64,000 nt of DNA, from the NCBI GenBank assembly GCA_963677925.2, contig CAXXYH010000004.1, positions 928,001 to 992,000 of the forward strand, written 5' to 3'. A program made the position numbers and the translations under genes. This DNA is from Spirochaetia bacterium (GTDB lineage Bacteria; Spirochaetota; Spirochaetia; UBA9216). The notes under the pieces are model-generated. The model searched no databases, was not told where the DNA came from, and worked only from the letters and a program-made list of their open reading frames with translations. Each line of letters opens with the position of its first letter. Position 1 is the stretch's first letter. Positions 1-64,000 of the stretch are shown one piece after another.

Positions 1-1306
1 TGCATTGAACAGCTCAATAACAACAGAACCCTTGAGTGTAACGAGGGCCACCGAGTTGTCAAAAGGAAGAACCTCATAAACAGTTCTCTTCTGAATTGAA
101 CCGTCTGCAATGCTTGTTCTCACACCGCCCTCCGTTCTGGAAAGCAAAATCAGCCTCAAGACCCTGTGTGTTTGCATACCAGAGCATTGAATCAGCAACC
201 ATGTCGCCGATAGCTGTTTCTTCAACCCTTGAGTTATCGTTAATAAAAGGAGCAGTTGCTGTTCCGATGGTCTCATTAAGAACAGAATCTACCTTATCAA
301 CATAGGGTTTCAGCATAGCTGCGAGCTCTGCATCGTCTTTAAGCTCTTCTCCTGCAAAATGGTAAACGGAAGAACCGTCCTCAAGTCTTTCGCGGTACTT
401 AACGTTAATGGGTATAAGCTCGTAGTTAACACCGGTAACCTCGCCGTTCATGAAGCGCAGATCAACACGGCCCATGTACAGACCCCAGTGCTTCGCCTGA
501 ACAACAGGAACCTGAAGCCCTGTTTCCACATTGGTTACCATGATAGCTTCTTCAACCTCGGTATGAGTGTGTCCGTCGATAACAAGAGCAATTCCGGGAA
601 CCTGTGCAGCAAGCTTCTCTGAACCTTCGTTTACATCATCATAGATACCCATATGAACAAGGGCAACAACGATGTCGGCTTTTTTCTTAAGCTCTGGAAC
701 AAGAGCCTTTGCAGTCTCAACCTCATCGAGAAACTTGTATCCCCTGATGTTGTCGGGGCTTCCGCTTTTTGCTGTAGTTGAAGTCATAAGACCGAAAACA
801 GCAACCTTGTAATTACCGTAGTCTTCAATAACGTATGGAACTACATTTTCAATATATTCTCCGGTATCTTCGGTTACAACATTTGCACAAAGCCACGGAA
901 AGTCCGAAGTTGCAATCTGCTCCTGCATAATTGCCGGTGTGGGGTCAAACTCATGGTTACCCATAGACATCGCATCATAACCGATATAGTTCATACCGAT
1001 GATGTCAGGTTCAGCCTTGAAGAAGTTAGATTCGGGACGGCCGGTATTGATGTCTCCGGCACTCAGAAGAAGAACATTTCCCCCCTCTGAACGAATCTCA
1101 TTCACAAGTGTTGCCTGAGCAGGAAGCCCGCCCTGACCGTCAGCCGGATAGTCGTAGAAAGCTACCGGATGTCCATGATAATCGTTGGTGTGAAGGATTG
1201 TGATCTGGTGTTCAACGTCGGGTTCGACAATCGGGGATGAAGCGCATCCCGCAAACATCAGAACAAGCAGAAGACCGCTTAAAAGCAATGCAATCTGTCT
1301 TTTCAT
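1..1306 (-). pseudogene. Bifunctional metallophosphatase / 5'-nucleotidase lipoprotein, frameshifted near 128-130, continuing off the left edge
   Basis: Lipobox (FAGC); metallophosphoesterase motifs HTNDYHG, GD, GNHEFD, GHTH. The called ORF 74..1306 ends FQNGG-RCENK...; deleting one G from GGG (128-130) restores NGGGVRTSIADGSIQKRTVYEVLPFDNSVALVTLKGSVVIELFNA, the start of the 5'-nucleotidase C-terminal domain, open to base 1. May be a sequencing error rather than a true pseudogene. Confidence 0.85.
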
Positions 1307-1350
1307 TTTTTTGCTCCTTTTATTAGATATATGACTTACGCCAATATTTA

Positions 1351-1378
1351 AGTATAAACCCTATTCGCGGAATGTTAA
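1351..1378 (-). promoter_or_regulatory. Putative sigma70 promoter of the nucleotidase gene
   Basis: Minus strand TTAACA-16 nt-TATACT, about 45 nt upstream of the ATG; GGAG RBS at 1314-1317. Confidence 0.45.
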
Positions 1379-1427
1379 GCCTTTACTTAAAAACTTTGAG
1401 TATTTTGTGAGTAAGTAAAGATTTATG

Positions 1428-1545
1428 GAGGGGGGAAGTCTCCCCCTCGCTCCAGCCGCGGTCCCGCTGAACGCGGTATCCCGCGTCCTTTACCCGGCTC
1501 CGTCCCCTCCGCCGGCGGCCGCGCCGCGTCTTCCGCTGCCCCCTG
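1428..1545. repeat. GC-rich palindromic REP/MITE-like intergenic element
   Basis: Sharp GC island in an AT-rich intergenic region, with hairpins GGGGGA-AGTC-TCCCCC (1431-1446) and ACGCGG-TATC-CCGCGT (1471-1486); only one copy seen in this window. Confidence 0.45.
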
Positions 1546-1689
1546 AAGTTATTTCGCAGTAATTGTGGCTTTCAGTCCGCCCTGTCATCAGCCTTTGTGC
1601 AGGCGGAGAGGAACAGAAGAAGTGTTAAACTCATTGCGGTCATAATTATTCTCTTCAATGAGAAGTATTTTGATTGGAATTATAGCATT

Positions 1690-1713
1690 AAAAAACCCGG
1701 GCTGAACCCGGGT
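1690..1713 (-). terminator. Rho-independent terminator of the FN3 lipoprotein gene
   Basis: Minus strand ACCCGGG-TTCAG-CCCGGGT followed by a T-run, about 20 nt after the stop at 1734. Confidence 0.75.
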
Positions 1714-1733
1714 GATGTTGCATGAATTAAAAC

Positions 1734-3398
1734 CTATTCAGTGGTCAGGGTGACATAAAGTTCACTAACCAGATCAGTAGCAGTTGTAATATATTCTGTC
1801 GTGCTCTGTAAGACTCCGAAATATACTGAACTGTCAGATATCTTATTGTTGCTGCTATTAGGTATCAATGTACTAAGAGTCTGAGGGGCTCCATCATCAT
1901 CTACAACTTCATTTAACGGACTAGTATCATAAAGAGTGCTATCGTATAAATCATCATCGGTGTATTCATTTGCAGTCCATCCAACCAGTGTACTGTTAAA
2001 AAAAGTGTCTCCACTGCCTGTGTCAATATCAATTCGATAAAGTATAGAGGGCTGATCACCAAAATAACTGTTTGAATCCCAGGAATGATCAATTTCAAAA
2101 TAAACAGAAAACTGGGCTGGTAAATCAGATAAATTCACTGATTCGGTTACAATATCACTGGTTTTATCCGTAGCACCAGAGACCGTATCTACGTCAGGAT
2201 CGCTTTTGTTAAACTGCCAATACGGCAGGGCGACACCTTGTAAAGAGTCTGAAGATGTATATCTATCTGCAAAAACTTTCGTTCCTATGAAAACGCTCTT
2301 ATAAAAATCATCATCAGCTTCAATCCATATTACATATGCTCGTGCCCCTGTGTAGTCTGTAGGGTAGACGAAATCAAGATCTTCTTTAAATACAACATTC
2401 AGTGTATTCGGAACTTCTGAAATCAGAGATACTGATTCCGGATCAGTGTATGCTGAATCTCCAGCTGTGTTTTTTGCACAAACCTGAAAATAATAGGTTG
2501 TATTTGCTGTAAGTCCGCTGATTTCTACAGATTCTGTATCAGCAGCAGTTTCTATGGTACTTTTTATTGTAAACGTATCATCCGTACCGTAATCAATTTT
2601 AAAGCCTGTTTCGTTTGTTGAGTTGTCTATCCAGCTTACAGTACAGCTGGTGTTTGTAGATTGTAAAGCTGAAAGTCCGGATGGGGGATCGGGCAGGATT
2701 TCTCTCAGATCAATATTTGTCACCGCGTAATCCGAATCTCCTGTCTCGTTATAGGCAAAAATCCTGATGTAATAGTAGTCTTCCGCAGTCAGACCGCTGA
2801 GGCTTGCAGAGGTCGCATCAGCATCTGCCGGTTCAGATGAAAATGTTGCAAAGTTCTCATCCGTACTGTATTCAATTGTAAATCCGTCCTCACAATATGA
2901 ATTGTCTGTCCATGATAAATTACAGCTCGTAGTGCTTGTTTTAGTTGCCGATAATCCGGACGGGGCGGCGGGTGCATCGTATGCGAATGTTATTGCCGCA
3001 GAGTTTATCCAGTCCGAGCTGCCTGCGCTGTTTTTTGCTGCAATCCGGTAGTAGTACTGAGTATCTTCTGCAATGGTTTTATCGAGGTATTCGGTATCAT
3101 CTTCATCTGCTGAAAAGCTCTCAGTGGAGCTGAAGTCTGTGGATGTTGATCTTTCTATTGTAAAGCCTGTTTCATCATCAGAGTTATCGTTCCATTCGAG
3201 AACTATTGAAGGGCTAAGTGTTGCACTTGAAATAGAATCAACGCTTAAGGCTGACGGTGTATCAGGGATTGTTGTTTCATCTTCTGTATCGTCTGAATTA
3301 TTTGGAGTCTCCGGAAAGAAAAAGTCTTCACAGGATAAAAACATGAGCGGGGCTGATACCAGTGCGATTATGGTAAATAGTAATAATAGTTTTTTCAT
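1734..3398 (-). CDS. Lipoprotein with three fibronectin type III repeats and a C-terminal DUF2271-like domain
   Basis: Signal peptide with FLSC lipobox; three P-x-L...W-x-DNS-x2-E-x-GF-x-I...Y-Y-[FIY] FN3 repeats; C-terminus YVIWIE...LPYW...DTVSGAT resembles DUF2271. Confidence 0.8.
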   Translation of the reverse strand: MKKLLLLFTIIALVSAPLMFLSCEDFFFPETPNNSDDTEDETTIPDTPSALSVDSISSATLSPSIVLEWNDNSDDETGFTIERSTSTDFSSTESFSADEDDTEYLDKTIAEDTQYYYRIAAKNSAGSSDWINSAAITFAYDAPAAPSGLSATKTSTTSCNLSWTDNSYCEDGFTIEYSTDENFATFSSEPADADATSASLSGLTAEDYYYIRIFAYNETGDSDYAVTNIDLREILPDPPSGLSALQSTNTSCTVSWIDNSTNETGFKIDYGTDDTFTIKSTIETAADTESVEISGLTANTTYYFQVCAKNTAGDSAYTDPESVSLISEVPNTLNVVFKEDLDFVYPTDYTGARAYVIWIEADDDFYKSVFIGTKVFADRYTSSDSLQGVALPYWQFNKSDPDVDTVSGATDKTSDIVTESVNLSDLPAQFSVYFEIDHSWDSNSYFGDQPSILYRIDIDTGSGDTFFNSTLVGWTANEYTDDDLYDSTLYDTSPLNEVVDDDGAPQTLSTLIPNSSNNKISDSSVYFGVLQSTTEYITTATDLVSELYVTLTTE

Positions 3399-3528
3399 GG
3401 TAAATACAGTCCTTTGAAAATTACTTTTAGCTGAATATTATGTTTTATAGTATCCCTAGGATTATACAGCTGCAGCTGTTAAAAAACTATGAGTTCAGTG
3501 TAAAAACGTGCGGAAACGGGTTAAAACA

Positions 3529-3557
3529 TTGATATATCATAGAAAACCTATTACTAT
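3529..3557 (+). promoter_or_regulatory. Putative sigma70 promoter of the aroQ operon
   Basis: TTGATA-17 nt-TACTAT upstream of GGAGGAG RBS and the TTG start at 3599. Confidence 0.5.
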
Positions 3558-3598
3558 CTTCCATAAAAGAACATCCGATTTTCCTGGAGGAGAACAAC

Positions 3599-4048
3599 TT
3601 GTCAAAAAAAATAGCCGTTATTCACGGACCGAATCTTAATATGCTCGGGAAACGTGAAATTGGTATCTACGGCGGCAAAACAATGGAAGACATCAATGTT
3701 GATATTGCTGCCGAGGCGGAAAGGCTCGGTGTAGAGCTGGAATTCTATCAATCCAATACCGAGGGTGAACTTGTAACGTTTATTCAGAACTGCAGGGGTG
3801 TTAAGGATGGAATAGTTCTTAATGCCGGGGCATATACCCATTATTCAATTGCTCTGAGAGATGCTATTGCAGCCTCACAGGTGCCTGTTGTTGAAGTACA
3901 TATATCCAATATTTTTAAAAGAGAATCGTTTCGTCACGTTTCAATAATTGCTCCGGTCTGCATTGGTCAGATCTGCGGTCTTGGGCCGCATGGATATATT
4001 CTCGGTCTGCGTTCACTGATGGATGAACCCTTTGACCCATGGAAATAG
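3599..4048 (+). CDS. aroQ: Type II 3-dehydroquinate dehydratase (canonical)
   Basis: GPNLNMLGKRE..IYG, NAGAYTHYSIALRDAI, VEVHISN, RESFRHVS motifs all intact. Confidence 0.95.
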   Translation: MSKKIAVIHGPNLNMLGKREIGIYGGKTMEDINVDIAAEAERLGVELEFYQSNTEGELVTFIQNCRGVKDGIVLNAGAYTHYSIALRDAIAASQVPVVEVHISNIFKRESFRHVSIIAPVCIGQICGLGPHGYILGLRSLMDEPFDPWK

Positions 4049-4072
4049 CAGGAAAAGCAGAGGAGAACTATT

Positions 4073-4510
4073 TTGAGTGATAAAAAATATCTTGTAATTT
4101 CAGGTCCGAACCTCAACCTTCTGGGTGCAAGGAAGACCTCTATATATGGACAGGGCTCGCTTGATGATATTCATGCGGGTCTGGAAAGCCGGGCTGCTGA
4201 GCTCGGAGTTGAAGTCGACTGCCGGCAGTTCAACAGTGAAGGCGGAATAATCGACGCACTGCAGGAGGCTCCTTCAAAATTTGAAGGTGTCGTAATTAAT
4301 GCAGGCGCTCTGGCCCACTACAGTTATGCACTGCGCAGTGCGATAGGGGCCATGCTGCTGCCCTGTGTTGAGGTTTTTATTTCCAACGTTCACACCCGTG
4401 AAGAATTCAGGCATCAGTCTGTTATTGCTCCGGTATGTGTCGGTGTAATCGGCGGCTTTGGAAAGAAAAGCTATATTCTCGCTCTTGAAGCGCTTGTGAA
4501 TCTGAAATAG
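4073..4510 (+). CDS. aroQ: Type II 3-dehydroquinate dehydratase paralog with altered active site
   Basis: Same fold motifs (GPNLNLLG, NAGALAHYS, REEFRHQS) but VEVFISN instead of VEVHISN, ALRSAI instead of ALRDAI, and RK instead of RE. Confidence 0.85.
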   Translation: MSDKKYLVISGPNLNLLGARKTSIYGQGSLDDIHAGLESRAAELGVEVDCRQFNSEGGIIDALQEAPSKFEGVVINAGALAHYSYALRSAIGAMLLPCVEVFISNVHTREEFRHQSVIAPVCVGVIGGFGKKSYILALEALVNLK

Positions 4511-4520
4511 GGAGGGGCCT

Positions 4521-5285
4521 GTGAATTTCAAATGGAGTAAAAGCCTGACAGATCCGGCTGAAATTGAAAACTGTGCAGGGGAGGGCTTTGACCAGATAGA
4601 GCTTTCTGCAGTTACGCTTGAGCAGTTGAAAGTTTCAGAAGTTTCTGAGCTCAAAGACAAAATAGCAGCAGCCGGACTTATGAATGATGTCTGTACCGCT
4701 ATTCTTCCTGATGAGGTCAGGGTGACTGAACAGGGATTTAATATTTATGCCTGGACGGAATATCTCAAAAAACTGTTTGAGAAAACTTCGGCAGCAGGCT
4801 GCAGGTATGCACTGTGGAATAATCCCCGGGCCAGAATCCTTCCGATGGAGGGTGAAATCGGCACCTTTAAAGAGCAGGCTCTGCAGTTTCTTTTTGTCCT
4901 TTCCGAGACAGGTGAAGAATTCGGGACTGAAATACTTATCGAACCGCATCCGGAAGAATGGACTAATTATATAAATACATTTGATGAAGCCCGAGAGGTG
5001 ATTACAAGAGTCGGACGCAGCAATATTTCAGTTTCACTGGGTTTTGCCGGCATTGATTCAATCTGGCCTGAAGGCTCGAGGAGCAGTTCTGAGGGGATAG
5101 GATACTTTCATTTTGAAAATCCCGATGTAACCCGCAGAATGCGTACTGCGCCTGAAAACGGTGATGGTATTGATTATAGAGCCATCCTTTCAGATCTCGG
5201 CAGTGTTGGCTACAGCGGGATAATAAACCTGCCTTCAGATGCAGATTCAGATACTCTGGCCTATCTCAAGGGCCTTGTTTCCTGA
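4521..5285 (+). CDS. Sugar phosphate isomerase/epimerase-family TIM-barrel protein (degenerate metal site)
   Basis: GFDQIEL, ILIEP...NYINT..EA, YFHF, R.AP..G..IDY..I...L...GYSG motifs of the AP-endonuclease-2/ketose 3-epimerase fold; GTG start with GGAGG RBS. Confidence 0.75.
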   Translation: MNFKWSKSLTDPAEIENCAGEGFDQIELSAVTLEQLKVSEVSELKDKIAAAGLMNDVCTAILPDEVRVTEQGFNIYAWTEYLKKLFEKTSAAGCRYALWNNPRARILPMEGEIGTFKEQALQFLFVLSETGEEFGTEILIEPHPEEWTNYINTFDEAREVITRVGRSNISVSLGFAGIDSIWPEGSRSSSEGIGYFHFENPDVTRRMRTAPENGDGIDYRAILSDLGSVGYSGIINLPSDADSDTLAYLKGLVS

Positions 5286-5308
5286 TTATTCAGGTAGATT
5301 CATATTGT

Positions 5309-5343
5309 AAAAGAGGATTTCAGGATGAAGTCCTCTTTTTTTT
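5309..5343 (+). terminator. Rho-independent terminator
   Basis: AAAAGAGGATTTCA-GGA-TGAAGTCCTCTTTT hairpin followed by a T-run. Confidence 0.8.
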
Positions 5344-5386
5344 GGATAAACCACTTTTATTATATTTCAAATATATCATTATAATT

Positions 5387-5432
5387 TTGACATTGTTTCA
5401 ATATCAAAATATAATATAATTATAATTTGATT
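5387..5432 (+). promoter_or_regulatory. Consensus sigma70 promoter of gntR with downstream ATTATAAT operator-like palindrome
   Basis: Perfect TTGACA (5387-5392)-17 nt-TATAAT (5410-5415), then TAATTATAATTTGATT (5417-5432). Confidence 0.7.
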
Positions 5433-5531
5433 ACGTGTTATCATGTACAGGTCTTGTTAAAACTTTGATTCTGTGTATTACTGTGCTTGATTTAATTAGA
5501 TAATTTGATATTTATTTATAGGTGAAGATAT

Positions 5532-6176
5532 ATGGAAGGAACAAAAAACAAGAAGGTCCAGGTTTATGAAGCCCTTAAGAGAAGAATCATTGATGTAGAG
5601 CTTCAGCCGGGTCTGCCGATCAATGAGGCGGTTTTTGCTGAAGATTTAGGCGTTAGCAAGACACCGATAAGGGAAGCGCTGAGACAGCTTGAGCGTGACG
5701 GATTTGTTGAGAATGTACCGGGGCGGGGTTCCACCATTACTTACATCACTTCAAATGAAATTCAGGATGTATTTCAGATACGTGAAATTATAGAGGTTGG
5801 TGTTGCCAGGAAGGCTGCTGCAAGAAAGGGCAATACTGAACTGGAAAAAATCAGGGAAGACGGTCTGAAAATTCTTGAAGCCGGTGAACTGATGGAGGAA
5901 AAGGTTCTGGAATGGGGCAAATGGGAAAATATCCACTATGCCATTATCCGATCCATAGAAAATGATTCGCTTGAAAAGATCTACAGCGGTCTGATGGACC
6001 GGATGACCAGAATCAAAAATCATTACGGCCAGCGTTTTACCAAGCGCAGATTCAATGATATTCTCACAGAGCACCTGGCACTTCTTGATGCTATTTTCTC
6101 CGGTGATGAGGAAGCGGCAGGCAGGAGGATGCAGGAGCATCTTTCAAATGCAAGTTCCTACGTGCTTGGATTGTAG
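5532..6176 (+). CDS. GntR family (FadR/FCD) transcriptional regulator
   Basis: N-terminal HTH LQPG..INE..FAEDLGVSKTPIREAL; FCD C-terminus with H...EH..LLDAI..GD...A...M.EH. Confidence 0.92.
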   Translation: MEGTKNKKVQVYEALKRRIIDVELQPGLPINEAVFAEDLGVSKTPIREALRQLERDGFVENVPGRGSTITYITSNEIQDVFQIREIIEVGVARKAAARKGNTELEKIREDGLKILEAGELMEEKVLEWGKWENIHYAIIRSIENDSLEKIYSGLMDRMTRIKNHYGQRFTKRRFNDILTEHLALLDAIFSGDEEAAGRRMQEHLSNASSYVLGL

Positions 6177-6260
6177 CCTCTAATTCAGTTCTGAAATAAT
6201 CAATTAAACTAAACTGTTTGACCTTCCCAAGGGGGGAAGGTTTATAATTCGTCAAATTTT

Positions 6261-7871
6261 ATGGTCACACTGAATATGATTCTTTCACAGATTTCAGAGG
6301 TCTCATCCTTCCATCAGATCCGGCAGAACCTGGATTTGACAGTTGAAAATGTTGAGATGATCTTCGGCTCTGAGCATACAGACTGTGAACGGACTCTTTA
6401 TATCTGCCCTGCAGATATAGCGGGAGAGCTGCTGAAAAAACATAATTCAGACAGGCCTTTAATGCTCATCATCTGCGGGACAGACGTTCAGCCTGATGAT
6501 TTTGAGTTTAGAAAGAATATTTCATACATCATAACCGGTGAAGATGTAAGCAGTACCGGCAACCGGCTTATCAGGTTTATCCTCGGCTATAATAAGTGGT
6601 GTGATGATGTACAGCAGATTATCTACAGGGATAAAAGCATTTCAAAGATATTGAATCTGATCATAGACAGAACCGGAGGTGCCGTGCTGTGGCTTAATTC
6701 CGGATACCGTCTGCTTGCCGAAAGCGGCAGTGGTCAGCTGGAAAATGTCTACCTGAATGAAATTCATGATAAGGGCTACCTTTCAGAACATAGTATAGCT
6801 TCTCTTCTTGCTCTAAAAGGAAGTGTTCCTCTTTTTACCAGGGAACATGTAAGCGCCTACGGGGTTTCTTTTGCTTCAGGCCAGTACGGTATTATTACAG
6901 AGATTAAGAAGCGTTATGCATTCTCCAGATATTTCGTCCTTATTTCTGATGCTCCTCATAAGAACCATGGACTGATTGATGAACTGAAAGCCGCCTCAAG
7001 CCTTCTCTGTCAGTTTGCCGCAGTTGAAAATACTTCCTCCTTTGAAACAAACGAGGGAATATCCGATCTGCTGCAGGATTTGATAGAAGAAAATATCAGC
7101 GGAGATGCTGAGCTGTCTGAACGGGTTTCCCGGTTTCCCGAGGTCGTAAGCAGATGGTATCAGTGTGTTGTTGTTTCATCAGGAAAGGCATATGACGAAA
7201 ATCAGCGGAGTCTTCTGATGATAGGTCTTCATAAAATATTTGAAAACTGCATGACATGTTATTATGAAGATAATATTATCCTGTTTATCAGAAAGACAAA
7301 TATCCAGCCTCTTTCCTATGATGACAGGAAGCTTGAAGATCTGATGCATCAGCATAACTCCTGTGCATGTATTGGAAATCACACCGCCTTTCTTTCATCA
7401 TTCAGAACCCTGTATCTGAGTACTAAAATGTCTCTCAATATGGGGATGAAGCTTAAGCATGAAGGTGAGCGCAGGATCCTTATCGGCGAGCATTATCTGC
7501 TTTATCAGATCATTGATATCTGTGCCAATCATGGCGACTATGTTCACGGCGGCAATCTTATGTTTCTGTGTTCGCCTAGATATCTGGAACTGAGAAAGCA
7601 TGATTTGAAGAACAATGACAGTCTTTCCAATATCTTCATGGTATATGTTCAGAATAACTGCAACAGTTCCCAGGCAGCGAAAAAGCTGTTTCTGCACCGC
7701 AACACACTTCTGAACAAGATTGCAAAAATAGAAGAAATTGTCGGCGGCAGTCTTGATAACCATGAACTCAGGACAGATCTTTACTTTTCAGCCCTTGTCA
7801 TCGACTATTGCAGGATTTTCAGGAATATAAATCCTGTGGAAGATAAGCTGATGAGGGGTAGAAAATCCTGA
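6261..7871 (+). CDS. PucR/CdaR family transcriptional regulator
   Basis: C-terminal HTH N.SQAAKKLFLHRNTLLNKIAKIEEI preceded by a GGDEF-like sensor region. Confidence 0.88.
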   Translation: MVTLNMILSQISEVSSFHQIRQNLDLTVENVEMIFGSEHTDCERTLYICPADIAGELLKKHNSDRPLMLIICGTDVQPDDFEFRKNISYIITGEDVSSTGNRLIRFILGYNKWCDDVQQIIYRDKSISKILNLIIDRTGGAVLWLNSGYRLLAESGSGQLENVYLNEIHDKGYLSEHSIASLLALKGSVPLFTREHVSAYGVSFASGQYGIITEIKKRYAFSRYFVLISDAPHKNHGLIDELKAASSLLCQFAAVENTSSFETNEGISDLLQDLIEENISGDAELSERVSRFPEVVSRWYQCVVVSSGKAYDENQRSLLMIGLHKIFENCMTCYYEDNIILFIRKTNIQPLSYDDRKLEDLMHQHNSCACIGNHTAFLSSFRTLYLSTKMSLNMGMKLKHEGERRILIGEHYLLYQIIDICANHGDYVHGGNLMFLCSPRYLELRKHDLKNNDSLSNIFMVYVQNNCNSSQAAKKLFLHRNTLLNKIAKIEEIVGGSLDNHELRTDLYFSALVIDYCRIFRNINPVEDKLMRGRKS

Positions 7872-8044
7872 GCTCTCTTATTATATGCGGGTTGCACACA
7901 GATTTTGAAAAAATATGTAAAAAGTGCACATAGCCCTATCTTTGAACCCGTAATAGAATAATCCAAGAATATAATCATATTATAACAAGAAAATAATAGT
8001 TTATCGATATTGAAAACTCTGCTGGAAGTTTTAAGGAGGTACCA

Positions 8045-9001
8045 GTGGGAAAATATATTATCAGAAGAATTCTTTTGATGATCCCTGTAATTTTAGGAGT
8101 AACCTTTTTTGTTTTTACTCTGCTTTATTTTACGCCCGGAGATCCGGCTCAGATTAAACTTGGTTCAGATGCAACACCGCAGGAAGTAAACGAACTTCGG
8201 GATGACTGGGGGCTTAATGACCCCTTCCTTGTCCGATTCGGAACCTACTGCTACAACGCCTTTATCAAATTTGACCTCGGAAACTCGTATATCAACAACC
8301 GAAGCGTTACTGAAGAGATTGTTTCAAGATTTCCTAATACCTTTCTGGTTGCCGCACTAAGTGTGCTGCTTTCTGTTCTGATTGGAATGCCGCTCGGGGT
8401 TGCATCAGCTGTTAACCAGTATTCCTGGAAGGACAACGCTTCGATGCTTATTGCGCTGATAGGGGTTTCGATGCCCGGTTTCTGGGTCGGGCTTATGCTG
8501 TCGCTGCTGTTCGCCCTTAAGCTGCGCTGGCTTCCGGCGACAGGTTTCAACGGACCGGAGTATCTTATCATGCCCTGCCTTTCTATTGCTCTAAATGCAG
8601 CAGGACGAATAGCCAGGCAGACCCGCTCAAGTATGCTAGAGGTTATCCGGCAGGATTATATAACGACTGCCCGTGCAAAGGGTCAGACCGAGGGTAATGT
8701 TATTTATGTACATGCCCTGCGGAATGCTCTGATTCCGGTAGTAACTACAATCGGCGCCCTGCTTGGTATTCAGATGAGCGGTGCTATTGTTGCTGAATCG
8801 GTTTTTTCCATACCGGGACTGGGTACCTATATGGTAGCAGCCATAAAGAGCCGCGACTATCTTGCAATTCAGGGAAGTGTTCTTGTTATATCCATCACAT
8901 TCAGTGTTGTAATGCTCCTTGTTGATATCCTTTACGCCTACATAGATCCGCGTATCAAGAGTCAGTATCACCGCAGGAAAACTAAAAAGAAGGCTGCGTA
9001 G
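8045..9001 (+). CDS. Peptide/nickel-type ABC transporter permease (DppB/OppB-like)
   Basis: YIIRRILL..PGDP; EAA-loop region DYITTARAKG..HALRNALIP. Confidence 0.93.
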   Translation: MGKYIIRRILLMIPVILGVTFFVFTLLYFTPGDPAQIKLGSDATPQEVNELRDDWGLNDPFLVRFGTYCYNAFIKFDLGNSYINNRSVTEEIVSRFPNTFLVAALSVLLSVLIGMPLGVASAVNQYSWKDNASMLIALIGVSMPGFWVGLMLSLLFALKLRWLPATGFNGPEYLIMPCLSIALNAAGRIARQTRSSMLEVIRQDYITTARAKGQTEGNVIYVHALRNALIPVVTTIGALLGIQMSGAIVAESVFSIPGLGTYMVAAIKSRDYLAIQGSVLVISITFSVVMLLVDILYAYIDPRIKSQYHRRKTKKKAA

Positions 9002-9002
9002 A

Positions 9003-9863
9003 ATGAAAGACAGAAAGAATAAAAACAGCTATTTCAGAATGGTCTTCGGCCGGCTTAAGAAAAACAAGCTGGCAATGGCGGGTCTGTTCTTTATGATATT
9101 TATAGTCCTTGTGGCAGTCTTTGCCGATTTTGTTGCGCCGTATCCCTATGAGCAGCAGGACCTGGACAGTGTTCTGTCTCTTCCAAGTGCCAGCCACCTG
9201 ATGGGTACTGATAACCTGGGCCGGGACATCTTAAGCAGGATAATCTACGGCGGAAGGATGTCTCTGCGTATTGGAATAATCTCGGTTGGTATAGCCGCTG
9301 TGTTCGGAATATTCCTCGGGGCGCTCTGCGGCTACTATGTCGGCAAGGTGGACCAGATAATTATGAGGATACTAGATATCTTTCAGTCGATTCCGCCTCT
9401 GCTTACTGCCATAGCTATTGCGGCTACGCTTGGTCCGGGCATCGGAAACGCGATGCTGGCGGTCGGTCTGTCGCTGATACCCTCGTACGCACGAATGACC
9501 CGTGCTTCATTCTTAAGTGTCCGGGGAATGGAATACGTAGAGGCCGCAAAGGCCATCAATGCCAGAGATATGAGAATTATCGGAAAACATATTCTTCCTA
9601 ACGCAATGTCTCCGCTTATCGTACAGATGACAATGGGCGTAGCGGGCGCGATACTCATCGCCGCAATGCTCAGTTTTATCGGTCTGGGTGCTCAGCCTCC
9701 GGTTCCTGAATGGGGTGCTATGCTATCCGGCGGACGAAACTACATTCGCGACTACTGGCACATTGTTTTCTTTCCGGGTGTAACAATCATGCTAACAGTT
9801 CTTTCACTTAATATGCTCGGCGACGGACTTCGGGATGCTCTCGATCCGCGTCTTAAACAGTAG
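9003..9863 (+). CDS. Peptide/nickel-type ABC transporter permease (DppC/OppC-like)
   Basis: H.MGTDNLGRDI.SRIIYG; EYVEAAKAI; HILPN; GDGLRDALDPR. Confidence 0.93.
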   Translation: MKDRKNKNSYFRMVFGRLKKNKLAMAGLFFMIFIVLVAVFADFVAPYPYEQQDLDSVLSLPSASHLMGTDNLGRDILSRIIYGGRMSLRIGIISVGIAAVFGIFLGALCGYYVGKVDQIIMRILDIFQSIPPLLTAIAIAATLGPGIGNAMLAVGLSLIPSYARMTRASFLSVRGMEYVEAAKAINARDMRIIGKHILPNAMSPLIVQMTMGVAGAILIAAMLSFIGLGAQPPVPEWGAMLSGGRNYIRDYWHIVFFPGVTIMLTVLSLNMLGDGLRDALDPRLKQ

Positions 9864-9873
9864 GAGGCGGCAG

Positions 9874-10905
9874 ATGGAGAATATTATTAATTCAACGCTT
9901 GAGCGTGATGATGTGAAAAAAAGTATGACGGATGAAAAGATTCTTCTGTCTATTAAAGGTCTGAACGTACATTACTCAACAGATTCGGATAAGGTTTATG
10001 CGGCCAACGATGTCTCATTTGAGCTGAAGGCAGGAGAAACGCTGGGTCTGGTAGGAGAAACAGGCGCGGGAAAGACCACCATAGCCAAGTCTATACTCAG
10101 GATTCTTCCAGATCCTCCTGCCGTGATAGACAGCGGCGAGATTCTCTTTGAAGGACAGGATCTGCTGAAACTGTCCGAGGCAAAGATGAGAAAGATCAGG
10201 GGCAACAAGATTTCCATGATTTTTCAGGACCCCATGACTGCCCTCAACCCGATTTTTTATGTCGGTAAGCAGATATCTGAGGTGATAAGGCTGCATGAGA
10301 AAATATCCCGGGCAGATGCTGATACCAAGGCTGTTAAAATCCTTGAGATGGTCGGTATTCCGGGTGATCGGTTTAACGAGTATCCGCACCAGTTTTCCGG
10401 CGGTATGAAGCAGCGTGTCGTAATTGCGATGGCCCTTGCCTGCAACCCCGCACTGCTTCTTGCCGATGAGCCTACGACGGCACTCGATGTTACCATACAG
10501 GCCCAGGTTCTTGAAATGATGGCAAGTCTCAAAAAAGAACTGAATACATCAATGATAATGATTACCCACGACCTCGGAGTTGTTGCCGAAATCTGCGACA
10601 AGGTTGCGGTCGTCTATGCGGGCAGCATTGTAGAGATGGGGGATCGGGAAGATATTTTTGACCGGACCGCACATCCCTACACAAAGGGCCTGTTCGGTTC
10701 TCTTCCGTCTTTAAGCTCTGACGAAACCCGCCTCAACCCCATCCAGGGAATGATGCCTGATCCGACCAATCTCCCTGCCGGATGCAAGTTTAATCCAAGG
10801 TGTCCGCATGCCACTGAGGAATGCCGGGCTTCCGATATTGATTTTACAGAAATCAGTCCGGGTCATCTTGTGCGATGTATTCATGTTAAGGGGGATTCCA
10901 AATAA
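9874..10905 (+). CDS. Peptide-type ABC transporter ATP-binding protein (DppD-like)
   Basis: Walker A GETGAGKT, FSGGMKQR, ADEPT, C-terminal oligo-HPY/Cys tail. Start moved to ATG 9874 behind AGGAGG. Confidence 0.93.
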   Translation: MENIINSTLERDDVKKSMTDEKILLSIKGLNVHYSTDSDKVYAANDVSFELKAGETLGLVGETGAGKTTIAKSILRILPDPPAVIDSGEILFEGQDLLKLSEAKMRKIRGNKISMIFQDPMTALNPIFYVGKQISEVIRLHEKISRADADTKAVKILEMVGIPGDRFNEYPHQFSGGMKQRVVIAMALACNPALLLADEPTTALDVTIQAQVLEMMASLKKELNTSMIMITHDLGVVAEICDKVAVVYAGSIVEMGDREDIFDRTAHPYTKGLFGSLPSLSSDETRLNPIQGMMPDPTNLPAGCKFNPRCPHATEECRASDIDFTEISPGHLVRCIHVKGDSK

Positions 10906-11891
10906 TGAGCGCGATAGTAGAGGTTAAGAACCTGAAAAAATATTTCAAGAGTCCAAGGGGAATGCTCCATGCAGTGGATGATGTCAGCTTTTCAATTGAG
11001 AAGGGGACAACCCTTGGTGTCGTAGGTGAATCAGGCTGCGGAAAGTCAACACTGGGCAGAACCATCCTTCAGCTGACAGAGAGCACAGGCGGACAGATTT
11101 TCTTTGAGGGAGAGGATGTTACGAACGCCGGAAAGAGAGAGCTGGAAAGGCTTCGCCAGGATATGCAGATAATTTTTCAGGACCCCTTCAGTTCTCTTAA
11201 TCCCAGAATGACTGTCAGCGAGACAATCATGGAGCCGCTGAAGCTCCAGGGTAAGCTTAAAAAAGCTGAGATGGAAAAAGAAACAATGAAGGTTATGGAT
11301 ACGGTCGGTCTTTCAAAGCGGCTTGCCAGCTCATATCCTCATGAGCTTGACGGCGGACGAAGGCAGAGAATCGGTATCGGCCGTGCTCTGGCCCTGAACC
11401 CCAAGTTTATTGTCTGCGATGAACCGGTCTCTGCTCTAGATGTTTCTATCCAGGCCCAGGTGCTTAACCTGATGCAGGATCTGAAAGCCGAGAGGGAACT
11501 TACCTATATTTTTATTACCCATGACCTGTCAGTTGTTAAGTACATCTCGGACGAGATTTGCGTTATGTACCTCGGGCAGGTTGTTGAGAAGGCCCCGGCT
11601 AAAGAACTTTTCAGGCAGCCTATGCATCCGTATACAAAGGCTCTGCTTTCAGCAATTCCTATTCCGGATATCCATGTTGAAAAGAAGAGAATTATTCTGC
11701 GGGGCGAGATCACATCTCCCATTAACCCCAAACCCGGCTGCCGTTTTGCCGCCAGATGTATCTATGCTGATGAAGAGTGCAGCAAGCAGCAGGAGCTTCG
11801 TGATATAGAGGGGGGGCATTATGTGCTCTGCCACCGTGCTGAGGAATTGTCCGCAGCAGACGGTATAAGAGTTGAGGAAGTTGTCCGGTAG
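10905..11891 (+). CDS. Peptide-type ABC transporter ATP-binding protein (DppF-like)
   Basis: GESGCGKS, LDGGRRQR, CDEPVSALD, HPYT, GCRFAARC. Confidence 0.93.
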   Translation: MSAIVEVKNLKKYFKSPRGMLHAVDDVSFSIEKGTTLGVVGESGCGKSTLGRTILQLTESTGGQIFFEGEDVTNAGKRELERLRQDMQIIFQDPFSSLNPRMTVSETIMEPLKLQGKLKKAEMEKETMKVMDTVGLSKRLASSYPHELDGGRRQRIGIGRALALNPKFIVCDEPVSALDVSIQAQVLNLMQDLKAERELTYIFITHDLSVVKYISDEICVMYLGQVVEKAPAKELFRQPMHPYTKALLSAIPIPDIHVEKKRIILRGEITSPINPKPGCRFAARCIYADEECSKQQELRDIEGGHYVLCHRAEELSAADGIRVEEVVR

Positions 11892-11932
11892 TACCGGTAC
11901 AAATATAAAACTGTGTTTATACAGGAGGAAGT

Positions 11933-13477
11933 ATGAAAATTGGAAAAAAGGAAGTTGTTTTACTGCTGATGGCTGCGGCAGTGCTTTTTGCATCAGTAGG
12001 CTGCAGTAAAAAGGATTCGTCAGCTTCAGCAGAAGCGGCTGAGGTAAGGGATACTCTGTACATCCAGATTAGTGCAGATCCGGGTGATTTAAATCCGTAT
12101 ACGACCAATACAACACAGAGTGCACGTGTTAACAAGCAGGTATATGAACCTCTTATGGATCTTGGGTATGATATGAAGCTGACTCCCATACTGGCGGAAA
12201 GCTGGGAGCGGGAAGATGATACTCATTACATTTTTCATATTAGAAAGGGCGTAAAATTCCATAATGGAGAAGATTTAACTTCTGAAGATGTTGTTTTCTC
12301 AATCAATACAGCTTACTCAATCAAGCTTTCCAGAAAGTATGTTGAGAATGTTGATGTAGAAGGAACCGAGGCAATTGATGATTATACAGTCAGAGTTGCT
12401 CTCACAAAGCCTGACCTTTTCTTTCTGACTGGAGTTACCAGCCTTAGAATTGTAAATAAGGAAGCTTATGAAGCAGATCCCGATCATTTTGCAAACCATC
12501 CGCAGGGTACAGGTCCATATGTTTTTGAAGACTGGAGGCTCGGCAGCTCAATTACTCTTAAAAAGAATAATGAATACTGGGGAACTCCTGCAAGTATCGA
12601 AACCCTTGTTTACAGACCGATTGGAGAAGCTGCACAAAGAGCTATTGAGCTTGAGACCGGCGGTGTAGATATAGTTCTTGACCTTCAGGCAAGTGATTAC
12701 AAGAGACTTGAAGGTGATGAAAATTTTGAAGTATTCAAGAAGGTCGGATTTAGAAGTAAATCTTTATACTTCAACAATACCAATGCTTCTGTAATGAGTG
12801 ATAAGACACTCAGACAGGCTCTGTCATATGCTATCGATACAAATGCAATTGCAAAGGTTGCCTATAACGGATTTGCAAGACCTGCAGTTACTTTTTTCAC
12901 CGAAGGTTTTGTGAACTATGATGAGAGATTCAACAAGGGAATTTTCTATGCCCAGGATTTTGAAAAGGCAAAATCACTGCTTGCAGAAGCCGGTTATCCT
13001 GACGGGCTTGAGATTAACTTTTTCATAAGTGATTTAAATATCGATGTTCTTTGTGCAGAAATCATACAGAACCAGCTTTCCCAGATCGGTGTTAAAGCTG
13101 TAATCAAATCTTTTGAGGCTGCAGTATACAACCCGACGATCGGTGATACGAATTCAGGCTGGGATATTGCTATAACAGCACTCCAGTGCCCGAGCGGTCA
13201 TTCTATGGATTACTTTAATGCATTTCTTGCAGCCGACGGTCTGAACAGACCGAAGTATCAGAGCGATGAGTTTAATGTTCTGATCAAGGAAGCTGTTGTG
13301 ACAACAGATGAAGTAAAGGCAAGAGAACTTGAAGACAGGATTATGGCACTTCTTACAGAAGATGTTCCATTCAGACCTCTCGTTCAGGAAGAGCAGCTCT
13401 ATGCCTGGAATAAGGAACTTAAGAACTTTAAAGTCTGGGGTCAGAACAACGTTCACCTCGTAGACGTTTCTTTTTAA
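11933..13477 (+). CDS. ABC transporter substrate-binding lipoprotein, family 5
   Basis: SVGC lipobox; IRKGVKFHNGEDLT.EDV.FS; GTGPY; LRQAL.YAID. Confidence 0.92.
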   Translation: MKIGKKEVVLLLMAAAVLFASVGCSKKDSSASAEAAEVRDTLYIQISADPGDLNPYTTNTTQSARVNKQVYEPLMDLGYDMKLTPILAESWEREDDTHYIFHIRKGVKFHNGEDLTSEDVVFSINTAYSIKLSRKYVENVDVEGTEAIDDYTVRVALTKPDLFFLTGVTSLRIVNKEAYEADPDHFANHPQGTGPYVFEDWRLGSSITLKKNNEYWGTPASIETLVYRPIGEAAQRAIELETGGVDIVLDLQASDYKRLEGDENFEVFKKVGFRSKSLYFNNTNASVMSDKTLRQALSYAIDTNAIAKVAYNGFARPAVTFFTEGFVNYDERFNKGIFYAQDFEKAKSLLAEAGYPDGLEINFFISDLNIDVLCAEIIQNQLSQIGVKAVIKSFEAAVYNPTIGDTNSGWDIAITALQCPSGHSMDYFNAFLAADGLNRPKYQSDEFNVLIKEAVVTTDEVKARELEDRIMALLTEDVPFRPLVQEEQLYAWNKELKNFKVWGQNNVHLVDVSF

Positions 13478-13485
13478 CTCTAATA

Positions 13486-13509
13486 TCCGGGGGGGCACCC
13501 TCCCCCGGA
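13486..13509 (+). terminator. Stem-loop after the SBP gene (terminator or mRNA-stabilising hairpin)
   Basis: TCCGGGGG-GGCACCCT-CCCCCGGA hairpin directly after the stop; no clean U-tract. Confidence 0.5.
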
Positions 13510-13549
13510 ATAATCATAATTATTTTTAACCAGTTCCCGGAGTGAATCA

Positions 13550-14362
13550 ATGGCCAGAATTAAGTGTGAGTATTATTCAAAAATCCTTACGATGAATGTC
13601 GCAGCAACCGTGTATCTTCCGTCATTTTCTACAGCGGAAGCCAATTTCATGCCGGATGAAAAGCGCTTTGACCCTCAGCGGCGTTTTAAAACCCTCACGC
13701 TGCTTCACGGCTTTTCAGGTGACCATACTATATGGGAAAGACGTTCCTGTATGGAAATGTATGCCGAGGAGAATATGCTGGCCATAGTTTGTCCCAGCGG
13801 ATACAACGGTCATTACACTGACTGGGTAACTGGGCCGCAGCACCTCAGTTTTCTTGAAAAAGAGTTTCTGCCTGCAATGCAGACCATGTTCCCTCTTTCA
13901 AAAAAACGGGAGGATAATTATGTGGGCGGTCTTTCCATGGGCGGTTACGGAGCTGCAAAATGGGCTTTTACATACCCTGAAACCTTTTCCCGGCTAATCA
14001 ATTTTTCCGGAGGGGTGGATATTGTCCCCAGAATCGAGCATTACAAAGAAAAGCTCGGTGTCCCCGTCACTGAGACAGTTTTCGGTGATCTATCTGCAAT
14101 TGAGGGCAGCGAGCATGATATCTATCATCTTATGTCTGAGCTGGCGCGCACTCGAAAGCTTAAACCGGAAATCTATTCCTGCTGCGGAACCGAAGATATT
14201 CCGGTCATGGAGGCTCATAGAAAGCTTGTTGCTTTGGGTCGTGAACTTGGTTTTGATGTAACGGCTTTTGAGGGCCCCGGCCGGCATGATTTTCATTTCT
14301 GGAATCAGGAACTTAAAAAGGTTATATACGACTGGCTGCCTCTTGAAAAGCCGGCCTATTAG
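13550..14362 (+). CDS. Esterase family alpha/beta hydrolase (tributyrin esterase/FrmB-like)
   Basis: LLHG, GLSMGG nucleophile elbow, CGTED, GPGRHDF.FW. Confidence 0.88.
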   Translation: MARIKCEYYSKILTMNVAATVYLPSFSTAEANFMPDEKRFDPQRRFKTLTLLHGFSGDHTIWERRSCMEMYAEENMLAIVCPSGYNGHYTDWVTGPQHLSFLEKEFLPAMQTMFPLSKKREDNYVGGLSMGGYGAAKWAFTYPETFSRLINFSGGVDIVPRIEHYKEKLGVPVTETVFGDLSAIEGSEHDIYHLMSELARTRKLKPEIYSCCGTEDIPVMEAHRKLVALGRELGFDVTAFEGPGRHDFHFWNQELKKVIYDWLPLEKPAY

Positions 14363-14374
14363 AAGGAGTAGAAA

Positions 14375-15178
14375 ATGGGTTGTCTGGAATACCGATTCCG
14401 ATCATCTGTGCTTGAATGTTCAACAAGAATTACTATAACACTTCCGGATTTTGCAAGTCTGACAAAGGGTGACCCGCTCGTGACGACTTATCCTGAAAAC
14501 CTGAAGCTGCCTACCATCTATCTGCTGCATGGAGGCGGCGGAGAGTCTTCTGACTGGGTGCGTCATACTCAGATTGAGAGACTTTCAAATGAAAAGAAAT
14601 TCATGACTGTCTCTATAGATGCAATGGAAAGTTTTTTTACAGATATGGTGCACGGCAGAAAATATTTTACCTATCTGACTGAAGAAGTTCCGATGATTGT
14701 GCAGCGGCTTTTTCCCTCATCTCCTGATAGAAAAGACAATTATCTGGCTGGTTTTTCAATGGGTGGGCACGGCGCAATGAAGGTCGCTCTCAGATGTCCG
14801 GAGAAATTCTGTGCAGTACTTGCGGTTTCAGGAGCCAAGGACCTTGTAAAAATGGCGAAGCTTGCCGAAAAGCTTGGCCTGCCGGCATCAAACAGCAATA
14901 TTACAGAAGCTTTCGGCGGTATAGACAGTATTTACAATACCGAAAACGATCTTATTTTTCTCGCACAGCAGCTGAAAGATTCCGGTGTGAAACCGCCGGA
15001 AATATTTCTCGGCTGCGGAACGGAAGACTACGGCTATGAGCTCTGTCTGGAATATAAACAAATTCTTGATGATATCGGACTTGAAAATGAGTTTATCTCG
15101 CTGCCGGGCGGTCATGATTTTTACCTTGCAAACGGTATGATATCAAAGGCCGTGAAGGATTTGTTCTTTAAAAATTAA
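14375..15178 (+). CDS. Esterase family alpha/beta hydrolase, paralog of the preceding gene
   Basis: YLLHG, GFSMGG, CGTED, PGGHDF. Confidence 0.88.
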   Translation: MGCLEYRFRSSVLECSTRITITLPDFASLTKGDPLVTTYPENLKLPTIYLLHGGGGESSDWVRHTQIERLSNEKKFMTVSIDAMESFFTDMVHGRKYFTYLTEEVPMIVQRLFPSSPDRKDNYLAGFSMGGHGAMKVALRCPEKFCAVLAVSGAKDLVKMAKLAEKLGLPASNSNITEAFGGIDSIYNTENDLIFLAQQLKDSGVKPPEIFLGCGTEDYGYELCLEYKQILDDIGLENEFISLPGGHDFYLANGMISKAVKDLFFKN

Positions 15179-15189
15179 GGATTTGCATA

Positions 15190-18096
15190 ATGTTCAAAGA
15201 ATCAAAATACTACAATGGAAAGAATGGCTGCAAAATTGCAGTGGATCTGTACAGACCCGAAGATTCTGATACACAGATGCCTGTGGTTCTTAATGTCGCC
15301 TATGCTCCCAGAAAAGAACGTTTTGAACGATATAATGATTTTGTAAAATTACTTATTGATAAGGGCTATGCCGCAGCCTTCTCGGATCCACGCGGGGCCG
15401 GGGCTTCATACGGGACCCATGAGGGTTTTTACGGGCTGATAGATGCTGAGGACTATGAGCTGGTAATAAATGAAATTGCAGCCGAGCCCTGGTGCAGCGG
15501 ATCAGTGGGGATGTTCGGAGGCTCAAACAGCGGCTTCATTCAGCTTCTGACTGCCAGCCGTAAACCTGAAGCTCTCAAGGCTATAATTCCCTGTGATGCA
15601 TCAGTTGATATGTATTACCAGAATAATGTGAACGGCGCCTGTGATATTCCGCCTGGTAATGCCAGGGGCAGCAGTTCTTTGGCGGCCTCGTTCGCGGATG
15701 ACCTTCTTGTTGATGAAGAATCAGCAAAAGAGCTGTTAAAGCAGCATTCGGACAATCTGCCCTTTCTCGGTCAGTACCGGCGGAATGTGTACCGGGATAC
15801 TGTTAATGAAAATATAGGATACGCCCCCTACGCTGAGATTTCTCCCTGGAACAGGATGGATGATCTGAAGTATTCGGGAATCAGTACTTTTTATAATGCA
15901 GCCTGGTACGATCCGGGTGTAACCTGGTCAGTTATCGCTCAGAAGGATACCGGAGGAAGACAGGTTATCGGTCCCTGGAAGCATACGGAGATATTCAGTC
16001 AGAAGAATACAGAATCCGGTACATACTTTGACTGGAAGCAGAGTTATCTTGATTTCTTTGACAGTACTCTTAAAAATACAGAAAGCCATGCCTCCACCCA
16101 GCCTCCTGTCAGGTATTTAACTGTGAATGAGGATCCCGGTTTTGAGTGGAAGTTTGCTGCTAACTGGCCTGTTGACGGGCAGCGGTGGACCGAGTTCTTT
16201 TTTGATTCCAATCTCTCAATGAGTGATGCTCCTCCTTCGGAAACCGCTTCTATAGGCTACTGTCCTGATGACTCGGTTGAAATGATGGGATTCGGCAGGA
16301 TGAACCGGAATCTGGGTGCTGAGTTCGGTTCACAAAGCACAAAATGTATGGGCTTTATAGGCCCTGAATTAAGTACAGATTTAGAAATAACAGGAATCCC
16401 GGTTGTGGATATACAGGTGACTTCGAATTCCAGAGACGGTCTGTTTATTGCAGTACTTGAAGATGTCCGCAAGGACGGAAGCTCAGTGTATATAACCGAC
16501 GGAGCAATACGTGCTTCACATGGAAAGATACACCAAAACCGGAGCTGGGATGCTCTGGGAATTCCATACCACCGGGGCTGTGAAGAAGATGCTGTTGAAC
16601 TGAGTGCTGATAAACCCGTGAATCTCAAGTTCAACCTTGAGGCAATCTCCTACCGGATTCGGCGGGGAAGCAGGCTCAGGCTAAGTGTCTTCTGCGGGTC
16701 GGCAAATACCTACCATCAGCCTGAGGGCATGCCGGAAGATGTTATGATAAAGCTGTATACTGGGGGAGCTGCCGGTTCCAGGCTGATTCTTCCTTATACT
16801 GCAGAGGGAAATTATACATTCAGCGGTAATATGAGTTCGGATTCTCCTGAACTCATACCCTCCGGTGATACTGAACTTCTGGTTTTTGAAAAGGAAATAT
16901 ATCTGAAAACTGCTGCCTGCTGGAAGTGTTTCAGGTGCAGTCAGGTATATCCGGAAGGTGATGTGAAGATATATGAAACAGAACATTTCAGATTGAAGAA
17001 GTATACGGAATCAGGCCTTGTTAAAATAAAAATAGATGAGCCATGGCTGAAGTTCGAATCTGCTTCGGAAAAAGTGCTTCAGGCTCCCGGGTTTAAAAAT
17101 GTTTCACAGGAGATCCCGGACTATTCGGGCTGCAGAAAAAGTTCTGAAATTGATGATGAAAAATACATATATATAAAAAATCTTAATTTTGCGACTGTCC
17201 CTGTCAGGAGGGGCAAGCGCGGCTATCCAAACCTGCAGCCGGTGGAAAAGATGGATCTGTTTATCGATCTGATAAAGCCTGAAAATCCTGAAATCGCGAA
17301 AACTGACGCGGTTTATCCATGTATTGTGTGGATTCACGGATACGGCGGTTCAAACCATCTTTTCCATAATACATGCGGGCGCTTCCTTGAAGAGGGCTAT
17401 GCTGTGGCCTCAATCGACTACCGCATATATCCGCCCAACCTGTGGCCTGCGCCTGCTGTAGATGCCAAGGGTGCTATCAGATACCTCAAGGCAAACAGCG
17501 GAAGCTTGGGTCTGGACCCTGAGCGTTTCGGTATTATCGGCGTTTCCGCCGGCGGACATCTTTCTGCATATCTTGCTGCAACAAACGGCAGTCCGGCAAC
17601 TGAGGGAAATATCGGCGGAAATACAGGTACGGACAGTTCAGTAAAGGCCGCTGCAATATATTATCCCTGGTCGGATATGTTCAGCTTCGGAGATGATATT
17701 GCAGAACTTTATCCCGATAAACCGGAGAAGGTTGATGATTCAGACGGTCCCATAGCTCCTCCTGCCTGTCTGATAGGATTTGACGGTGAAGGCCTGGGAC
17801 TGGAAGTTCTTAAAAAGCATATGGCTGATGATGATGAATATTTTCAGAAGTTTATACGCATCGGAAAGGATGCCAGTCCTCTGTATCAGGTTACCTGCAA
17901 AAGTGCTCCAAGCGTTTTTGTTCATGGTATTACAGAGAACAATATACAGATTCCTATGAACCAGAGCGTCCGTATGTTCAGGGCACTGACTAAAAAGGGA
18001 GTTAAATCACTTATGTTCTGCAACAACAATGGAAATTACGGTGATGATCCCGAGGTTAAGGAGGCTGTAATCCAGTTCATGAAGAATAGAATATAA
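15190..18096 (+). CDS. CocE/NonD hydrolase fused to a C-terminal alpha/beta hydrolase (BD-FAE/lipase-like)
   Basis: N-terminal half: DLYRP, DPRGAGASYG, PWCSG.VGMFGGSN, IGPWKH, PepX_C-like region. C-terminal ~280 aa: VWIHG, SIDYR, DAKGAIRYLK, GVSAGGHL, VHG. Confidence 0.85.
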   Translation: MFKESKYYNGKNGCKIAVDLYRPEDSDTQMPVVLNVAYAPRKERFERYNDFVKLLIDKGYAAAFSDPRGAGASYGTHEGFYGLIDAEDYELVINEIAAEPWCSGSVGMFGGSNSGFIQLLTASRKPEALKAIIPCDASVDMYYQNNVNGACDIPPGNARGSSSLAASFADDLLVDEESAKELLKQHSDNLPFLGQYRRNVYRDTVNENIGYAPYAEISPWNRMDDLKYSGISTFYNAAWYDPGVTWSVIAQKDTGGRQVIGPWKHTEIFSQKNTESGTYFDWKQSYLDFFDSTLKNTESHASTQPPVRYLTVNEDPGFEWKFAANWPVDGQRWTEFFFDSNLSMSDAPPSETASIGYCPDDSVEMMGFGRMNRNLGAEFGSQSTKCMGFIGPELSTDLEITGIPVVDIQVTSNSRDGLFIAVLEDVRKDGSSVYITDGAIRASHGKIHQNRSWDALGIPYHRGCEEDAVELSADKPVNLKFNLEAISYRIRRGSRLRLSVFCGSANTYHQPEGMPEDVMIKLYTGGAAGSRLILPYTAEGNYTFSGNMSSDSPELIPSGDTELLVFEKEIYLKTAACWKCFRCSQVYPEGDVKIYETEHFRLKKYTESGLVKIKIDEPWLKFESASEKVLQAPGFKNVSQEIPDYSGCRKSSEIDDEKYIYIKNLNFATVPVRRGKRGYPNLQPVEKMDLFIDLIKPENPEIAKTDAVYPCIVWIHGYGGSNHLFHNTCGRFLEEGYAVASIDYRIYPPNLWPAPAVDAKGAIRYLKANSGSLGLDPERFGIIGVSAGGHLSAYLAATNGSPATEGNIGGNTGTDSSVKAAAIYYPWSDMFSFGDDIAELYPDKPEKVDDSDGPIAPPACLIGFDGEGLGLEVLKKHMADDDEYFQKFIRIGKDASPLYQVTCKSAPSVFVHGITENNIQIPMNQSVRMFRALTKKGVKSLMFCNNNGNYGDDPEVKEAVIQFMKNRI

Positions 18097-18135
18097 TTAG
18101 ATTATAATAAAATTATTGAGCAGGGCAGTTTGCAG

Positions 18136-18180
18136 TTGACAATTGGAATATCTAAGTTATAATGAGATTATAATCTGATT
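18136..18180 (+). promoter_or_regulatory. Sigma70 promoter of the core catabolic operon with palindromic operator
   Basis: TTGACA (18136-18141)-16 nt-TATAAT (18158-18163); near-perfect 20-bp palindrome AATGAGATTATAATCTGATT (18161-18180) over the expected +1. Confidence 0.75.
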
Positions 18181-18194
18181 GTGTAGAAGTTATT

Positions 18195-18310
18195 CCTCGC
18201 CGGCAGTGCCCTTCCTTTCTGCCTTCGAGGCTGTTCTGCTCATCTTTTGCGATTTTCGCCGGCGGCAGTTTTGTAGATGTCCTCCTTTCTGCTGCCGGCA
18301 AATTTAGGAG
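18195..18310 (+). promoter_or_regulatory. Structured 5' leader with two related hairpins carrying anti-SD-like loops
   Basis: Hairpin 1 CCTCG/CGAGG plus GGCAG/CTGCC; hairpin 2 GCCGGCGGCAG/CTGCTGCCGGC; both loops end in TCCTTT; AGGAG RBS at 18306-18310. Confidence 0.45.
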
Positions 18311-18317
18311 ATAAAGA

Positions 18318-18989
18318 ATGGCACATGTTTATACGAACATCGAGAGACCTGATAAAGAACTGATTGAAAAATACAAAGAGCAGGCTTCGGCAACTGTATA
18401 TGAAGCTTCAGGCAGAAAGGGGTCTATTGATCCTGCAATTAAACCGATAGCAAAGGGAATGAAGATCTGCGGTCCCGCAATCACTGTTGAATGCAAAGCC
18501 AACGATAATCTGATGCTTCACAAGGCCATCCAGGTGGCAAAACCCGGTGATGTAATAATTTCAACTACTCAGGCTTTTTATAATGCCGGATACTTCGGCG
18601 GGCTGATGGCTGGTTCTGCTGTAGCCAGAGGAATTGCAGGTCTTGTTATCGACGGGGGAATCAGAGACAGCGAAGAAATCATAGAAATGGGGTTTCCGAT
18701 TTTTTCAAGACAGATTTGTATACGCGGAACAGTCAAGGCTCAGCTCGGTTCTGTAAATAAACCGATTATATTCGGCGGGGAAATTGTAAATCCGGGCGAC
18801 CTGGTTCTTGGGGATGATGACGGACTCGTAATCGTTCCAAGAGAAAGAATGGAAGAGGTTCTTGAAGCTTCTCAGAAGAGAGTTCAGAAAGAGATTGAAA
18901 AGGCTGAAATACTCGGAACCGGAACTCCCGGTGTAATTGTAAACAAGCTTGACGCAGTCTTTGAACGCCTCGGCCTTATTGAGGAATAA
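18318..18989 (+). CDS. RraA family 4-hydroxy-4-methyl-2-oxoglutarate / 4-carboxy-4-hydroxy-2-oxoadipate aldolase (LigK/GalC-like)
   Basis: ATVYEA.GR.G, ICGPAITV, DNLMLH.AI, GYFGGLM, DGGIRD (catalytic Arg/Asp), PGDLVLGDDDG. Confidence 0.87.
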   Translation: MAHVYTNIERPDKELIEKYKEQASATVYEASGRKGSIDPAIKPIAKGMKICGPAITVECKANDNLMLHKAIQVAKPGDVIISTTQAFYNAGYFGGLMAGSAVARGIAGLVIDGGIRDSEEIIEMGFPIFSRQICIRGTVKAQLGSVNKPIIFGGEIVNPGDLVLGDDDGLVIVPRERMEEVLEASQKRVQKEIEKAEILGTGTPGVIVNKLDAVFERLGLIEE

Positions 18990-18990
18990 G

Positions 18991-20040
18991 ATGAAGGTAA
19001 AAAAAGAAGATCTGGCTAAGACCATTTCCCTGCTGCTTGCCGCTTACGGAGCCGGCGAGAATGAGCAGGAAACAGTTTCCAGAATAATGATAGAGGCAGA
19101 TTCAAAGGGTATTGCCACACACGGCCTGTATTTCCTTCCGATGCTTCTTCAGCGGATCGAATCAGGACTTGTGCAGGTTCCTACAAATATTACAGAGATA
19201 ACAAACGATGCTGCAATCGCTCATCTAGACGGCGGAAACGGAATCGGACAGACTGCTGCTGAAGCGGCTATGAATCTGGCCATCGAAAAAGCCGGCAAGT
19301 TCGGAATCGGAATGTGCATGCTCAGAAATACCAATCATGTCGGGCTTCTGGGTCATTACAGCCTGATGGCTGCAAACAGGGGAATGCTTGGTATATGCAT
19401 GTGCAACAGTGCCCCTGCAATGGCTCCCTGGGGCGGTGCAGAGGCTATGTTCGGCACCAATCCCTTTTCGATTGCAGCACCTGCAGCAGATAACTATCCT
19501 ATAGCTCTTGATATGTCCACAAGCCTTGTCGCCCGCGGAAAGATCCGTCGAGCACTCAGAATGAATGAGCCTATTCCTGAAGGCTGGGCCTTTGATGCCG
19601 ACGGAAAGAGCACAACCGACCCGGAAGCTGCTATGGCGGGTACACTGATGCCGGTAGGAGGTCCGAAGGGCTACGGCATGGCACTGTTTATTGATATGCT
19701 CTGCGGCCTGGTTGCCGGTTCAAGCTTCGGTAAGGATGTAAAGACCTTCCACAAGCCGCTCGGGCCTACAGGTGTCGGGTTTTCAGCAATTGCTGTTGAT
19801 ATCTCAAGGTTTATTGATAATGATAAATTTGAGGTGATGATAAAAGACTATATAGATGGAATCAAATCCTCTAAAAAAGCCGGCGGTGTTGATAAAATCT
19901 ACATGCCCGGTGAAATAGAAGCAGATAAGGAACGTAATTCACTTGAGAACGGCATTCAGGTCGATGACGGTGTAATTGAGTCCGTAAATAAACTGCTGAA
20001 AGAAAAAAGTATAAACTTTCAGTTAGGAGACGGGGTTTAA
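18991..20040 (+). CDS. Ldh_2 family NAD(P)-dependent 2-hydroxyacid dehydrogenase (ComC/AllD/YiaK-like)
   Basis: AD.KGIATHG, DGGNGIG, NHVG.LG.Y, FGTNP, LDMSTS, GGPKGYG, MPGE. Start moved to ATG 18991 just after the aldolase stop. Confidence 0.88.
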   Translation: MKVKKEDLAKTISLLLAAYGAGENEQETVSRIMIEADSKGIATHGLYFLPMLLQRIESGLVQVPTNITEITNDAAIAHLDGGNGIGQTAAEAAMNLAIEKAGKFGIGMCMLRNTNHVGLLGHYSLMAANRGMLGICMCNSAPAMAPWGGAEAMFGTNPFSIAAPAADNYPIALDMSTSLVARGKIRRALRMNEPIPEGWAFDADGKSTTDPEAAMAGTLMPVGGPKGYGMALFIDMLCGLVAGSSFGKDVKTFHKPLGPTGVGFSAIAVDISRFIDNDKFEVMIKDYIDGIKSSKKAGGVDKIYMPGEIEADKERNSLENGIQVDDGVIESVNKLLKEKSINFQLGDGV

Positions 20041-20044
20041 TTCA

Positions 20045-21775
20045 ATGAACAAAATTCTAAGGGTAGATACAAGAACCGGTAATATCCGTTTTGTGAAACC
20101 GACAGAAGAAGAAATGCATGAAGGCGGCAGGTCGTTTATAGCAAACCACCTGATGAGAGAGGTTGATCCGGGATGTGATCCGCTCGGCCGTAAAAATCAT
20201 CTGATTATAGCAACCGGACTTCTCGGCGATACCAATCTTACAACTGCCGGAAGGCTTTCCATCGGCGGAAAGAGTCCTCTGACAGGCGGTGTCAAAGAGA
20301 GCAATGTCGGCGGCCTGGTCGGCAGAAGAATGGGCCGGATGGGTATTAAGGCTGTTATTCTTGAAGATGTACCTGAAAGCAGCAAGTGCTATGTTCTTGT
20401 TGTTAAAAATGATTCAGCTGTTCTGGTTGAAAAACCGGAACTTAAATGGATGGAAGCCAGTCCGACAATTAAGGTTCTTAAAGAAGAATACGGCGAGAAG
20501 GTCGGCGTTCTCTGTATCGGCCCTGCCGGTGAATATAAACTTGGGGCCGCAGTTGTTGCCACCACCGATCATACCGGTCTGCAGCTTAGAACTGCCGGAA
20601 GAGGCGGTCTTGGAGCTGTAATGGGCGCAAAGGGTGTGAAGGCTGTTGTTTTTGACGATGCAGGCGCAAAGCCTGATACTCTTGCTGATCCGGAAGCTTT
20701 CAAGGCTGCAGTACGTGAAGTTGCCGCAATTATAAAGGCAGATCCCAAAACTGACAACAGACATGAATTCGGTACTCCTGCAGTACTCGGAACATGTAAT
20801 GCAATCGGCATACTCCCGACCAGAAACTTCAGTTCCGGCAGTTTTGAACTGGCTGATGAAATTAACGGGGACAAGGTAGCCGAACTTATAGTCAGCCGCG
20901 GCGGCGAAGGCAAACGCGGACTTCCCTGCGTAATGGGCTGTATGATTCAATGTTCAAATATTTTTCCCGACCCGGAGGGAAAGGCTCATGTTGCTTCACT
21001 TCAGTATGAAAACATCGCCCTTCTGGGTTCAAACTGCGGAATCGGCGACATTGATGAAATTGCCATCCTTAACGATCTTGCAAACGAGGTAGGTATTGAT
21101 GCCATAGACGGCGGTGCGGCTGTCGGCATTGCCATGGAAGCCGGACTGCTTGAGTTCGGCGATTCCGAAGGGGCCAAGGATCTTCTTCGTCAGGTCGGTC
21201 AGGGAACACCATTCGGACGTATCATCGGTTCCGGAGCAGTAGCAACCGGAAAGGTTCTGGGAATAACAAGAATCCCTGCTACCAAGGGCCAGGCAATGCC
21301 GGCCTATGACCCGAGATCCCTGAAGGGCATCGGCGTAACCTACGCTATGTCGCCAATGGGCGCGGATCACACTGCCGGAAATACCCTTGAAACAGTGAAA
21401 TATCTGGATCCGAGAGGTACTGAAGGCCAGGTTGCAATATCATACAGACTTCAGGTGAGGGGTGCCCTTTTAGACAGTTTCGGGGTATGTCTTTTTCTAA
21501 GACCTGCCTTTGTCAAAGATCCTGAACTTGCAGCAAGACTTCTCAATGCCCGTTACGGCTGGACACTTACTTACAGGGATGTTCAGAAGATGTTTATTGA
21601 CTGCCTTAATGTTGAGCGTGAGTTTAATGAGAAGGCCGGTATTGATTCGAACAAGTGCGATATTCCCGAGTTTATGAGAGAAGAACCACTCCCGCCTTTC
21701 AACACTGTATTTGATGTGAGCAAGGCTGAGATGGATGCTATATGGGATGTGAAAATACAGGAGGACATTTTCTAA
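20045..21775 (+). CDS. aor: Aldehyde:ferredoxin oxidoreductase (W/Mo-bis-pterin AOR family)
   Basis: KSPLTGGVKESNVGG, CIGPAGE, GRGGLGAVMG.KGVKAVV, C-x3-C-x3-C plus distal Cys, GID motif, PAYDPR, MGADHT. Confidence 0.9.
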   Translation: MNKILRVDTRTGNIRFVKPTEEEMHEGGRSFIANHLMREVDPGCDPLGRKNHLIIATGLLGDTNLTTAGRLSIGGKSPLTGGVKESNVGGLVGRRMGRMGIKAVILEDVPESSKCYVLVVKNDSAVLVEKPELKWMEASPTIKVLKEEYGEKVGVLCIGPAGEYKLGAAVVATTDHTGLQLRTAGRGGLGAVMGAKGVKAVVFDDAGAKPDTLADPEAFKAAVREVAAIIKADPKTDNRHEFGTPAVLGTCNAIGILPTRNFSSGSFELADEINGDKVAELIVSRGGEGKRGLPCVMGCMIQCSNIFPDPEGKAHVASLQYENIALLGSNCGIGDIDEIAILNDLANEVGIDAIDGGAAVGIAMEAGLLEFGDSEGAKDLLRQVGQGTPFGRIIGSGAVATGKVLGITRIPATKGQAMPAYDPRSLKGIGVTYAMSPMGADHTAGNTLETVKYLDPRGTEGQVAISYRLQVRGALLDSFGVCLFLRPAFVKDPELAARLLNARYGWTLTYRDVQKMFIDCLNVEREFNEKAGIDSNKCDIPEFMREEPLPPFNTVFDVSKAEMDAIWDVKIQEDIF

Positions 21776-21776
21776 A

Positions 21777-22535
21777 ATGGCGGATTGTAAATATGATTTT
21801 GAAGGAAGAATCTGTGTTGTTACAGGTGCTTCAAGGGGTATCGGCGGCAGCATAGCCAGAATGATGCTCGAAGCCGGTGCAAGCCTTGCTCTTCTCGATA
21901 TGAATACCGAGGGAGCAGAAGCCCTTGCAGCAGAGTTCGACCCGGAAGGGAAGCGGACAATCTGCTGTAAAGTTAATGTCACAAACGAAGCAGATGTTAA
22001 GGCTGCTGTGGAAAAAGTGACCGCTAAGTTCGGAGGAATTGATATTCTTGTGAATGTTGCGGGTATTCTTAAGCACAAGCCTATCAACGAACTGAGCCTT
22101 GAGGATTTTACCTCGGTTGTAGATGTAAATCTTACCGGAACCTTTCTGATGTGCCGTGAAGTCACTCCGGTAATGAAAAAGAAGGGCCGCGGCAAGATTG
22201 TAAACATGGCCTCGCTCGGCGGAGAAACATCACGGAAAGTTGGCTGTAACTATGCCGGTTCAAAAGCAGGTGTTATGGGGCTTACAAAGTGTCTGGCCGG
22301 AGAGCTGGGTCCTGACGGAATATATGTGAATGCAATCAATCCCGGACCTATTATGACGGAGCTTACAAAGCAGGTGCCGCCTGAGGTTTTTGAAATATGG
22401 AATGAAGGCAGAAAGATTATTAAGGACGGAACGCCGGAAGATGTAGCAATGTCGGTTATGTTTCTGGCGTCGGAACAGTCCGACTGGATTACGGGTGTAG
22501 CGCTGGATGTAAACGGCGGAATATATATAGCTTAA
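21777..22535 (+). CDS. Short-chain dehydrogenase/reductase (probably NAD-preferring)
   Basis: TGASRGIG, acidic residue after beta2 (LLDMN), NVAG, YAGSK catalytic motif. Confidence 0.9.
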   Translation: MADCKYDFEGRICVVTGASRGIGGSIARMMLEAGASLALLDMNTEGAEALAAEFDPEGKRTICCKVNVTNEADVKAAVEKVTAKFGGIDILVNVAGILKHKPINELSLEDFTSVVDVNLTGTFLMCREVTPVMKKKGRGKIVNMASLGGETSRKVGCNYAGSKAGVMGLTKCLAGELGPDGIYVNAINPGPIMTELTKQVPPEVFEIWNEGRKIIKDGTPEDVAMSVMFLASEQSDWITGVALDVNGGIYIA

Positions 22536-22553
22536 AGATTTTTTGGAGGAAAT

Positions 22554-22919
22554 ATGGCTAAAACTATAGCAGTTAACATTAAAGATGTAACTCCGGTAAA
22601 AAGAGAACCGGCAAGAACATCTTGGACACTGGTTTCAGAAAAAACAGTAGGCGCTCAGAACCTTGCAGTTGGTGTTAATGAAACACCTGCCGGAAGTCAG
22701 GTTCCTGAGCATGAACATAACGTTGAAGAAGAAGTAATGTTCTTCGTAGCAGGCAGAGGCGTTTTCGTAACCGAAGATCAGGAAATACCTCTGGAGCCGG
22801 GTGTATGTGTTTACAATCCGCCGGGAGGAAAACACAAGATCCTCAACACAGGTGAAGAAACATTAAGATTCGTATGGATCTACGCACCTCAGCTTCCAAG
22901 CCACAGAATAGACGGATAA
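22554..22919 (+). CDS. Cupin domain protein
   Basis: Cupin motif 1 PEHEH..EEE.MFF..G.G and motif 2 PG...YNPPG.KH.I.NTG. Confidence 0.88.
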   Translation: MAKTIAVNIKDVTPVKREPARTSWTLVSEKTVGAQNLAVGVNETPAGSQVPEHEHNVEEEVMFFVAGRGVFVTEDQEIPLEPGVCVYNPPGGKHKILNTGEETLRFVWIYAPQLPSHRIDG

Positions 22920-22929
22920 GGAGAAAATA

Positions 22930-23898
22930 ATGGGTAATTGGGACCTTCCGCGCAAGGGCGGAAAAATGGAAAGTACTGATAAAATTTATTATCAGACTAT
23001 GACAAAAAGAGAACTTGAAGAAAGACTCAAGGTTAACGATGTTATCCTTATTCCTTTCGGTTCAACTGAAAACCACGGTGATTCACAGCCGATGGGCGAA
23101 GACGTATTCATCGTTACAAGAATGTGTGAAATGATTGCTGAAAAAACCGGATGTACAGTTGCAGAACCAATGTGGTACGCTTCTCATCCGTTCTCACACC
23201 TCGGTCAGAAATTTACAGTGCCTATCTCAGACGATGTAAACTCTGCACTTGTACGCCAGATAATTTCAGGTTACTGGAATGCAGGTTTCAGAAAAATGAT
23301 CCTCATGAGCAGCCACGGCCAGGAATACATCATTCCTTCAGCTATGCAGGAATGGGCAAAGAAATATCAGCTTCCGGCAATGATCTTTTTCATGGATGTA
23401 TGGAAAATTTCCGGTCAGGCAATGATGGACAAAGAACACGGCGGTCCGTTTGAGACTCCTTTCAGACACGGTGATGAAGCTGAAAACTCAGTCTGTCTTG
23501 CTCTGTTTGAAGAATTCGTACAGATGGAACACGCTGTTGATACAGAATGCTGGGGTTTCCTGCCTCCCGGTCATATCGACAAGGGCGGAGACATTTACGG
23601 CATGCCCATGGCAGGTCAGAGCGCTATCGGCGGCGGCGGAGTGGAGTTTGCCATCTATCCTGAAGGAGTTCTTGGAAAGCCTTCACTTGCAAAGGCTGAA
23701 AAAGCATTCGGCGCCATCGAAGCATACTGTGACTACGTGGTTAAGCTTCACAACGATATACTTGATAAATTTCCTGCAGGTAAACTTCCTGATGCTGAAT
23801 ATATGTCACAGAGAAGCAAGGAAGAAATCGAAGCTCTTCTCAAGGGACCGGATCAGCCCGGTGGAAAGCACATCTGGACTATAGCCTGGCCATCCTGA
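22930..23898 (+). CDS. iolN: Creatininase-family C-C hydrolase, 3-dehydro-scyllo-inosose hydrolase (IolN)-like
   Basis: YYQTMT..E..ERLK..D.I.IPFGSTENHG, GED, AEP.WY.SHP, GYWNAGFRK, HGQE, GGPFETPF.HGDE.E, GHIDK.G, YPEGV.GK, FPAGKLP: matches the Thermotoga IolN pattern as I recall it; the substrate may differ. Confidence 0.78.
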   Translation: MGNWDLPRKGGKMESTDKIYYQTMTKRELEERLKVNDVILIPFGSTENHGDSQPMGEDVFIVTRMCEMIAEKTGCTVAEPMWYASHPFSHLGQKFTVPISDDVNSALVRQIISGYWNAGFRKMILMSSHGQEYIIPSAMQEWAKKYQLPAMIFFMDVWKISGQAMMDKEHGGPFETPFRHGDEAENSVCLALFEEFVQMEHAVDTECWGFLPPGHIDKGGDIYGMPMAGQSAIGGGGVEFAIYPEGVLGKPSLAKAEKAFGAIEAYCDYVVKLHNDILDKFPAGKLPDAEYMSQRSKEEIEALLKGPDQPGGKHIWTIAWPS

Positions 23899-23923
23899 TA
23901 AGAAATCTGATAGGAGAGTGTAG

Positions 23924-24955
23924 ATGAAAGCGATAGTTAAAACTTCAGCTGAGCCTGGAGTATTTGAAGTAAAAGATGTACCTAAGCCTGAGGTAACCGA
24001 AAACCATGTACTGGTTCAGGTTAAGGCTACAGGTCTGTGCTACAGCGACTTTTCAATTCTTAATGCAACTTACACCGGAAGAAAGCCTGTGCCAATTCCT
24101 GTAATTATGGGCCATGAGGGTTCCGGTGTTATTGCTGAAATAGGCCGCGGCGTAAAGGGGCTTGAAGTAGGTCAGAGAGTAGCATTTGAAGCATTAAGCG
24201 GATGCGGTGTCTGTATTAACTGCCGGAAGGGCAACAAGAACATGTGTGAAGACTGGGATCACATAGGTATTACCTATGATGGTACTTTTGCCGAGTATGT
24301 TCTTCTTCCTGCACAGCTGATACACCCGCTTGCAGATAACATTTCTTTTGTTGATGCTGCCATCATGGAGCCTTTGAGTCTTGTAGTCCGCTCACTCGAG
24401 CATGTGCAGCCTCAGATTGGTGAAACCGCAGTTATTATCGGACCGGGAACAGTAGGACTTCTTCACCTTCAGGCACTCAAGTCTGCCGGTGTCGCAAAAA
24501 TTATTATCATCGGTCTTGATCCTGATGCAAAGAGATTTGAACTTGCCAAGGAACTTGGGGCTACTCATATTGTAAATGCAAGTAATGAGGATCCTGTAAA
24601 GGCAGTTGAAAGGATTACCGGCGGACTCAGAGCGGATATTCTGATTGAGACTGCAAGTTCTCCGAAGGTCTGGGATTATATGCTGGATCTGGTTGCTGCA
24701 AAAGGTCGTGTTTCCTGTTTCGGTCTTTATACTGAATCGAATTTTCAGCCAATCAAGGCCATCAGAAGCGGTATTACTATCTACGGTGACGTTGCATTCC
24801 TTGAGAGACACTTCATTAAGGGCCTGAGCTGGCTTGAAGCCGGTAAGGTTTCAGGTGAGGCCCTTGTTACTAAGAGGTACTCACTCGATGAGGCCGAACA
24901 GGCAATCAAGGATTTCAAGGCAAAAGAAACTGTAAAATGTATGTTTGAACTTTAA
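23924..24955 (+). CDS. Zn-dependent medium-chain alcohol dehydrogenase (Tdh/sorbitol-DH-like)
   Basis: GLCYSD, GHEGSG, CGVCINCR.G..NMC, GPGTVG. Confidence 0.9.
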   Translation: MKAIVKTSAEPGVFEVKDVPKPEVTENHVLVQVKATGLCYSDFSILNATYTGRKPVPIPVIMGHEGSGVIAEIGRGVKGLEVGQRVAFEALSGCGVCINCRKGNKNMCEDWDHIGITYDGTFAEYVLLPAQLIHPLADNISFVDAAIMEPLSLVVRSLEHVQPQIGETAVIIGPGTVGLLHLQALKSAGVAKIIIIGLDPDAKRFELAKELGATHIVNASNEDPVKAVERITGGLRADILIETASSPKVWDYMLDLVAAKGRVSCFGLYTESNFQPIKAIRSGITIYGDVAFLERHFIKGLSWLEAGKVSGEALVTKRYSLDEAEQAIKDFKAKETVKCMFEL

Positions 24956-24973
24956 TCGATTTTTAATTTCAAG

Positions 24974-25009
24974 CAGTCGGGACACCATGGCTGGGGTTCC
25001 CGACTGTTT
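24974..25009 (+). terminator. Rho-independent terminator closing the core operon
   Basis: CAGTCGGGA...TCCCGACTG stem followed by TTTC. Confidence 0.6.
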
Positions 25010-25058
25010 CTATTCCTGATTAAAAAAAAACAACACTCGAATTATTTTAGAAGGGGAG

Positions 25059-25982
25059 TTGAGTGTTATGAAATTGTTTCCGCATCCCGGGTATGAAGTC
25101 CTGTTTAATTTACCTGCTGATCAGCTTGAGCTTTTTAAAAAACTTGCACCGTACCGTAAATATAATGCACCGGAAGAACTCGAAATTACCGACAGCTCAG
25201 TGCCCGGTCTGAACGGCGCACCTGATGTGAAAATCCGCATATACAAAAGAAAAGGGCTTGGAAGAACTCCCATGCTTTTAAATATTCACGGCGGCGGATT
25301 TGTATCCGGAGATCTTGATAACGATAACCACCGGTGTACCGGATTTGCGATGAATGTGGACTGCGCTGTTGTTTCTGTTGAATACCGGCTTTCTCCAGAA
25401 CATGTCTTTCCTGCCGCACTCGAAGACTGCCGGGCTGTCCTCGAACACGCCTATGAAAATCCCGATCATTACGGTATCGACAGGGATAATATTGCTGTTT
25501 TCGGAACCAGTGCAGGCGGATGTATTGCCGCCGGTTTGTGTCTTTATCTCCGGGATCATAAAGGTCCGGCGATAAAAATGCAGATTCTTAATTTTCCTGT
25601 TCTTTCCGGTATAGCTGTTACCAATTCTGCAAAGATGCTTTATGAGGGAACTCCGATGGTTAAAGGTGAGGGCCTCTCTGATGTTGTACAGCTCTATCTC
25701 GGCAGCTATAACGGTTATGCACCCTCTTATTATGCACTTCCGGCTCTGGCACGCGATTTATACGGACTTCCGCCGGCCTTTGTTGTAACATGCGAATACG
25801 ATCCTCTGCGTGATGAAGGCATTGATTATGCAAAACGTCTGATGGAATTTGCGGTGCCGACGGAATTGCACAGTATGCCGAGAGTTTCACATGGTTATGA
25901 CCTGGTGAACGAAGCTCCACTTACAAAGTGGATTCGTGAGGGTATGTATTTGTCGCTTAAACGGGAATTCGGGCAGCTTTAG
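25059..25982 (+). CDS. Hormone-sensitive-lipase-family esterase
   Basis: HGGGF oxyanion motif, VEYRL.PEH.FP, GTSAGG, EYDPLRDEG, HG. Confidence 0.9.
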   Translation: MSVMKLFPHPGYEVLFNLPADQLELFKKLAPYRKYNAPEELEITDSSVPGLNGAPDVKIRIYKRKGLGRTPMLLNIHGGGFVSGDLDNDNHRCTGFAMNVDCAVVSVEYRLSPEHVFPAALEDCRAVLEHAYENPDHYGIDRDNIAVFGTSAGGCIAAGLCLYLRDHKGPAIKMQILNFPVLSGIAVTNSAKMLYEGTPMVKGEGLSDVVQLYLGSYNGYAPSYYALPALARDLYGLPPAFVVTCEYDPLRDEGIDYAKRLMEFAVPTELHSMPRVSHGYDLVNEAPLTKWIREGMYLSLKREFGQL

Positions 25983-26045
25983 GAAATAATGGTTTTTGAT
26001 AAAACTGTTTCTTCAAGTAGAAATATAGTTTAAACTGGAAAAAAG

Positions 26046-26095
26046 TTGACAGATTTCTATTCGGAGCTTAGGATAAATAATCTGAGTATAATCTG
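26046..26095 (+). promoter_or_regulatory. Promoter/operator of TRAP operon 1
   Basis: TTGACA-17 nt-TAGGAT followed by TGAGTATAATCTG (26083-26095). Confidence 0.55.
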
Positions 26096-26155
26096 TATAT
26101 ACTTAAGATATTTTTTAATCGATATTTGTTTTTCGATAAGGGGAGGTTTTTCCAG

Positions 26156-26647
26156 GTGGCTGTTTTTCACAAAATAGAGAGGCATTTGGAGGAAGGAGCA
26201 ATGATTCTTCTTCTGATTGGCATCGGAGTAATAATGCTGCTCCAGGTAATACTGCGGTATGTTTTCATGGCTCCGCTCAGCTGGGCGGAAGAGGTGTGCC
26301 GCTATATGTTTGTCTGGACTGCGTTTTTAAGTATAGGTTACTGCTTCAGGCTGGATAAAATACTTGCTGTAGATGCACTATATTCAAAGTTTCCGGCATT
26401 GCCGCGCAGGGTTATTGATGTAGTGGCGGCAATTATGACATTCGGACTGTTTTCATTTTTCTTTTACCGCTCAATCATGATATTCATGGCAATAGCAAGG
26501 ACGGGGCAGGTCAGTTCTGCTCTCGAAATTCCCATGCAGTTTGTTTACCTTGCAGCTCCGGTGGGCTTCGGTCTTGGAGTTGTCCGTTATGTTCAGTCAA
26601 AAATTATTAAATTCAGAGCGTCAGCTAAAGAGGGGAGTTCGAAATGA
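26156..26647 (+). CDS. dctQ: TRAP transporter small permease
   Basis: QV.LRYVF..PLSWAEE..RY, four TM segments. Start moved to GTG 26156 behind GGGAGG. Confidence 0.88.
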   Translation: MAVFHKIERHLEEGAMILLLIGIGVIMLLQVILRYVFMAPLSWAEEVCRYMFVWTAFLSIGYCFRLDKILAVDALYSKFPALPRRVIDVVAAIMTFGLFSFFFYRSIMIFMAIARTGQVSSALEIPMQFVYLAAPVGFGLGVVRYVQSKIIKFRASAKEGSSK

Positions 26648-27951
26648 TAGTTGGTCTTGCGTTTATTGTATTTTTTGCACTTCTCTTTCTCGGTATTCCC
26701 ATTGTTACTTCAATGGGCCTTACAACCCTTTTCCCTCTGCTTATCGGTTCCAATGTTCCATATAAAGTCGATACTGTAATCCGCTGGGCAATACAGGGAG
26801 CGGACAGTATTCCGCTCATTGCCATTCCGATGTTCATCCTGGCCGGAGCTGTTATGGCCCGCGGTGATATCTCAAAGAAGCTTTTTGATGTTTTCGCCTA
26901 TTTAATCGGCCGCCGTACCGCAGGTCTTCCCATTGCTGCAATTGTTACCGCACTTTTTTACGGCGCAATTTCAGGAAGCGGAGTAGCTACTGCAGCTGCA
27001 GTAGGCGGAATGACTATTCCGCTGCTTGTAGACAAACTGGGTTATGACAGGAAGTTCATAGCGGCAATGGTGGCTACGGCAGGAGGGCTGGGTGTAATTA
27101 TCCCACCGAGTATTCCGTTTATCTTTTACGGAATGATGACACAGACTTCAGTCGGCGAAATATTTGTTGCCGGTATAATTCCCGGCATACTCATCGCCCT
27201 CTCTCTTATGGTTTATACATTTATCTACTGCAAGAAAAACGGTGAAGACCGGCTGAAGATTGATACGGCGGTTGATGAGCTTAAAGCCAAGGGTTTTTTC
27301 AGGGTGTTCAGGGAAAGTTTCTTTGCTCTGATGTCTCCGGTTATCATCCTGGGCGGTATTTACAGCGGAATTGTTACTCCGACAGAGGCTGCAACTATTT
27401 CAGTTGCATATTCCCTGATTGTTTCGCTGTTTATCTACAAAACTATAAAGTTTAATGAGATTATCCCGATTTTTGCCAAGGCTGTTTCACAGTATGCGCC
27501 GCTGGTAATGGTAATTGCCCTTGCAATGTCTTTCAGCCGCATGATGACTGTTTTAAAGACTGCAAGTATAGTAGGTGCTTTTGTCTCCAGTGTCCTTTCG
27601 ACTCCATTCCTTTTTATCATCGGAATAATAATTCTTCTGCTGCTCATGGGAATGGTTATGGATGTAGGTTTTGCAGTTGTAATTCTCGGTCCGGTGTTTG
27701 CTCCGGTAGGTGTAATGATGGGGGTAAGCCCTGTTCATCTTTGTATCATCATGGTTTCCTGTCTAGCTATAGGAATGGTAACGCCTCCATTCGGTATGAA
27801 CCTCTTTGTAATTTCACCGATGGTAAACGAGAACGCATTCTCTGTGGGCCGCAAGGCCATCCCCTTTGTGCTGAGTTTCGGTATTGCCCTTTTGCTTATA
27901 GCATTCATACCGGATATAAGTTTGTTTCTTGTTAATCTGATGAGAGGTTGA
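26644..27951 (+). CDS. dctM: TRAP transporter large permease
   Basis: AIPMFILAG, FYGAISGSG.ATAAA.G, IIPPSIP, TPTEAA, TPPFG.NLF. Confidence 0.92.
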   Translation: MIVGLAFIVFFALLFLGIPIVTSMGLTTLFPLLIGSNVPYKVDTVIRWAIQGADSIPLIAIPMFILAGAVMARGDISKKLFDVFAYLIGRRTAGLPIAAIVTALFYGAISGSGVATAAAVGGMTIPLLVDKLGYDRKFIAAMVATAGGLGVIIPPSIPFIFYGMMTQTSVGEIFVAGIIPGILIALSLMVYTFIYCKKNGEDRLKIDTAVDELKAKGFFRVFRESFFALMSPVIILGGIYSGIVTPTEAATISVAYSLIVSLFIYKTIKFNEIIPIFAKAVSQYAPLVMVIALAMSFSRMMTVLKTASIVGAFVSSVLSTPFLFIIGIIILLLLMGMVMDVGFAVVILGPVFAPVGVMMGVSPVHLCIIMVSCLAIGMVTPPFGMNLFVISPMVNENAFSVGRKAIPFVLSFGIALLLIAFIPDISLFLVNLMRG

Positions 27952-28012
27952 CCAATAATTTAGGCTAAATCGTGTTTTACACACGCAGTATATATTTTCG
28001 AAGGAGTGTTTA

Positions 28013-29059
28013 ATGAAAGCAAAAAAAATCGTATTAATTCTCGTGCTTGCAATTGCTGTTGCAGGCTACTCATTCGCAGGCGGTCAGGGTGAGGCTGCAG
28101 ATGACGGAACCCTGAAACCCATCACGCTGTCTATAGGTTATGCATCAGCAGAAGGTATGTCAGGTGACCTGATTATCAAAGAAGAAGCTGCAAAGATTGC
28201 TGAAGAAACTGAAGGCAAATTTAAATTTGATATCTATCCGGCTGCACAGCTCGGCGGTGACCGTGAAATGGCAGAATCTGTTCAGCTTGGTGACCAGGGT
28301 ATTCTTTTCGGAGCTCCGTCTCCTCTTATCTCTTTTATTCCTGAAGTGGCTATTCTTGATATGCCGATGGCTTTCGCCGGATATACATGGGATGAAATTG
28401 ATTCAGTTATGAGCGGTGAAGTTGGAGATTTTCGAGAAAAACTTGATGCTGCTTATGAAAAAGCAGGATTCAAACTTCTTTCTCTCTTCAGTTCCAGAAT
28501 GTACCGTGTAATGTCTACAAATAAAAAGATTGAAAAGATTGAAGACTTCCAGGGCATCAGAATCAGAACCATGGAAAACAAGTATCATATGAATTTCTGG
28601 AATTCTCTTGGTGCAAGCGCAACTCCTATCAACTTCGCAGAGCTCTACCTTGCTCTTCAGCAGGGGCTCGTTGATGCTCAGGAAAACCCGATTCTCGTTT
28701 GTGTTCTCAACGGATTTCATGAGCAGCAGGATTACGTAATCAAGACTGACCATGTTCTCTTCTTTGCAGAACTTGTAACAGGACTTGATACCTACAACAG
28801 CCTGTCAACAGCACAGAGAGAAGTTCTTGATACCTTCATTGACAGAGCTTCTCCAAGAATTGCAGAGTCCGGTGAGGTTGATGATGTAATGTTCACAAAA
28901 CAGGCTATAGAGAAGGGAATGGAAATTATACAGCCCAGCGACAAGCTTATATCTGATATGAAGAAAGTTGCCGAAGGAACTTCAGACATGATTGCTGAAG
29001 CTGTAGGTGCAGATCTTGTTGACAGTCTTTTTGACAGTCTTGCAAAGGCTAAAAAATAG
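28013..29059 (+). CDS. dctP: TRAP transporter substrate-binding protein
   Basis: YPAAQLG, IRTME (conserved Arg), ELYLALQQG.VDAQENP. Confidence 0.92.
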   Translation: MKAKKIVLILVLAIAVAGYSFAGGQGEAADDGTLKPITLSIGYASAEGMSGDLIIKEEAAKIAEETEGKFKFDIYPAAQLGGDREMAESVQLGDQGILFGAPSPLISFIPEVAILDMPMAFAGYTWDEIDSVMSGEVGDFREKLDAAYEKAGFKLLSLFSSRMYRVMSTNKKIEKIEDFQGIRIRTMENKYHMNFWNSLGASATPINFAELYLALQQGLVDAQENPILVCVLNGFHEQQDYVIKTDHVLFFAELVTGLDTYNSLSTAQREVLDTFIDRASPRIAESGEVDDVMFTKQAIEKGMEIIQPSDKLISDMKKVAEGTSDMIAEAVGADLVDSLFDSLAKAKK

Positions 29060-29095
29060 AATATTTAATATTTTTAAGGTAAATCGCAGATACCG

Positions 29096-29124
29096 GGGGA
29101 GTCAGGAATGACTCCCCTTTTTTT
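29096..29124 (+). terminator. Rho-independent terminator
   Basis: GGGGAGTCA-GGAA-TGACTCCCC followed by TTTTTTT. Confidence 0.85.
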
Positions 29125-29127
29125 GTG

Positions 29128-30510
29128 TTATTTTATATAGCTGTCTGCTTCTGCAATGGTCTGTTCAGCAGGGGGCAGTTCTCTTGATTTTTTTTCATTA
29201 AATAGTTCGATTACGTTTGGCTCTTTATTTGTATAAGCTTTCCATTCCGGCATGCCGGCAGCATTCGGGTTCCCGGTTTTAATGAAATTAGTCCAATAGG
29301 CGCACATTCTGTTAGACAGATCAAAATCTGCTCCTGAGTAAGACCTCCATCCCCTCAGAAAGGTCTGAAAGACATACATATGTTCTGAAGAATGGAAGGT
29401 TCCAATATCGCTGTCCGGGATTGCATGATTAAAGTAGTACTGATAAACCGGCTTATGCCCCAGCCTGTTATGCAGCCTTGACCATGCGGTGCAGCCGATG
29501 TGGATATCATTCTTCTTATCTTCGCTGAATGTGAGGTCGTCGGATGTACAGCCTATCATTGTCGGCACATTGTGTGTTTTATTCTGTTTGGCGAGTGTAA
29601 TCAGATCAGCTTCCAGTACATACCCGTCAATTACCGGCATATACTGAAGCCCTTCAGGACTTAAAGCTTTTGCAAAATGATTAATCAGATCCTCCGCCGG
29701 GATTTTTCTTGCCTCTTCAATATTCTTGACATTTAAGGTTTCAAGAAACTCCTCACCGTGCTTTTCTGCGTCGGAAAGTTCCAGCCTGCTTATTTCCTGC
29801 ATTCTGCCGAGGCCTGCAGCGCTCTGCATTATTGCTTTATCTATGTCGCCGTCAGTAAGTTTTGATGAGAGAAGTGTCTGTACGCTCATTGCACCGGCAG
29901 ACTGTCCGAATATAGTTATATTATCAGGATCTCCGCCGAAGGCTTCAATATTCCTGCGTACCCACTTTAAAGCTGCTATCTGGTCAAGGGTTCCGTAATT
30001 TCCTGAAGTTCTGATTCCTGTTTCCTTCTCTGATTCCGCCGAGAGTTCGGGGTGACTTAAAAATCCGAAAACATTGAGTCTGTAGTTGATTGAAACATAG
30101 ATTACACCTCTTTTTGCGAATGCGTCTCCGTCAGTTTCCATCTTGTCGGAGTAGCCCTGTACAAAGCCTCCTCCATAGATCCACAGTGCCACAGGCAGTT
30201 TTTCGTCCTGACTTTTGGCGGGAGTCCAGATATTCAGGTAGAGGCTGTCCTCGCTTCTGGGCAGATCAACAGGATAAAATTCCTTCTTGTACATTGAGGT
30301 TTCGGGAACTCTGCACTGCATCGGGATATCTGAAAATGAGTAAGCGTTGTAGATCCCTTCCCAGTTTTCTGCCGGTTGAGGAGCCTTCCAGCGTAAATTG
30401 CCGACCGGCGGCTTTGCATAGGGTATTCCTTTAAAAATACTGATTCCCTGATTGCCTGCAGGTAAACCTGCAACTTCTCCGTTTTCTGTACTGGTTTGTA
30501 AAATTGCCAT
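29128..30510 (-). CDS. Type B carboxylesterase (PnbA-like)
   Basis: FKGIPYA.PP.G.LRW, SEDSLYLNIW, YGGGF, NYRL, FGQSAGA, HSSE. Start moved to ATG 30510 (MAILQT) behind GGGGG RBS. Confidence 0.9.
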   Translation of the reverse strand: MAILQTSTENGEVAGLPAGNQGISIFKGIPYAKPPVGNLRWKAPQPAENWEGIYNAYSFSDIPMQCRVPETSMYKKEFYPVDLPRSEDSLYLNIWTPAKSQDEKLPVALWIYGGGFVQGYSDKMETDGDAFAKRGVIYVSINYRLNVFGFLSHPELSAESEKETGIRTSGNYGTLDQIAALKWVRRNIEAFGGDPDNITIFGQSAGAMSVQTLLSSKLTDGDIDKAIMQSAAGLGRMQEISRLELSDAEKHGEEFLETLNVKNIEEARKIPAEDLINHFAKALSPEGLQYMPVIDGYVLEADLITLAKQNKTHNVPTMIGCTSDDLTFSEDKKNDIHIGCTAWSRLHNRLGHKPVYQYYFNHAIPDSDIGTFHSSEHMYVFQTFLRGWRSYSGADFDLSNRMCAYWTNFIKTGNPNAAGMPEWKAYTNKEPNVIELFNEKKSRELPPAEQTIAEADSYIK

Positions 30511-30590
30511 ATAATCCCCCTTTATCGATAAATAGATAATCGTTGATAACCTCAGGTTATAACTATAATAGATTCGCCGAATAAATTCTA

Positions 30591-30639
30591 TTGACAAGGC
30601 ATCAATCTATGATAATATATTATTATTAGATTATAATCA
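30591..30639 (+). promoter_or_regulatory. Promoter/operator region of TRAP operon 2
   Basis: TTGACA at 30591-30596 and AGATTATAATCA at 30628-30639. Confidence 0.55.
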
Positions 30640-30675
30640 AGAAATAATTAAAAAAGTATCTATTTAGGAGGTCTC

Positions 30676-31179
30676 ATGGGTATTATCAAGTGGCTGGATA
30701 ATAACCTCGAGAAAATCTTTCTCGTGGCGATGCTCGTGTTTATGAGCATTCTGATTATGTTTCAGGTAATTATGAGGTATATATTTCATAACGCCCTGGG
30801 CTGGCCTGAAGAACTGGCCAGATACAGTTTTATTCTATTTTCGTTCATGACATTGGGTTTCTGTATTAAAAACAAGTCTAATTTCCGTATTGATCAGCTG
30901 GTTAAGAAGCTGCCGGAAGTTGTGCAGAGTGTACTGAACATCCTTGTCGACTTCGGTTTTCTGTTCTTTTACAGCTTCTGCTTTTACTACTCACTAATTG
31001 CAGTAGAGCAGGCAAGGGCAACAGGGAACATCACCACAGGACTTCAGATGCCGGTCTTTATTCTTTATATAATCGCCGGTGCCGGATTACTCATTGGGGC
31101 TCTTCGGGCTGTTCAGTCCATCGTTACAGGAATTGTCAGTTTTAAAAGCTCCTCGGACAGGGAGAATATGAATGCTTAG
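30676..31179 (+). CDS. dctQ: TRAP transporter small permease
   Basis: QVIMRYIF...LGWPEELARY; four TM segments. Confidence 0.88.
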   Translation: MGIIKWLDNNLEKIFLVAMLVFMSILIMFQVIMRYIFHNALGWPEELARYSFILFSFMTLGFCIKNKSNFRIDQLVKKLPEVVQSVLNILVDFGFLFFYSFCFYYSLIAVEQARATGNITTGLQMPVFILYIIAGAGLLIGALRAVQSIVTGIVSFKSSSDRENMNA

Positions 31180-32467
31180 TTTAATCTTCTCGGTTTTTGT
31201 TATTCTTCTTGTGACAGGATTTCCAATTGGACTAACAATTGGTTTAAGCTCGATAATTCCGGGGATCGTGAATCCCTCTTTTCCAGGCGGAGCTCTATAT
31301 CTGCTGAGGGCCATGGTAAGCGGAATAGACAGTACTCCGATCCTTGCTATCCCCTTTTTCATGCTTGCCGGCTCAATTATGGCAATGGGCGGCATTTCCA
31401 AAAAACTGTTCAACGTATTCGCCTACCTGGTCGGTAAAAGAACAGCCGGTATTCCTATTGCTGTAGTAATTACATGTGCGTTTTACGGTGCAATAAGCGG
31501 ATCAGGTCCTGCTACTACTGCGGCTGTAGGGGCAATGACCATCCCGATTCTGACGAACCTCGGCTATAAAAAGGAATTTTCCGCGGCCCTGGTTGCTTCC
31601 GCCGGAGGGATTGGTGTTATCATTCCGCCGAGTATCCCGTTTATAATGTTCGGTATGATGACCGGAACATCAGTAGGTGCGCTCTTTCTTGCAGGTTTTA
31701 TTCCGGGGATTCTGATTGCTGCCCTGCTTATTCTTTATGTATATTTCTACTGCAGAAGAAACGGCGAGGATAAGGAAAAGGTTGCTGCAAATTATGAGGA
31801 GCTGAAGGCTAAGGGTTTTCTGAACATCCTCAAAGAAAGCATCTGGGCAATTATCACGCCTGTTATAATTCTGGGCGGTATCTACAGCGGTATAGTAACA
31901 CCGACAGAGGCTGCTGTTGTTTCGGTATTCTATTCACTTATCGTATGTGTATTCATCTACAGGACAATCAATTTTCACAATATATTTGATATTCTGCTTT
32001 CTTCAATAAAGTCTATTGCACCTCTCTGTTTTCTTCTCATAACTGCAATGACTTTTGCAAGGGTAATGACACTGGCTCACGCACCCCAGGAACTTGCCAG
32101 CTTTCTTTCGAGCGCTTTTTCAAATCCGTATATATTTCTGATTGCCGTCAACATTGTTTTCCTGATTATCGGAATGTTTACAGATGTTGCAGGTGCAATC
32201 GCGATAACTGCTCCCATGATGATGCCTGTTATTGCTATGTTCGGTATTGACCCTGTGCATTTTGGTGTTGTGCTGGTTGTTAACCTTTCAATCGGACTTA
32301 TCTCACCGCCTATCGGTCTGAACCTGTTTGTAGGTGCATCAATGATTGAATCTCAGCCGTCGGCTGTTACCAGACGAATCATTCCATTCGTTCTGGTCTA
32401 CATCGTCGCTCTGATGGTCATCACCTATGTACCTCAGGTTTCACTTATGTTAAGCAAGGTTTTATAG
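31172..32467 (+). CDS. dctM: TRAP transporter large permease
   Basis: AIPFFMLAG, FYGAISGSG.AT, IIPPSIP, TPTEAA, SPPIGLNLF. Confidence 0.92.
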   Translation: MLSLIFSVFVILLVTGFPIGLTIGLSSIIPGIVNPSFPGGALYLLRAMVSGIDSTPILAIPFFMLAGSIMAMGGISKKLFNVFAYLVGKRTAGIPIAVVITCAFYGAISGSGPATTAAVGAMTIPILTNLGYKKEFSAALVASAGGIGVIIPPSIPFIMFGMMTGTSVGALFLAGFIPGILIAALLILYVYFYCRRNGEDKEKVAANYEELKAKGFLNILKESIWAIITPVIILGGIYSGIVTPTEAAVVSVFYSLIVCVFIYRTINFHNIFDILLSSIKSIAPLCFLLITAMTFARVMTLAHAPQELASFLSSAFSNPYIFLIAVNIVFLIIGMFTDVAGAIAITAPMMMPVIAMFGIDPVHFGVVLVVNLSIGLISPPIGLNLFVGASMIESQPSAVTRRIIPFVLVYIVALMVITYVPQVSLMLSKVL

Positions 32468-32500
32468 GAATAGAACCTTAAAAAATATTAGGAGTGTTTA

Positions 32501-33532
32501 ATGAAAAATGGAAAGATTTTAGGACTAATCTGTATCCTGACTGTTCTGCTCGCCGGAACAGTACTCGCCGGAGGTTCACAGGAAGCTGCTTCATCTGATG
32601 AACCCAAAGTAACTATTATCCTCGGTCACGGATCACCGGATAATTCTTTTGCGAATGAGGGTGCAAATCTCTTAAAGAAACTTGCTGCTGAACGCTCAGC
32701 AGGTAAAATTGTGATTGATAACTATCCGGCCTTCCAGCTTGGTAATATTATGGAACTCGACCAGAACGTAAAGGGCGGTTCAATTCAGATGGTTATGGGA
32801 ACAATAGGCGGAATGATGTCAAGAAAACTGTCTGCTCTGGACCTTCCCAGTACCTTTAATGATATGGATGCTGCACGAAAGGTTCTGTCGGAAGGCGAAT
32901 TCATCAAAATGGTTGATGATGTGCTTGCTGAATCCAACCTCAAGCTGATGAGCGGTGTTATTCCGGTTGGTTACAGAGAGGTTTCCAGTAATAAGGAGAT
33001 CAGAACAGCTGATGATCTTAAAGGTCTTAAGATCAGAACTATGGAACACCCGCTTCATATGGCATACTGGAAGGCTCTTGGAGCTAATCCTACTCCTATT
33101 GCTTTCAGCGAACTATATGTCGGACTTCAGCAGGGGCTTGTTGAAGCTCAGGAAAATCCGTTTGATACAATTCTCTCAAGCAAGATCTACGAACAGCAGA
33201 AATATATTGTACTGACACATCATGTAATGTTCTGCAGCGGTTATGTAATGAATCTGGATTTCTATAACAGCCTTCCTGCTGAATACCAGCAGATTCTGAA
33301 AGACGTATTTGTTGAAGTTGATAAATATGTTTATGAAAATTCAATCAGGGTTAATGCAGAATCGCTTGCAAAGCTTCAGGCTGAAGGTCTTGAAGTTATT
33401 GAGTTCAGCGATGCTGATTATGCAAAGATGGCCGAGGCTGCGAAACCTGTAATCGAAATGGTAAGAAAAGATTCAGGCGATCTGATGGTTGATACTCTTC
33501 TCAAGGAACTTGCAGAAGCATCTTCCAAATAA
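32501..33532 (+). CDS. dctP: TRAP transporter substrate-binding protein
   Basis: YPAFQLG, DLKGLKIRTME, LGANPTPI.FSELY.GLQQG.VEAQENP. Confidence 0.92.
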   Translation: MKNGKILGLICILTVLLAGTVLAGGSQEAASSDEPKVTIILGHGSPDNSFANEGANLLKKLAAERSAGKIVIDNYPAFQLGNIMELDQNVKGGSIQMVMGTIGGMMSRKLSALDLPSTFNDMDAARKVLSEGEFIKMVDDVLAESNLKLMSGVIPVGYREVSSNKEIRTADDLKGLKIRTMEHPLHMAYWKALGANPTPIAFSELYVGLQQGLVEAQENPFDTILSSKIYEQQKYIVLTHHVMFCSGYVMNLDFYNSLPAEYQQILKDVFVEVDKYVYENSIRVNAESLAKLQAEGLEVIEFSDADYAKMAEAAKPVIEMVRKDSGDLMVDTLLKELAEASSK

Positions 33533-33545
33533 ACAGTTTTTAACT

Positions 33546-33593
33546 AAAAGCCCCGGACTTTGTTTTAGGACGTGAAGGTCCGGGGCTTTTTTT
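33546..33593. terminator. Bidirectional terminator between dctP2 and the DUF3237 gene
   Basis: AAAAGCCCCGGAC...GTCCGGGGCTTTT inverted repeat between convergent genes. Confidence 0.75.
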
Positions 33594-34050
33594 ATCCAAC
33601 CATATAAAAGCTGATACGCACCTTATCCGGAAGCCGTTCACCGCTGCATATAAAATGATTATTTTTCAGCCACATATATTTTTCATCGTATACCTCAAAA
33701 ACAGGTGTTGTTCTGAAATAGTACAATGAAGGATCGATGAACCCGCCATTCAGGACTTTTTCTGCATACTCTTTCGGTACGGTTCTTATGCCGTTATTTT
33801 CTATATATACTCCGCAGCCGTCATCAAATTTCAGGGCATATCTGGCTGAGAGTTCACATCTGCCGTCAGGCCGGATTATCTGACTGTCTACTCCGCCCGG
33901 CAGAACAATTCCTTTAATTTCCGGACCTTCAACTGTTCCGGCGCCAATAGGTATTAGCTGTCTCCTGCCTGAAATCGAATCCTGACCTACGAGTATCGGA
34001 GCTTCAACCTCGACCTCAACCTTGAAAATAAATTTTGATTCTAATGACAT
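33592..34050 (-). CDS. DUF3237 family protein
   Basis: GRRQLIPI..G.VEGP.IKG.VLPGG.D.Q.IR.DG..EL.ARY...YFRT.P.FE...Y.WL. Confidence 0.88.
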   Translation of the reverse strand: MSLESKFIFKVEVEVEAPILVGQDSISGRRQLIPIGAGTVEGPEIKGIVLPGGVDSQIIRPDGRCELSARYALKFDDGCGVYIENNGIRTVPKEYAEKVLNGGFIDPSLYYFRTTPVFEVYDEKYMWLKNNHFICSGERLPDKVRISFYMVG

Positions 34051-34181
34051 ACTCTTTCATCCTCCTCCGGGTAAAATATTTTAACACAATACCTTTTTTG
34101 TGCGAATTAGATATTTGAAGATTAGTAATTTAATAGTATAATTTACTTATAATATAAATATAATTATATAAGGAGACTTCA

Positions 34182-35333
34182 ATGAGAAAGAAACCCGAAT
34201 TTAATACAGATTTACTAAGTGAACTGATGAAGAGAGAAGGCCTCGATCTTATTCTTGTTTCCTCCAGGCATAACGTAAGATATCTTACCGGCGGATACTT
34301 TTATCCGCTATTCGTCTGGGATACGCATACCCGTGAAACCCAGTACCTGCCTTATATTGTTATTCCGGGAGCCGGACTTTCAAACGCTTTTTTCGTCGGA
34401 CGTCCCGGAGAAAAGGAAGTAAGCGCTGAATCGGATATCTGGCTTGAAGATTGTGTGGAAAGCCCGAAACTTAATTCAATTTCAGCCTCAGAAACTGCTG
34501 CAAGTGAAATCAAGTCACGTGGACTGGAGTCCGGCAGGGTTGGTGTTGAGATGACAGCTCTTCCTGCTGATGCCTACATATGCCTTAAAAATGAGTTTCC
34601 TCAGGCTGAATTTGTCGATATTACCGGCATGATGGATACCCTGCGGGCGGTAAAATCAGAAAAGGAAATTGAAATAATCAGGCAGGGAACATTGCTCAAT
34701 CTGAAAGGTGTGAATGAATGCCTTGCCGCTGCAGCCCCGGGCATGACAACTATGGATCTTGCTGACATTCTCAAGAAAAAGTTCTCTGAATCCGGACTTC
34801 ATTTTCTGTATGCCCTTGTATGCGCGGGGCCGGAAATGTTCCGGGCGGCTTCTTTGAAAAGGACTTTCAAGGAGGGACATATCCTGCATATAGACACAGG
34901 GGCAATGCTTGGTAACGGATGTATAGCCGAGACCTGCCGTACCGGCCACATTGGAAAACCGACTGCAGAGGCTGAGAAGCTTCTCGGACTTTGTGACGGA
35001 CTGGAGAAGCACATGCTTGATTACCTTGTTCCAGGTGCTGCAGTTTCAGAGATTCAGCTTGAAGCTGATTCTTTTATTGAAAGAACATCTCCGGGGCTGA
35101 ACGGAAAGTTTATAGCGCACGGCATAGGCATGGTTCATCACGAAAAACCGGTGGTCAGCCGCAGCTCATCTGAGAGCCTTCTTGAAGGAATGGTGCTTTC
35201 TCTTGAGATGGAGTATAAGACAAAAGAAACAGGTCATGTTAAGATTGAGGATATGGTTGTCATCAGAAAGGATATTCCCGAAATTATGAGCCCTGACGGC
35301 GGAAAGTGGGTGATAGGAGGAGCTGAAGCCTGA
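34182..35333 (+). CDS. M24 (pita-bread) family metallohydrolase, Xaa-Pro peptidase/creatinase-like
   Basis: NVRYLTG, RAVKS..EI, HID.G, HGIG..HE.P, GMV.SLE, KIED. Confidence 0.85.
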   Translation: MRKKPEFNTDLLSELMKREGLDLILVSSRHNVRYLTGGYFYPLFVWDTHTRETQYLPYIVIPGAGLSNAFFVGRPGEKEVSAESDIWLEDCVESPKLNSISASETAASEIKSRGLESGRVGVEMTALPADAYICLKNEFPQAEFVDITGMMDTLRAVKSEKEIEIIRQGTLLNLKGVNECLAAAAPGMTTMDLADILKKKFSESGLHFLYALVCAGPEMFRAASLKRTFKEGHILHIDTGAMLGNGCIAETCRTGHIGKPTAEAEKLLGLCDGLEKHMLDYLVPGAAVSEIQLEADSFIERTSPGLNGKFIAHGIGMVHHEKPVVSRSSSESLLEGMVLSLEMEYKTKETGHVKIEDMVVIRKDIPEIMSPDGGKWVIGGAEA

Positions 35334-35334
35334 G

Positions 35335-35553
35335 ATGATTACAGTAAATATCCATGCGCCGATGAACAAAAAAATCAAATCAGGTGCCTGTCGGATTGAC
35401 GAGGGCACTGATATCCGCTCCCTGCTGAAAAAACTCGGTCAACCCTCAACAGAGGATTATCTTTTTGTAGTAAACGGAACAAATGTCCCTGAAGATACAG
35501 TGCTTTCCGATAACGATAAACTCAGTATATTTACTCTTCTCGACGGAGGCTGA
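35335..35553 (+). CDS. MoaD/ThiS family sulfur-carrier protein
   Basis: 72 aa, VVNG...L.D.D.L.IF..LDGG with C-terminal di-glycine. Confidence 0.85.
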   Translation: MITVNIHAPMNKKIKSGACRIDEGTDIRSLLKKLGQPSTEDYLFVVNGTNVPEDTVLSDNDKLSIFTLLDGG

Positions 35554-35603
35554 ACTTCGTCATCATTTATCAGCTCTGTTTATTATTCTTTTAAATCAAT
35601 ATA

Positions 35604-36578
35604 ATGATTGGAATGAACAGGAAAAAGTTAATCTTTCCGGCTCTAGTAATCCTCGCAATAGTTAACTTCAGTGCTGCCGTTGCGGGTATAATTATTGTTT
35701 TTATCATCTACATCCTCAATATTTTACGGGCCAGACTTCCCATCGATCCCGGAGGCGAAAACCATCCAGAAACACTTATATATAAAAAGGCTGAAGATGT
35801 GGAGCTTAAACTCGATCTCTGGTCGCCTCCGGAGAAAAACCGTATTCCCGCACTTGTTGTTTTTGCGCACGGCGGAGGCTGGATTAGCGGCTTCAGAAAT
35901 CAGCCGAATAATGTATCCTGGTGCAGGTTTTTATCCTCCCGCGGATTCACTGTGGCCTCTATAGATTACAGGCTCGGATTTAAATACAGAATGTCAGATA
36001 TCCTTGAAGATTATTCTGATGCCGTATACTTCATCAGAGACAAATTTGCCGGCGATGAAGCTTCAGGCAATATCATCCTTATGGGCTTGTCTGCAGGCGG
36101 GCACCTGGCACTGAGTTATGCGGCTTATAATACCTCGCAGAAAAACCATCAGGCAATGAGAGGAATCCTGTCGGTGATAGCCTACTATGCGCCGTCGGAT
36201 CTTAAAGATCTTTATGCTCCCGATGATAAGTCTCTGTTTGTCCGTTTTGCAGCCGGAAGTACGCTTAAGGCCCTGCCTTCCTTTGATGAAGAAGCATATA
36301 TCAGGTATTCTCCTGTAACCTGGCTTTCCCGTGACATGGTTCCTGTCCTGGCGGTTCACGGGATGAAGGATGAAACTGTTCCGTTCCGTTCATCGCTCAC
36401 GCTTGTTCGGAGACTTAAAGAACTGGGCGTACACTGCAGACTGCTTGAACATAAAAACGGCGGACACTGTTTTGAGGTAAAATTACGTGATATCCGTACA
36501 ACACAGATACTAGAACAGACTTTAAGGTTTATCAGAATCCAGCTTAAAAATAATGTAAAAAACAATACATCCGGCTGA
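35604..36578 (+). CDS. Membrane-anchored alpha/beta hydrolase (BD-FAE/lipase-like)
   Basis: N-terminal hydrophobic segment; LDL, HGGGW, SIDYRL, GLSAGGHL, HG..D.TVP, GH.F. Confidence 0.87.
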   Translation: MIGMNRKKLIFPALVILAIVNFSAAVAGIIIVFIIYILNILRARLPIDPGGENHPETLIYKKAEDVELKLDLWSPPEKNRIPALVVFAHGGGWISGFRNQPNNVSWCRFLSSRGFTVASIDYRLGFKYRMSDILEDYSDAVYFIRDKFAGDEASGNIILMGLSAGGHLALSYAAYNTSQKNHQAMRGILSVIAYYAPSDLKDLYAPDDKSLFVRFAAGSTLKALPSFDEEAYIRYSPVTWLSRDMVPVLAVHGMKDETVPFRSSLTLVRRLKELGVHCRLLEHKNGGHCFEVKLRDIRTTQILEQTLRFIRIQLKNNVKNNTSG

Positions 36579-36644
36579 AGTGAAAGATTTAACGTTACTG
36601 CTGAAAATCTTCGATATATAAAAAGTAATGTCACATAAATCTTA

Positions 36645-39600
36645 ATGTGGTATATTTTTAAAGATATGCTGTTCAACCGAAAGAGAATAAAATTACTACT
36701 ATTAACCTCTATATTTAGTATCTGTTTCATAGCCTTTCTATCAGCGGTACCGAATATACAGACAACGGATATGACTATCTCCGGAGCTTCCGGCACAGGA
36801 AGTGTATTTATTACAGGAGATACTATTGTTGTAGAATGGGATAGTACAAATAGTCCTCAAAACTATGCGCCTCCGGCCTCAAATGACATCACCGCTGTAA
36901 GCGTAGATTTTTCTCAGTTCGGCGGAGGTGCTGCTGTTGCTGCAGTTGATGACGGCAGCGGTGATGACACAGCTTCGGGTGACGGTATATGGACAGCTTC
37001 CTATACAATAGTCGCAGGCGCCATAGACAGCGCAGCAGTAAGAATAACAGTTACAGCAACTAACCTGGATGGTACAACTGGACCGGTAGATAACGGTGCC
37101 GATCTTTCCTGTGACAATCAGTCTCCCGCAGTGACCGACGGTAATTTAAGCATAAGCGGAGCTACCGGCACAGGCAGCGTCTTTATATCAGGAGATACCG
37201 TAACAGTAACCTGGAACAATACCGCAGGAGGCGATAATAACGGTGATATCAGCTCTGCGACTGCCGATTTTACAGAGTTCGGAGGCGGGGCTGCGGTTGC
37301 CATGGCTAATGCAGCTGAAACCTGGACAGCAGGTTATGCCCTGCTGGACGGGATCGATACCTCCAATCTGAATGTAAGTATTACAGCAACCGATGATGCA
37401 GGAAACACAACAACAGTTGCAGATACGAGCAATGCTGATGTTGATACAACTGCACCCGCAGGATATACGGTTGCTATTGCTGATGTTGACGGATATATCA
37501 ATGCCTCAGAGGTTGCAAGCCTGGACTTTGATTTCACAGGTGCTGAAGTAGGAGCAGATTACAGCTACACATACACAAGCAGCGGCGGAGGCGGACCTGT
37601 AACCGGCAGCGGAACAATCGCCACAGCAACCGACACCATAAATGATGATTTAAGCACCCTCAATGACGGTACAATAACGCTGACGGTCGCCTTGACTGAT
37701 CCGGCCGGAAACACCGGTGCGGATGCCACCGACACAAGCGTGCTTGATACTGCAGCACCCGGAGCATTTACAGCGGGGACAGTGACTGCTACCGGCGGAA
37801 CAGTTACCGCAAACTACTGGAACTCTACAAATACCGGAATAACCGTAACAATTCCGATAGCAAATGATACAAGCCTCAGCGGCGGAACAGTGCAGCTGCA
37901 GGGCTTTGCGACAGGCGGAGCCTGGGAGAATCTTGCAGGCGCTATAGCAATCGGCGGCGGAGATATAAATACAAACAAGGATCATACAGCAACAGCGGCT
38001 GAGCTGGAAGCTCTTTCCGGTTTCGGCGAAGGCGACACAGTACAGCTTCGTGCGGTTATTACCGATGTCGCCGGAAACTCAACAACCGGCACCGCAAGTG
38101 CAACAACACTTACTGTAGATCAAACCGTACCCGCCGGATATACGGTTGCGATTGCTGATGTTGACGGATATATCAATACCTCAGAAGTTGCAAGCCTGGA
38201 CTTTGATTTCACAGGAGCTGAAGTAGGAGCAGATTACAGCTACACATACAGCAGTGGCGGCGGAGGCGGGCCTGTAACCGGCAGCGGAACGATAGCTACA
38301 GCAACCGATACCATAAATGATGATCTAAGTGCTCTCAATGACGGAACTGTAACTCTGACTGTTGCCCTGACTGATCCGGCCGGAAACACCGGTGCGGATG
38401 CCACCGACACAAGCGAGCTTGATACTGCAGCACCCGGAGCATTTACAGCCGGAGCAGTGACTGCCACCGGCGGAACAGTTACCGCAAACTACTGGAACTC
38501 AACAAATACAGGAATAACCGTAACCATCCCGATAGCGAATGATGCAAGCCTCAGCGGCGGAACAGTGCAGCTGCAGGGCTTTGCGACAGGCGGAGCCTGG
38601 GAGAACCTTGCCGGAGCCATTGCCATAGGTGGCGGAGATATAAATTCAAACAAGGATCATACTGCAACAGCTGTACAGCTGGAGGCTCTTACGAACTTTG
38701 GTGAAGGCGACACGGTCCAGCTCCGCGCGGTTATTACCGATGTTGCCGGAAACTCAACAACCGGCAGTGCAAGTGCAACAACGCTGACTGTAGATCAAAT
38801 TGTACCGACAGCATTCACTGCCGGAGCTGTAACCGCAACCGGCGGAACAGTTACCGCAAACTACTGGAACTCAACCAATACGGGATTAACCGTTACCATC
38901 CCGATAGCAAATGATGCAAGCCTCAGCGGCGGAACAGTGCAGCTGCAGGGCTTTGCGACAGGCGGAGCCTGGGAGAATCTTGCAGGCGCTATAGCAATCG
39001 GCGGCGGAGATATAAATACAAACAAGGATCATACAGCAACAGCGGCAGAGCTGGAAGCTCTTTCCGGTTTCGGTGAAGGCGACACAGTCCAGCTCCGTGC
39101 GGTTATTACCGATATTGCCGGAAACTCAACAACCGGCAGTACGAGTGCGACAACGCTTACTGTTGATCAGGTTCTGCCGACTCTTGCTCCCGTACATATT
39201 CAGTCTGATAATGCTGATACCGCAACCGCCAAGATCCAGGATACAATTACTCTTACATTCACATCGTCTGAAACGCTGTCTGCCCTGCCTGTCGTTACCG
39301 TAACAAGTCTGTTGAGGGCGGCAACTGAATCGTCACTCGGCGGCGACGATTATCAGGCTGATTACCAGCTTCTGCCGGCAGACAGAACAATCGCAGAAGC
39401 AGCCGTTACATTCACTATAGATTTCAGTGATACTGCGGGTAATGCAGGAACACAGGTTACAGCAGTGACAGATGCTTCATCAGTTACTTTTTACCGTGAA
39501 TGCAACTGGGGGGGATCTTCCGGCGGAGGCTGGTCCGTAGCCGGAAACTGGGTTGAGGGCTATGTTCCGGCAGCGGCTGATGATGTTGTAATAGCATCCG

Positions 39601-42600
39601 GCTATCCGGTGCTTTCTGTTGATTCTTCAGGTGAGGATGTAATAGTTTCCGCAGGCGCTGAACTCTGGACCGGTACAAATAACCTCAGCATCAGCTCTAT
39701 TGATCTTCAGGGTACAGCAATCCTGCGCAGATCAGGCGGGACAAATGTTTCCGCTACCGATACAGACAGCGGTACGGTCAGGTATACAGGCGGAGGCGCA
39801 GTTCAGGAATACGGTGTCACCGATTACTTTGATCTTGAATTAAATGCAGCTGCCGCATTTACAGTTGGAACAAGTCTTACTACAGCTGATAACCTGATAA
39901 TTACAAACTCCACCGGTGTTGATTTCGGTGCAGGCGTAACAGTTACATCAGGTTCTAATCAGATAGATATAATCTCTTCAACCGGTACAATCCGTTTTAG
40001 GGAGGCTCTGACTGTTGATAATCTCAATGTGGGAGCTGCTGGATATTCAGTCAGAATGGACAGCGGATGTACAATAACCAACGCTGTTAATTTTCAGAAT
40101 ACAACAAGTGTAATACTTTCCGGTACATGCAATTTTAACGGCGGAATGTCAACAGGCACGTCATTGACGCTCAATGGTGATATTATAACTACTGCTGACA
40201 ATGTTTCGGTTGCGGGTATAAGTCTCACCGGAGCCAGCAGTATCGATACCGGAGCTGCCGGCGGAAATATTCAGATTTCCGGATCTGTTGCCGGCTCAGG
40301 GGCAAATCGTGATTTTACAATTGATGCCGGTACCGGCAGTGTCACTCTCGGCGGAGTACTGACCACAAATATTAATAATCTTATAATCACCGGTACAGGA
40401 GCCGGTATTGCCCTTCCGGCTGTCACGACTGCCGGCGGGCTTACCTGTACTGTCGGAGGAGATATAACCCAGGGAGCAGCCCTGAGCATAAGCGGAGCCG
40501 CTGCTTTTGAAGCCGGAGCCGGAAATGATATTACTCTTATAAACGGCAGTAATGCATTTAATACACTTACTTTCACAAATTCAGCAAATGTAAACATTAG
40601 CGAACCCGCTGCATTTACAGTTGGTGCGGGGGCTTCTGCCTACTCAGGAACTCTTACTCTGAATGCAGGAACTGCATTAACTGTCAGCGGAAATATCACG
40701 GGTTCAGGAGCCGGCACAGTCAGCCTTACCGCCGGAACCGGCGCGATGATCATTAATGACGGCGCTGCAGTTGATGCCGGAAGCGGCACAATTACTGTAA
40801 GTACTGGTACCGATCTTACTCTGGGAAGACTTGTTACAACCAGTGCCGGAGCCCCTGCAATTGACATGACAGTCGGCGGTGAGGTTATAGACGGCGGTGA
40901 TACCGGCGGAAGTGATATAGCTGCAGGCGGAGAACTTCAGATCAATGCTTTGGACGGAATAGGCAGCAGCGGTGCAAACGGTGCGGTTGAGACAGATGTT
41001 GTTTCGCTTGACCTGTCACTCAGCGCCGCCGGTGATATAGATATCATCGAAAACAACGATGTTCTGATTATAGATATTACCGCAGCAAACGGCAATGTAA
41101 CGCTGACAGGCGGCGGGGCGATTACCGTAAATGCTAATGATGCTGTGGCCGATGTTAGTGGAAATACCATAAGTCTGAGCTCAAACGGAGATATCGGAAC
41201 CGCAGCCTCCAGTATCGAGCTTGATATATCAACGGCCCTGAATGCCGATTCAACTTCTGCAAACGGAGATATATACCTTGATTCTCTCGGGGCGTTTCCG
41301 GTCGGCTTGATTGATGCCGGAACCGGAGATGTTGAGGTGACAGCGACCGGCGGTATTACGGATGCGGCCGGAGATGCAGCAGCAGATATAGCTGCAAACA
41401 TATTATGGGTTAATGCCCCGGCATCCTTTGCGCTTGATACTTCTGTTACGGTTATCAGAGGTACAGTCACTGGAAGCTTTACGGTGGATGAAGTGAGTGC
41501 GATACAGCTTGGCAATGCCGCAGGCGGTATTTCAAGCGGAACAGGTGCTTTAAGTATTGAAGCTGACGGATCTATTACCACCGGAAATGCCGTATCAAGC
41601 GGCGCCAATCAGAACCTTACACTCACAACAACGGGGAATGGCGATACGATTACTCTGGGACACGCTGTCAGTGCCGGCGGATCCGGTATTGTGGACATCA
41701 ATTCCGGGGATGATTTCACCCTTAATGACGGCATAGTTCTTGGCAGCGGTACCGGAAATATTACCGTGGATACATTAAACGGAGGGGTTCTGACTGTAAA
41801 CGGGAGTATTACAACTGCCGGTGCAGGTACGATCAATCTCACCTCTGTTGATGCGGTAGTAATGGATACAACATCGCTTATCCAGACTGTGAACGGGCAG
41901 ATAGATGTAAGCGCCGGAGCAACCGGATTAACTGTCGATGTAATTGAGGCTGCCGGAGGTTCTGCCGCTATCAACCTCACAGCTGTCGGCAGCGCTATAG
42001 AGGAAGCTGATAATACAGCCCTTATAGGAGCCGCAGGGAGCACAACCGTTCTTACATTAAGTGCCGGAACAGATATAGGGGCAGGCAGCGCCCTTAATAC
42101 CAACGTTGGAACCCTGGTTGCTTCTGCCGGAGGCATTCTAAGCATCAATGAATCCACGGCGATTATTCTGGGTGCGGGAAGCGGGGTAAGCAGCAGCGGA
42201 GGTGATGTAACTATACAGGCGGCCGGAGCAATGACAACCGGCAACAGCATTACGACGACCGGCGCAAACGGAGCAATAACGCTGACGAGCACCGGAACAA
42301 ATCCCATTACGCTCAGCAATACCGTAACAGCCAATGGTTCGGGTAATATTGATATCAACTCATCATCAGCATTTACACTTGCTGACGGTGTTGTCATGAG
42401 CAGTACAAGCGGTGACCTGACAGTAGATACAACCGGTGCAAACGCTTTACTGATATATGGAAACATCACAACAGGATTGACCGGAACTATAGATATAACC
42501 GGAACAGATGCTGTTACGATGGATGCGTCATCGCTTATCCAGACCGCAGCCGGCCAGATCGATATAAGTGCCGGTGCAAATGGTTTGACGGTGGATGTCG

Positions 42601-45600
42601 TGGAGTCAACAGGAAATGGAGCAATCAATCTTACAGCCGTCGGAAATGCTATTGAGGAAGCTGATAATTCAGCAAGGGTGGGAGCCGTAAATAGTACGAC
42701 TGTACTTACTTTGACTGCCGGTACAGACATAGGCACCCTGAATTCATTAAACACAAATGTAGGAAGTATAACTGCTTCTGCTGCAGCTGCCGGAGATATA
42801 AGCATAACCGAAGCCACGGATGTAACACTCACTTCCATTACAGCTGCAGCAGGCGATGTAAATATCGTATCGACAGCAGGAACTATCAATGTTGCTGCTG
42901 TAAGCGCATCAGGGACTGCTGCACTGACTGCAGCAGCCGGAAGTATCCTTGAGGCTGCCGCAACAGATGCCGCCTCGGATATTACCGCTGATTCAATATC
43001 ACTGACAGTACAGAATGCAATTGGAACTTCGGCAGCCGGAGAGGAGATTGAAATCAATCTCGGCGGCGGAAGCCTTGGGCTCACCACTACTGCAGCAGCA
43101 CCTTCAGGGAATATTTACATCGCCGAGACAAACGGTGTTCTAAGCAGTTCGCAGATTTCTTCGTCCACAGCAGGGGCCTCTGTTCAAACAATAATTATCT
43201 ATAACCGCAATGCCGGAATAACTGTAAATAATGCATGGAATCTTGGAAACGATGATCTCGAGCTGAGAGCCACAACTGCCGGTGATATAGCCTTTGTCGG
43301 CGGTTCTATTACCACAAGCGGTGATGTAAGTCTTGAATCTGCAGCCGGCGGAATTACCGATGATGATGGTACTGCGGATATAATATGCGGAAATCTCATT
43401 ATCGATGCAGATGCTGGTGTCGGAGATGCAAATATACTTGAAACAACAGTTTCTACCATAGACCTGGATAATAACACCACAGGTACAGTTCAGATCACCG
43501 AGAGTAACGGGCTGACAATCAACAAGCTGTATAATGTAAACAGAGCTGAAACCCTTGTTTCAACAGCCGGAAGCATACTCATCGGAAATTCAGTAATTCC
43601 GGCAATAAGCGCCGGTACATCAACTGTAACCCTGACAGCTGCTGCCGGAGAGATCTATGACTCTGCGGCTGCCGATACAGATATCGATATAAATGCGGAT
43701 ACTGTAGATCTTAACGCATCAACAGGAATCGGTGAAACAAACGAAATTGAACTCGCAAGCGTCACAACTCTTACTGCGGATACTTCTTCCGGAAATATCG
43801 ATATTGATCATACTGCCGATGCCGGACTGTCGGTTACAACGATGACAACAGGCGGGGCTTCAGCAATTGATTTTGATCAGATCGGAAACCAGAGCCTGAC
43901 ACTGGTCACTGTCACTGCTTCAAACGGAGATATAACTGTAACGAACACCGGCGGAACCGGTGCAGATACAGGCCTCGGCAGTATTACTGCGGATACAGCA
44001 GATGACACTGTGTCAATATCTGCATCAGGAGCAATTGTTGATTCAACCGCCTCTGATACAACCGCCGATGTCACTGCTGCGGTTATAATACTTTCGGCAG
44101 ATGATTCTGGAATAGGTCAGGATGCAAACGGGGCTGTCGACGTCAGGGCTGCAGTCGGTCTTTCCGCTGACAGTTCTGCAGACGGGAGCGACATCGCGCT
44201 TTATGATCCTGTTGGACCGACACCGGTTGTACTGCTTACAACAGGCGGTACGGGAAATATTGTCCTTACTTCCCTGAATGCGGTCACAGATCCAGGCGGA
44301 AATGCAGAGAATGATATAAGCGCAGCCGATCTTAACATTACCGCCCAGGGCGGAATAAATCTGGATACTGCTGTGTCAACAATGACGCTGAATGCACAGG
44401 CTGCAGGTTCGGTGACTATCAGGGAAACTGATGCAGTTACCTTTACCTCGGTTACGGCTTCAAACGGCCCGGTTACCCTTTCCACAGTTAATGCCGGCAA
44501 TATCGTTCTGACTAATATTGTCAGCAGCAACGATACAGATGTTAACGATATCAGCGTAACCGCAGCTAATGGTGATATTGAGGTTGATACAATTGATGCG
44601 CAGGGAAGTAATGCCGACATTAGCCTGACAACGGTAAACGGGGCAGTTACGAATACCGATTCAACCTCTGATGTAACCGGCGATGTTCTGACCATCAGTA
44701 CTGCAAACGGTACGGGTGTAAGTTTTGGGCAGGCGATCAGCACAACTGTAAATACATTAAATGTGGGTAATTCCGCAGGCGGTGATATCGCGATTGATGA
44801 ATCCGGCGCTGTTACAGTTACGGGACTGACCACAGTTGCAGGTGGAAATATCCGTCTGGATGCCGACGGTACTATTTCCCTGAACGGGGCAGGGGCTTCA
44901 GCCGCAGGTGCAGGAAGTGTAATCCTGACCGGTATAGGCGCCGGAAATAACCTTGACATAAATGCGGCTGTAAACGGAGGTACCGGAGCTGTAACTCTGA
45001 CCGGCGGCACCTCAATCGATACAAACAGCAATGTTACGACCTCAAACAATGCCATCCAGTTTGCAAGCAATACATATATAACTGATGATGCGACTGTTAC
45101 AGTCAGTACAGGTGCAGGCGTAGGCGGAACAATTACTTTCAGCGGAACACTCGATGGCGAGGGTTCTGATTTTACGGACAATCTTACCCTTATTGCCGGA
45201 ACCGGCAATATTGATTTTGATGCCGCTGTTGGAAGCTCGGTCGACATGGGCAATGTATTAATCAGCAGTGCTCTCGATGTGACAGCAGATGCAGCCTTCA
45301 GTGCAAACACTTTAACCCAGACAGCGGGCACAGGCGATACCCAGTTTGACGGTGCTGTAACGCTGCAGGCTGCCGGCGGTATGGATATAACAACCGATAC
45401 CGTAACGATCAACAGTACGATAAATACATTAACAGCCGGAAACGGAGGAACCGTAACAATAACCAATGCCGGTCTGCTTGATATAGCAGCAGGGGCAAAT
45501 ATGAGCCTTGATGGAGCCTTCCTGCAGGATGGTGCCGGAGATGTGGAGACAGCAGGTAATATTACAACTACAGATGATAATATTTATTTTACATCGAATG

Positions 45601-48600
45601 TAACACTTACTGATGACGGGACAGTATCGCTTAATACCGATACGGGTGCAGGAACAATAACTTTCAATGGGACACTCGACGGCGATGATGCCAACTTTGA
45701 TGACGACCTGAGTCTTGCAGCAGGAACCGGTAATATTGATTTTAACGGAATTGTCGGCGGAACAAATGATCTTGGCGATGTAAGTATCAGCAGCGCTGCA
45801 GATGTTACAGCGGATTTTGCCTTCAGTGCAAATACTTTTACTCAGACAGGCGGAACCGGAGACACTCAGTTCGATGGTGCTATAGTTCTTGAAGCCTCAG
45901 GCGGAATGGATATAACAACCAATACAGTTACGATCAACAGTACTATAGACACAGTCGCAGCCTTAAACGGCGGAACTGTAACCATAACCAATGCCGGACT
46001 TCTCGATATAGCACCGGGTGCTGACATATCGCTCGACGGTGCTTTCACACAGGATGGAGCCGGAGCTGTTCAGACTGCCGGAAATGTGACCACGACTCAG
46101 GATGATATCTATTTTACCTCAGCAGTAACTGTTACTGACGATGAGTCTATCGTTTTTGATACTGATATTAATGATACTGGCTCCATACAGGGAGATTTAA
46201 CATTTAATTCAACAGTCGGTACCAGCAGTGCTGATACCGGGATTCTATCTCTGGATTCAGGAATTGGAACCTTAACCCTGAATGGTGTTGTCGGCAGCGG
46301 GCTGATACCATTTCGATATGTGCTCATTCGCGGTGCAGGAAACTGTACATCCACGGCGGCTACGATAGATATGAGCGCACAGGATCTGTATATAGATGCC
46401 AATGGCTACACACTGGTTCTGCAGAAACATCTTTCAGCCGATAATTTAATCTTTTACGACGGAACCCTAAACCTGAATGCAAGAACTCTGACAACAGGTG
46501 GTGATCTTGCTGTATTCGGCGGAACCTACACAGCATTTGATTCTGCCAGAAGCGGAACACATGCTAATAATACCTACTTTGCATACCCAGAAATCAGTAC
46601 GCTTGCATACTATCCTTCAGGTGATGTTTACAATTCTGCTGATGGTCTTTTTTATACTGATGTATTTTATTTAACACAGGTTCTTACAGGTGCTGCCTTT
46701 GCCAATCTTAACGGCTCAACTATTAATGCAGGCGGCAATTTCTATGTTAACGGCGCGGATCTACCGGCAACCGCAGTATGGAATCTTAATATAAATGATA
46801 ATTCCCTGGTAACAGGTCTCGATACAGCTCCGGGCGATAACTTAACCGACTGGCCCTACGGCACAAACTATGCGGTTGTTTTCAGATCCGCTGTGGATTA
46901 CTGTAACGCTTCGAATTGGCTTGGTGTTGATCCCCAGAACGGAAACACGGACGGCGGGAATAATGTTGCAAACGTAGATTCAACCTTTCCCGAGATTTTA
47001 AATTATGAGACTGTCTTTGATAATGTAATAAGAGTTACATTCACAGAGGCAATTGAAAACGATAATGATGAAATATCCGCCGCTGTTTCAAACGTCTATG
47101 TCGACGGAAACTCCGGACTTACTTTCAGTGCCTCATATATTGATGCTGATGATGCTGCTCCGTTTAATTTCACAACCACAGACGGTGCGGGAGATCTTAC
47201 CACCTTCTATCTTCAGATAAACAGAGCCACAGCAACATGGAATACTGACGCAACCGGAACAAGCGACGGTAATGCCGGAAGCTCGGACCGCGAAGGAACC
47301 CATCAGGCAATTTCAGCATCACTGTCAATGCTGAAGGGCTCTTTCTTTGATGCAGATGGTCATAACCATGTCCGGAATTATGGACTTAATACCGAGGATA
47401 TCGCTGACGGATCTACGAATGAAACCTTCGCGGACGAGTGCCGGCCGTCCCTTGTCGCAGTTGTTGCCGGCCGCGTAAACCATCAGGCTGCCGCAGTCGA
47501 TGAAATCTATGACGGCCACAACTTCCTTCACCTGAGATACTCTGAACCTGTTGATATCGGAGATGATGTTAATTATGCAATTAGTGCGGGCGCGCCTCCG
47601 GCAAATGATCGTGCAGATGAGACCTTTGGAACCGGTGAGCACGGAGGTCATATTGTTCAGAATGGTGCAGATGTTGATGTCGTAGGCTACTTCTCATATA
47701 CAGGTACTTTTCAGTCCGGCAGCCGTGACGGTAATCCGGCAATTACTTCGCTCTATAGAAGCGGTGCAGAGAATCCATCCGGAGATTTCGGAATAACTCT
47801 ATATGTAGCGGGCTGGCGAACTGATGATACAGCTCTCTGGCCGGGTTACCTGGGGGATCCTGCAGAAACTCTTTTAAGTCACAGTGTAAATACCGATGTA
47901 TCAGCCGGAGGAGTTTCTATTAACGCACTATCAAACAGTTTTATTATAGATGCGCTAGGAAATGAAATTGAACCCTATGATGAGACATATCGTAATGCAT
48001 CAGTAACTTATCTGACTGATCCTATAGCAGATCCGGTTATCACAACAGCGGTTTCCGATATTCTTGTGAGCGGTACAACAAGTCTGCCGAATATTGATAT
48101 GCCGGCCGACCATATCACAGGATGGGATGTTGAGCCGCCTATTTTTTCGGTCTATGATGATACGGTTACTCCAAATACATATGAAATTATTTCGATAGCC
48201 AACGTGACTACAGGAAAGATTGAAAGACTGGAGTTCTTTATTAGGGATAATGAGACTTCTCAGGGAGGGTTCACCCAGGCTGTTGATGCAGGGATTGTAC
48301 ACCCGGAAGCCGGCGCAAACCTCGGAGTACGCGATGCTACTTGTGCCATTGATGCGGCAAACTCGATTGATCCTTATACCGCATTCTCTATAGCCGATGT
48401 AAATGATGCAGGTTTGACAGCCGGGTATAATACCGGTATTACTACTACGGTTCAGGATGCCTCGATCTTTCTTGGTCCGATTACGGCTGCTGATGATTCA
48501 TACTTTGCACTGACTCTGAATGATCTGCATAACTGGAATACCCGTACAGCTCTTCAGATAAAGTACGATGCATCGATCGGATATATAACCGATCTTGCAG

Positions 48601-49721
48601 GAAACCTCATACCTACCACTTCAATTTCTCTTTCCGGTGTTGAGCGTATTCCTCCGTATATTGAACTGGCCCTCGGTGCAGTCGGAGATAAAAAGATTTA
48701 TATCAGGTTCTCAGAGCCTGTTTTCGGTGCAGGCTTTGTTGATGTTGCAGAAACGGATTTCAGTTTCAGCGGTACAACAAATTCTCTTGATGGAATTACT
48801 GCAATAAGCTATCTAAGCGGAGGACTGCTGGAAGCATGGTTTAACCTTGATTCAAGCCTTACTGCCAATGAAATCCTGCAGGCAAAGATTGTACCCCAGG
48901 CAACTCAGATCTACGATAAGCTGGGTAATGCAATGGAAGTTACATCTATTCACCGCTTCTCCGATATCGGTATCGGAGTTATGAACCCGATATGGGCGGC
49001 TGACAGCCTGCATAATGACTCTCTGTACGGAACAGATACAAGTCTGAGAGTTTTTGACGGTACTGGTTATCTGACAGACAGCAACATTACACTTGAAGCC
49101 TCAATCCTTGCAGACAGTTTTACCGGTCTTTCGGCCAGTCTGTATTATGATGTTGATCCGTCAGACTCTGTTCTCAATGACGGATTCTGGCTTCCAAGCT
49201 ATAACAATGCACTTGTTCCTGCAGCAAATACAGCCGCCAGAGGTCTTAATCCTTACAGCAGCAGTGCCGGTGTAAGAAGATTTACGATTCCATCGGATGA
49301 TTCGGAGATTGAATCGGGTAATGAGGTTCAGTTCCTTCTGAAAGTCGGTGATCTCTTCTGTGCGAATCTTCTTGATAAGGATGATCCCAGAACGATTGTT
49401 CCCTGGAGTTTTTCAATAAAGGATATAAAGAAGCAGGCAGCAGGAGTGACTATACTTAATAATGTCATCAATCCTGTGGAAGGAGAGAAGACCGTTCTTA
49501 CTTATGACCTGCCGAATGCCGGAATGGTTACCGTTAATGTCTTTAATATGGCCGGTGATCTGGTTAAGGTTATTCATCGCGGAGCACAGGGTACCGGCAC
49601 ATACAACTTCAGCTGGGACGGAACAAACCGGGCCGGTAATATCGTTGCCAGGGGGATTTATTTCATAAGAATAGTTGCCCCGGGAATTGATGAGTATAGA
49701 AAGGTTATGATTGTTAAATAG
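36645..49721 (+). CDS. Giant (4358 aa) repetitive surface protein: Ig-like repeats, haemagglutinin-like beta-helix stalk, C-terminal FlgD-Ig/CTD-like domain
   Basis: N-terminal signal peptide; T/G/A/D-rich; internal tandem repeats; ends ILNNVINP...TYDL...V.VFN..G.LV...WDG.N..G..VARGIYFIRI...KV.IVK. Exact start uncertain (36645 or 36666). Confidence 0.85.
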   Translation: MWYIFKDMLFNRKRIKLLLLTSIFSICFIAFLSAVPNIQTTDMTISGASGTGSVFITGDTIVVEWDSTNSPQNYAPPASNDITAVSVDFSQFGGGAAVAAVDDGSGDDTASGDGIWTASYTIVAGAIDSAAVRITVTATNLDGTTGPVDNGADLSCDNQSPAVTDGNLSISGATGTGSVFISGDTVTVTWNNTAGGDNNGDISSATADFTEFGGGAAVAMANAAETWTAGYALLDGIDTSNLNVSITATDDAGNTTTVADTSNADVDTTAPAGYTVAIADVDGYINASEVASLDFDFTGAEVGADYSYTYTSSGGGGPVTGSGTIATATDTINDDLSTLNDGTITLTVALTDPAGNTGADATDTSVLDTAAPGAFTAGTVTATGGTVTANYWNSTNTGITVTIPIANDTSLSGGTVQLQGFATGGAWENLAGAIAIGGGDINTNKDHTATAAELEALSGFGEGDTVQLRAVITDVAGNSTTGTASATTLTVDQTVPAGYTVAIADVDGYINTSEVASLDFDFTGAEVGADYSYTYSSGGGGGPVTGSGTIATATDTINDDLSALNDGTVTLTVALTDPAGNTGADATDTSELDTAAPGAFTAGAVTATGGTVTANYWNSTNTGITVTIPIANDASLSGGTVQLQGFATGGAWENLAGAIAIGGGDINSNKDHTATAVQLEALTNFGEGDTVQLRAVITDVAGNSTTGSASATTLTVDQIVPTAFTAGAVTATGGTVTANYWNSTNTGLTVTIPIANDASLSGGTVQLQGFATGGAWENLAGAIAIGGGDINTNKDHTATAAELEALSGFGEGDTVQLRAVITDIAGNSTTGSTSATTLTVDQVLPTLAPVHIQSDNADTATAKIQDTITLTFTSSETLSALPVVTVTSLLRAATESSLGGDDYQADYQLLPADRTIAEAAVTFTIDFSDTAGNAGTQVTAVTDASSVTFYRECNWGGSSGGGWSVAGNWVEGYVPAAADDVVIASGYPVLSVDSSGEDVIVSAGAELWTGTNNLSISSIDLQGTAILRRSGGTNVSATDTDSGTVRYTGGGAVQEYGVTDYFDLELNAAAAFTVGTSLTTADNLIITNSTGVDFGAGVTVTSGSNQIDIISSTGTIRFREALTVDNLNVGAAGYSVRMDSGCTITNAVNFQNTTSVILSGTCNFNGGMSTGTSLTLNGDIITTADNVSVAGISLTGASSIDTGAAGGNIQISGSVAGSGANRDFTIDAGTGSVTLGGVLTTNINNLIITGTGAGIALPAVTTAGGLTCTVGGDITQGAALSISGAAAFEAGAGNDITLINGSNAFNTLTFTNSANVNISEPAAFTVGAGASAYSGTLTLNAGTALTVSGNITGSGAGTVSLTAGTGAMIINDGAAVDAGSGTITVSTGTDLTLGRLVTTSAGAPAIDMTVGGEVIDGGDTGGSDIAAGGELQINALDGIGSSGANGAVETDVVSLDLSLSAAGDIDIIENNDVLIIDITAANGNVTLTGGGAITVNANDAVADVSGNTISLSSNGDIGTAASSIELDISTALNADSTSANGDIYLDSLGAFPVGLIDAGTGDVEVTATGGITDAAGDAAADIAANILWVNAPASFALDTSVTVIRGTVTGSFTVDEVSAIQLGNAAGGISSGTGALSIEADGSITTGNAVSSGANQNLTLTTTGNGDTITLGHAVSAGGSGIVDINSGDDFTLNDGIVLGSGTGNITVDTLNGGVLTVNGSITTAGAGTINLTSVDAVVMDTTSLIQTVNGQIDVSAGATGLTVDVIEAAGGSAAINLTAVGSAIEEADNTALIGAAGSTTVLTLSAGTDIGAGSALNTNVGTLVASAGGILSINESTAIILGAGSGVSSSGGDVTIQAAGAMTTGNSITTTGANGAITLTSTGTNPITLSNTVTANGSGNIDINSSSAFTLADGVVMSSTSGDLTVDTTGANALLIYGNITTGLTGTIDITGTDAVTMDASSLIQTAAGQIDISAGANGLTVDVVESTGNGAINLTAVGNAIEEADNSARVGAVNSTTVLTLTAGTDIGTLNSLNTNVGSITASAAAAGDISITEATDVTLTSITAAAGDVNIVSTAGTINVAAVSASGTAALTAAAGSILEAAATDAASDITADSISLTVQNAIGTSAAGEEIEINLGGGSLGLTTTAAAPSGNIYIAETNGVLSSSQISSSTAGASVQTIIIYNRNAGITVNNAWNLGNDDLELRATTAGDIAFVGGSITTSGDVSLESAAGGITDDDGTADIICGNLIIDADAGVGDANILETTVSTIDLDNNTTGTVQITESNGLTINKLYNVNRAETLVSTAGSILIGNSVIPAISAGTSTVTLTAAAGEIYDSAAADTDIDINADTVDLNASTGIGETNEIELASVTTLTADTSSGNIDIDHTADAGLSVTTMTTGGASAIDFDQIGNQSLTLVTVTASNGDITVTNTGGTGADTGLGSITADTADDTVSISASGAIVDSTASDTTADVTAAVIILSADDSGIGQDANGAVDVRAAVGLSADSSADGSDIALYDPVGPTPVVLLTTGGTGNIVLTSLNAVTDPGGNAENDISAADLNITAQGGINLDTAVSTMTLNAQAAGSVTIRETDAVTFTSVTASNGPVTLSTVNAGNIVLTNIVSSNDTDVNDISVTAANGDIEVDTIDAQGSNADISLTTVNGAVTNTDSTSDVTGDVLTISTANGTGVSFGQAISTTVNTLNVGNSAGGDIAIDESGAVTVTGLTTVAGGNIRLDADGTISLNGAGASAAGAGSVILTGIGAGNNLDINAAVNGGTGAVTLTGGTSIDTNSNVTTSNNAIQFASNTYITDDATVTVSTGAGVGGTITFSGTLDGEGSDFTDNLTLIAGTGNIDFDAAVGSSVDMGNVLISSALDVTADAAFSANTLTQTAGTGDTQFDGAVTLQAAGGMDITTDTVTINSTINTLTAGNGGTVTITNAGLLDIAAGANMSLDGAFLQDGAGDVETAGNITTTDDNIYFTSNVTLTDDGTVSLNTDTGAGTITFNGTLDGDDANFDDDLSLAAGTGNIDFNGIVGGTNDLGDVSISSAADVTADFAFSANTFTQTGGTGDTQFDGAIVLEASGGMDITTNTVTINSTIDTVAALNGGTVTITNAGLLDIAPGADISLDGAFTQDGAGAVQTAGNVTTTQDDIYFTSAVTVTDDESIVFDTDINDTGSIQGDLTFNSTVGTSSADTGILSLDSGIGTLTLNGVVGSGLIPFRYVLIRGAGNCTSTAATIDMSAQDLYIDANGYTLVLQKHLSADNLIFYDGTLNLNARTLTTGGDLAVFGGTYTAFDSARSGTHANNTYFAYPEISTLAYYPSGDVYNSADGLFYTDVFYLTQVLTGAAFANLNGSTINAGGNFYVNGADLPATAVWNLNINDNSLVTGLDTAPGDNLTDWPYGTNYAVVFRSAVDYCNASNWLGVDPQNGNTDGGNNVANVDSTFPEILNYETVFDNVIRVTFTEAIENDNDEISAAVSNVYVDGNSGLTFSASYIDADDAAPFNFTTTDGAGDLTTFYLQINRATATWNTDATGTSDGNAGSSDREGTHQAISASLSMLKGSFFDADGHNHVRNYGLNTEDIADGSTNETFADECRPSLVAVVAGRVNHQAAAVDEIYDGHNFLHLRYSEPVDIGDDVNYAISAGAPPANDRADETFGTGEHGGHIVQNGADVDVVGYFSYTGTFQSGSRDGNPAITSLYRSGAENPSGDFGITLYVAGWRTDDTALWPGYLGDPAETLLSHSVNTDVSAGGVSINALSNSFIIDALGNEIEPYDETYRNASVTYLTDPIADPVITTAVSDILVSGTTSLPNIDMPADHITGWDVEPPIFSVYDDTVTPNTYEIISIANVTTGKIERLEFFIRDNETSQGGFTQAVDAGIVHPEAGANLGVRDATCAIDAANSIDPYTAFSIADVNDAGLTAGYNTGITTTVQDASIFLGPITAADDSYFALTLNDLHNWNTRTALQIKYDASIGYITDLAGNLIPTTSISLSGVERIPPYIELALGAVGDKKIYIRFSEPVFGAGFVDVAETDFSFSGTTNSLDGITAISYLSGGLLEAWFNLDSSLTANEILQAKIVPQATQIYDKLGNAMEVTSIHRFSDIGIGVMNPIWAADSLHNDSLYGTDTSLRVFDGTGYLTDSNITLEASILADSFTGLSASLYYDVDPSDSVLNDGFWLPSYNNALVPAANTAARGLNPYSSSAGVRRFTIPSDDSEIESGNEVQFLLKVGDLFCANLLDKDDPRTIVPWSFSIKDIKKQAAGVTILNNVINPVEGEKTVLTYDLPNAGMVTVNVFNMAGDLVKVIHRGAQGTGTYNFSWDGTNRAGNIVARGIYFIRIVAPGIDEYRKVMIVK
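37443..39170 (+). repeat. Intragenic near-identical tandem repeats, A-B-A-B-B (A about 303 bp, B about 372 bp)
   Basis: GATACTGCAGCACCCGGAGC at 37746 and 38421 (675-bp period); third B copy offset 372 bp (38439 vs 38811). Confidence 0.9.
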
Positions 49722-49722
49722 T

Positions 49723-50862
49723 TCAGAACTCTGAGTCAGGGGAATAATAAAGTTCCGGTGTTGATACAAGTATTGACCCTGAATCAATGCCGGAAGCTCC
49801 TGCTGTGATATCACCCGGACTAATCTGCAGTTTGATTACAGCGGTATCCTCCCAGTAGGGTACGGTAATCTGAAGCTCGGCATCTATATAAATCTCTGTC
49901 CATTCGGAAAATGAGGAATAATCAGAAGCACTGAATGCAAGGCTGTTGGCCCGGGATGCAAGTCCTTCATCATCAAGAGAGCTGATTGAAAGCGAAACTG
50001 CATCAGCAGCAAATGTATTCGAAACGCCGGCATTCGGATCGGCCTTGACCCGGACGCTGAATCTGTACCAGCCTGAGATTAAATCAAGTGAGTCGACTCT
50101 GCTTTCATCGTAATATGGTATTTCAATTGAAATGTTCTGATCCTGATCGGATTTTACAATTCTGAAGTTATCAATATACCCTGCCTGGAGGGTTACGTCG
50201 CTGAGGTTGATTTGAAAAATTTCGCTGTCGGCAGTATGTATTAAAAATTCTGTAAGGGATATAGATGAAAAATCGGAAGGAAATGAGAATACAGTATCCT
50301 TCTGAAGAAGGTTTGCCGAATATGTAGTTACATTTCCTGAACCGGATGTGTCTTCAATTCTGAAATAATAGTTTCCGGTGTTATCTCCCGACAGGTCGAA
50401 TCTAAGCAGGTAGTTTGAGTCGGTAATAGCTCCGTCAGATATCGTGTTTACATCGTAAGTAAGGTATTCTCCGATCCCCTCGTCAAACCTCAGAGCTTGT
50501 CCGTCAATAGGGGAGCCCGATTCCACTCCGTCACCTGCATCGGCATTGGAGTTGTCCCAACCTGCAGGAAATGAGTTGGTGTCAGGTGTGGTTGCTTCAA
50601 AATCTCCGTCGGGAACCAGGTTAAGATTTTCAATGCGGTAAATTGCAGCTGCCGCATCAGGAAGCCCGGAGGTTCCGGCAACTGCAGCTGTTACAGTGCT
50701 GTAATCCATGTAGGTAGTGCTGACTGAAAGTGTCCAGTCTGCCAGGCTCAGGTGCTGTATGAGATCCTTGCTGTCATACCTTGTAAAATAATCGTATGAG
50801 CATCCTGTTAACAGTGCCATGAATGAGAATAATGTGACTATCGTAAGGTGTGTTTTTTTCAT
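49723..50862 (-). CDS. Hypothetical lipoprotein with carbohydrate-binding-like (jelly-roll) motifs
   Basis: LTGC lipobox; NLVPDGDFE...GW and YIDNFRI motifs typical of CBM4/9-like folds. Confidence 0.65.
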   Translation of the reverse strand: MKKTHLTIVTLFSFMALLTGCSYDYFTRYDSKDLIQHLSLADWTLSVSTTYMDYSTVTAAVAGTSGLPDAAAAIYRIENLNLVPDGDFEATTPDTNSFPAGWDNSNADAGDGVESGSPIDGQALRFDEGIGEYLTYDVNTISDGAITDSNYLLRFDLSGDNTGNYYFRIEDTSGSGNVTTYSANLLQKDTVFSFPSDFSSISLTEFLIHTADSEIFQINLSDVTLQAGYIDNFRIVKSDQDQNISIEIPYYDESRVDSLDLISGWYRFSVRVKADPNAGVSNTFAADAVSLSISSLDDEGLASRANSLAFSASDYSSFSEWTEIYIDAELQITVPYWEDTAVIKLQISPGDITAGASGIDSGSILVSTPELYYSPDSEF

Positions 50863-50968
50863 ATTTACTTACATTATATCATTTTCCGGCAAAATATCAT
50901 GCGATTTCAATTAGAAAAATTTTAAGCATTTTTCCGAAATTATGATACATTATATATACGGCAATTTT

Positions 50969-51577
50969 ATGAAAAACAGTTACTTAATATTTTTAACATG
51001 TATAATAGCTTTTGTTTCGGGGTGTTCTGATATAGAGATGCCGGCTGTGACTGCAGATACGTACGAATACAAAGTAAGCGGATTTGACGGAGCTACTGCC
51101 GACATATCATATCGTGATGGAGATAACCTGATAGTTGAACTGACCGGAGAGGAACTGCCCTGGACTTCAGGTGTATTTACTGCAGGTGATGAGTTTACCG
51201 GCCATCTTTACCTGAAAGCTGATGTCGTCAGAGACGCGGTTTTCATCTCCTTTGCCAGCGGCACAGCTGATACCTACGGAGCTGCAAAGCTTATAGATTC
51301 TACCGCGGCATTCACGACTTCCGGAATCGTTGAAGGTGATATCATCTATCAAAGTGCGACATCCATGTCATACGCTAAAGTTCTTTCAATAGATTCAGAT
51401 ACCACACTGTCTCTAAATACCGATTTATTCAGTTCCGTTCCTGAAACTTATTACATCTACCATGTTAAAGACCTTACGGGTCAGATTCTTCAGAATGATG
51501 AAGTGGTCGAGAGTGAGCTGGCAGAAAATGAAAAGGTTCTTTCGGTTTATGTTGTCAAAACCGTGTCTGAAGAATAA
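50969..51577 (+). CDS. Hypothetical lipoprotein
   Basis: MKNSYLIFLTCIIAFVSGC lipobox from ATG 50969. Confidence 0.65.
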   Translation: MKNSYLIFLTCIIAFVSGCSDIEMPAVTADTYEYKVSGFDGATADISYRDGDNLIVELTGEELPWTSGVFTAGDEFTGHLYLKADVVRDAVFISFASGTADTYGAAKLIDSTAAFTTSGIVEGDIIYQSATSMSYAKVLSIDSDTTLSLNTDLFSSVPETYYIYHVKDLTGQILQNDEVVESELAENEKVLSVYVVKTVSEE

Positions 51578-51580
51578 TCT

Positions 51581-52492
51581 ATGCCGCTGATATCTGCCAT
51601 AATCCCTGTATACAACCGTCCCGCCCATCTTATAAAGGCTGTCGGAAGCGTACTTTCGCAGTCAATGTCCGACTTTGAGCTCATCATAGCCGATGACGGC
51701 TCTACAGATGAAACACCCTTTATAGCCGACAGGCTTGCGTCTGAGGACAACCGGATAAAGGTTTTTAAGTTACAGCATAACGGGATGCCCGGGGCGGCTA
51801 GAAACCGCGGAGCAGAATCCGCAGAAGGTGAGTATCTGGCTTTTCTGGATTCAGATGACTACTGGTTTCCTGATAAACTTAAGCATCAGTTTGAACTGAT
51901 GCAGGCTGATGCCTTTCAGATATCACATACCCGGGAACAGTGGATGAGAAACGGAAAGGAAGTGAGCCAGAAGGGACAGAAACACCGCCGGGAAGGCAAT
52001 ATATTCAGTGATGCTCTTAAAAAGTGCATAATCGGACCTTCAACTGTAATGATGCGTCGTGATTTTTATTTTGATACCGGTGGGTTCAATGAAAATCTTG
52101 AGATAGCGGAGGACTATGAATACTGGTTACGCATAACCCCCGCTGCAAATGTTGGTTATCTGAATGAAAAACATACATGTAAACAGGCCGGCGACTGGCC
52201 GCAGCTTTCTGAAAAGTACGGCAGAATCGAATGGTTCAGGCTTACGGGGCTTGCCGGTCTTCTGGGTGTGTCCGCTGCATTTAAAGAAATATACCCTGAT
52301 TTTCCAGGGGCAATGTATACTGAAGGCTATAAGTGGGATGGCTTTTCAGGCACGCAGAAGGAAGCTGCCTTCAATGAACTGAAATTTAAATGCAGGGTTT
52401 GGAGTGAAGGCTGCAGGAAGCATGGCAGGCCGGAGGAATCCCAACAGCTTGAAGGCTTAATTAAAAAAATGGAGGCGGATTATGCAGACTGA
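51581..52492 (+). CDS. Glycosyltransferase family 2
   Basis: IIPVYNR, DDGSTD, ARNRG, FLDSDD, EDYE.WLR. Confidence 0.9.
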   Translation: MPLISAIIPVYNRPAHLIKAVGSVLSQSMSDFELIIADDGSTDETPFIADRLASEDNRIKVFKLQHNGMPGAARNRGAESAEGEYLAFLDSDDYWFPDKLKHQFELMQADAFQISHTREQWMRNGKEVSQKGQKHRREGNIFSDALKKCIIGPSTVMMRRDFYFDTGGFNENLEIAEDYEYWLRITPAANVGYLNEKHTCKQAGDWPQLSEKYGRIEWFRLTGLAGLLGVSAAFKEIYPDFPGAMYTEGYKWDGFSGTQKEAAFNELKFKCRVWSEGCRKHGRPEESQQLEGLIKKMEADYAD

Positions 52493-53540
52493 AATTACCG
52501 AAAAAACTGTACTTCTCGATTCAAGCGGGAATATTGAAACTCCCGGCTGGGCAAGGAAGCCTTTATTCAGTTACGAGAGGAATATGATTAAAGCCCCTGC
52601 ATGGAGAATCAAGGAGTGGGACTACTACTGTGTTATGAATGATACCGACGGTATCGCTCTGACGGTTGCCGATAATGGATATATGGCATTTTATTCTGTC
52701 ACAGTATTTGATTTTAAGAATAAAACCGAAACCAGCGGATCTGTTATGGGGCTTTTTCCTATGGGCGCACTTAATTTGCCCGGTTCTTCTGAGGAGGGGG
52801 ATATTGTTGTAAATGAAAAAGGCATAACAATGAGGTTCCTTCTAAAACCTGATGGAAACAGCCTGATAAGAACTCTTGAGATTGATTTTCCGTCCTTTGA
52901 CAGAGGTAACGGCCTCAGCGGTTCGATTGTTCTTGAACAGCCTCTTTCTGATGACAGTATGGTGATTGCCACTCCCTTTGATAAATCCGGACATTTCTAC
53001 TTCAACCGGAAGATTAACTGTATGAAGGCTGAAGGCAGTCTTATCTGCGGCCGGAAAAGCATCGATTTTAAAAACAATTCAAATAAAAACAGTACTTATG
53101 CAGTCCTTGACTGGGGAAGGGGTGTCTGGACGTATAATAATACGTGGTACTGGGGGTCCGGATCAGGGATTGTTGACGATAAGCGCTTTGGATTCAACAT
53201 AGGCTACGGCTTCGGTGATACCTCGGCCGCAACCGAGAATATCATCTTCTATGACGGCAGGGGGCATAAATTTAATGATATTGTATTCAATATTCCCACA
53301 GATTCAAATGGCCGGGAGCAGTATACGGACCCCTGGACATTCACAAGTTCAGACGGCCGATTTGAAATGGAATTCAGTCCGGTTATAGACCGTTTTTCGG
53401 ACACCAACCTTCTGCTGATAAGGAGCTGCCAGCATCAGGTTTTCGGTAAGTTCAGCGGCAGGGCTGTCCTTGATGACGGAACAGCCCTTGAAATAAAAGA
53501 CTTTATGGGATTTGCTGAGAAGGTTCTCAACCGCTGGTAA
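52482..53540 (+). CDS. DUF2804 family protein
   Basis: GWAR, RIKEWDYY, FYFNRKINC, LDWGRGVW.Y.N.WYW, GFNIGYGFGD, QHQVFG.F.G, E...NRW. Confidence 0.85.
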   Translation: MQTEITEKTVLLDSSGNIETPGWARKPLFSYERNMIKAPAWRIKEWDYYCVMNDTDGIALTVADNGYMAFYSVTVFDFKNKTETSGSVMGLFPMGALNLPGSSEEGDIVVNEKGITMRFLLKPDGNSLIRTLEIDFPSFDRGNGLSGSIVLEQPLSDDSMVIATPFDKSGHFYFNRKINCMKAEGSLICGRKSIDFKNNSNKNSTYAVLDWGRGVWTYNNTWYWGSGSGIVDDKRFGFNIGYGFGDTSAATENIIFYDGRGHKFNDIVFNIPTDSNGREQYTDPWTFTSSDGRFEMEFSPVIDRFSDTNLLLIRSCQHQVFGKFSGRAVLDDGTALEIKDFMGFAEKVLNRW

Positions 53541-53564
53541 ATACGATGCAGATTTACAGGGAGG

Positions 53565-54392
53565 TTATTTCACTTCGCTGCGCAGTACTTCGGCAAGCTC
53601 AGGATCCTGCATTGCATACTTTATAATCGCCTGCAGATAGCCTGCCGGGGCTCCTGTATCAAGTCTCTCTCCCTCTGTTTCGCAGTATACTACGTTTCCG
53701 GCCGACATCATTTTATTAAGGGCGTATGTGTGGAAGTATTCACCGGAAGTATGTTTTGACCATCCCTCTTCCAGTAAGTCGAAAATCTCAGGAGTATAAA
53801 GATATCTTCCTATTGAAGCCTCACAGCTTGGTTCAGTTCCCGGAGCCGGTTTTTCAACGATGTCAGTAACATGCAGCCCGTCGTCGGCCAGCTTGAGAAT
53901 ACCGTAGCGTTCAAGGTTCGGCGGATTATGCAGGGTCGCCATGACGCTGCAGCCGGTTTCCCTGTATTTTTCGATAAGCTGAAGGGCAAGCGGCTTTTCG
54001 CCGAAGTGCAGGTCGTCAGGGTAGGCAACGACAAAGGGTTCACCGTCAAGCATGGGTCTTGCCTGCATCAGCGCATGGCCGGTTCCCATCATTTCCTGCT
54101 GACGTACAAACAGAAATTTCGCGTTATAGGGTTTGATTTTTGCAGCCTTTGCTGCCGAACCCTCTTTGTCAAATACAGACTCCAGTTCGATCTCTCTGTC
54201 GAGGAAGTCTTCCAGACTTTTTTTTCGTCTGGATGTAATGATTAGAATCTCGTCAATTCCGGAATTAATAAACTCCTCAATTATAAAAGCAATTGACGGT
54301 TTATCTATAAGAGGAAGCATTTCCTTCGGGATAGTCTTGGTCACGGGAAGAAATCTGGTGCCGTATCCGGCTGCTACAATAAGTCCTTTCAT
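53565..54392 (-). CDS. galU: UTP--glucose-1-phosphate uridylyltransferase
   Basis: AAGYGTRFLP.TK..PKEMLP..DKP, RQ....GTGHA, VEKP, GRY. Start moved to ATG 54392. Confidence 0.88.
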   Translation of the reverse strand: MKGLIVAAGYGTRFLPVTKTIPKEMLPLIDKPSIAFIIEEFINSGIDEILIITSRRKKSLEDFLDREIELESVFDKEGSAAKAAKIKPYNAKFLFVRQQEMMGTGHALMQARPMLDGEPFVVAYPDDLHFGEKPLALQLIEKYRETGCSVMATLHNPPNLERYGILKLADDGLHVTDIVEKPAPGTEPSCEASIGRYLYTPEIFDLLEEGWSKHTSGEYFHTYALNKMMSAGNVVYCETEGERLDTGAPAGYLQAIIKYAMQDPELAEVLRSEVK

Positions 54393-54458
54393 AGGTTTAT
54401 TATGCAGAAATAGAGAGGTCAATTCAAGATTGACTATAGTGTTTATACTTTTATGTAA

Positions 54459-54490
54459 TAAAAAACCGGAAGAATAATCTTCCGGTTTTT
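54459..54490 (-). terminator. Rho-independent terminator (symmetric)
   Basis: AAAAACCGGAAGA-ATAA-TCTTCCGGTTTTT perfect inverted repeat downstream of the 54518 stop. Confidence 0.8.
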
Positions 54491-54517
54491 ATAAATTATA
54501 AAGGATATTGAGGAATA

Positions 54518-55591
54518 TTATTCCGGATATGCTGCAACCGGAGTTCCGGCGCTTGTGATGCTTCCGTCGGCTTCTTCTTCATAGGCTGCTGTAAAAGTGA
54601 CAATGGTTGAAGAGTCCTGATCCTTTACCAGTGTGTTTGAATTAACGGTTTTCTTTCCGGTAGGCAGAATCTCATATCGGATAACTGTTTCGGAAAGAGT
54701 AGCGCCGGCATAATCAAGATCGGTTGTGTTGTCGTTAAACAGTCTCTTTAGAAATACGATGATGTTATCACTGGTTGACTGGTTGGATGAATCCCTTTCT
54801 ATGCATTTTTCATAAGATACGGATGTTTTTGTTATATCAGAACCTGATGTAATCTCCGTATAATATCTTGTTCCGGTAATCAGTCTGTAGTTAGTCCAAA
54901 TCCAGAATCCGCTCTCTTCTTCCTGGATATAGCTGACCATACTGGACCATGTTGCAGTTCCTGTTCCGTCATCGGCAGGCGCCCAGTTTCCATCTGAGTC
55001 GGGAGTCGGAAAACTCAGCTCCCCGTTTATGTCGAATTCTGCGTAATTTGAACTTAATCCGTCGGCTGTTGTTGCAATTATTTCTTCATAACGAATCGTT
55101 CCGTTGTCATATTCTGTCTGGAATGTACTTCTGAGGTTGTCGTTACGCGTCCCTGCCGAATCACAGATATAATCCGCTGATGTATATACTCCATCCTCAT
55201 CTGCATCCAGGATGAAGTATACTTCGGTGGTTGATGAAATAGAATCTTTTTTAGGGTATGTGGTCACTGATGATACTTTGTAAACATTAGTTACGAGGGT
55301 TTTTTCAATTGTAACATCGGTTTTCTGGCCCTTTTCGGGATAATTGTTTTTTCTGCCGGTAGCAGGTGTGGAATCAGTCGGTAAAGTTATGCTGTCCGTA
55401 TAGGCCGGCCATGCCGCACGGCTTTCGGCGATTTCGTCATCGCCCCTTAACATGTAGTATGAACTGAGCAGGTAATCAGCCTGTTCAACGGTGATGCGGT
55501 CGGTAGTCCCGTTACATCCTGATGTAATAATTACTGCCGCTATAATTAAAATAGTGAGCGAAATAGGTCCTGTAATTTTTATCCGCTTCAT
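54518..55591 (-). CDS. Hypothetical lipoprotein
   Basis: ITSGC lipobox, AGGAG RBS, T/D/Y-rich body; no family recognised. Confidence 0.7.
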   Translation of the reverse strand: MKRIKITGPISLTILIIAAVIITSGCNGTTDRITVEQADYLLSSYYMLRGDDEIAESRAAWPAYTDSITLPTDSTPATGRKNNYPEKGQKTDVTIEKTLVTNVYKVSSVTTYPKKDSISSTTEVYFILDADEDGVYTSADYICDSAGTRNDNLRSTFQTEYDNGTIRYEEIIATTADGLSSNYAEFDINGELSFPTPDSDGNWAPADDGTGTATWSSMVSYIQEEESGFWIWTNYRLITGTRYYTEITSGSDITKTSVSYEKCIERDSSNQSTSDNIIVFLKRLFNDNTTDLDYAGATLSETVIRYEILPTGKKTVNSNTLVKDQDSSTIVTFTAAYEEEADGSITSAGTPVAAYPE

Positions 55592-55767
55592 ATAACACTC
55601 CTTAAAGGCCGTTAACCTTCGTTACGGCTGCATTATTACAATTATTAGATCTGTATAAAGATATCTCAATATAAGATAATATCAATAAACTTTATTCGTA
55701 TTTGCCTAGTACTATTTTCTGATTTTATAATCGACAAATCAATCGTAGAGCTTGAATTCGGTCAATG

Positions 55768-57099
55768 TCAGGTTTTTGTCAGAATATATCTGTCTGCAAT
55801 TCTTAAATCATTAAAAAGGAGCTTCATGGCAAGCAGTGAGGCTGCGGAAGCCGAGATTAAATATGCTGTTCCCGGCGGAAAGGCTGTTACGAAAACCTGG
55901 ATTACAGCTATTACAGCGTTTGAGGTGAAAAACAGCAGTGAAGAATAATAGGCATGCCTGTACTGCTCTATGTAATAAAGATAATTAAGCAAAGTTAAGA
56001 GCAGAAGGTGTGAGAATACTGCTGCAAGTGTAATCTGCATAACCGGGTTATCAGTGATGATAATAAAAAATCCGGCTGTAACCGCCTGAAGCAGGCTCTG
56101 TTCCTTAAGGCTTTGAACGGTAGTTTTCTTAAGCTTCAGTTTTGCCCTGTTTATATCTGGGTAATGGGAATTTATCAGACGGTGCAGGAAGTGTTTGAGA
56201 GCTATATAGAAATCTGTTTCTGAATATACAACAAAGAAAATGAGTCCTGGAATCATAGTCAGATTAGCAAGATAAACTGGTATATCATACTCTGCAAACA
56301 TCCTGAAAAAAGTTCCTTCAATAGCGGTGCCTTTTGTAAACCAGAATATCAGTTTGTCGGCCCAAATCCCCCAGTAATAGAATAGCCCGGCACCAAGCAG
56401 ATAACGGTATTTGTAAACGAAGCCTGATCTTTTTTCCAGTTCAGGCTTTTGAGGCTTGTAGGCTGAAGCTGAAAGCAGTACAAGCAGTAATACTATTACA
56501 ATATGGCCGGCTGTGAACCCTGCCAGAGCACCTGCTGTTCCGTATGGTTGTATAAGAAGTTTTATCAGAACCAGTGATGATGCAAGCCCTGCGGTATATA
56601 CTACAAGAATCTTGATATACCACTTCAAAACAGATACAAAGAGCATTATGAGCCACAGACAGTTGACTGTCATAAAAAGTACGGCTGCGGATATTTTGAA
56701 TAGAAGAAGATGTTCAATCCCTGTATCAATGGACAGTACTGCGGGAAGTGCGATAACAGCGGATACTCCTGCTACCGGAAGCATGATCAGCAGTACATAT
56801 CCCAGGGCCTGCCTCTCCTGTTTTTCATAAATCAGGTCACTCATTCGCCTGGTGAAAAGGTAGTGTACTCCTCCGAAAATAAACAGTGAAAATGCATAAC
56901 AGTAGATCACTGCACCCATGAAGAGTTCCAGACTGCCGTTGCCTGAAAAATCAACCAGTTTCTGAATAATTGAGATTGTCAGAATTGAAAGAAGCCAGGG
57001 GCCGGCAACGATCATTGCACCGGACATAGCCGTCTGCATAAATGCGCTTACTCCTCCCTTGCTTACAACCCTCCGTAGTTCAAAACCGATGCCGGCCAT
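55768..57099 (-). CDS. pelG: Pel polysaccharide transporter PelG
   Basis: Signature N-terminus MAGIGFELR, GPW, R..SD.IY, W.DK..FW, YD.P.YLA.LT.IPG...F....ET.F; multi-TM. Confidence 0.93.
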   Translation of the reverse strand: MAGIGFELRRVVSKGGVSAFMQTAMSGAMIVAGPWLLSILTISIIQKLVDFSGNGSLELFMGAVIYCYAFSLFIFGGVHYLFTRRMSDLIYEKQERQALGYVLLIMLPVAGVSAVIALPAVLSIDTGIEHLLLFKISAAVLFMTVNCLWLIMLFVSVLKWYIKILVVYTAGLASSLVLIKLLIQPYGTAGALAGFTAGHIVIVLLLVLLSASAYKPQKPELEKRSGFVYKYRYLLGAGLFYYWGIWADKLIFWFTKGTAIEGTFFRMFAEYDIPVYLANLTMIPGLIFFVVYSETDFYIALKHFLHRLINSHYPDINRAKLKLKKTTVQSLKEQSLLQAVTAGFFIIITDNPVMQITLAAVFSHLLLLTLLNYLYYIEQYRHAYYSSLLFFTSNAVIAVIQVFVTAFPPGTAYLISASAASLLAMKLLFNDLRIADRYILTKT

Positions 57100-58496
57100 T
57101 ATTCAGCATTCCTCCCTGTGGTGGTATAGATTTCTGAATATTTCTTATGCAGGTCTGTCTTGTCGTAGAAGGTTACGGTTTTGTACCGGTTGGATTCTAT
57201 GAGAGACTTTCGTTCATCGGGATGACTGTACAGATAAATTATTGCAGATGCCAGCTTCTGGGCGTCCTTTGGGGCTGATATGAAGCGCTCGTCATAATCA
57301 AGCATCTCCGGAACGTTTCCGACACCGGTTGATACAACCGGAACACCTGCACAGTAGGCTTCAAGTATGACCAGAGGCTGCGCCTCCCGGACGCTTGTCA
57401 GCGCCATCACATCAAGGAATTTATAATAGTTCAGTACATTCTGTCTGCCGGTAAAGATGAAACGGTCTGTTATTTTCAGGCTCTCAGTCAGCATCACGCA
57501 GTCCCTGTAGTAACCGGGATCTTCATCTGTAGGGCCGATGCAGTAAAAAATTGCCTCGGGTATCCGCTCCAGTACAATCTTTGCTGTTGAAATGTAGGTT
57601 TTAATATCCTTTATAGGAACAACTCTGCCCACAAGACCCACATGGAATCCCTCTTTTTCCTCGCGCTCAACCATGAATCTCTGTATATCAATACCATTGG
57701 GAATGACCTCTGTTTTTGCAGGATCGGCGCCAAGTTCATGCTGTTTCCGTCTGTTTTCTTCGAACAGAGAGATGATTTTATCAGCGTGCTTGTAGCAGAT
57801 TGTGCTGAAGTTATTGTAAAGGCCGGTCCACATGTCACGCTGGTAGCCGCGGATGATGTTGGTCTTTCTGATTTCCATTTCGCGTTCTTTGTGGTAAAGA
57901 CCGTGCTCGGTAAGGATGCAGGGTTTGTTGTGCCTTATTGAGGCCGAAATAGCTGCTATTCCGGCAAAGCCTGTTGAAATTGCATGATAAATATCGGCCT
58001 GAGGAGCTCTGCTTCCGATTATTGTAAACAGCATGTCGAAGGCCGATTTCCATGCCCAGTAGTAATCTGTAAACGCATAGATAGGGTTGTTCTTCAGGTT
58101 CCCTTTGATCATTCGCTGCCAGCCGGCCTCGCTGTTTATGGCTTTGTCATATAGAAAATAGCCTTCGGGTATAATGTTGACAAGTTTTCTGAAGCTGCCC
58201 GGATCACCGTACTCTGTGAGATCGTGAGCTATCAAAACTGCGGTATCGGTATCTTTTCGAGAGGGCGGGTGTTCAGTTGATTCGTAGTGCTTATTGAGTA
58301 CTATATCATGGTGCAGAACTACGTTTTCAGGAAGGGTGTAGCGCAGTTCCATGTCCTCTTCGGGTGATATGGTATACAGAATAAAATCAAAATCAGGAAG
58401 ATTCAGGATGAGATCATGAGTCCAGGCTGACACGCCGCCTGTAATATAGGGGTAGGAGCCCTCAAGGACGAGTGCTATTTTTATTCTTCCGCTCAT
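57099..58496 (-). CDS. pelF: GT4 glycosyltransferase PelF
   Basis: LEGSYPY..GGVS.W (DUF3492), YHAISTG.AG, LTEHG.Y..ER, GRVVPIKD.KT, LTS..EAQPLVILEA. Confidence 0.93.
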   Translation of the reverse strand: MSGRIKIALVLEGSYPYITGGVSAWTHDLILNLPDFDFILYTISPEEDMELRYTLPENVVLHHDIVLNKHYESTEHPPSRKDTDTAVLIAHDLTEYGDPGSFRKLVNIIPEGYFLYDKAINSEAGWQRMIKGNLKNNPIYAFTDYYWAWKSAFDMLFTIIGSRAPQADIYHAISTGFAGIAAISASIRHNKPCILTEHGLYHKEREMEIRKTNIIRGYQRDMWTGLYNNFSTICYKHADKIISLFEENRRKQHELGADPAKTEVIPNGIDIQRFMVEREEKEGFHVGLVGRVVPIKDIKTYISTAKIVLERIPEAIFYCIGPTDEDPGYYRDCVMLTESLKITDRFIFTGRQNVLNYYKFLDVMALTSVREAQPLVILEAYCAGVPVVSTGVGNVPEMLDYDERFISAPKDAQKLASAIIYLYSHPDERKSLIESNRYKTVTFYDKTDLHKKYSEIYTTTGRNAE

Positions 58497-59215
58497 TGTT
58501 CCTTCCAGAAGTCAATAAGTTCCAGTGTTTCAGTATCCAGATCCTCACGATGTTTTTCAAGAAGACCAAGGTATCTGTTCACCTCTGCGAAATCTCTTTC
58601 CCTGAAGGCGATTTCAGCTTTCATAAGTATAAATTCAGGAACACCTTTTTCTGCGTCTGCAAGTATTACCTTTGCCTGAAAGGGCAGGTTAAGTTCCAGC
58701 AGGACCCTTGCCATGTTGAGACGGTCCTTACGGATTAGTTCTTTCTTCTTTTGAATCTCCCTGTAGCATCCGAAAGATTCCTGAAGGTAGAAATTTTTAA
58801 GATCCGGAGTCATCTTGTTGATCACAGACATCTGCATGTAAAGATCGGCTTTCAGTCTGAAATTATCATCTGCAGCTTCTTCAATTTTTCGGTTGTATTC
58901 ATTTTCTATAGCATTAATGCTTTCGGCAGCAAACAGCGCAATTTCTTTATCTCTGTTTTTAACAAGTTTATTCAGGATGTCAACAAGCAGACTGTTAGTC
59001 ATGATGTCTCTGTCACGCTGAGCAAGGATTCTTTCTATTTCATACAGATTGTCAGGATTTTCTATCACCGGTTCAATTGATGTTGTCTTGTAGATGAAAA
59101 CTTCAGCGGGGATGAAGCCCTTTCTTGCCGCCTTGTACGCCGCATAGGGAGTTTTAGGTGCAAAGTACTGATCCATGGATTTGATGTAGTCATAGCTGTT
59201 TGCAGACATTTCCAT
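58493..59215 (-). CDS. PelE-like helical/TPR protein (soluble, no obvious TM)
   Basis: Sits between pelD and pelF with overlapping stop/start; L....D.EI.LFAA..I..IE..Y resembles PelE; TPR-like C-terminus. Confidence 0.6.
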   Translation of the reverse strand: MEMSANSYDYIKSMDQYFAPKTPYAAYKAARKGFIPAEVFIYKTTSIEPVIENPDNLYEIERILAQRDRDIMTNSLLVDILNKLVKNRDKEIALFAAESINAIENEYNRKIEEAADDNFRLKADLYMQMSVINKMTPDLKNFYLQESFGCYREIQKKKELIRKDRLNMARVLLELNLPFQAKVILADAEKGVPEFILMKAEIAFRERDFAEVNRYLGLLEKHREDLDTETLELIDFWKEQ

Positions 59216-59220
59216 CCTCC

Positions 59221-60621
59221 CTAGATCTTCTGAATTTCAAGGATATGTTCCGCTTCTTTGATAAGTTCTTCTGTATCAGAGGCGTTGTCTCCGAGAGTTG
59301 CATAACCGATTAACAGTTCTGGCTGGACAGCCCGGCCGTCGATTTCCCCCAGTCCATTATTTGCCATTTCCAGTATTTCGAGACAAAGCAGTGATGCTCC
59401 GTCGGAGGACACTCCGGGAATCAGTGCTGCAAACTGGTTCTCAGACTTGAACATAAAGAATTCCGCCATACCTGCAGCAAGAAGCTGGATCTCATTGATG
59501 AAATCAGTGAATACATTCCAGAGTTTCTTCTTCTTGAAGCTTTCGAACAGCTGCTGGTAATTTGCTATCTCAACTATCAGGAGGCTGACTTTCGGCGGTT
59601 CTTCTCCGGCTTCCGGTTTATACTTTTCAAGCATGTTGTAAAGCTGTGAAAACAACGGCAATCCGGTAGTTTTATCAATTTCGTTTTGCTGGGACTGTTT
59701 CTCATAGTTTACAGCTCGTGCAAGTGCAGGTTCGGCCAGGCTTATTATGATTTCAAGTATTTTCTCGGTATAGCTGTTGTATTTTATAAAAGGCATTTCT
59801 TCGATATTAAGAACGCCCCAGACTTTCTTCTGAATGGATATTGGGAGAGTTATTATATTTTCACCGGCGTCCATTTTGCTTAAATGCTCGAAATTGTTAA
59901 TCATCCGGACAGATACCATTCTATTGTTTCTGAAGACCCAGCCTTCAATGCTGTTTTCCATATCAAGGAATTCAGAATTATCTATCTTTCCTGATTTACT
60001 CCTTGAGGCAGCAGGAGAAAGAAAGCCCGGAACATTGGAAGGCGCCCAGATAGATGCCGATGTTGTCTCTGTGAACATTTCAACTGTTTCCAGAAGGATA
60101 TCGAGAGACTTGTTGAGATTCAGGCTGTCCATTCTGTGCATCTGGTTGTAAAGCGAGCTCAGCGAAACCCTCTGGCCTGAAATCCTCTGTTCCAGTTCTC
60201 TTGTTATTTCAAACTGTGCATCAGAAAGACTTTTCAGTCTCTGATTCTCTGCAGCAAGTTCTCTGTGACGGTTTTTAATTTCCTGCATTTTTCTCCGGTC
60301 ATTTGCCCTTAGGGTGCCGAAGATATAAATAAGAACCAGGCCTGTCGCTGCTGGGAAAGCATAACCGGTGATACTGTCTGAAAAAGGTTCACCATTTATG
60401 GAAATTTGAATAAACGCTGCAGCCGCCGAGATCAGCAGTGCAGTGAAGCCGGAAACGCGGTCGTATATAACTGCGCAGATTAGTGATGCAACGATATAAG
60501 GTGTAAACAGAAGGCCTGAGAACCCGGGTCCGCCGAATTTGATGAAAAAATCGACGGCCGCTATAATGATAATGATAGCCGCTGTTTCCATAATATGTTT
60601 GAAGTAGGTTTTCTGCCTCAT
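59221..60621 (-). CDS. pelD: PelD-like membrane protein: 4 TM + coiled coil + GAF + degenerate GGDEF
   Basis: Four N-terminal TM helices, GAF (WGVLNIEEMPF), D.TTGL at the start of a GGDEF fold with SENQF in place of GGDEF; first gene of the pelDEFG unit. Confidence 0.7.
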   Translation of the reverse strand: MRQKTYFKHIMETAAIIIIIAAVDFFIKFGGPGFSGLLFTPYIVASLICAVIYDRVSGFTALLISAAAAFIQISINGEPFSDSITGYAFPAATGLVLIYIFGTLRANDRRKMQEIKNRHRELAAENQRLKSLSDAQFEITRELEQRISGQRVSLSSLYNQMHRMDSLNLNKSLDILLETVEMFTETTSASIWAPSNVPGFLSPAASRSKSGKIDNSEFLDMENSIEGWVFRNNRMVSVRMINNFEHLSKMDAGENIITLPISIQKKVWGVLNIEEMPFIKYNSYTEKILEIIISLAEPALARAVNYEKQSQQNEIDKTTGLPLFSQLYNMLEKYKPEAGEEPPKVSLLIVEIANYQQLFESFKKKKLWNVFTDFINEIQLLAAGMAEFFMFKSENQFAALIPGVSSDGASLLCLEILEMANNGLGEIDGRAVQPELLIGYATLGDNASDTEELIKEAEHILEIQKI

Positions 60622-60664
60622 TAGTATTATATTATACCGGATAGATTACGGAGGATAAAGAAGA

Positions 60665-63600
60665 ATGTTCAACATTACCAGAGCAGGCAGATTTTTTGGG
60701 ATACTCGCCTGTTTAAGCCTGATGATAATGACTCCGGTCTTCTCCCAGGACGGAAATCCTGAAGGAGATCCCCTTCTTACTCCGGTTTTTGCCCGGACGA
60801 ACCCGGGATTGGTTTTTGTTGAAGGCGAAGCTGCTGTTTCAACCAATTTTGCCGGTGAGCCCGTCTCGAACTACGGATGTTCCGGTTTCAGAAGTCTGCA
60901 GCTTAACAGAACTACCGGCCAGCAGGGCGGTGCAGCCTTCTTTGCGGAATATGTTTTCTACGTTCCTTCCGACGGCCTGTATCAGTTCTGGTACGGAGGT
61001 ACGCCTCCGGGGCCGCAGGATGATCTTCTTCCTTCGTATTCCAGTCCGTTTTCCTATATTCTTGACAATGGTGAGCGGATAAATGTATACCGTGAAAATA
61101 TTACAGTTGTTGAAGGTTATACACCTTCTTACTACTGGAACCGTGTAAATGAAATTGAGCTCACCAAGGGTACACACAGGATAAGGGTTGAAGTTTCAGA
61201 GAAAAGGGGTTTCGACGGAAAGTACTATTTCTATCTCGATTCGCTGTTTTTTCTGAACCCGGAAAACTTTGATTCTGAAAATACACCGTCAGTTTTTCCG
61301 CAGAATACTGAAGATACATCAATTAACAGTTATTTTCTTACTCTCAACGAGTACGACGCATATATCAATACACATCCCGATGATAAGGGAATATATCTAG
61401 AGGTTTCACTTGTATATTCGCTTCTTGGGGACTACCAGAATGCTCTTAAAAATCTTAACAAGGCTATGGCTCTTGATTCCTCAGATCCTGAACCGGTTAT
61501 ACTTTCGGCTAAAAACAGACTGTGGAAGGGGGATGTTAAGGAGAGTCTTGCTCTATATGAAAGGGCTTTGAATTTAGCTCCCGAGGATGCAGCGCTCTGG
61601 TCAGAGGCAGGAAAGGTTGCCGCCTGGACTGCCAACTACTACAAGGCGATAGATTTTTTTACACGTGGTCTTGCGCTTTTTCCCGAGGATCTCAATCTTA
61701 AAGTAAATCTCGGTCTTACATATCTGTGGATGTCCAGTTCTGAAGAAGCAGAACGTATTCTTGATGAAGCCCTTGCCCAGTCTCTTACTGATACAGACAG
61801 TCTTGCAGAACTTGGTAAGATAGAGGAAGCCAACGGCTATGCCGAATATGCACGGGAAGTTTATACCAGAGCCATAGAAAGTCATCCGGAATACCTGGAG
61901 TTTTATCTGCTGCTTCAGCAGTCGTATCTTTCCTCCGGAATGAAGGAAGAGTCGGATCGTATCGGAAGCCTTGTAGAATCAACTTTTGTCCGGAGCCCTG
62001 AACTTGAAACTGAACTGGAAATATATGTTCAGAAGCTCAGAATGAGGGATGATGTTATTAACAGCTACCTTGAAAGGCTTAAAGAGGATCCGGGGAATCT
62101 GATGCTGAGACAGGAACTTGCCCAGACATATTTCTGGAACGGACTTAAAAAAGAGGCTATTGAGCAGATACGCTATGTCCTTACGACATACTCATATCGT
62201 GCAGCATCAGAGTTCACCAGACGGAATGCTGATCTGATTCAGCTCTCGGCAGAAGTTTATTCGCTGCTTGAACTGTTAAAAGGCTATTCTTCATATGCAC
62301 AGGGCGTCAGGCAGAGACTTTCTGCTGCTGCTTCAGCCCTGTCGAAGGCTGTCTCTGCATCATCCAAAGAGCCCGAAGCTCTTTTGCTGAAGCAGGAATA
62401 TGACAATAAGGCCGCTGAATATGCAGGTGCAGTTGATGATTTACGAGATGCTGTTGAGCTTTTTGAGTCATGGACCTCTGAACTTGATTCCTATGAGTCC
62501 TTGATTGAAGAACTTTCGGGTAAAGAAGTTGCAGATGAAGAGGCTTTCAGTGCCGCCGTTTCCGCTTCCGGCTGGGTGTGGAATATTGATGAAGATTTGA
62601 GAGAACTCGAATCGGTTCTGCCTTTCGAGCCTGAGCTGGCCTCATACATGCTTGCATGGCTTTATCGCCAGGACGGCCGTTACCAGGATGCGGCCGCAGT
62701 GCTGTTTGGTGAAAAGGGACAGCTGGACAGTAGTGATTCAGGTATGCATTTTCTCCTTTATGAGAATCTTATGCGGTTTGGTGATGAAACCGGCCGGCTT
62801 GGACTCTATCAGTCCGATGAGCAGATGTTTCTTTCTGAGTATCCCTCAGCAGAAAATATTGAATCCAGGTACCTCACTCTTGCTGCAATGAATCTTCAGG
62901 AAAGCTCCGGCAGCGGAGTGTATTATGAAGGGCTTGAAGAGGAGGCTGGTGAGCTTGTGACCATTCTCGGTGAGCAGCTCGGTATGCTGTCTTCAAGTCT
63001 GCGCAATAATGAGCGCTTCGATCGGCTGGTAAACAGGATTATTCAGGGCCGGCTGAAAAGAGCTGCCTACTATCTGCAGGCTGATACCTACCTCATCCGC
63101 TATGAGCTTGGCGACTATTACCTCGATGAGGGGGAAAATAAAAAGGCCTCGGAGCAGTTCAGGTATGTAATAGCCGTTGATCCCTGGAATATTTCAGCCA
63201 GCTATAAGCTTGGAGTGGTAGAGCAGCGCTACGGCAACTGGTATGAGGCTATGAAGTATTACAAGAAGGTGTATCTGCAGGACCCTGTATATGAAAATAC
63301 TGCCTACTACTATAACCAGCTTGCCAGATCTCATGCAGATACGTTCAGTTCTTCAATGCAGCTGGTGGCCAGCCCGTCAGAGATAAGCCTTCTGGGTGAG
63401 CTTCGTTATCAGTCTGAACTTAACACTGTATTCGGAATCAATGCCGGCTATAAGCTTGATCAGCAGCGGCTGTACCGGGCTTACGGTGACAATAGCCAGG
63501 GCAGTTTTCAGGTTCACAATATTGATGCCGGATTAAGTTTCAGCTTTATAGATATAGGACTCAAAATTACTCCCTGGGGCGGTGTTAATGCGGACAGCCT

Positions 63601-64000
63601 TTATTATTCTACCGATTATGTCTTTGCAGAGGAATCCTTTGTTACCTTTTCCGAGTTTTTTCAGACCATATCGGTATATCCTGTATACGGGGCAAAGCTG
63701 TCATGGGACTATGATTTTCTTGGCCTTGATCTGGACTGGAGATATATAATTGAACCCGATACCTTTTATCCTGATCGGAATGCCGTTTATAAAAATGATA
63801 TAACAGCAGCAGCGGACACATGGTTTGATCTTGACGGCTCGGATATTCTGGGGCCCCTGACAACGCGGACTTACGGAAGACTGCAGTTTATGGATGATGG
63901 AAATCTTAAAGGTCAGATTATGCAGGATGTAAATCTGGGCATATCCTTGTTAAGTTCACCGATATTTAAAATATTTACCGGTGCTCTTTTTAACTACGAA
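60665..64000 (+). CDS. Large exported protein: CBM-like domain + TPR repeats + probable outer-membrane beta-barrel (partial, runs off the right edge)
   Basis: Not in the ORF track (no stop in window). GGAGGA RBS then ATG 60665 MFNITRAGRFFGILACLSLMIMTPVFSQ; VFVEGE...ELTKGTHRIRVE...YLDSL; TPRs (LGDYQNALKNLNKAMALD, ELGDYYLDEGENKKASEQF); amphipathic strands after about 63340; frame still open at 64000 (IFTGALFNYE). Confidence 0.85.
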   Translation, partial: MFNITRAGRFFGILACLSLMIMTPVFSQDGNPEGDPLLTPVFARTNPGLVFVEGEAAVSTNFAGEPVSNYGCSGFRSLQLNRTTGQQGGAAFFAEYVFYVPSDGLYQFWYGGTPPGPQDDLLPSYSSPFSYILDNGERINVYRENITVVEGYTPSYYWNRVNEIELTKGTHRIRVEVSEKRGFDGKYYFYLDSLFFLNPENFDSENTPSVFPQNTEDTSINSYFLTLNEYDAYINTHPDDKGIYLEVSLVYSLLGDYQNALKNLNKAMALDSSDPEPVILSAKNRLWKGDVKESLALYERALNLAPEDAALWSEAGKVAAWTANYYKAIDFFTRGLALFPEDLNLKVNLGLTYLWMSSSEEAERILDEALAQSLTDTDSLAELGKIEEANGYAEYAREVYTRAIESHPEYLEFYLLLQQSYLSSGMKEESDRIGSLVESTFVRSPELETELEIYVQKLRMRDDVINSYLERLKEDPGNLMLRQELAQTYFWNGLKKEAIEQIRYVLTTYSYRAASEFTRRNADLIQLSAEVYSLLELLKGYSSYAQGVRQRLSAAASALSKAVSASSKEPEALLLKQEYDNKAAEYAGAVDDLRDAVELFESWTSELDSYESLIEELSGKEVADEEAFSAAVSASGWVWNIDEDLRELESVLPFEPELASYMLAWLYRQDGRYQDAAAVLFGEKGQLDSSDSGMHFLLYENLMRFGDETGRLGLYQSDEQMFLSEYPSAENIESRYLTLAAMNLQESSGSGVYYEGLEEEAGELVTILGEQLGMLSSSLRNNERFDRLVNRIIQGRLKRAAYYLQADTYLIRYELGDYYLDEGENKKASEQFRYVIAVDPWNISASYKLGVVEQRYGNWYEAMKYYKKVYLQDPVYENTAYYYNQLARSHADTFSSSMQLVASPSEISLLGELRYQSELNTVFGINAGYKLDQQRLYRAYGDNSQGSFQVHNIDAGLSFSFIDIGLKITPWGGVNADSLYYSTDYVFAEESFVTFSEFFQTISVYPVYGAKLSWDYDFLGLDLDWRYIIEPDTFYPDRNAVYKNDITAAADTWFDLDGSDILGPLTTRTYGRLQFMDDGNLKGQIMQDVNLGISLLSSPIFKIFTGALFNYE

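What the first reader, a model, noticed from the sequence alone, without database searches (positions are those of the whole stretch)
18318..24955. Candidate undescribed anaerobic, non-aromatic quinate ring-cleavage pathway to pyruvate + oxaloacetate
Seen: one tightly packed operon encodes an HMG/CHA aldolase, a Ldh_2 2-hydroxyacid dehydrogenase, an AOR, an SDR, a cupin, an IolN-like hydrolase and a Zn-dehydrogenase, within an island flanked by aroQ genes and rich in esterases and TRAP carboxylate importers. Established: IolN hydrolyses a 2-hydroxy-cyclohexane-1,3-dione ring (3-dehydro-scyllo-inosose); LigK/GalC aldolases split 4-carboxy-4-hydroxy-2-oxoadipate (CHA) into pyruvate + oxaloacetate; CHA is normally reached via dioxygenases, none of which is encoded here. 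Inference: each gene fits one step. (1-2) SDR and Zn-DH oxidise quinate at C3 and C5 to a 4-hydroxy-3,5-dione, the same substructure IolN attacks. (3) IolN-like hydrolysis gives HOOC-CH2-C(OH)(COOH)-CH2-CO-CH2OH. (4) The cupin isomerises the ketol to the 2-hydroxy-aldehyde. (5) AOR oxidises it to the 2-hydroxy acid, reducing ferredoxin. (6) Ldh_2 oxidises that to the 2-oxo acid, which is exactly CHA. (7) The aldolase releases pyruvate + oxaloacetate. The balance closes: C7H12O6 + 2 H2O -> C7H8O8 + 8[H]. Fermenters that degrade quinate without aromatic intermediates are known (e.g. Ilyobacter insuetus), but I know no genes assigned to such a route.
Basis: partly seen in the sequence, partly recalled or inferred. 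Interest (0 to 1): 0.93.

Follow-up and report, generated by a model that had tools for sequence, protein, structure and literature searches.

The report
Candidate anaerobic quinate ring-opening operon
A conserved gene cluster in oxygen-avoiding bacteria probably breaks down the plant acids quinate and shikimate by opening the ring with water rather than oxygen, which would supply genes for a fermentation that, as I recall, was described decades ago without any.

Summary
The seven genes are real, intact and tightly packed behind a perfect sigma-70 consensus promoter. They encode an RraA-type CHA aldolase, Ldh_2, AOR, SDR, a metal cupin, an IolN-family hydrolase and a Zn-dehydrogenase.

Across 96 related loci the core stays together. 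A cupin lies directly upstream of IolN in 79 of 86 loci. Of 51 loci with enough upstream sequence, 49 have Ldh_2 and 46 the aldolase. AOR is accessory (35 of 51), and an NAD-type aldehyde dehydrogenase takes its place in three loci.

Carboxylate (TRAP) transporters accompany the cluster in 44 of 50 loci. Dehydroquinase genes recur beside it in at least seven arrangements, once as a type I enzyme, often with shikimate-dehydrogenase-like genes.

The hydrolase forms a 100/100-supported clade apart from an inositol-context paralogue that coexists in the same genome. This genome also has two classical IolD inositol loci, no intradiol dioxygenase and no haem-copper oxidase.

The evidence favours a carboxylated hydroaromatic substrate (quinate or shikimate via dehydroquinate) and a hydrolytic route to CHA. 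It is all comparative. The step-by-step enzyme assignment is unproven, and my literature searches found no description of such a route.

The parts
18136..18163 (+). Sigma-70-type promoter candidate for the operon
   Evidence: TTGACA-16-TATAAT, 12 of 12 matches, in the 221-bp gap before the aldolase gene. This is a consensus match only.
18318..18989 (+). RraA-fold class II aldolase. Predicted to split CHA (4-carboxy-4-hydroxy-2-oxoadipate) into pyruvate and oxaloacetate.
   Evidence: NF006731 242.4 bits (cut-off 179). 172.5 bits to PDB 3NOJ, with the R-D pair aligned. Present in 46 of 51 loci with at least 5 kb upstream.
18991..20040 (+). Ldh_2-family 2-hydroxyacid dehydrogenase. Predicted to oxidise 4-carboxy-2,4-dihydroxyadipate to CHA. 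The ORF as called starts at a TTG at 18949.
   Evidence: PF02615 383 bits. Best solved relative is L-sulfolactate dehydrogenase 2X06. Present in 49 of 51 loci. Start read.
20045..21775 (+). Tungsten/molybdenum aldehyde:ferredoxin oxidoreductase. Predicted aldehyde-to-acid step; accessory.
   Evidence: AFOR_N and AFOR_C domains. 226 and 218 bits to solved AORs. Present in 35 of 51 loci, and replaced by Aldedh in L005, L014 and L035.
21777..22535 (+). NAD-type SDR. Predicted ring or side-chain alcohol oxidation; the exact step is open.
   Evidence: adh_short 201 bits. Present in 40 of 51 loci.
22554..22919 (+). Small metal-binding cupin. Predicted ketol/aldehyde isomerase acting on the ring-opened product.
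   Evidence: Cupin_2. HxH...E and H motifs read. Directly upstream of IolN in 79 of 86 loci.
22930..23898 (+). IolN-family (creatininase-fold) hydrolase. Predicted to cleave a C-C bond of a 4-hydroxy-3,5-dione derived from dehydroquinate.
   Evidence: NF041098 477.7 bits. Sits in an aldolase-linked clade with 100/100 support.
23924..24955 (+). Zn-dependent secondary-alcohol dehydrogenase, an IolM analogue. Predicted to oxidise dehydroquinate at C5.
   Evidence: ADH_N and ADH_zinc_N domains. IolM model 198.5 bits, below the 450 cut-off. An orthologue of at least 45% identity is present in 37 of 50 loci.
3599..4510 (+). Two tandem type II dehydroquinase genes (3599-4048 and 4073-4510). Predicted to interconvert dehydroshikimate and dehydroquinate and so feed shikimate into the route.
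   Evidence: PF01220 195 and 176 bits. aroQ is present in 20 of 96 related loci, and in 7 of 13 with at least 8 kb on both sides. They are the only dehydroquinases in the genome.
4521..5285 (+). Xylose-isomerase-like TIM barrel that travels with the aroQ pair. Function open: IolI/IolO-like isomerase or AsbF-like dehydratase.
   Evidence: PF01261. A profile search of PDB gave IolI at 4.5e-8, TM0416 at 1.4e-5 and AsbF at 1.7e-5. Next to aroQ in 9 loci.
5532..6176 (+). GntR/FCD regulator, the likely cluster regulator.
   Evidence: GntR and FCD domains. A GntR gene lies upstream of the aldolase in 36 of 51 loci.
30676..33532 (+). TRAP transporter (DctQ, DctM, DctP), a candidate importer. A second TRAP system lies at 26126-29059.
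   Evidence: DctQ/DctM/DctP domains. TRAP genes are in 44 of 50 related loci. The cluster-embedded Q-M-P systems in L105 and L112 are 38-50% identical to this one.

Best explanation
The operon encodes an oxygen-independent route for hydroaromatic acids that never passes through an aromatic ring. The upstream aroQ-aroQ-TIM-GntR block belongs to it.

Proposed steps:
1. Quinate is oxidised to 3-dehydroquinate. Shikimate enters by oxidation to dehydroshikimate followed by hydration on the dehydroquinase.
2. A second dehydrogenase, most likely the IolM-like Zn enzyme, oxidises C5. This gives a 4-hydroxy-3,5-dione.
3. The IolN-type metal hydrolase cleaves that dione by a retro-Claisen reaction. The product is the open-chain C7 ketol 3-carboxy-3,6-dihydroxy-5-oxohexanoate.
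4. The ketol end is raised to a 2-oxo acid: the cupin isomerises it to the hydroxy-aldehyde, AOR (or, in other genomes, an aldehyde dehydrogenase) oxidises the aldehyde, and Ldh_2 oxidises the 2-hydroxy acid. The result is 4-carboxy-4-hydroxy-2-oxoadipate (CHA).
5. The RraA-type aldolase splits CHA into pyruvate and oxaloacetate.

Shown: the gene families, the operon structure, the conserved linkage and the phylogenetic separation. Inferred: the substrate, every intermediate and each enzyme-to-step assignment.
For: 1. Families are as stated. The aldolase aligns over 217 residues with the solved CHA aldolase 3NOJ and keeps the aligned Arg-Asp pair.

2. Linkage across 96 loci (16 from genomes, 80 from metagenomes; not independent):
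- A cupin lies directly upstream of IolN in 79 of 86 loci.
- Among 51 loci with at least 5 kb upstream: cupin 50, Ldh_2 49, aldolase 46, SDR 40, AOR 35.
- Among 50 loci with at least 4 kb downstream: TRAP 44, Zn-dehydrogenase 37.
- After single-linkage dereplication at 90% identity there are 20 groups: cupin 18, TRAP 16, AOR 15, Ldh_2 14, aldolase 14.

3. The transporter class argues for a carboxylate. The cluster carries TRAP systems, whereas the inositol-type paralogue locus L118 carries a sugar-type binding protein and ABC ATPases.

4. Dehydroquinate and dehydroshikimate enzymes recur:
- aroQ is present in 20 of 96 loci, and in 7 of 13 with at least 8 kb on both sides, in at least seven different positions and orientations.
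- AroE-like genes are present in 7 of 96 loci.
- In L105 the cluster ends with an AroE-like gene and a type I dehydroquinase, so the same function is supplied by an unrelated fold.

5. An aldehyde step is implied. Aldedh genes stand in loci that lack AOR: L005, L014 and L035.

6. The hydrolase clade linked to the aldolase has 100/100 support. It is separate from L118 (IolN + IolM-length Zn-dehydrogenase + TIM + sugar ABC) and from L117/L121. Genome G404 holds both the aldolase type and the L118 type.

7. This genome has two IolD genes above cut-off (964 and 933 bits against 715), so an inositol route already exists elsewhere.

8. The genome has no PF00775 dioxygenase, no haem-copper oxidase and five AOR paralogues, which indicates an anaerobe with no oxygenase route to CHA.

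9. In 4 of 4 other cluster genomes, the only aldolase above cut-off is the clustered one.

10. The mass and redox balance closes (8 [H], 2 H2O), checked by hand. Quinate C1, bearing OH and COOH between two CH2 groups, maps exactly onto C4 of CHA (inference).
Against: - There is no biochemical, genetic or expression evidence.
- The hydrolase passes the curated IolN model. The Thermotoga maritima control still matches that model at E <= 1e-135, so the characterised inositol enzyme scores about as well as this one. The hydrolase here is 49-50% identical to the other paralogues of the family, among them the inositol-context one (L118).
- AOR and SDR are not universal. Atribacterota-type loci carry neither AOR nor an aldehyde dehydrogenase within reach, so the proposed side-chain chemistry cannot be identical everywhere.
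- The two aroQ genes are the only dehydroquinases in a genome that has aroB and aroC. At least one must therefore also serve biosynthesis.
- No AroE/YdiB-type quinate dehydrogenase lies in the window.
- The TRAP binding proteins in the window are only 31-37% identical to the types that follow IolN in most loci.
- The TIM barrel could be an AsbF-like dehydroshikimate dehydratase, which would point to an aromatising branch.
- 3,5-Didehydroquinate was not found as a metabolite in the literature search: the 'didehydroquin' and 'diketoquin' hits were all quinine, quinoline or quinoxaline chemistry. It might also aromatise to gallate (inference).
Confidence: 0.55

Rival explanations
1. The cluster catabolises some other cyclic or polyhydroxy carboxylate that is not quinate or shikimate. 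It uses the same cupin-IolN-Ldh_2 module. The dehydroquinases either act on an analogue or sit nearby for biosynthetic reasons.
For: - The cupin-IolN-Ldh_2 triad also occurs without the aldolase in a paralogous cluster. That cluster (L117, L121) carries a class I fumarase-like pair, a malic enzyme and a TctABC tricarboxylate transporter, so the module is evidently reused for other acids.
- The aroQ pair is the only dehydroquinase in this genome.
- The exact substrate has never been tested.
Against: - The dehydroquinase link recurs in at least seven arrangements and with a type I enzyme.
- AroE-like genes co-occur.
- Among natural cyclitol acids, I know of only the quinate skeleton that delivers the tertiary hydroxy-carboxy carbon between two methylenes needed for a CHA-type aldolase substrate (inference).
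Confidence: 0.2
2. It is a variant of the Thermotoga-type inositol pathway. Neutral inositol is oxidised to 3-dehydro-scyllo-inosose and opened by IolN to 5-dehydro-L-gluconate. That product is then isomerised, oxidised to an aldarate and cleaved.
For: - The IolN model is passed at 477.7 bits, and T. maritima scores comparably.
- An IolM-like Zn-dehydrogenase and an IolI/IolO-like TIM barrel are present.
- Gfo/Idh/MocA genes stand in 14 of 50 loci.
- A passage read in PMC5931981 lists the T. maritima intermediates.
Against: - TRAP carboxylate transporters, not sugar ABC systems, accompany the cluster in 44 of 50 loci.
- The true inositol-context paralogue is a separate branch and coexists in the same genome.
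- This genome already has two IolD loci.
- The cluster contains no kinase or dehydratase.
- A pyruvate-specific CHA aldolase does not fit a 3-hydroxylated aldarate (inference).
Confidence: 0.1
3. The hydroaromatic genes form a classical aromatising module: AroE-like, AroQ and a TIM-barrel dehydroshikimate dehydratase giving protocatechuate. The seven-gene operon handles an unrelated acid.
For: - The TIM-barrel profile hits AsbF at 1.7e-5.
- From recall, the composition AroE + AroQ + TIM resembles the aerobic qsu and qui clusters.
Against: - IolI and sugar epimerases score as well as or better than AsbF.
- No protocatechuate dioxygenase (PF00775) was found in the genome.
- A single aroQ sits inside the operon between the Zn-dehydrogenase and AOR genes in L043 and L101. 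It follows the Zn-dehydrogenase gene in five loci: L040, L043, L047, L051 and L101.
Confidence: 0.1

Closest known systems
Thermotoga maritima inositol pathway (IolG, IolM, IolN, IolO; operon TM0411-TM0416)
   Same: Two successive ring oxidations give a 2-hydroxy-1,3-dione, which a creatininase-fold hydrolase opens. An IolN-family hydrolase, an IolM-like Zn-dehydrogenase and an IolI/IolO-like TIM barrel are all present here.
   Different: - The transporter is for carboxylates, not a sugar ABC system.
- A cupin, Ldh_2, AOR and a CHA-type aldolase take the place of the epimerase, the kinase and the uronate route.
- The hydrolase is a separate clade, 49% identical to the inositol-context paralogue.
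- The Zn-dehydrogenase fails the IolM cut-off.
Lower protocatechuate 4,5-cleavage and gallate pathway (LigK/GalC/ProA CHA aldolase)
   Same: The same final enzyme family and the same predicted products, pyruvate and oxaloacetate. NF006731 is passed and the protein aligns with 3NOJ.
   Different: CHA would be reached without a dioxygenase, hydratase or lactonase. The genome has no PF00775 match, and its only LigB-family gene lies on another contig (C3). The aldolase fails the TIGR02798 cut-off.
Aerobic quinate/shikimate catabolism (qui, qsu and qa clusters; recalled)
   Same: Dehydroquinase and AroE-like dehydrogenase genes are linked to a catabolic cluster under a local regulator.
   Different: Those routes dehydrate dehydroshikimate to protocatechuate and need oxygenases. 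Here dehydroquinate would be oxidised further and the ring hydrolysed.
Bacillus-type inositol pathway steps IolD and IolB (recalled)
   Same: Hydrolytic opening of a cyclitol dione is followed by an aldose-ketose isomerisation on a cupin-fold enzyme. A KduI/IolB-family gene sits in the cluster in L105 and L015.
   Different: IolD is a thiamine-diphosphate enzyme acting on a 1,2-dione. The small cupin here is Cupin_2, not KduI/IolB.
Anaerobic phloroglucinol pathway (phloroglucinol reductase and dihydrophloroglucinol cyclohydrolase; abstract and passages of PMC10470551 read)
   Same: Anaerobes open a six-membered 1,3-dione ring by hydrolysis instead of oxygenation.
   Different: The substrate there is aromatic and is first reduced. 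The enzymes differ: the paper does not contain the words IolN, creatininase or inosose. The products are acetoacetate and acetyl units, not pyruvate and oxaloacetate.

Membership tests
IolN, 3-dehydro-scyllo-inosose hydrolase (NCBIfam NF041098) | Score at or above the curated cut-off of the equivalog model | tested here: met
   477.7 bits against a cut-off of 245. The T. maritima control still matches at E <= 1e-135.
IolN, 3-dehydro-scyllo-inosose hydrolase (NCBIfam NF041098) | Genomic context of the characterised pathway: IolG, IolM, IolO, a kinase and a sugar ABC transporter | tested here: not met
   The neighbours are a cupin, Ldh_2, an aldolase, AOR and TRAP. The inositol-type context is found with a different branch, L118.
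IolN, 3-dehydro-scyllo-inosose hydrolase (NCBIfam NF041098) | Orthology with the inositol-context enzyme (same branch of the tree) | tested here: inconclusive
   The aldolase-linked clade is 100/100 supported and apart from L118. The T. maritima sequence itself could not be placed, because no tool returned it.
IolN, 3-dehydro-scyllo-inosose hydrolase (NCBIfam NF041098) | Hydrolysis of 3-dehydro-scyllo-inosose to 5-dehydro-L-gluconate | not testable with these tools
   This needs an enzyme assay.
HMG/CHA aldolase (RraA-fold class II pyruvate aldolase) | Score above the curated equivalog cut-off | tested here: inconclusive
   NF006731 is passed (242.4 against 179) but TIGR02798 ligK_PcmE is not (224.3 against 304.5).
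HMG/CHA aldolase (RraA-fold class II pyruvate aldolase) | Conserved Arg-Asp pair at the metal/pyruvate site (the roles of these residues are recalled) | tested here: met
   R116-D117 align with R123-D124 of 3NOJ.
HMG/CHA aldolase (RraA-fold class II pyruvate aldolase) | Upstream meta-cleavage enzymes (dioxygenase, hydrolase, hydratase) that supply CHA | tested here: not met
   None lies in the window. There is no PF00775 in the genome, and the one LigB-family gene lies on another contig (C3).
IolM, scyllo-inosose 3-dehydrogenase (NF041097) | Score above the curated cut-off | tested here: not met
   198.5 bits against 450.
Aldehyde:ferredoxin oxidoreductase | AFOR_N and AFOR_C domains, and similarity to solved tungsten AORs | tested here: met
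   176.8 and 219 bits. 226 bits to 9MQX and 218 bits to 1AOR. The NCBIfam AOR equivalog is not reached (73.5 against 868).
Type II 3-dehydroquinase (AroQ) | A PF01220 match over the full length | tested here: met
   195.2 and 176.2 bits, covering profile positions 1-137 and 2-137 of 138.
3-Dehydroshikimate dehydratase (AsbF/QsuB type), considered for the TIM barrel at 4521-5285 | Closer to AsbF-type enzymes than to other AP_endonuc_2 barrels | tested here: inconclusive
   Profile against PDB: IolI 4.5e-8, epimerases 3.5e-6 to 1e-5, TM0416 1.4e-5, AsbF 1.7e-5.

The most novel reading that the evidence does not exclude
A widespread oxygen-free pathway opens the quinate/dehydroquinate ring hydrolytically with an IolN-type enzyme and reaches the lignin-pathway intermediate CHA without any oxygenase. 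It occurs in Spirochaetota and Atribacterota, and IolN homologues of 58% identity or more carry source names from Thermovenabulum, Desulfotomaculales and Desulfosporosinus. If true, this supplies the missing genes for the non-aromatic fermentation of hydroaromatic acids. It also means that many 'inositol hydrolase' annotations in anaerobes are assigned to the wrong substrate. A bolder variant, at about 5%, is that the duplicated dehydroquinases also hydrate the keto form of gallate into the same dione.
Probability: 0.55. Interest if true: 0.85.

Novelty: new variant of a known kind. Interest (0 to 1): 0.74.

Why it matters
Quinate, shikimate and their esters such as chlorogenic acids are abundant plant carbon. 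Their fate in anoxic sediments, subsurface habitats and guts is poorly tied to genes. Specialist fermenters of hydroaromatic compounds exist: only the title of the Ilyobacter insuetus description was seen, and the absence of aromatic intermediates is recalled.

If this cluster is the route, it would:
- give marker genes for that process in metagenomes;
- explain why 14 of 86 sampled Atribacterota genomes carry high-scoring IolN homologues;
- show a second, hydrolytic way to reach CHA;
- correct a systematic annotation.

It also offers a defined and testable set of seven to ten enzymes.

Tried and rejected
Literature.
- Quinate + anaerobic + CHA gave 0 papers. IolN + quinate gave 0. The enzyme name gave 0.
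- 'didehydroquin', 'anaerobic quinate' and related terms gave 9 papers, all quinine, quinoline or quinoxaline chemistry.
- The hydroaromatic searches gave only metabolic engineering papers or reference-list titles.
- The PDB-code search was swamped by PF6 salts, and the IolN/IolM search by 'IOLMaster'.
- The Ilyobacter insuetus paper is not held.
- The library lacks most subscription journals, and supplements were closed, so a prior description cannot be excluded.

Placing T. maritima IolN. No tool returned its sequence, and three homologue searches listed no Thermotoga protein among their best 120. I could only bracket its model score through the control line.

An idea I dropped. My early view that a 369-aa 'clade B' (L113: IolN-like + Gfo + TIM + PfkB) was the Thermotoga type did not survive those two calls.

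Searches that gave nothing specific.
- Cupin function: the PDB and Atlas searches gave only generic cupins.
- Esterases: NCBIfam gave no specific assignment.
- The second locus at C3:1.65 Mb, with Gfo, URO-D-like and TRAP orthologues, has a sugar ABC/ROK context and did not clarify anything.

Expression. No RNA holder was listed, and read laying was not run.

Tools not used: structure prediction, fold search, complex prediction and the search of protein representatives. None would have discriminated between substrates.

Full report
**What is there.** The window is G000:C4:928001-992000 of a 5.04-Mb, 4-contig genome. The nearest named record is a Spirochaetia MAG. Seven + strand ORFs run from 18318 to 24955 with gaps of 1-25 bp.

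Pfam and NCBIfam give:
- an RraA-like aldolase (NF006731 CHA aldolase/oxaloacetate decarboxylase, 242.4 bits against 179; TIGR02798 224.3 against 304.5, not passed);
- Ldh_2 (383 bits);
- AOR, with both domains;
- an SDR;
- a 121-aa Cupin_2;
- an IolN-family hydrolase (NF041098, 477.7 bits against 245);
- a Zn-dehydrogenase (IolM model 198.5 bits against 450, not passed).

A perfect TTGACA-16-TATAAT site lies at 18136-18163. The Ldh_2 gene probably starts at the ATG at 18991. The cupin has the HxH..E/H metal motifs, and the AOR has its cysteine cluster (read by eye).

**Surroundings.**
- Upstream: two type II dehydroquinase genes (3599-4510), a xylose-isomerase-like TIM barrel (4521-5285), a GntR/FCD regulator, a PucR-type regulator, an Opp-type ABC system and three esterase genes.
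- Downstream: an esterase, two TRAP systems separated by a carboxylesterase, DUF3237, an M24 hydrolase and another esterase.

Both aroQ genes lie on one side of the operon. No esterase reaches a specific curated family.

**Conservation.** A genome-collection scan found 16 loci with IolN at 72-100% identity, in Spirochaetota and Atribacterota. A metagenome scan added 80 more.

Over these 96 loci, which are not independent:
- A cupin sits directly upstream of IolN in 79 of 86.
- Of 51 loci with at least 5 kb upstream: cupin 50, Ldh_2 49, aldolase 46, SDR 40, GntR 36, AOR 35.
- Of 50 loci with at least 4 kb downstream: TRAP 44, a Zn-dehydrogenase of at least 45% identity 37, Gfo/Idh/MocA 14.

Dereplication of the 92 full-length IolN sequences at 90% identity (single linkage) leaves 20 groups. 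Their counts are cupin 18, TRAP 16, AOR 15, Ldh_2 14 and aldolase 14.

In 4 of 4 other cluster genomes, the only aldolase above cut-off is the clustered one.

The cluster is patchy:
- In Spirochaetota, 4 of 401 sampled genomes pass the IolN cut-off.
- In Atribacterota, 40 of 86 pass it.
- Of those Atribacterota genomes, 14 have a match of at least 420 bits.

**What the variable genes say.**
- AOR is accessory. Three loci without it (L005, L014, L035) carry a 485-aa Aldedh gene instead. This argues for an aldehyde intermediate.
- Atribacterota-type loci have neither enzyme nearby.
- Dehydroquinase genes occur in 20 of 96 loci, and in 7 of 13 with at least 8 kb on both sides. Their positions include: a pair with the TIM barrel upstream on either strand; the pair downstream after AroE-like, M24 or Aldedh genes; a single aroQ just before the aldolase; a single aroQ after the Zn-dehydrogenase.
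- AroE-like genes occur in 7 of 96 loci.
- In L105 the cluster ends with an AroE-like gene and a type I dehydroquinase. This is the same function on an unrelated fold. The IolN of L105 is 92% identical to a Thermovenabulum gondwanense protein.
- In L002, a relative at 83-93% nucleotide identity, most of the Opp/esterase block is missing. There aroQ-TIM-GntR lie about 3 kb from the aldolase.

**Is the hydrolase just IolN?** It passes the curated model, and so does T. maritima at E <= 1e-135. Sequence membership is therefore met.

The family has several branches:
- the aldolase-linked clade (25 rows, 100/100 support; two of these, L106 and L109, come from contigs too short to show the aldolase);
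- L117/L121 (50% identical to ours), where cupin-IolN-Ldh_2 sit with a fumarase-like pair, a malic enzyme and a TctABC transporter;
- L118 (49% identical), where IolN sits with a 386-aa Zn-dehydrogenase, a TIM barrel, a sugar-type binding protein and ABC ATPases, matching the Thermotoga composition;
- a 369-aa clade B (34% identical) with Gfo, TIM and PfkB.

Genome G404 has both the aldolase type and the L118 type. Genome G401 has the aldolase type, the L117 type and clade B. Paralogues in different contexts within one genome imply different substrates.

The window's genome has only the aldolase type. It does carry two IolD genes above cut-off in classical inositol neighbourhoods.

**Why a hydroaromatic acid.** Several lines point to a cyclic acid built on the dehydroquinate skeleton:
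- The transporter class is TRAP for the aldolase-type cluster (TctABC in the related L117-type cluster), where the inositol-type L118 locus has sugar ABC.
- The regulator is of the FCD type.
- Dehydroquinase and AroE-like genes are linked to the cluster.

By inference, the only 1,3-dione obtainable from quinate is the 3,5-dione. Retro-Claisen cleavage of it leaves HOOC-CH2-C(OH)(COOH)-CH2-CO-CH2OH. Raising the terminal ketol to a 2-oxo acid gives exactly CHA, the substrate that names the aldolase family. Ldh_2 enzymes interconvert 2-hydroxy and 2-oxo acids, as their solved relatives show. The overall balance of 8 [H] and 2 H2O closes.

The genome shows no intradiol dioxygenase and no haem-copper oxidase, and it has five AOR paralogues. 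The cluster-linked TRAP binding proteins are closest to solved hydroxy-acid binders. For the L010 type, these are chiefly sialic-acid-binding SiaP.

**Weak points.**
- Everything is comparative.
- The aroQ pair is the sole dehydroquinase in a genome that has aroB and aroC.
- The window holds no AroE-type gene. The two AroE-like genes lie elsewhere in the genome.
- The TIM barrel is equidistant from IolI, sugar epimerases, TM0416 and AsbF, so an aromatising side branch cannot be excluded.
- AOR and SDR are not universal. In some lineages the side-chain oxidation must therefore run differently, for example by alcohol oxidation to a 2-oxoaldehyde and a cupin-catalysed rearrangement (speculation).
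- The proposed dione was not found as a metabolite in the literature search.

**Comparison and verdict.** The system works like the Thermotoga inositol route in its upper half and like the CHA branch of protocatechuate and gallate degradation in its last step. It belongs fully to neither. I found no paper describing it, within a library that omits most subscription journals.

I put 0.55 on the hydroaromatic, non-aromatising route to CHA. The rivals are:
- 0.2 for another cyclic acid;
- 0.1 for an inositol variant;
- 0.1 for an aromatising module beside an unrelated operon.

I rate it a new variant of known kinds, with high interest because it makes a long-open physiological observation directly testable.

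Noticed in passing
L117 (G401:C55:20000-39999) and L121: A paralogous Atribacterota cluster. It runs GntR, class I fumarase-like alpha and beta subunits, malic enzyme, a 305-aa protein with no Pfam family, cupin, IolN (50% identical to ours), Ldh_2, nitroreductase, TctC/TctA tricarboxylate transporter and an AOR-like gene. It looks like another undescribed ring-cleavage route for a different cyclic acid.
   Followed up: partly
L113 (G089:C48:392-4441) and L114: A 369-aa 'clade B' creatininase-fold protein. It is 34% identical to the window's IolN yet passes the IolN equivalog cut-off at about 300 bits, and it sits next to Gfo/Idh/MocA, a TIM barrel and a PfkB kinase. The family is very large and very conserved: 2434 proteins at E <= 1e-10, and the best 120 are 80-100% identical to the query.
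   Followed up: partly
window 36645-49721: A 4358-aa ORF whose only Pfam match is a C-terminal FlgD Ig-like domain. It is presumably a giant surface protein.
   Followed up: no
window 53565-64000: A Pel-like exopolysaccharide locus on the minus strand: PelG exporter, a DUF3492/GT4 glycosyltransferase, a GAF-domain protein and a nucleotidyl transferase. A TPR protein of more than 1100 aa runs off the end of the window.
   Followed up: no
window 6261-18096 compared with L002: The PucR/Opp/esterase block between GntR and the operon survives only as fragments in a relative at 83-93% nucleotide identity. The esterase and peptide-type transporter module is therefore recent or unstable in this lineage.
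   Followed up: partly
whole genome G000: There is no type I dehydroquinase, and the only two type II genes are those in the window. aroB (C4:2.10 Mb) and aroC (C3:0.88 Mb) lie elsewhere. One aroQ copy must therefore also serve aromatic amino acid biosynthesis.
   Followed up: yes
G000:C4:1052928-1054841 and C4:1628586-1630499: Two IolD genes score well above cut-off. Gfo/Idh/MocA, TIM-barrel and KduI/IolB homologues lie nearby, so the classical inositol pathway appears to be present twice.
   Followed up: partly
L007, L010, L011, L016, L033, L045 and G000:C3:1652022-1653254: URO-D-like genes of 388-416 aa recur between the TRAP and Gfo/Zn-dehydrogenase genes of the extended cluster. Their role is unknown.
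   Followed up: no
window 34182-35333 and 11 of 96 related loci: An M24 (creatinase/prolidase-like) hydrolase recurs near the cluster. No role is assigned.
   Followed up: no
L105:765-1658 (minus strand): A gene of the PEP-mutase/isocitrate-lyase superfamily lies next to the aldolase gene in the Thermovenabulum-like locus. It may process oxaloacetate or a related acid.
   Followed up: no
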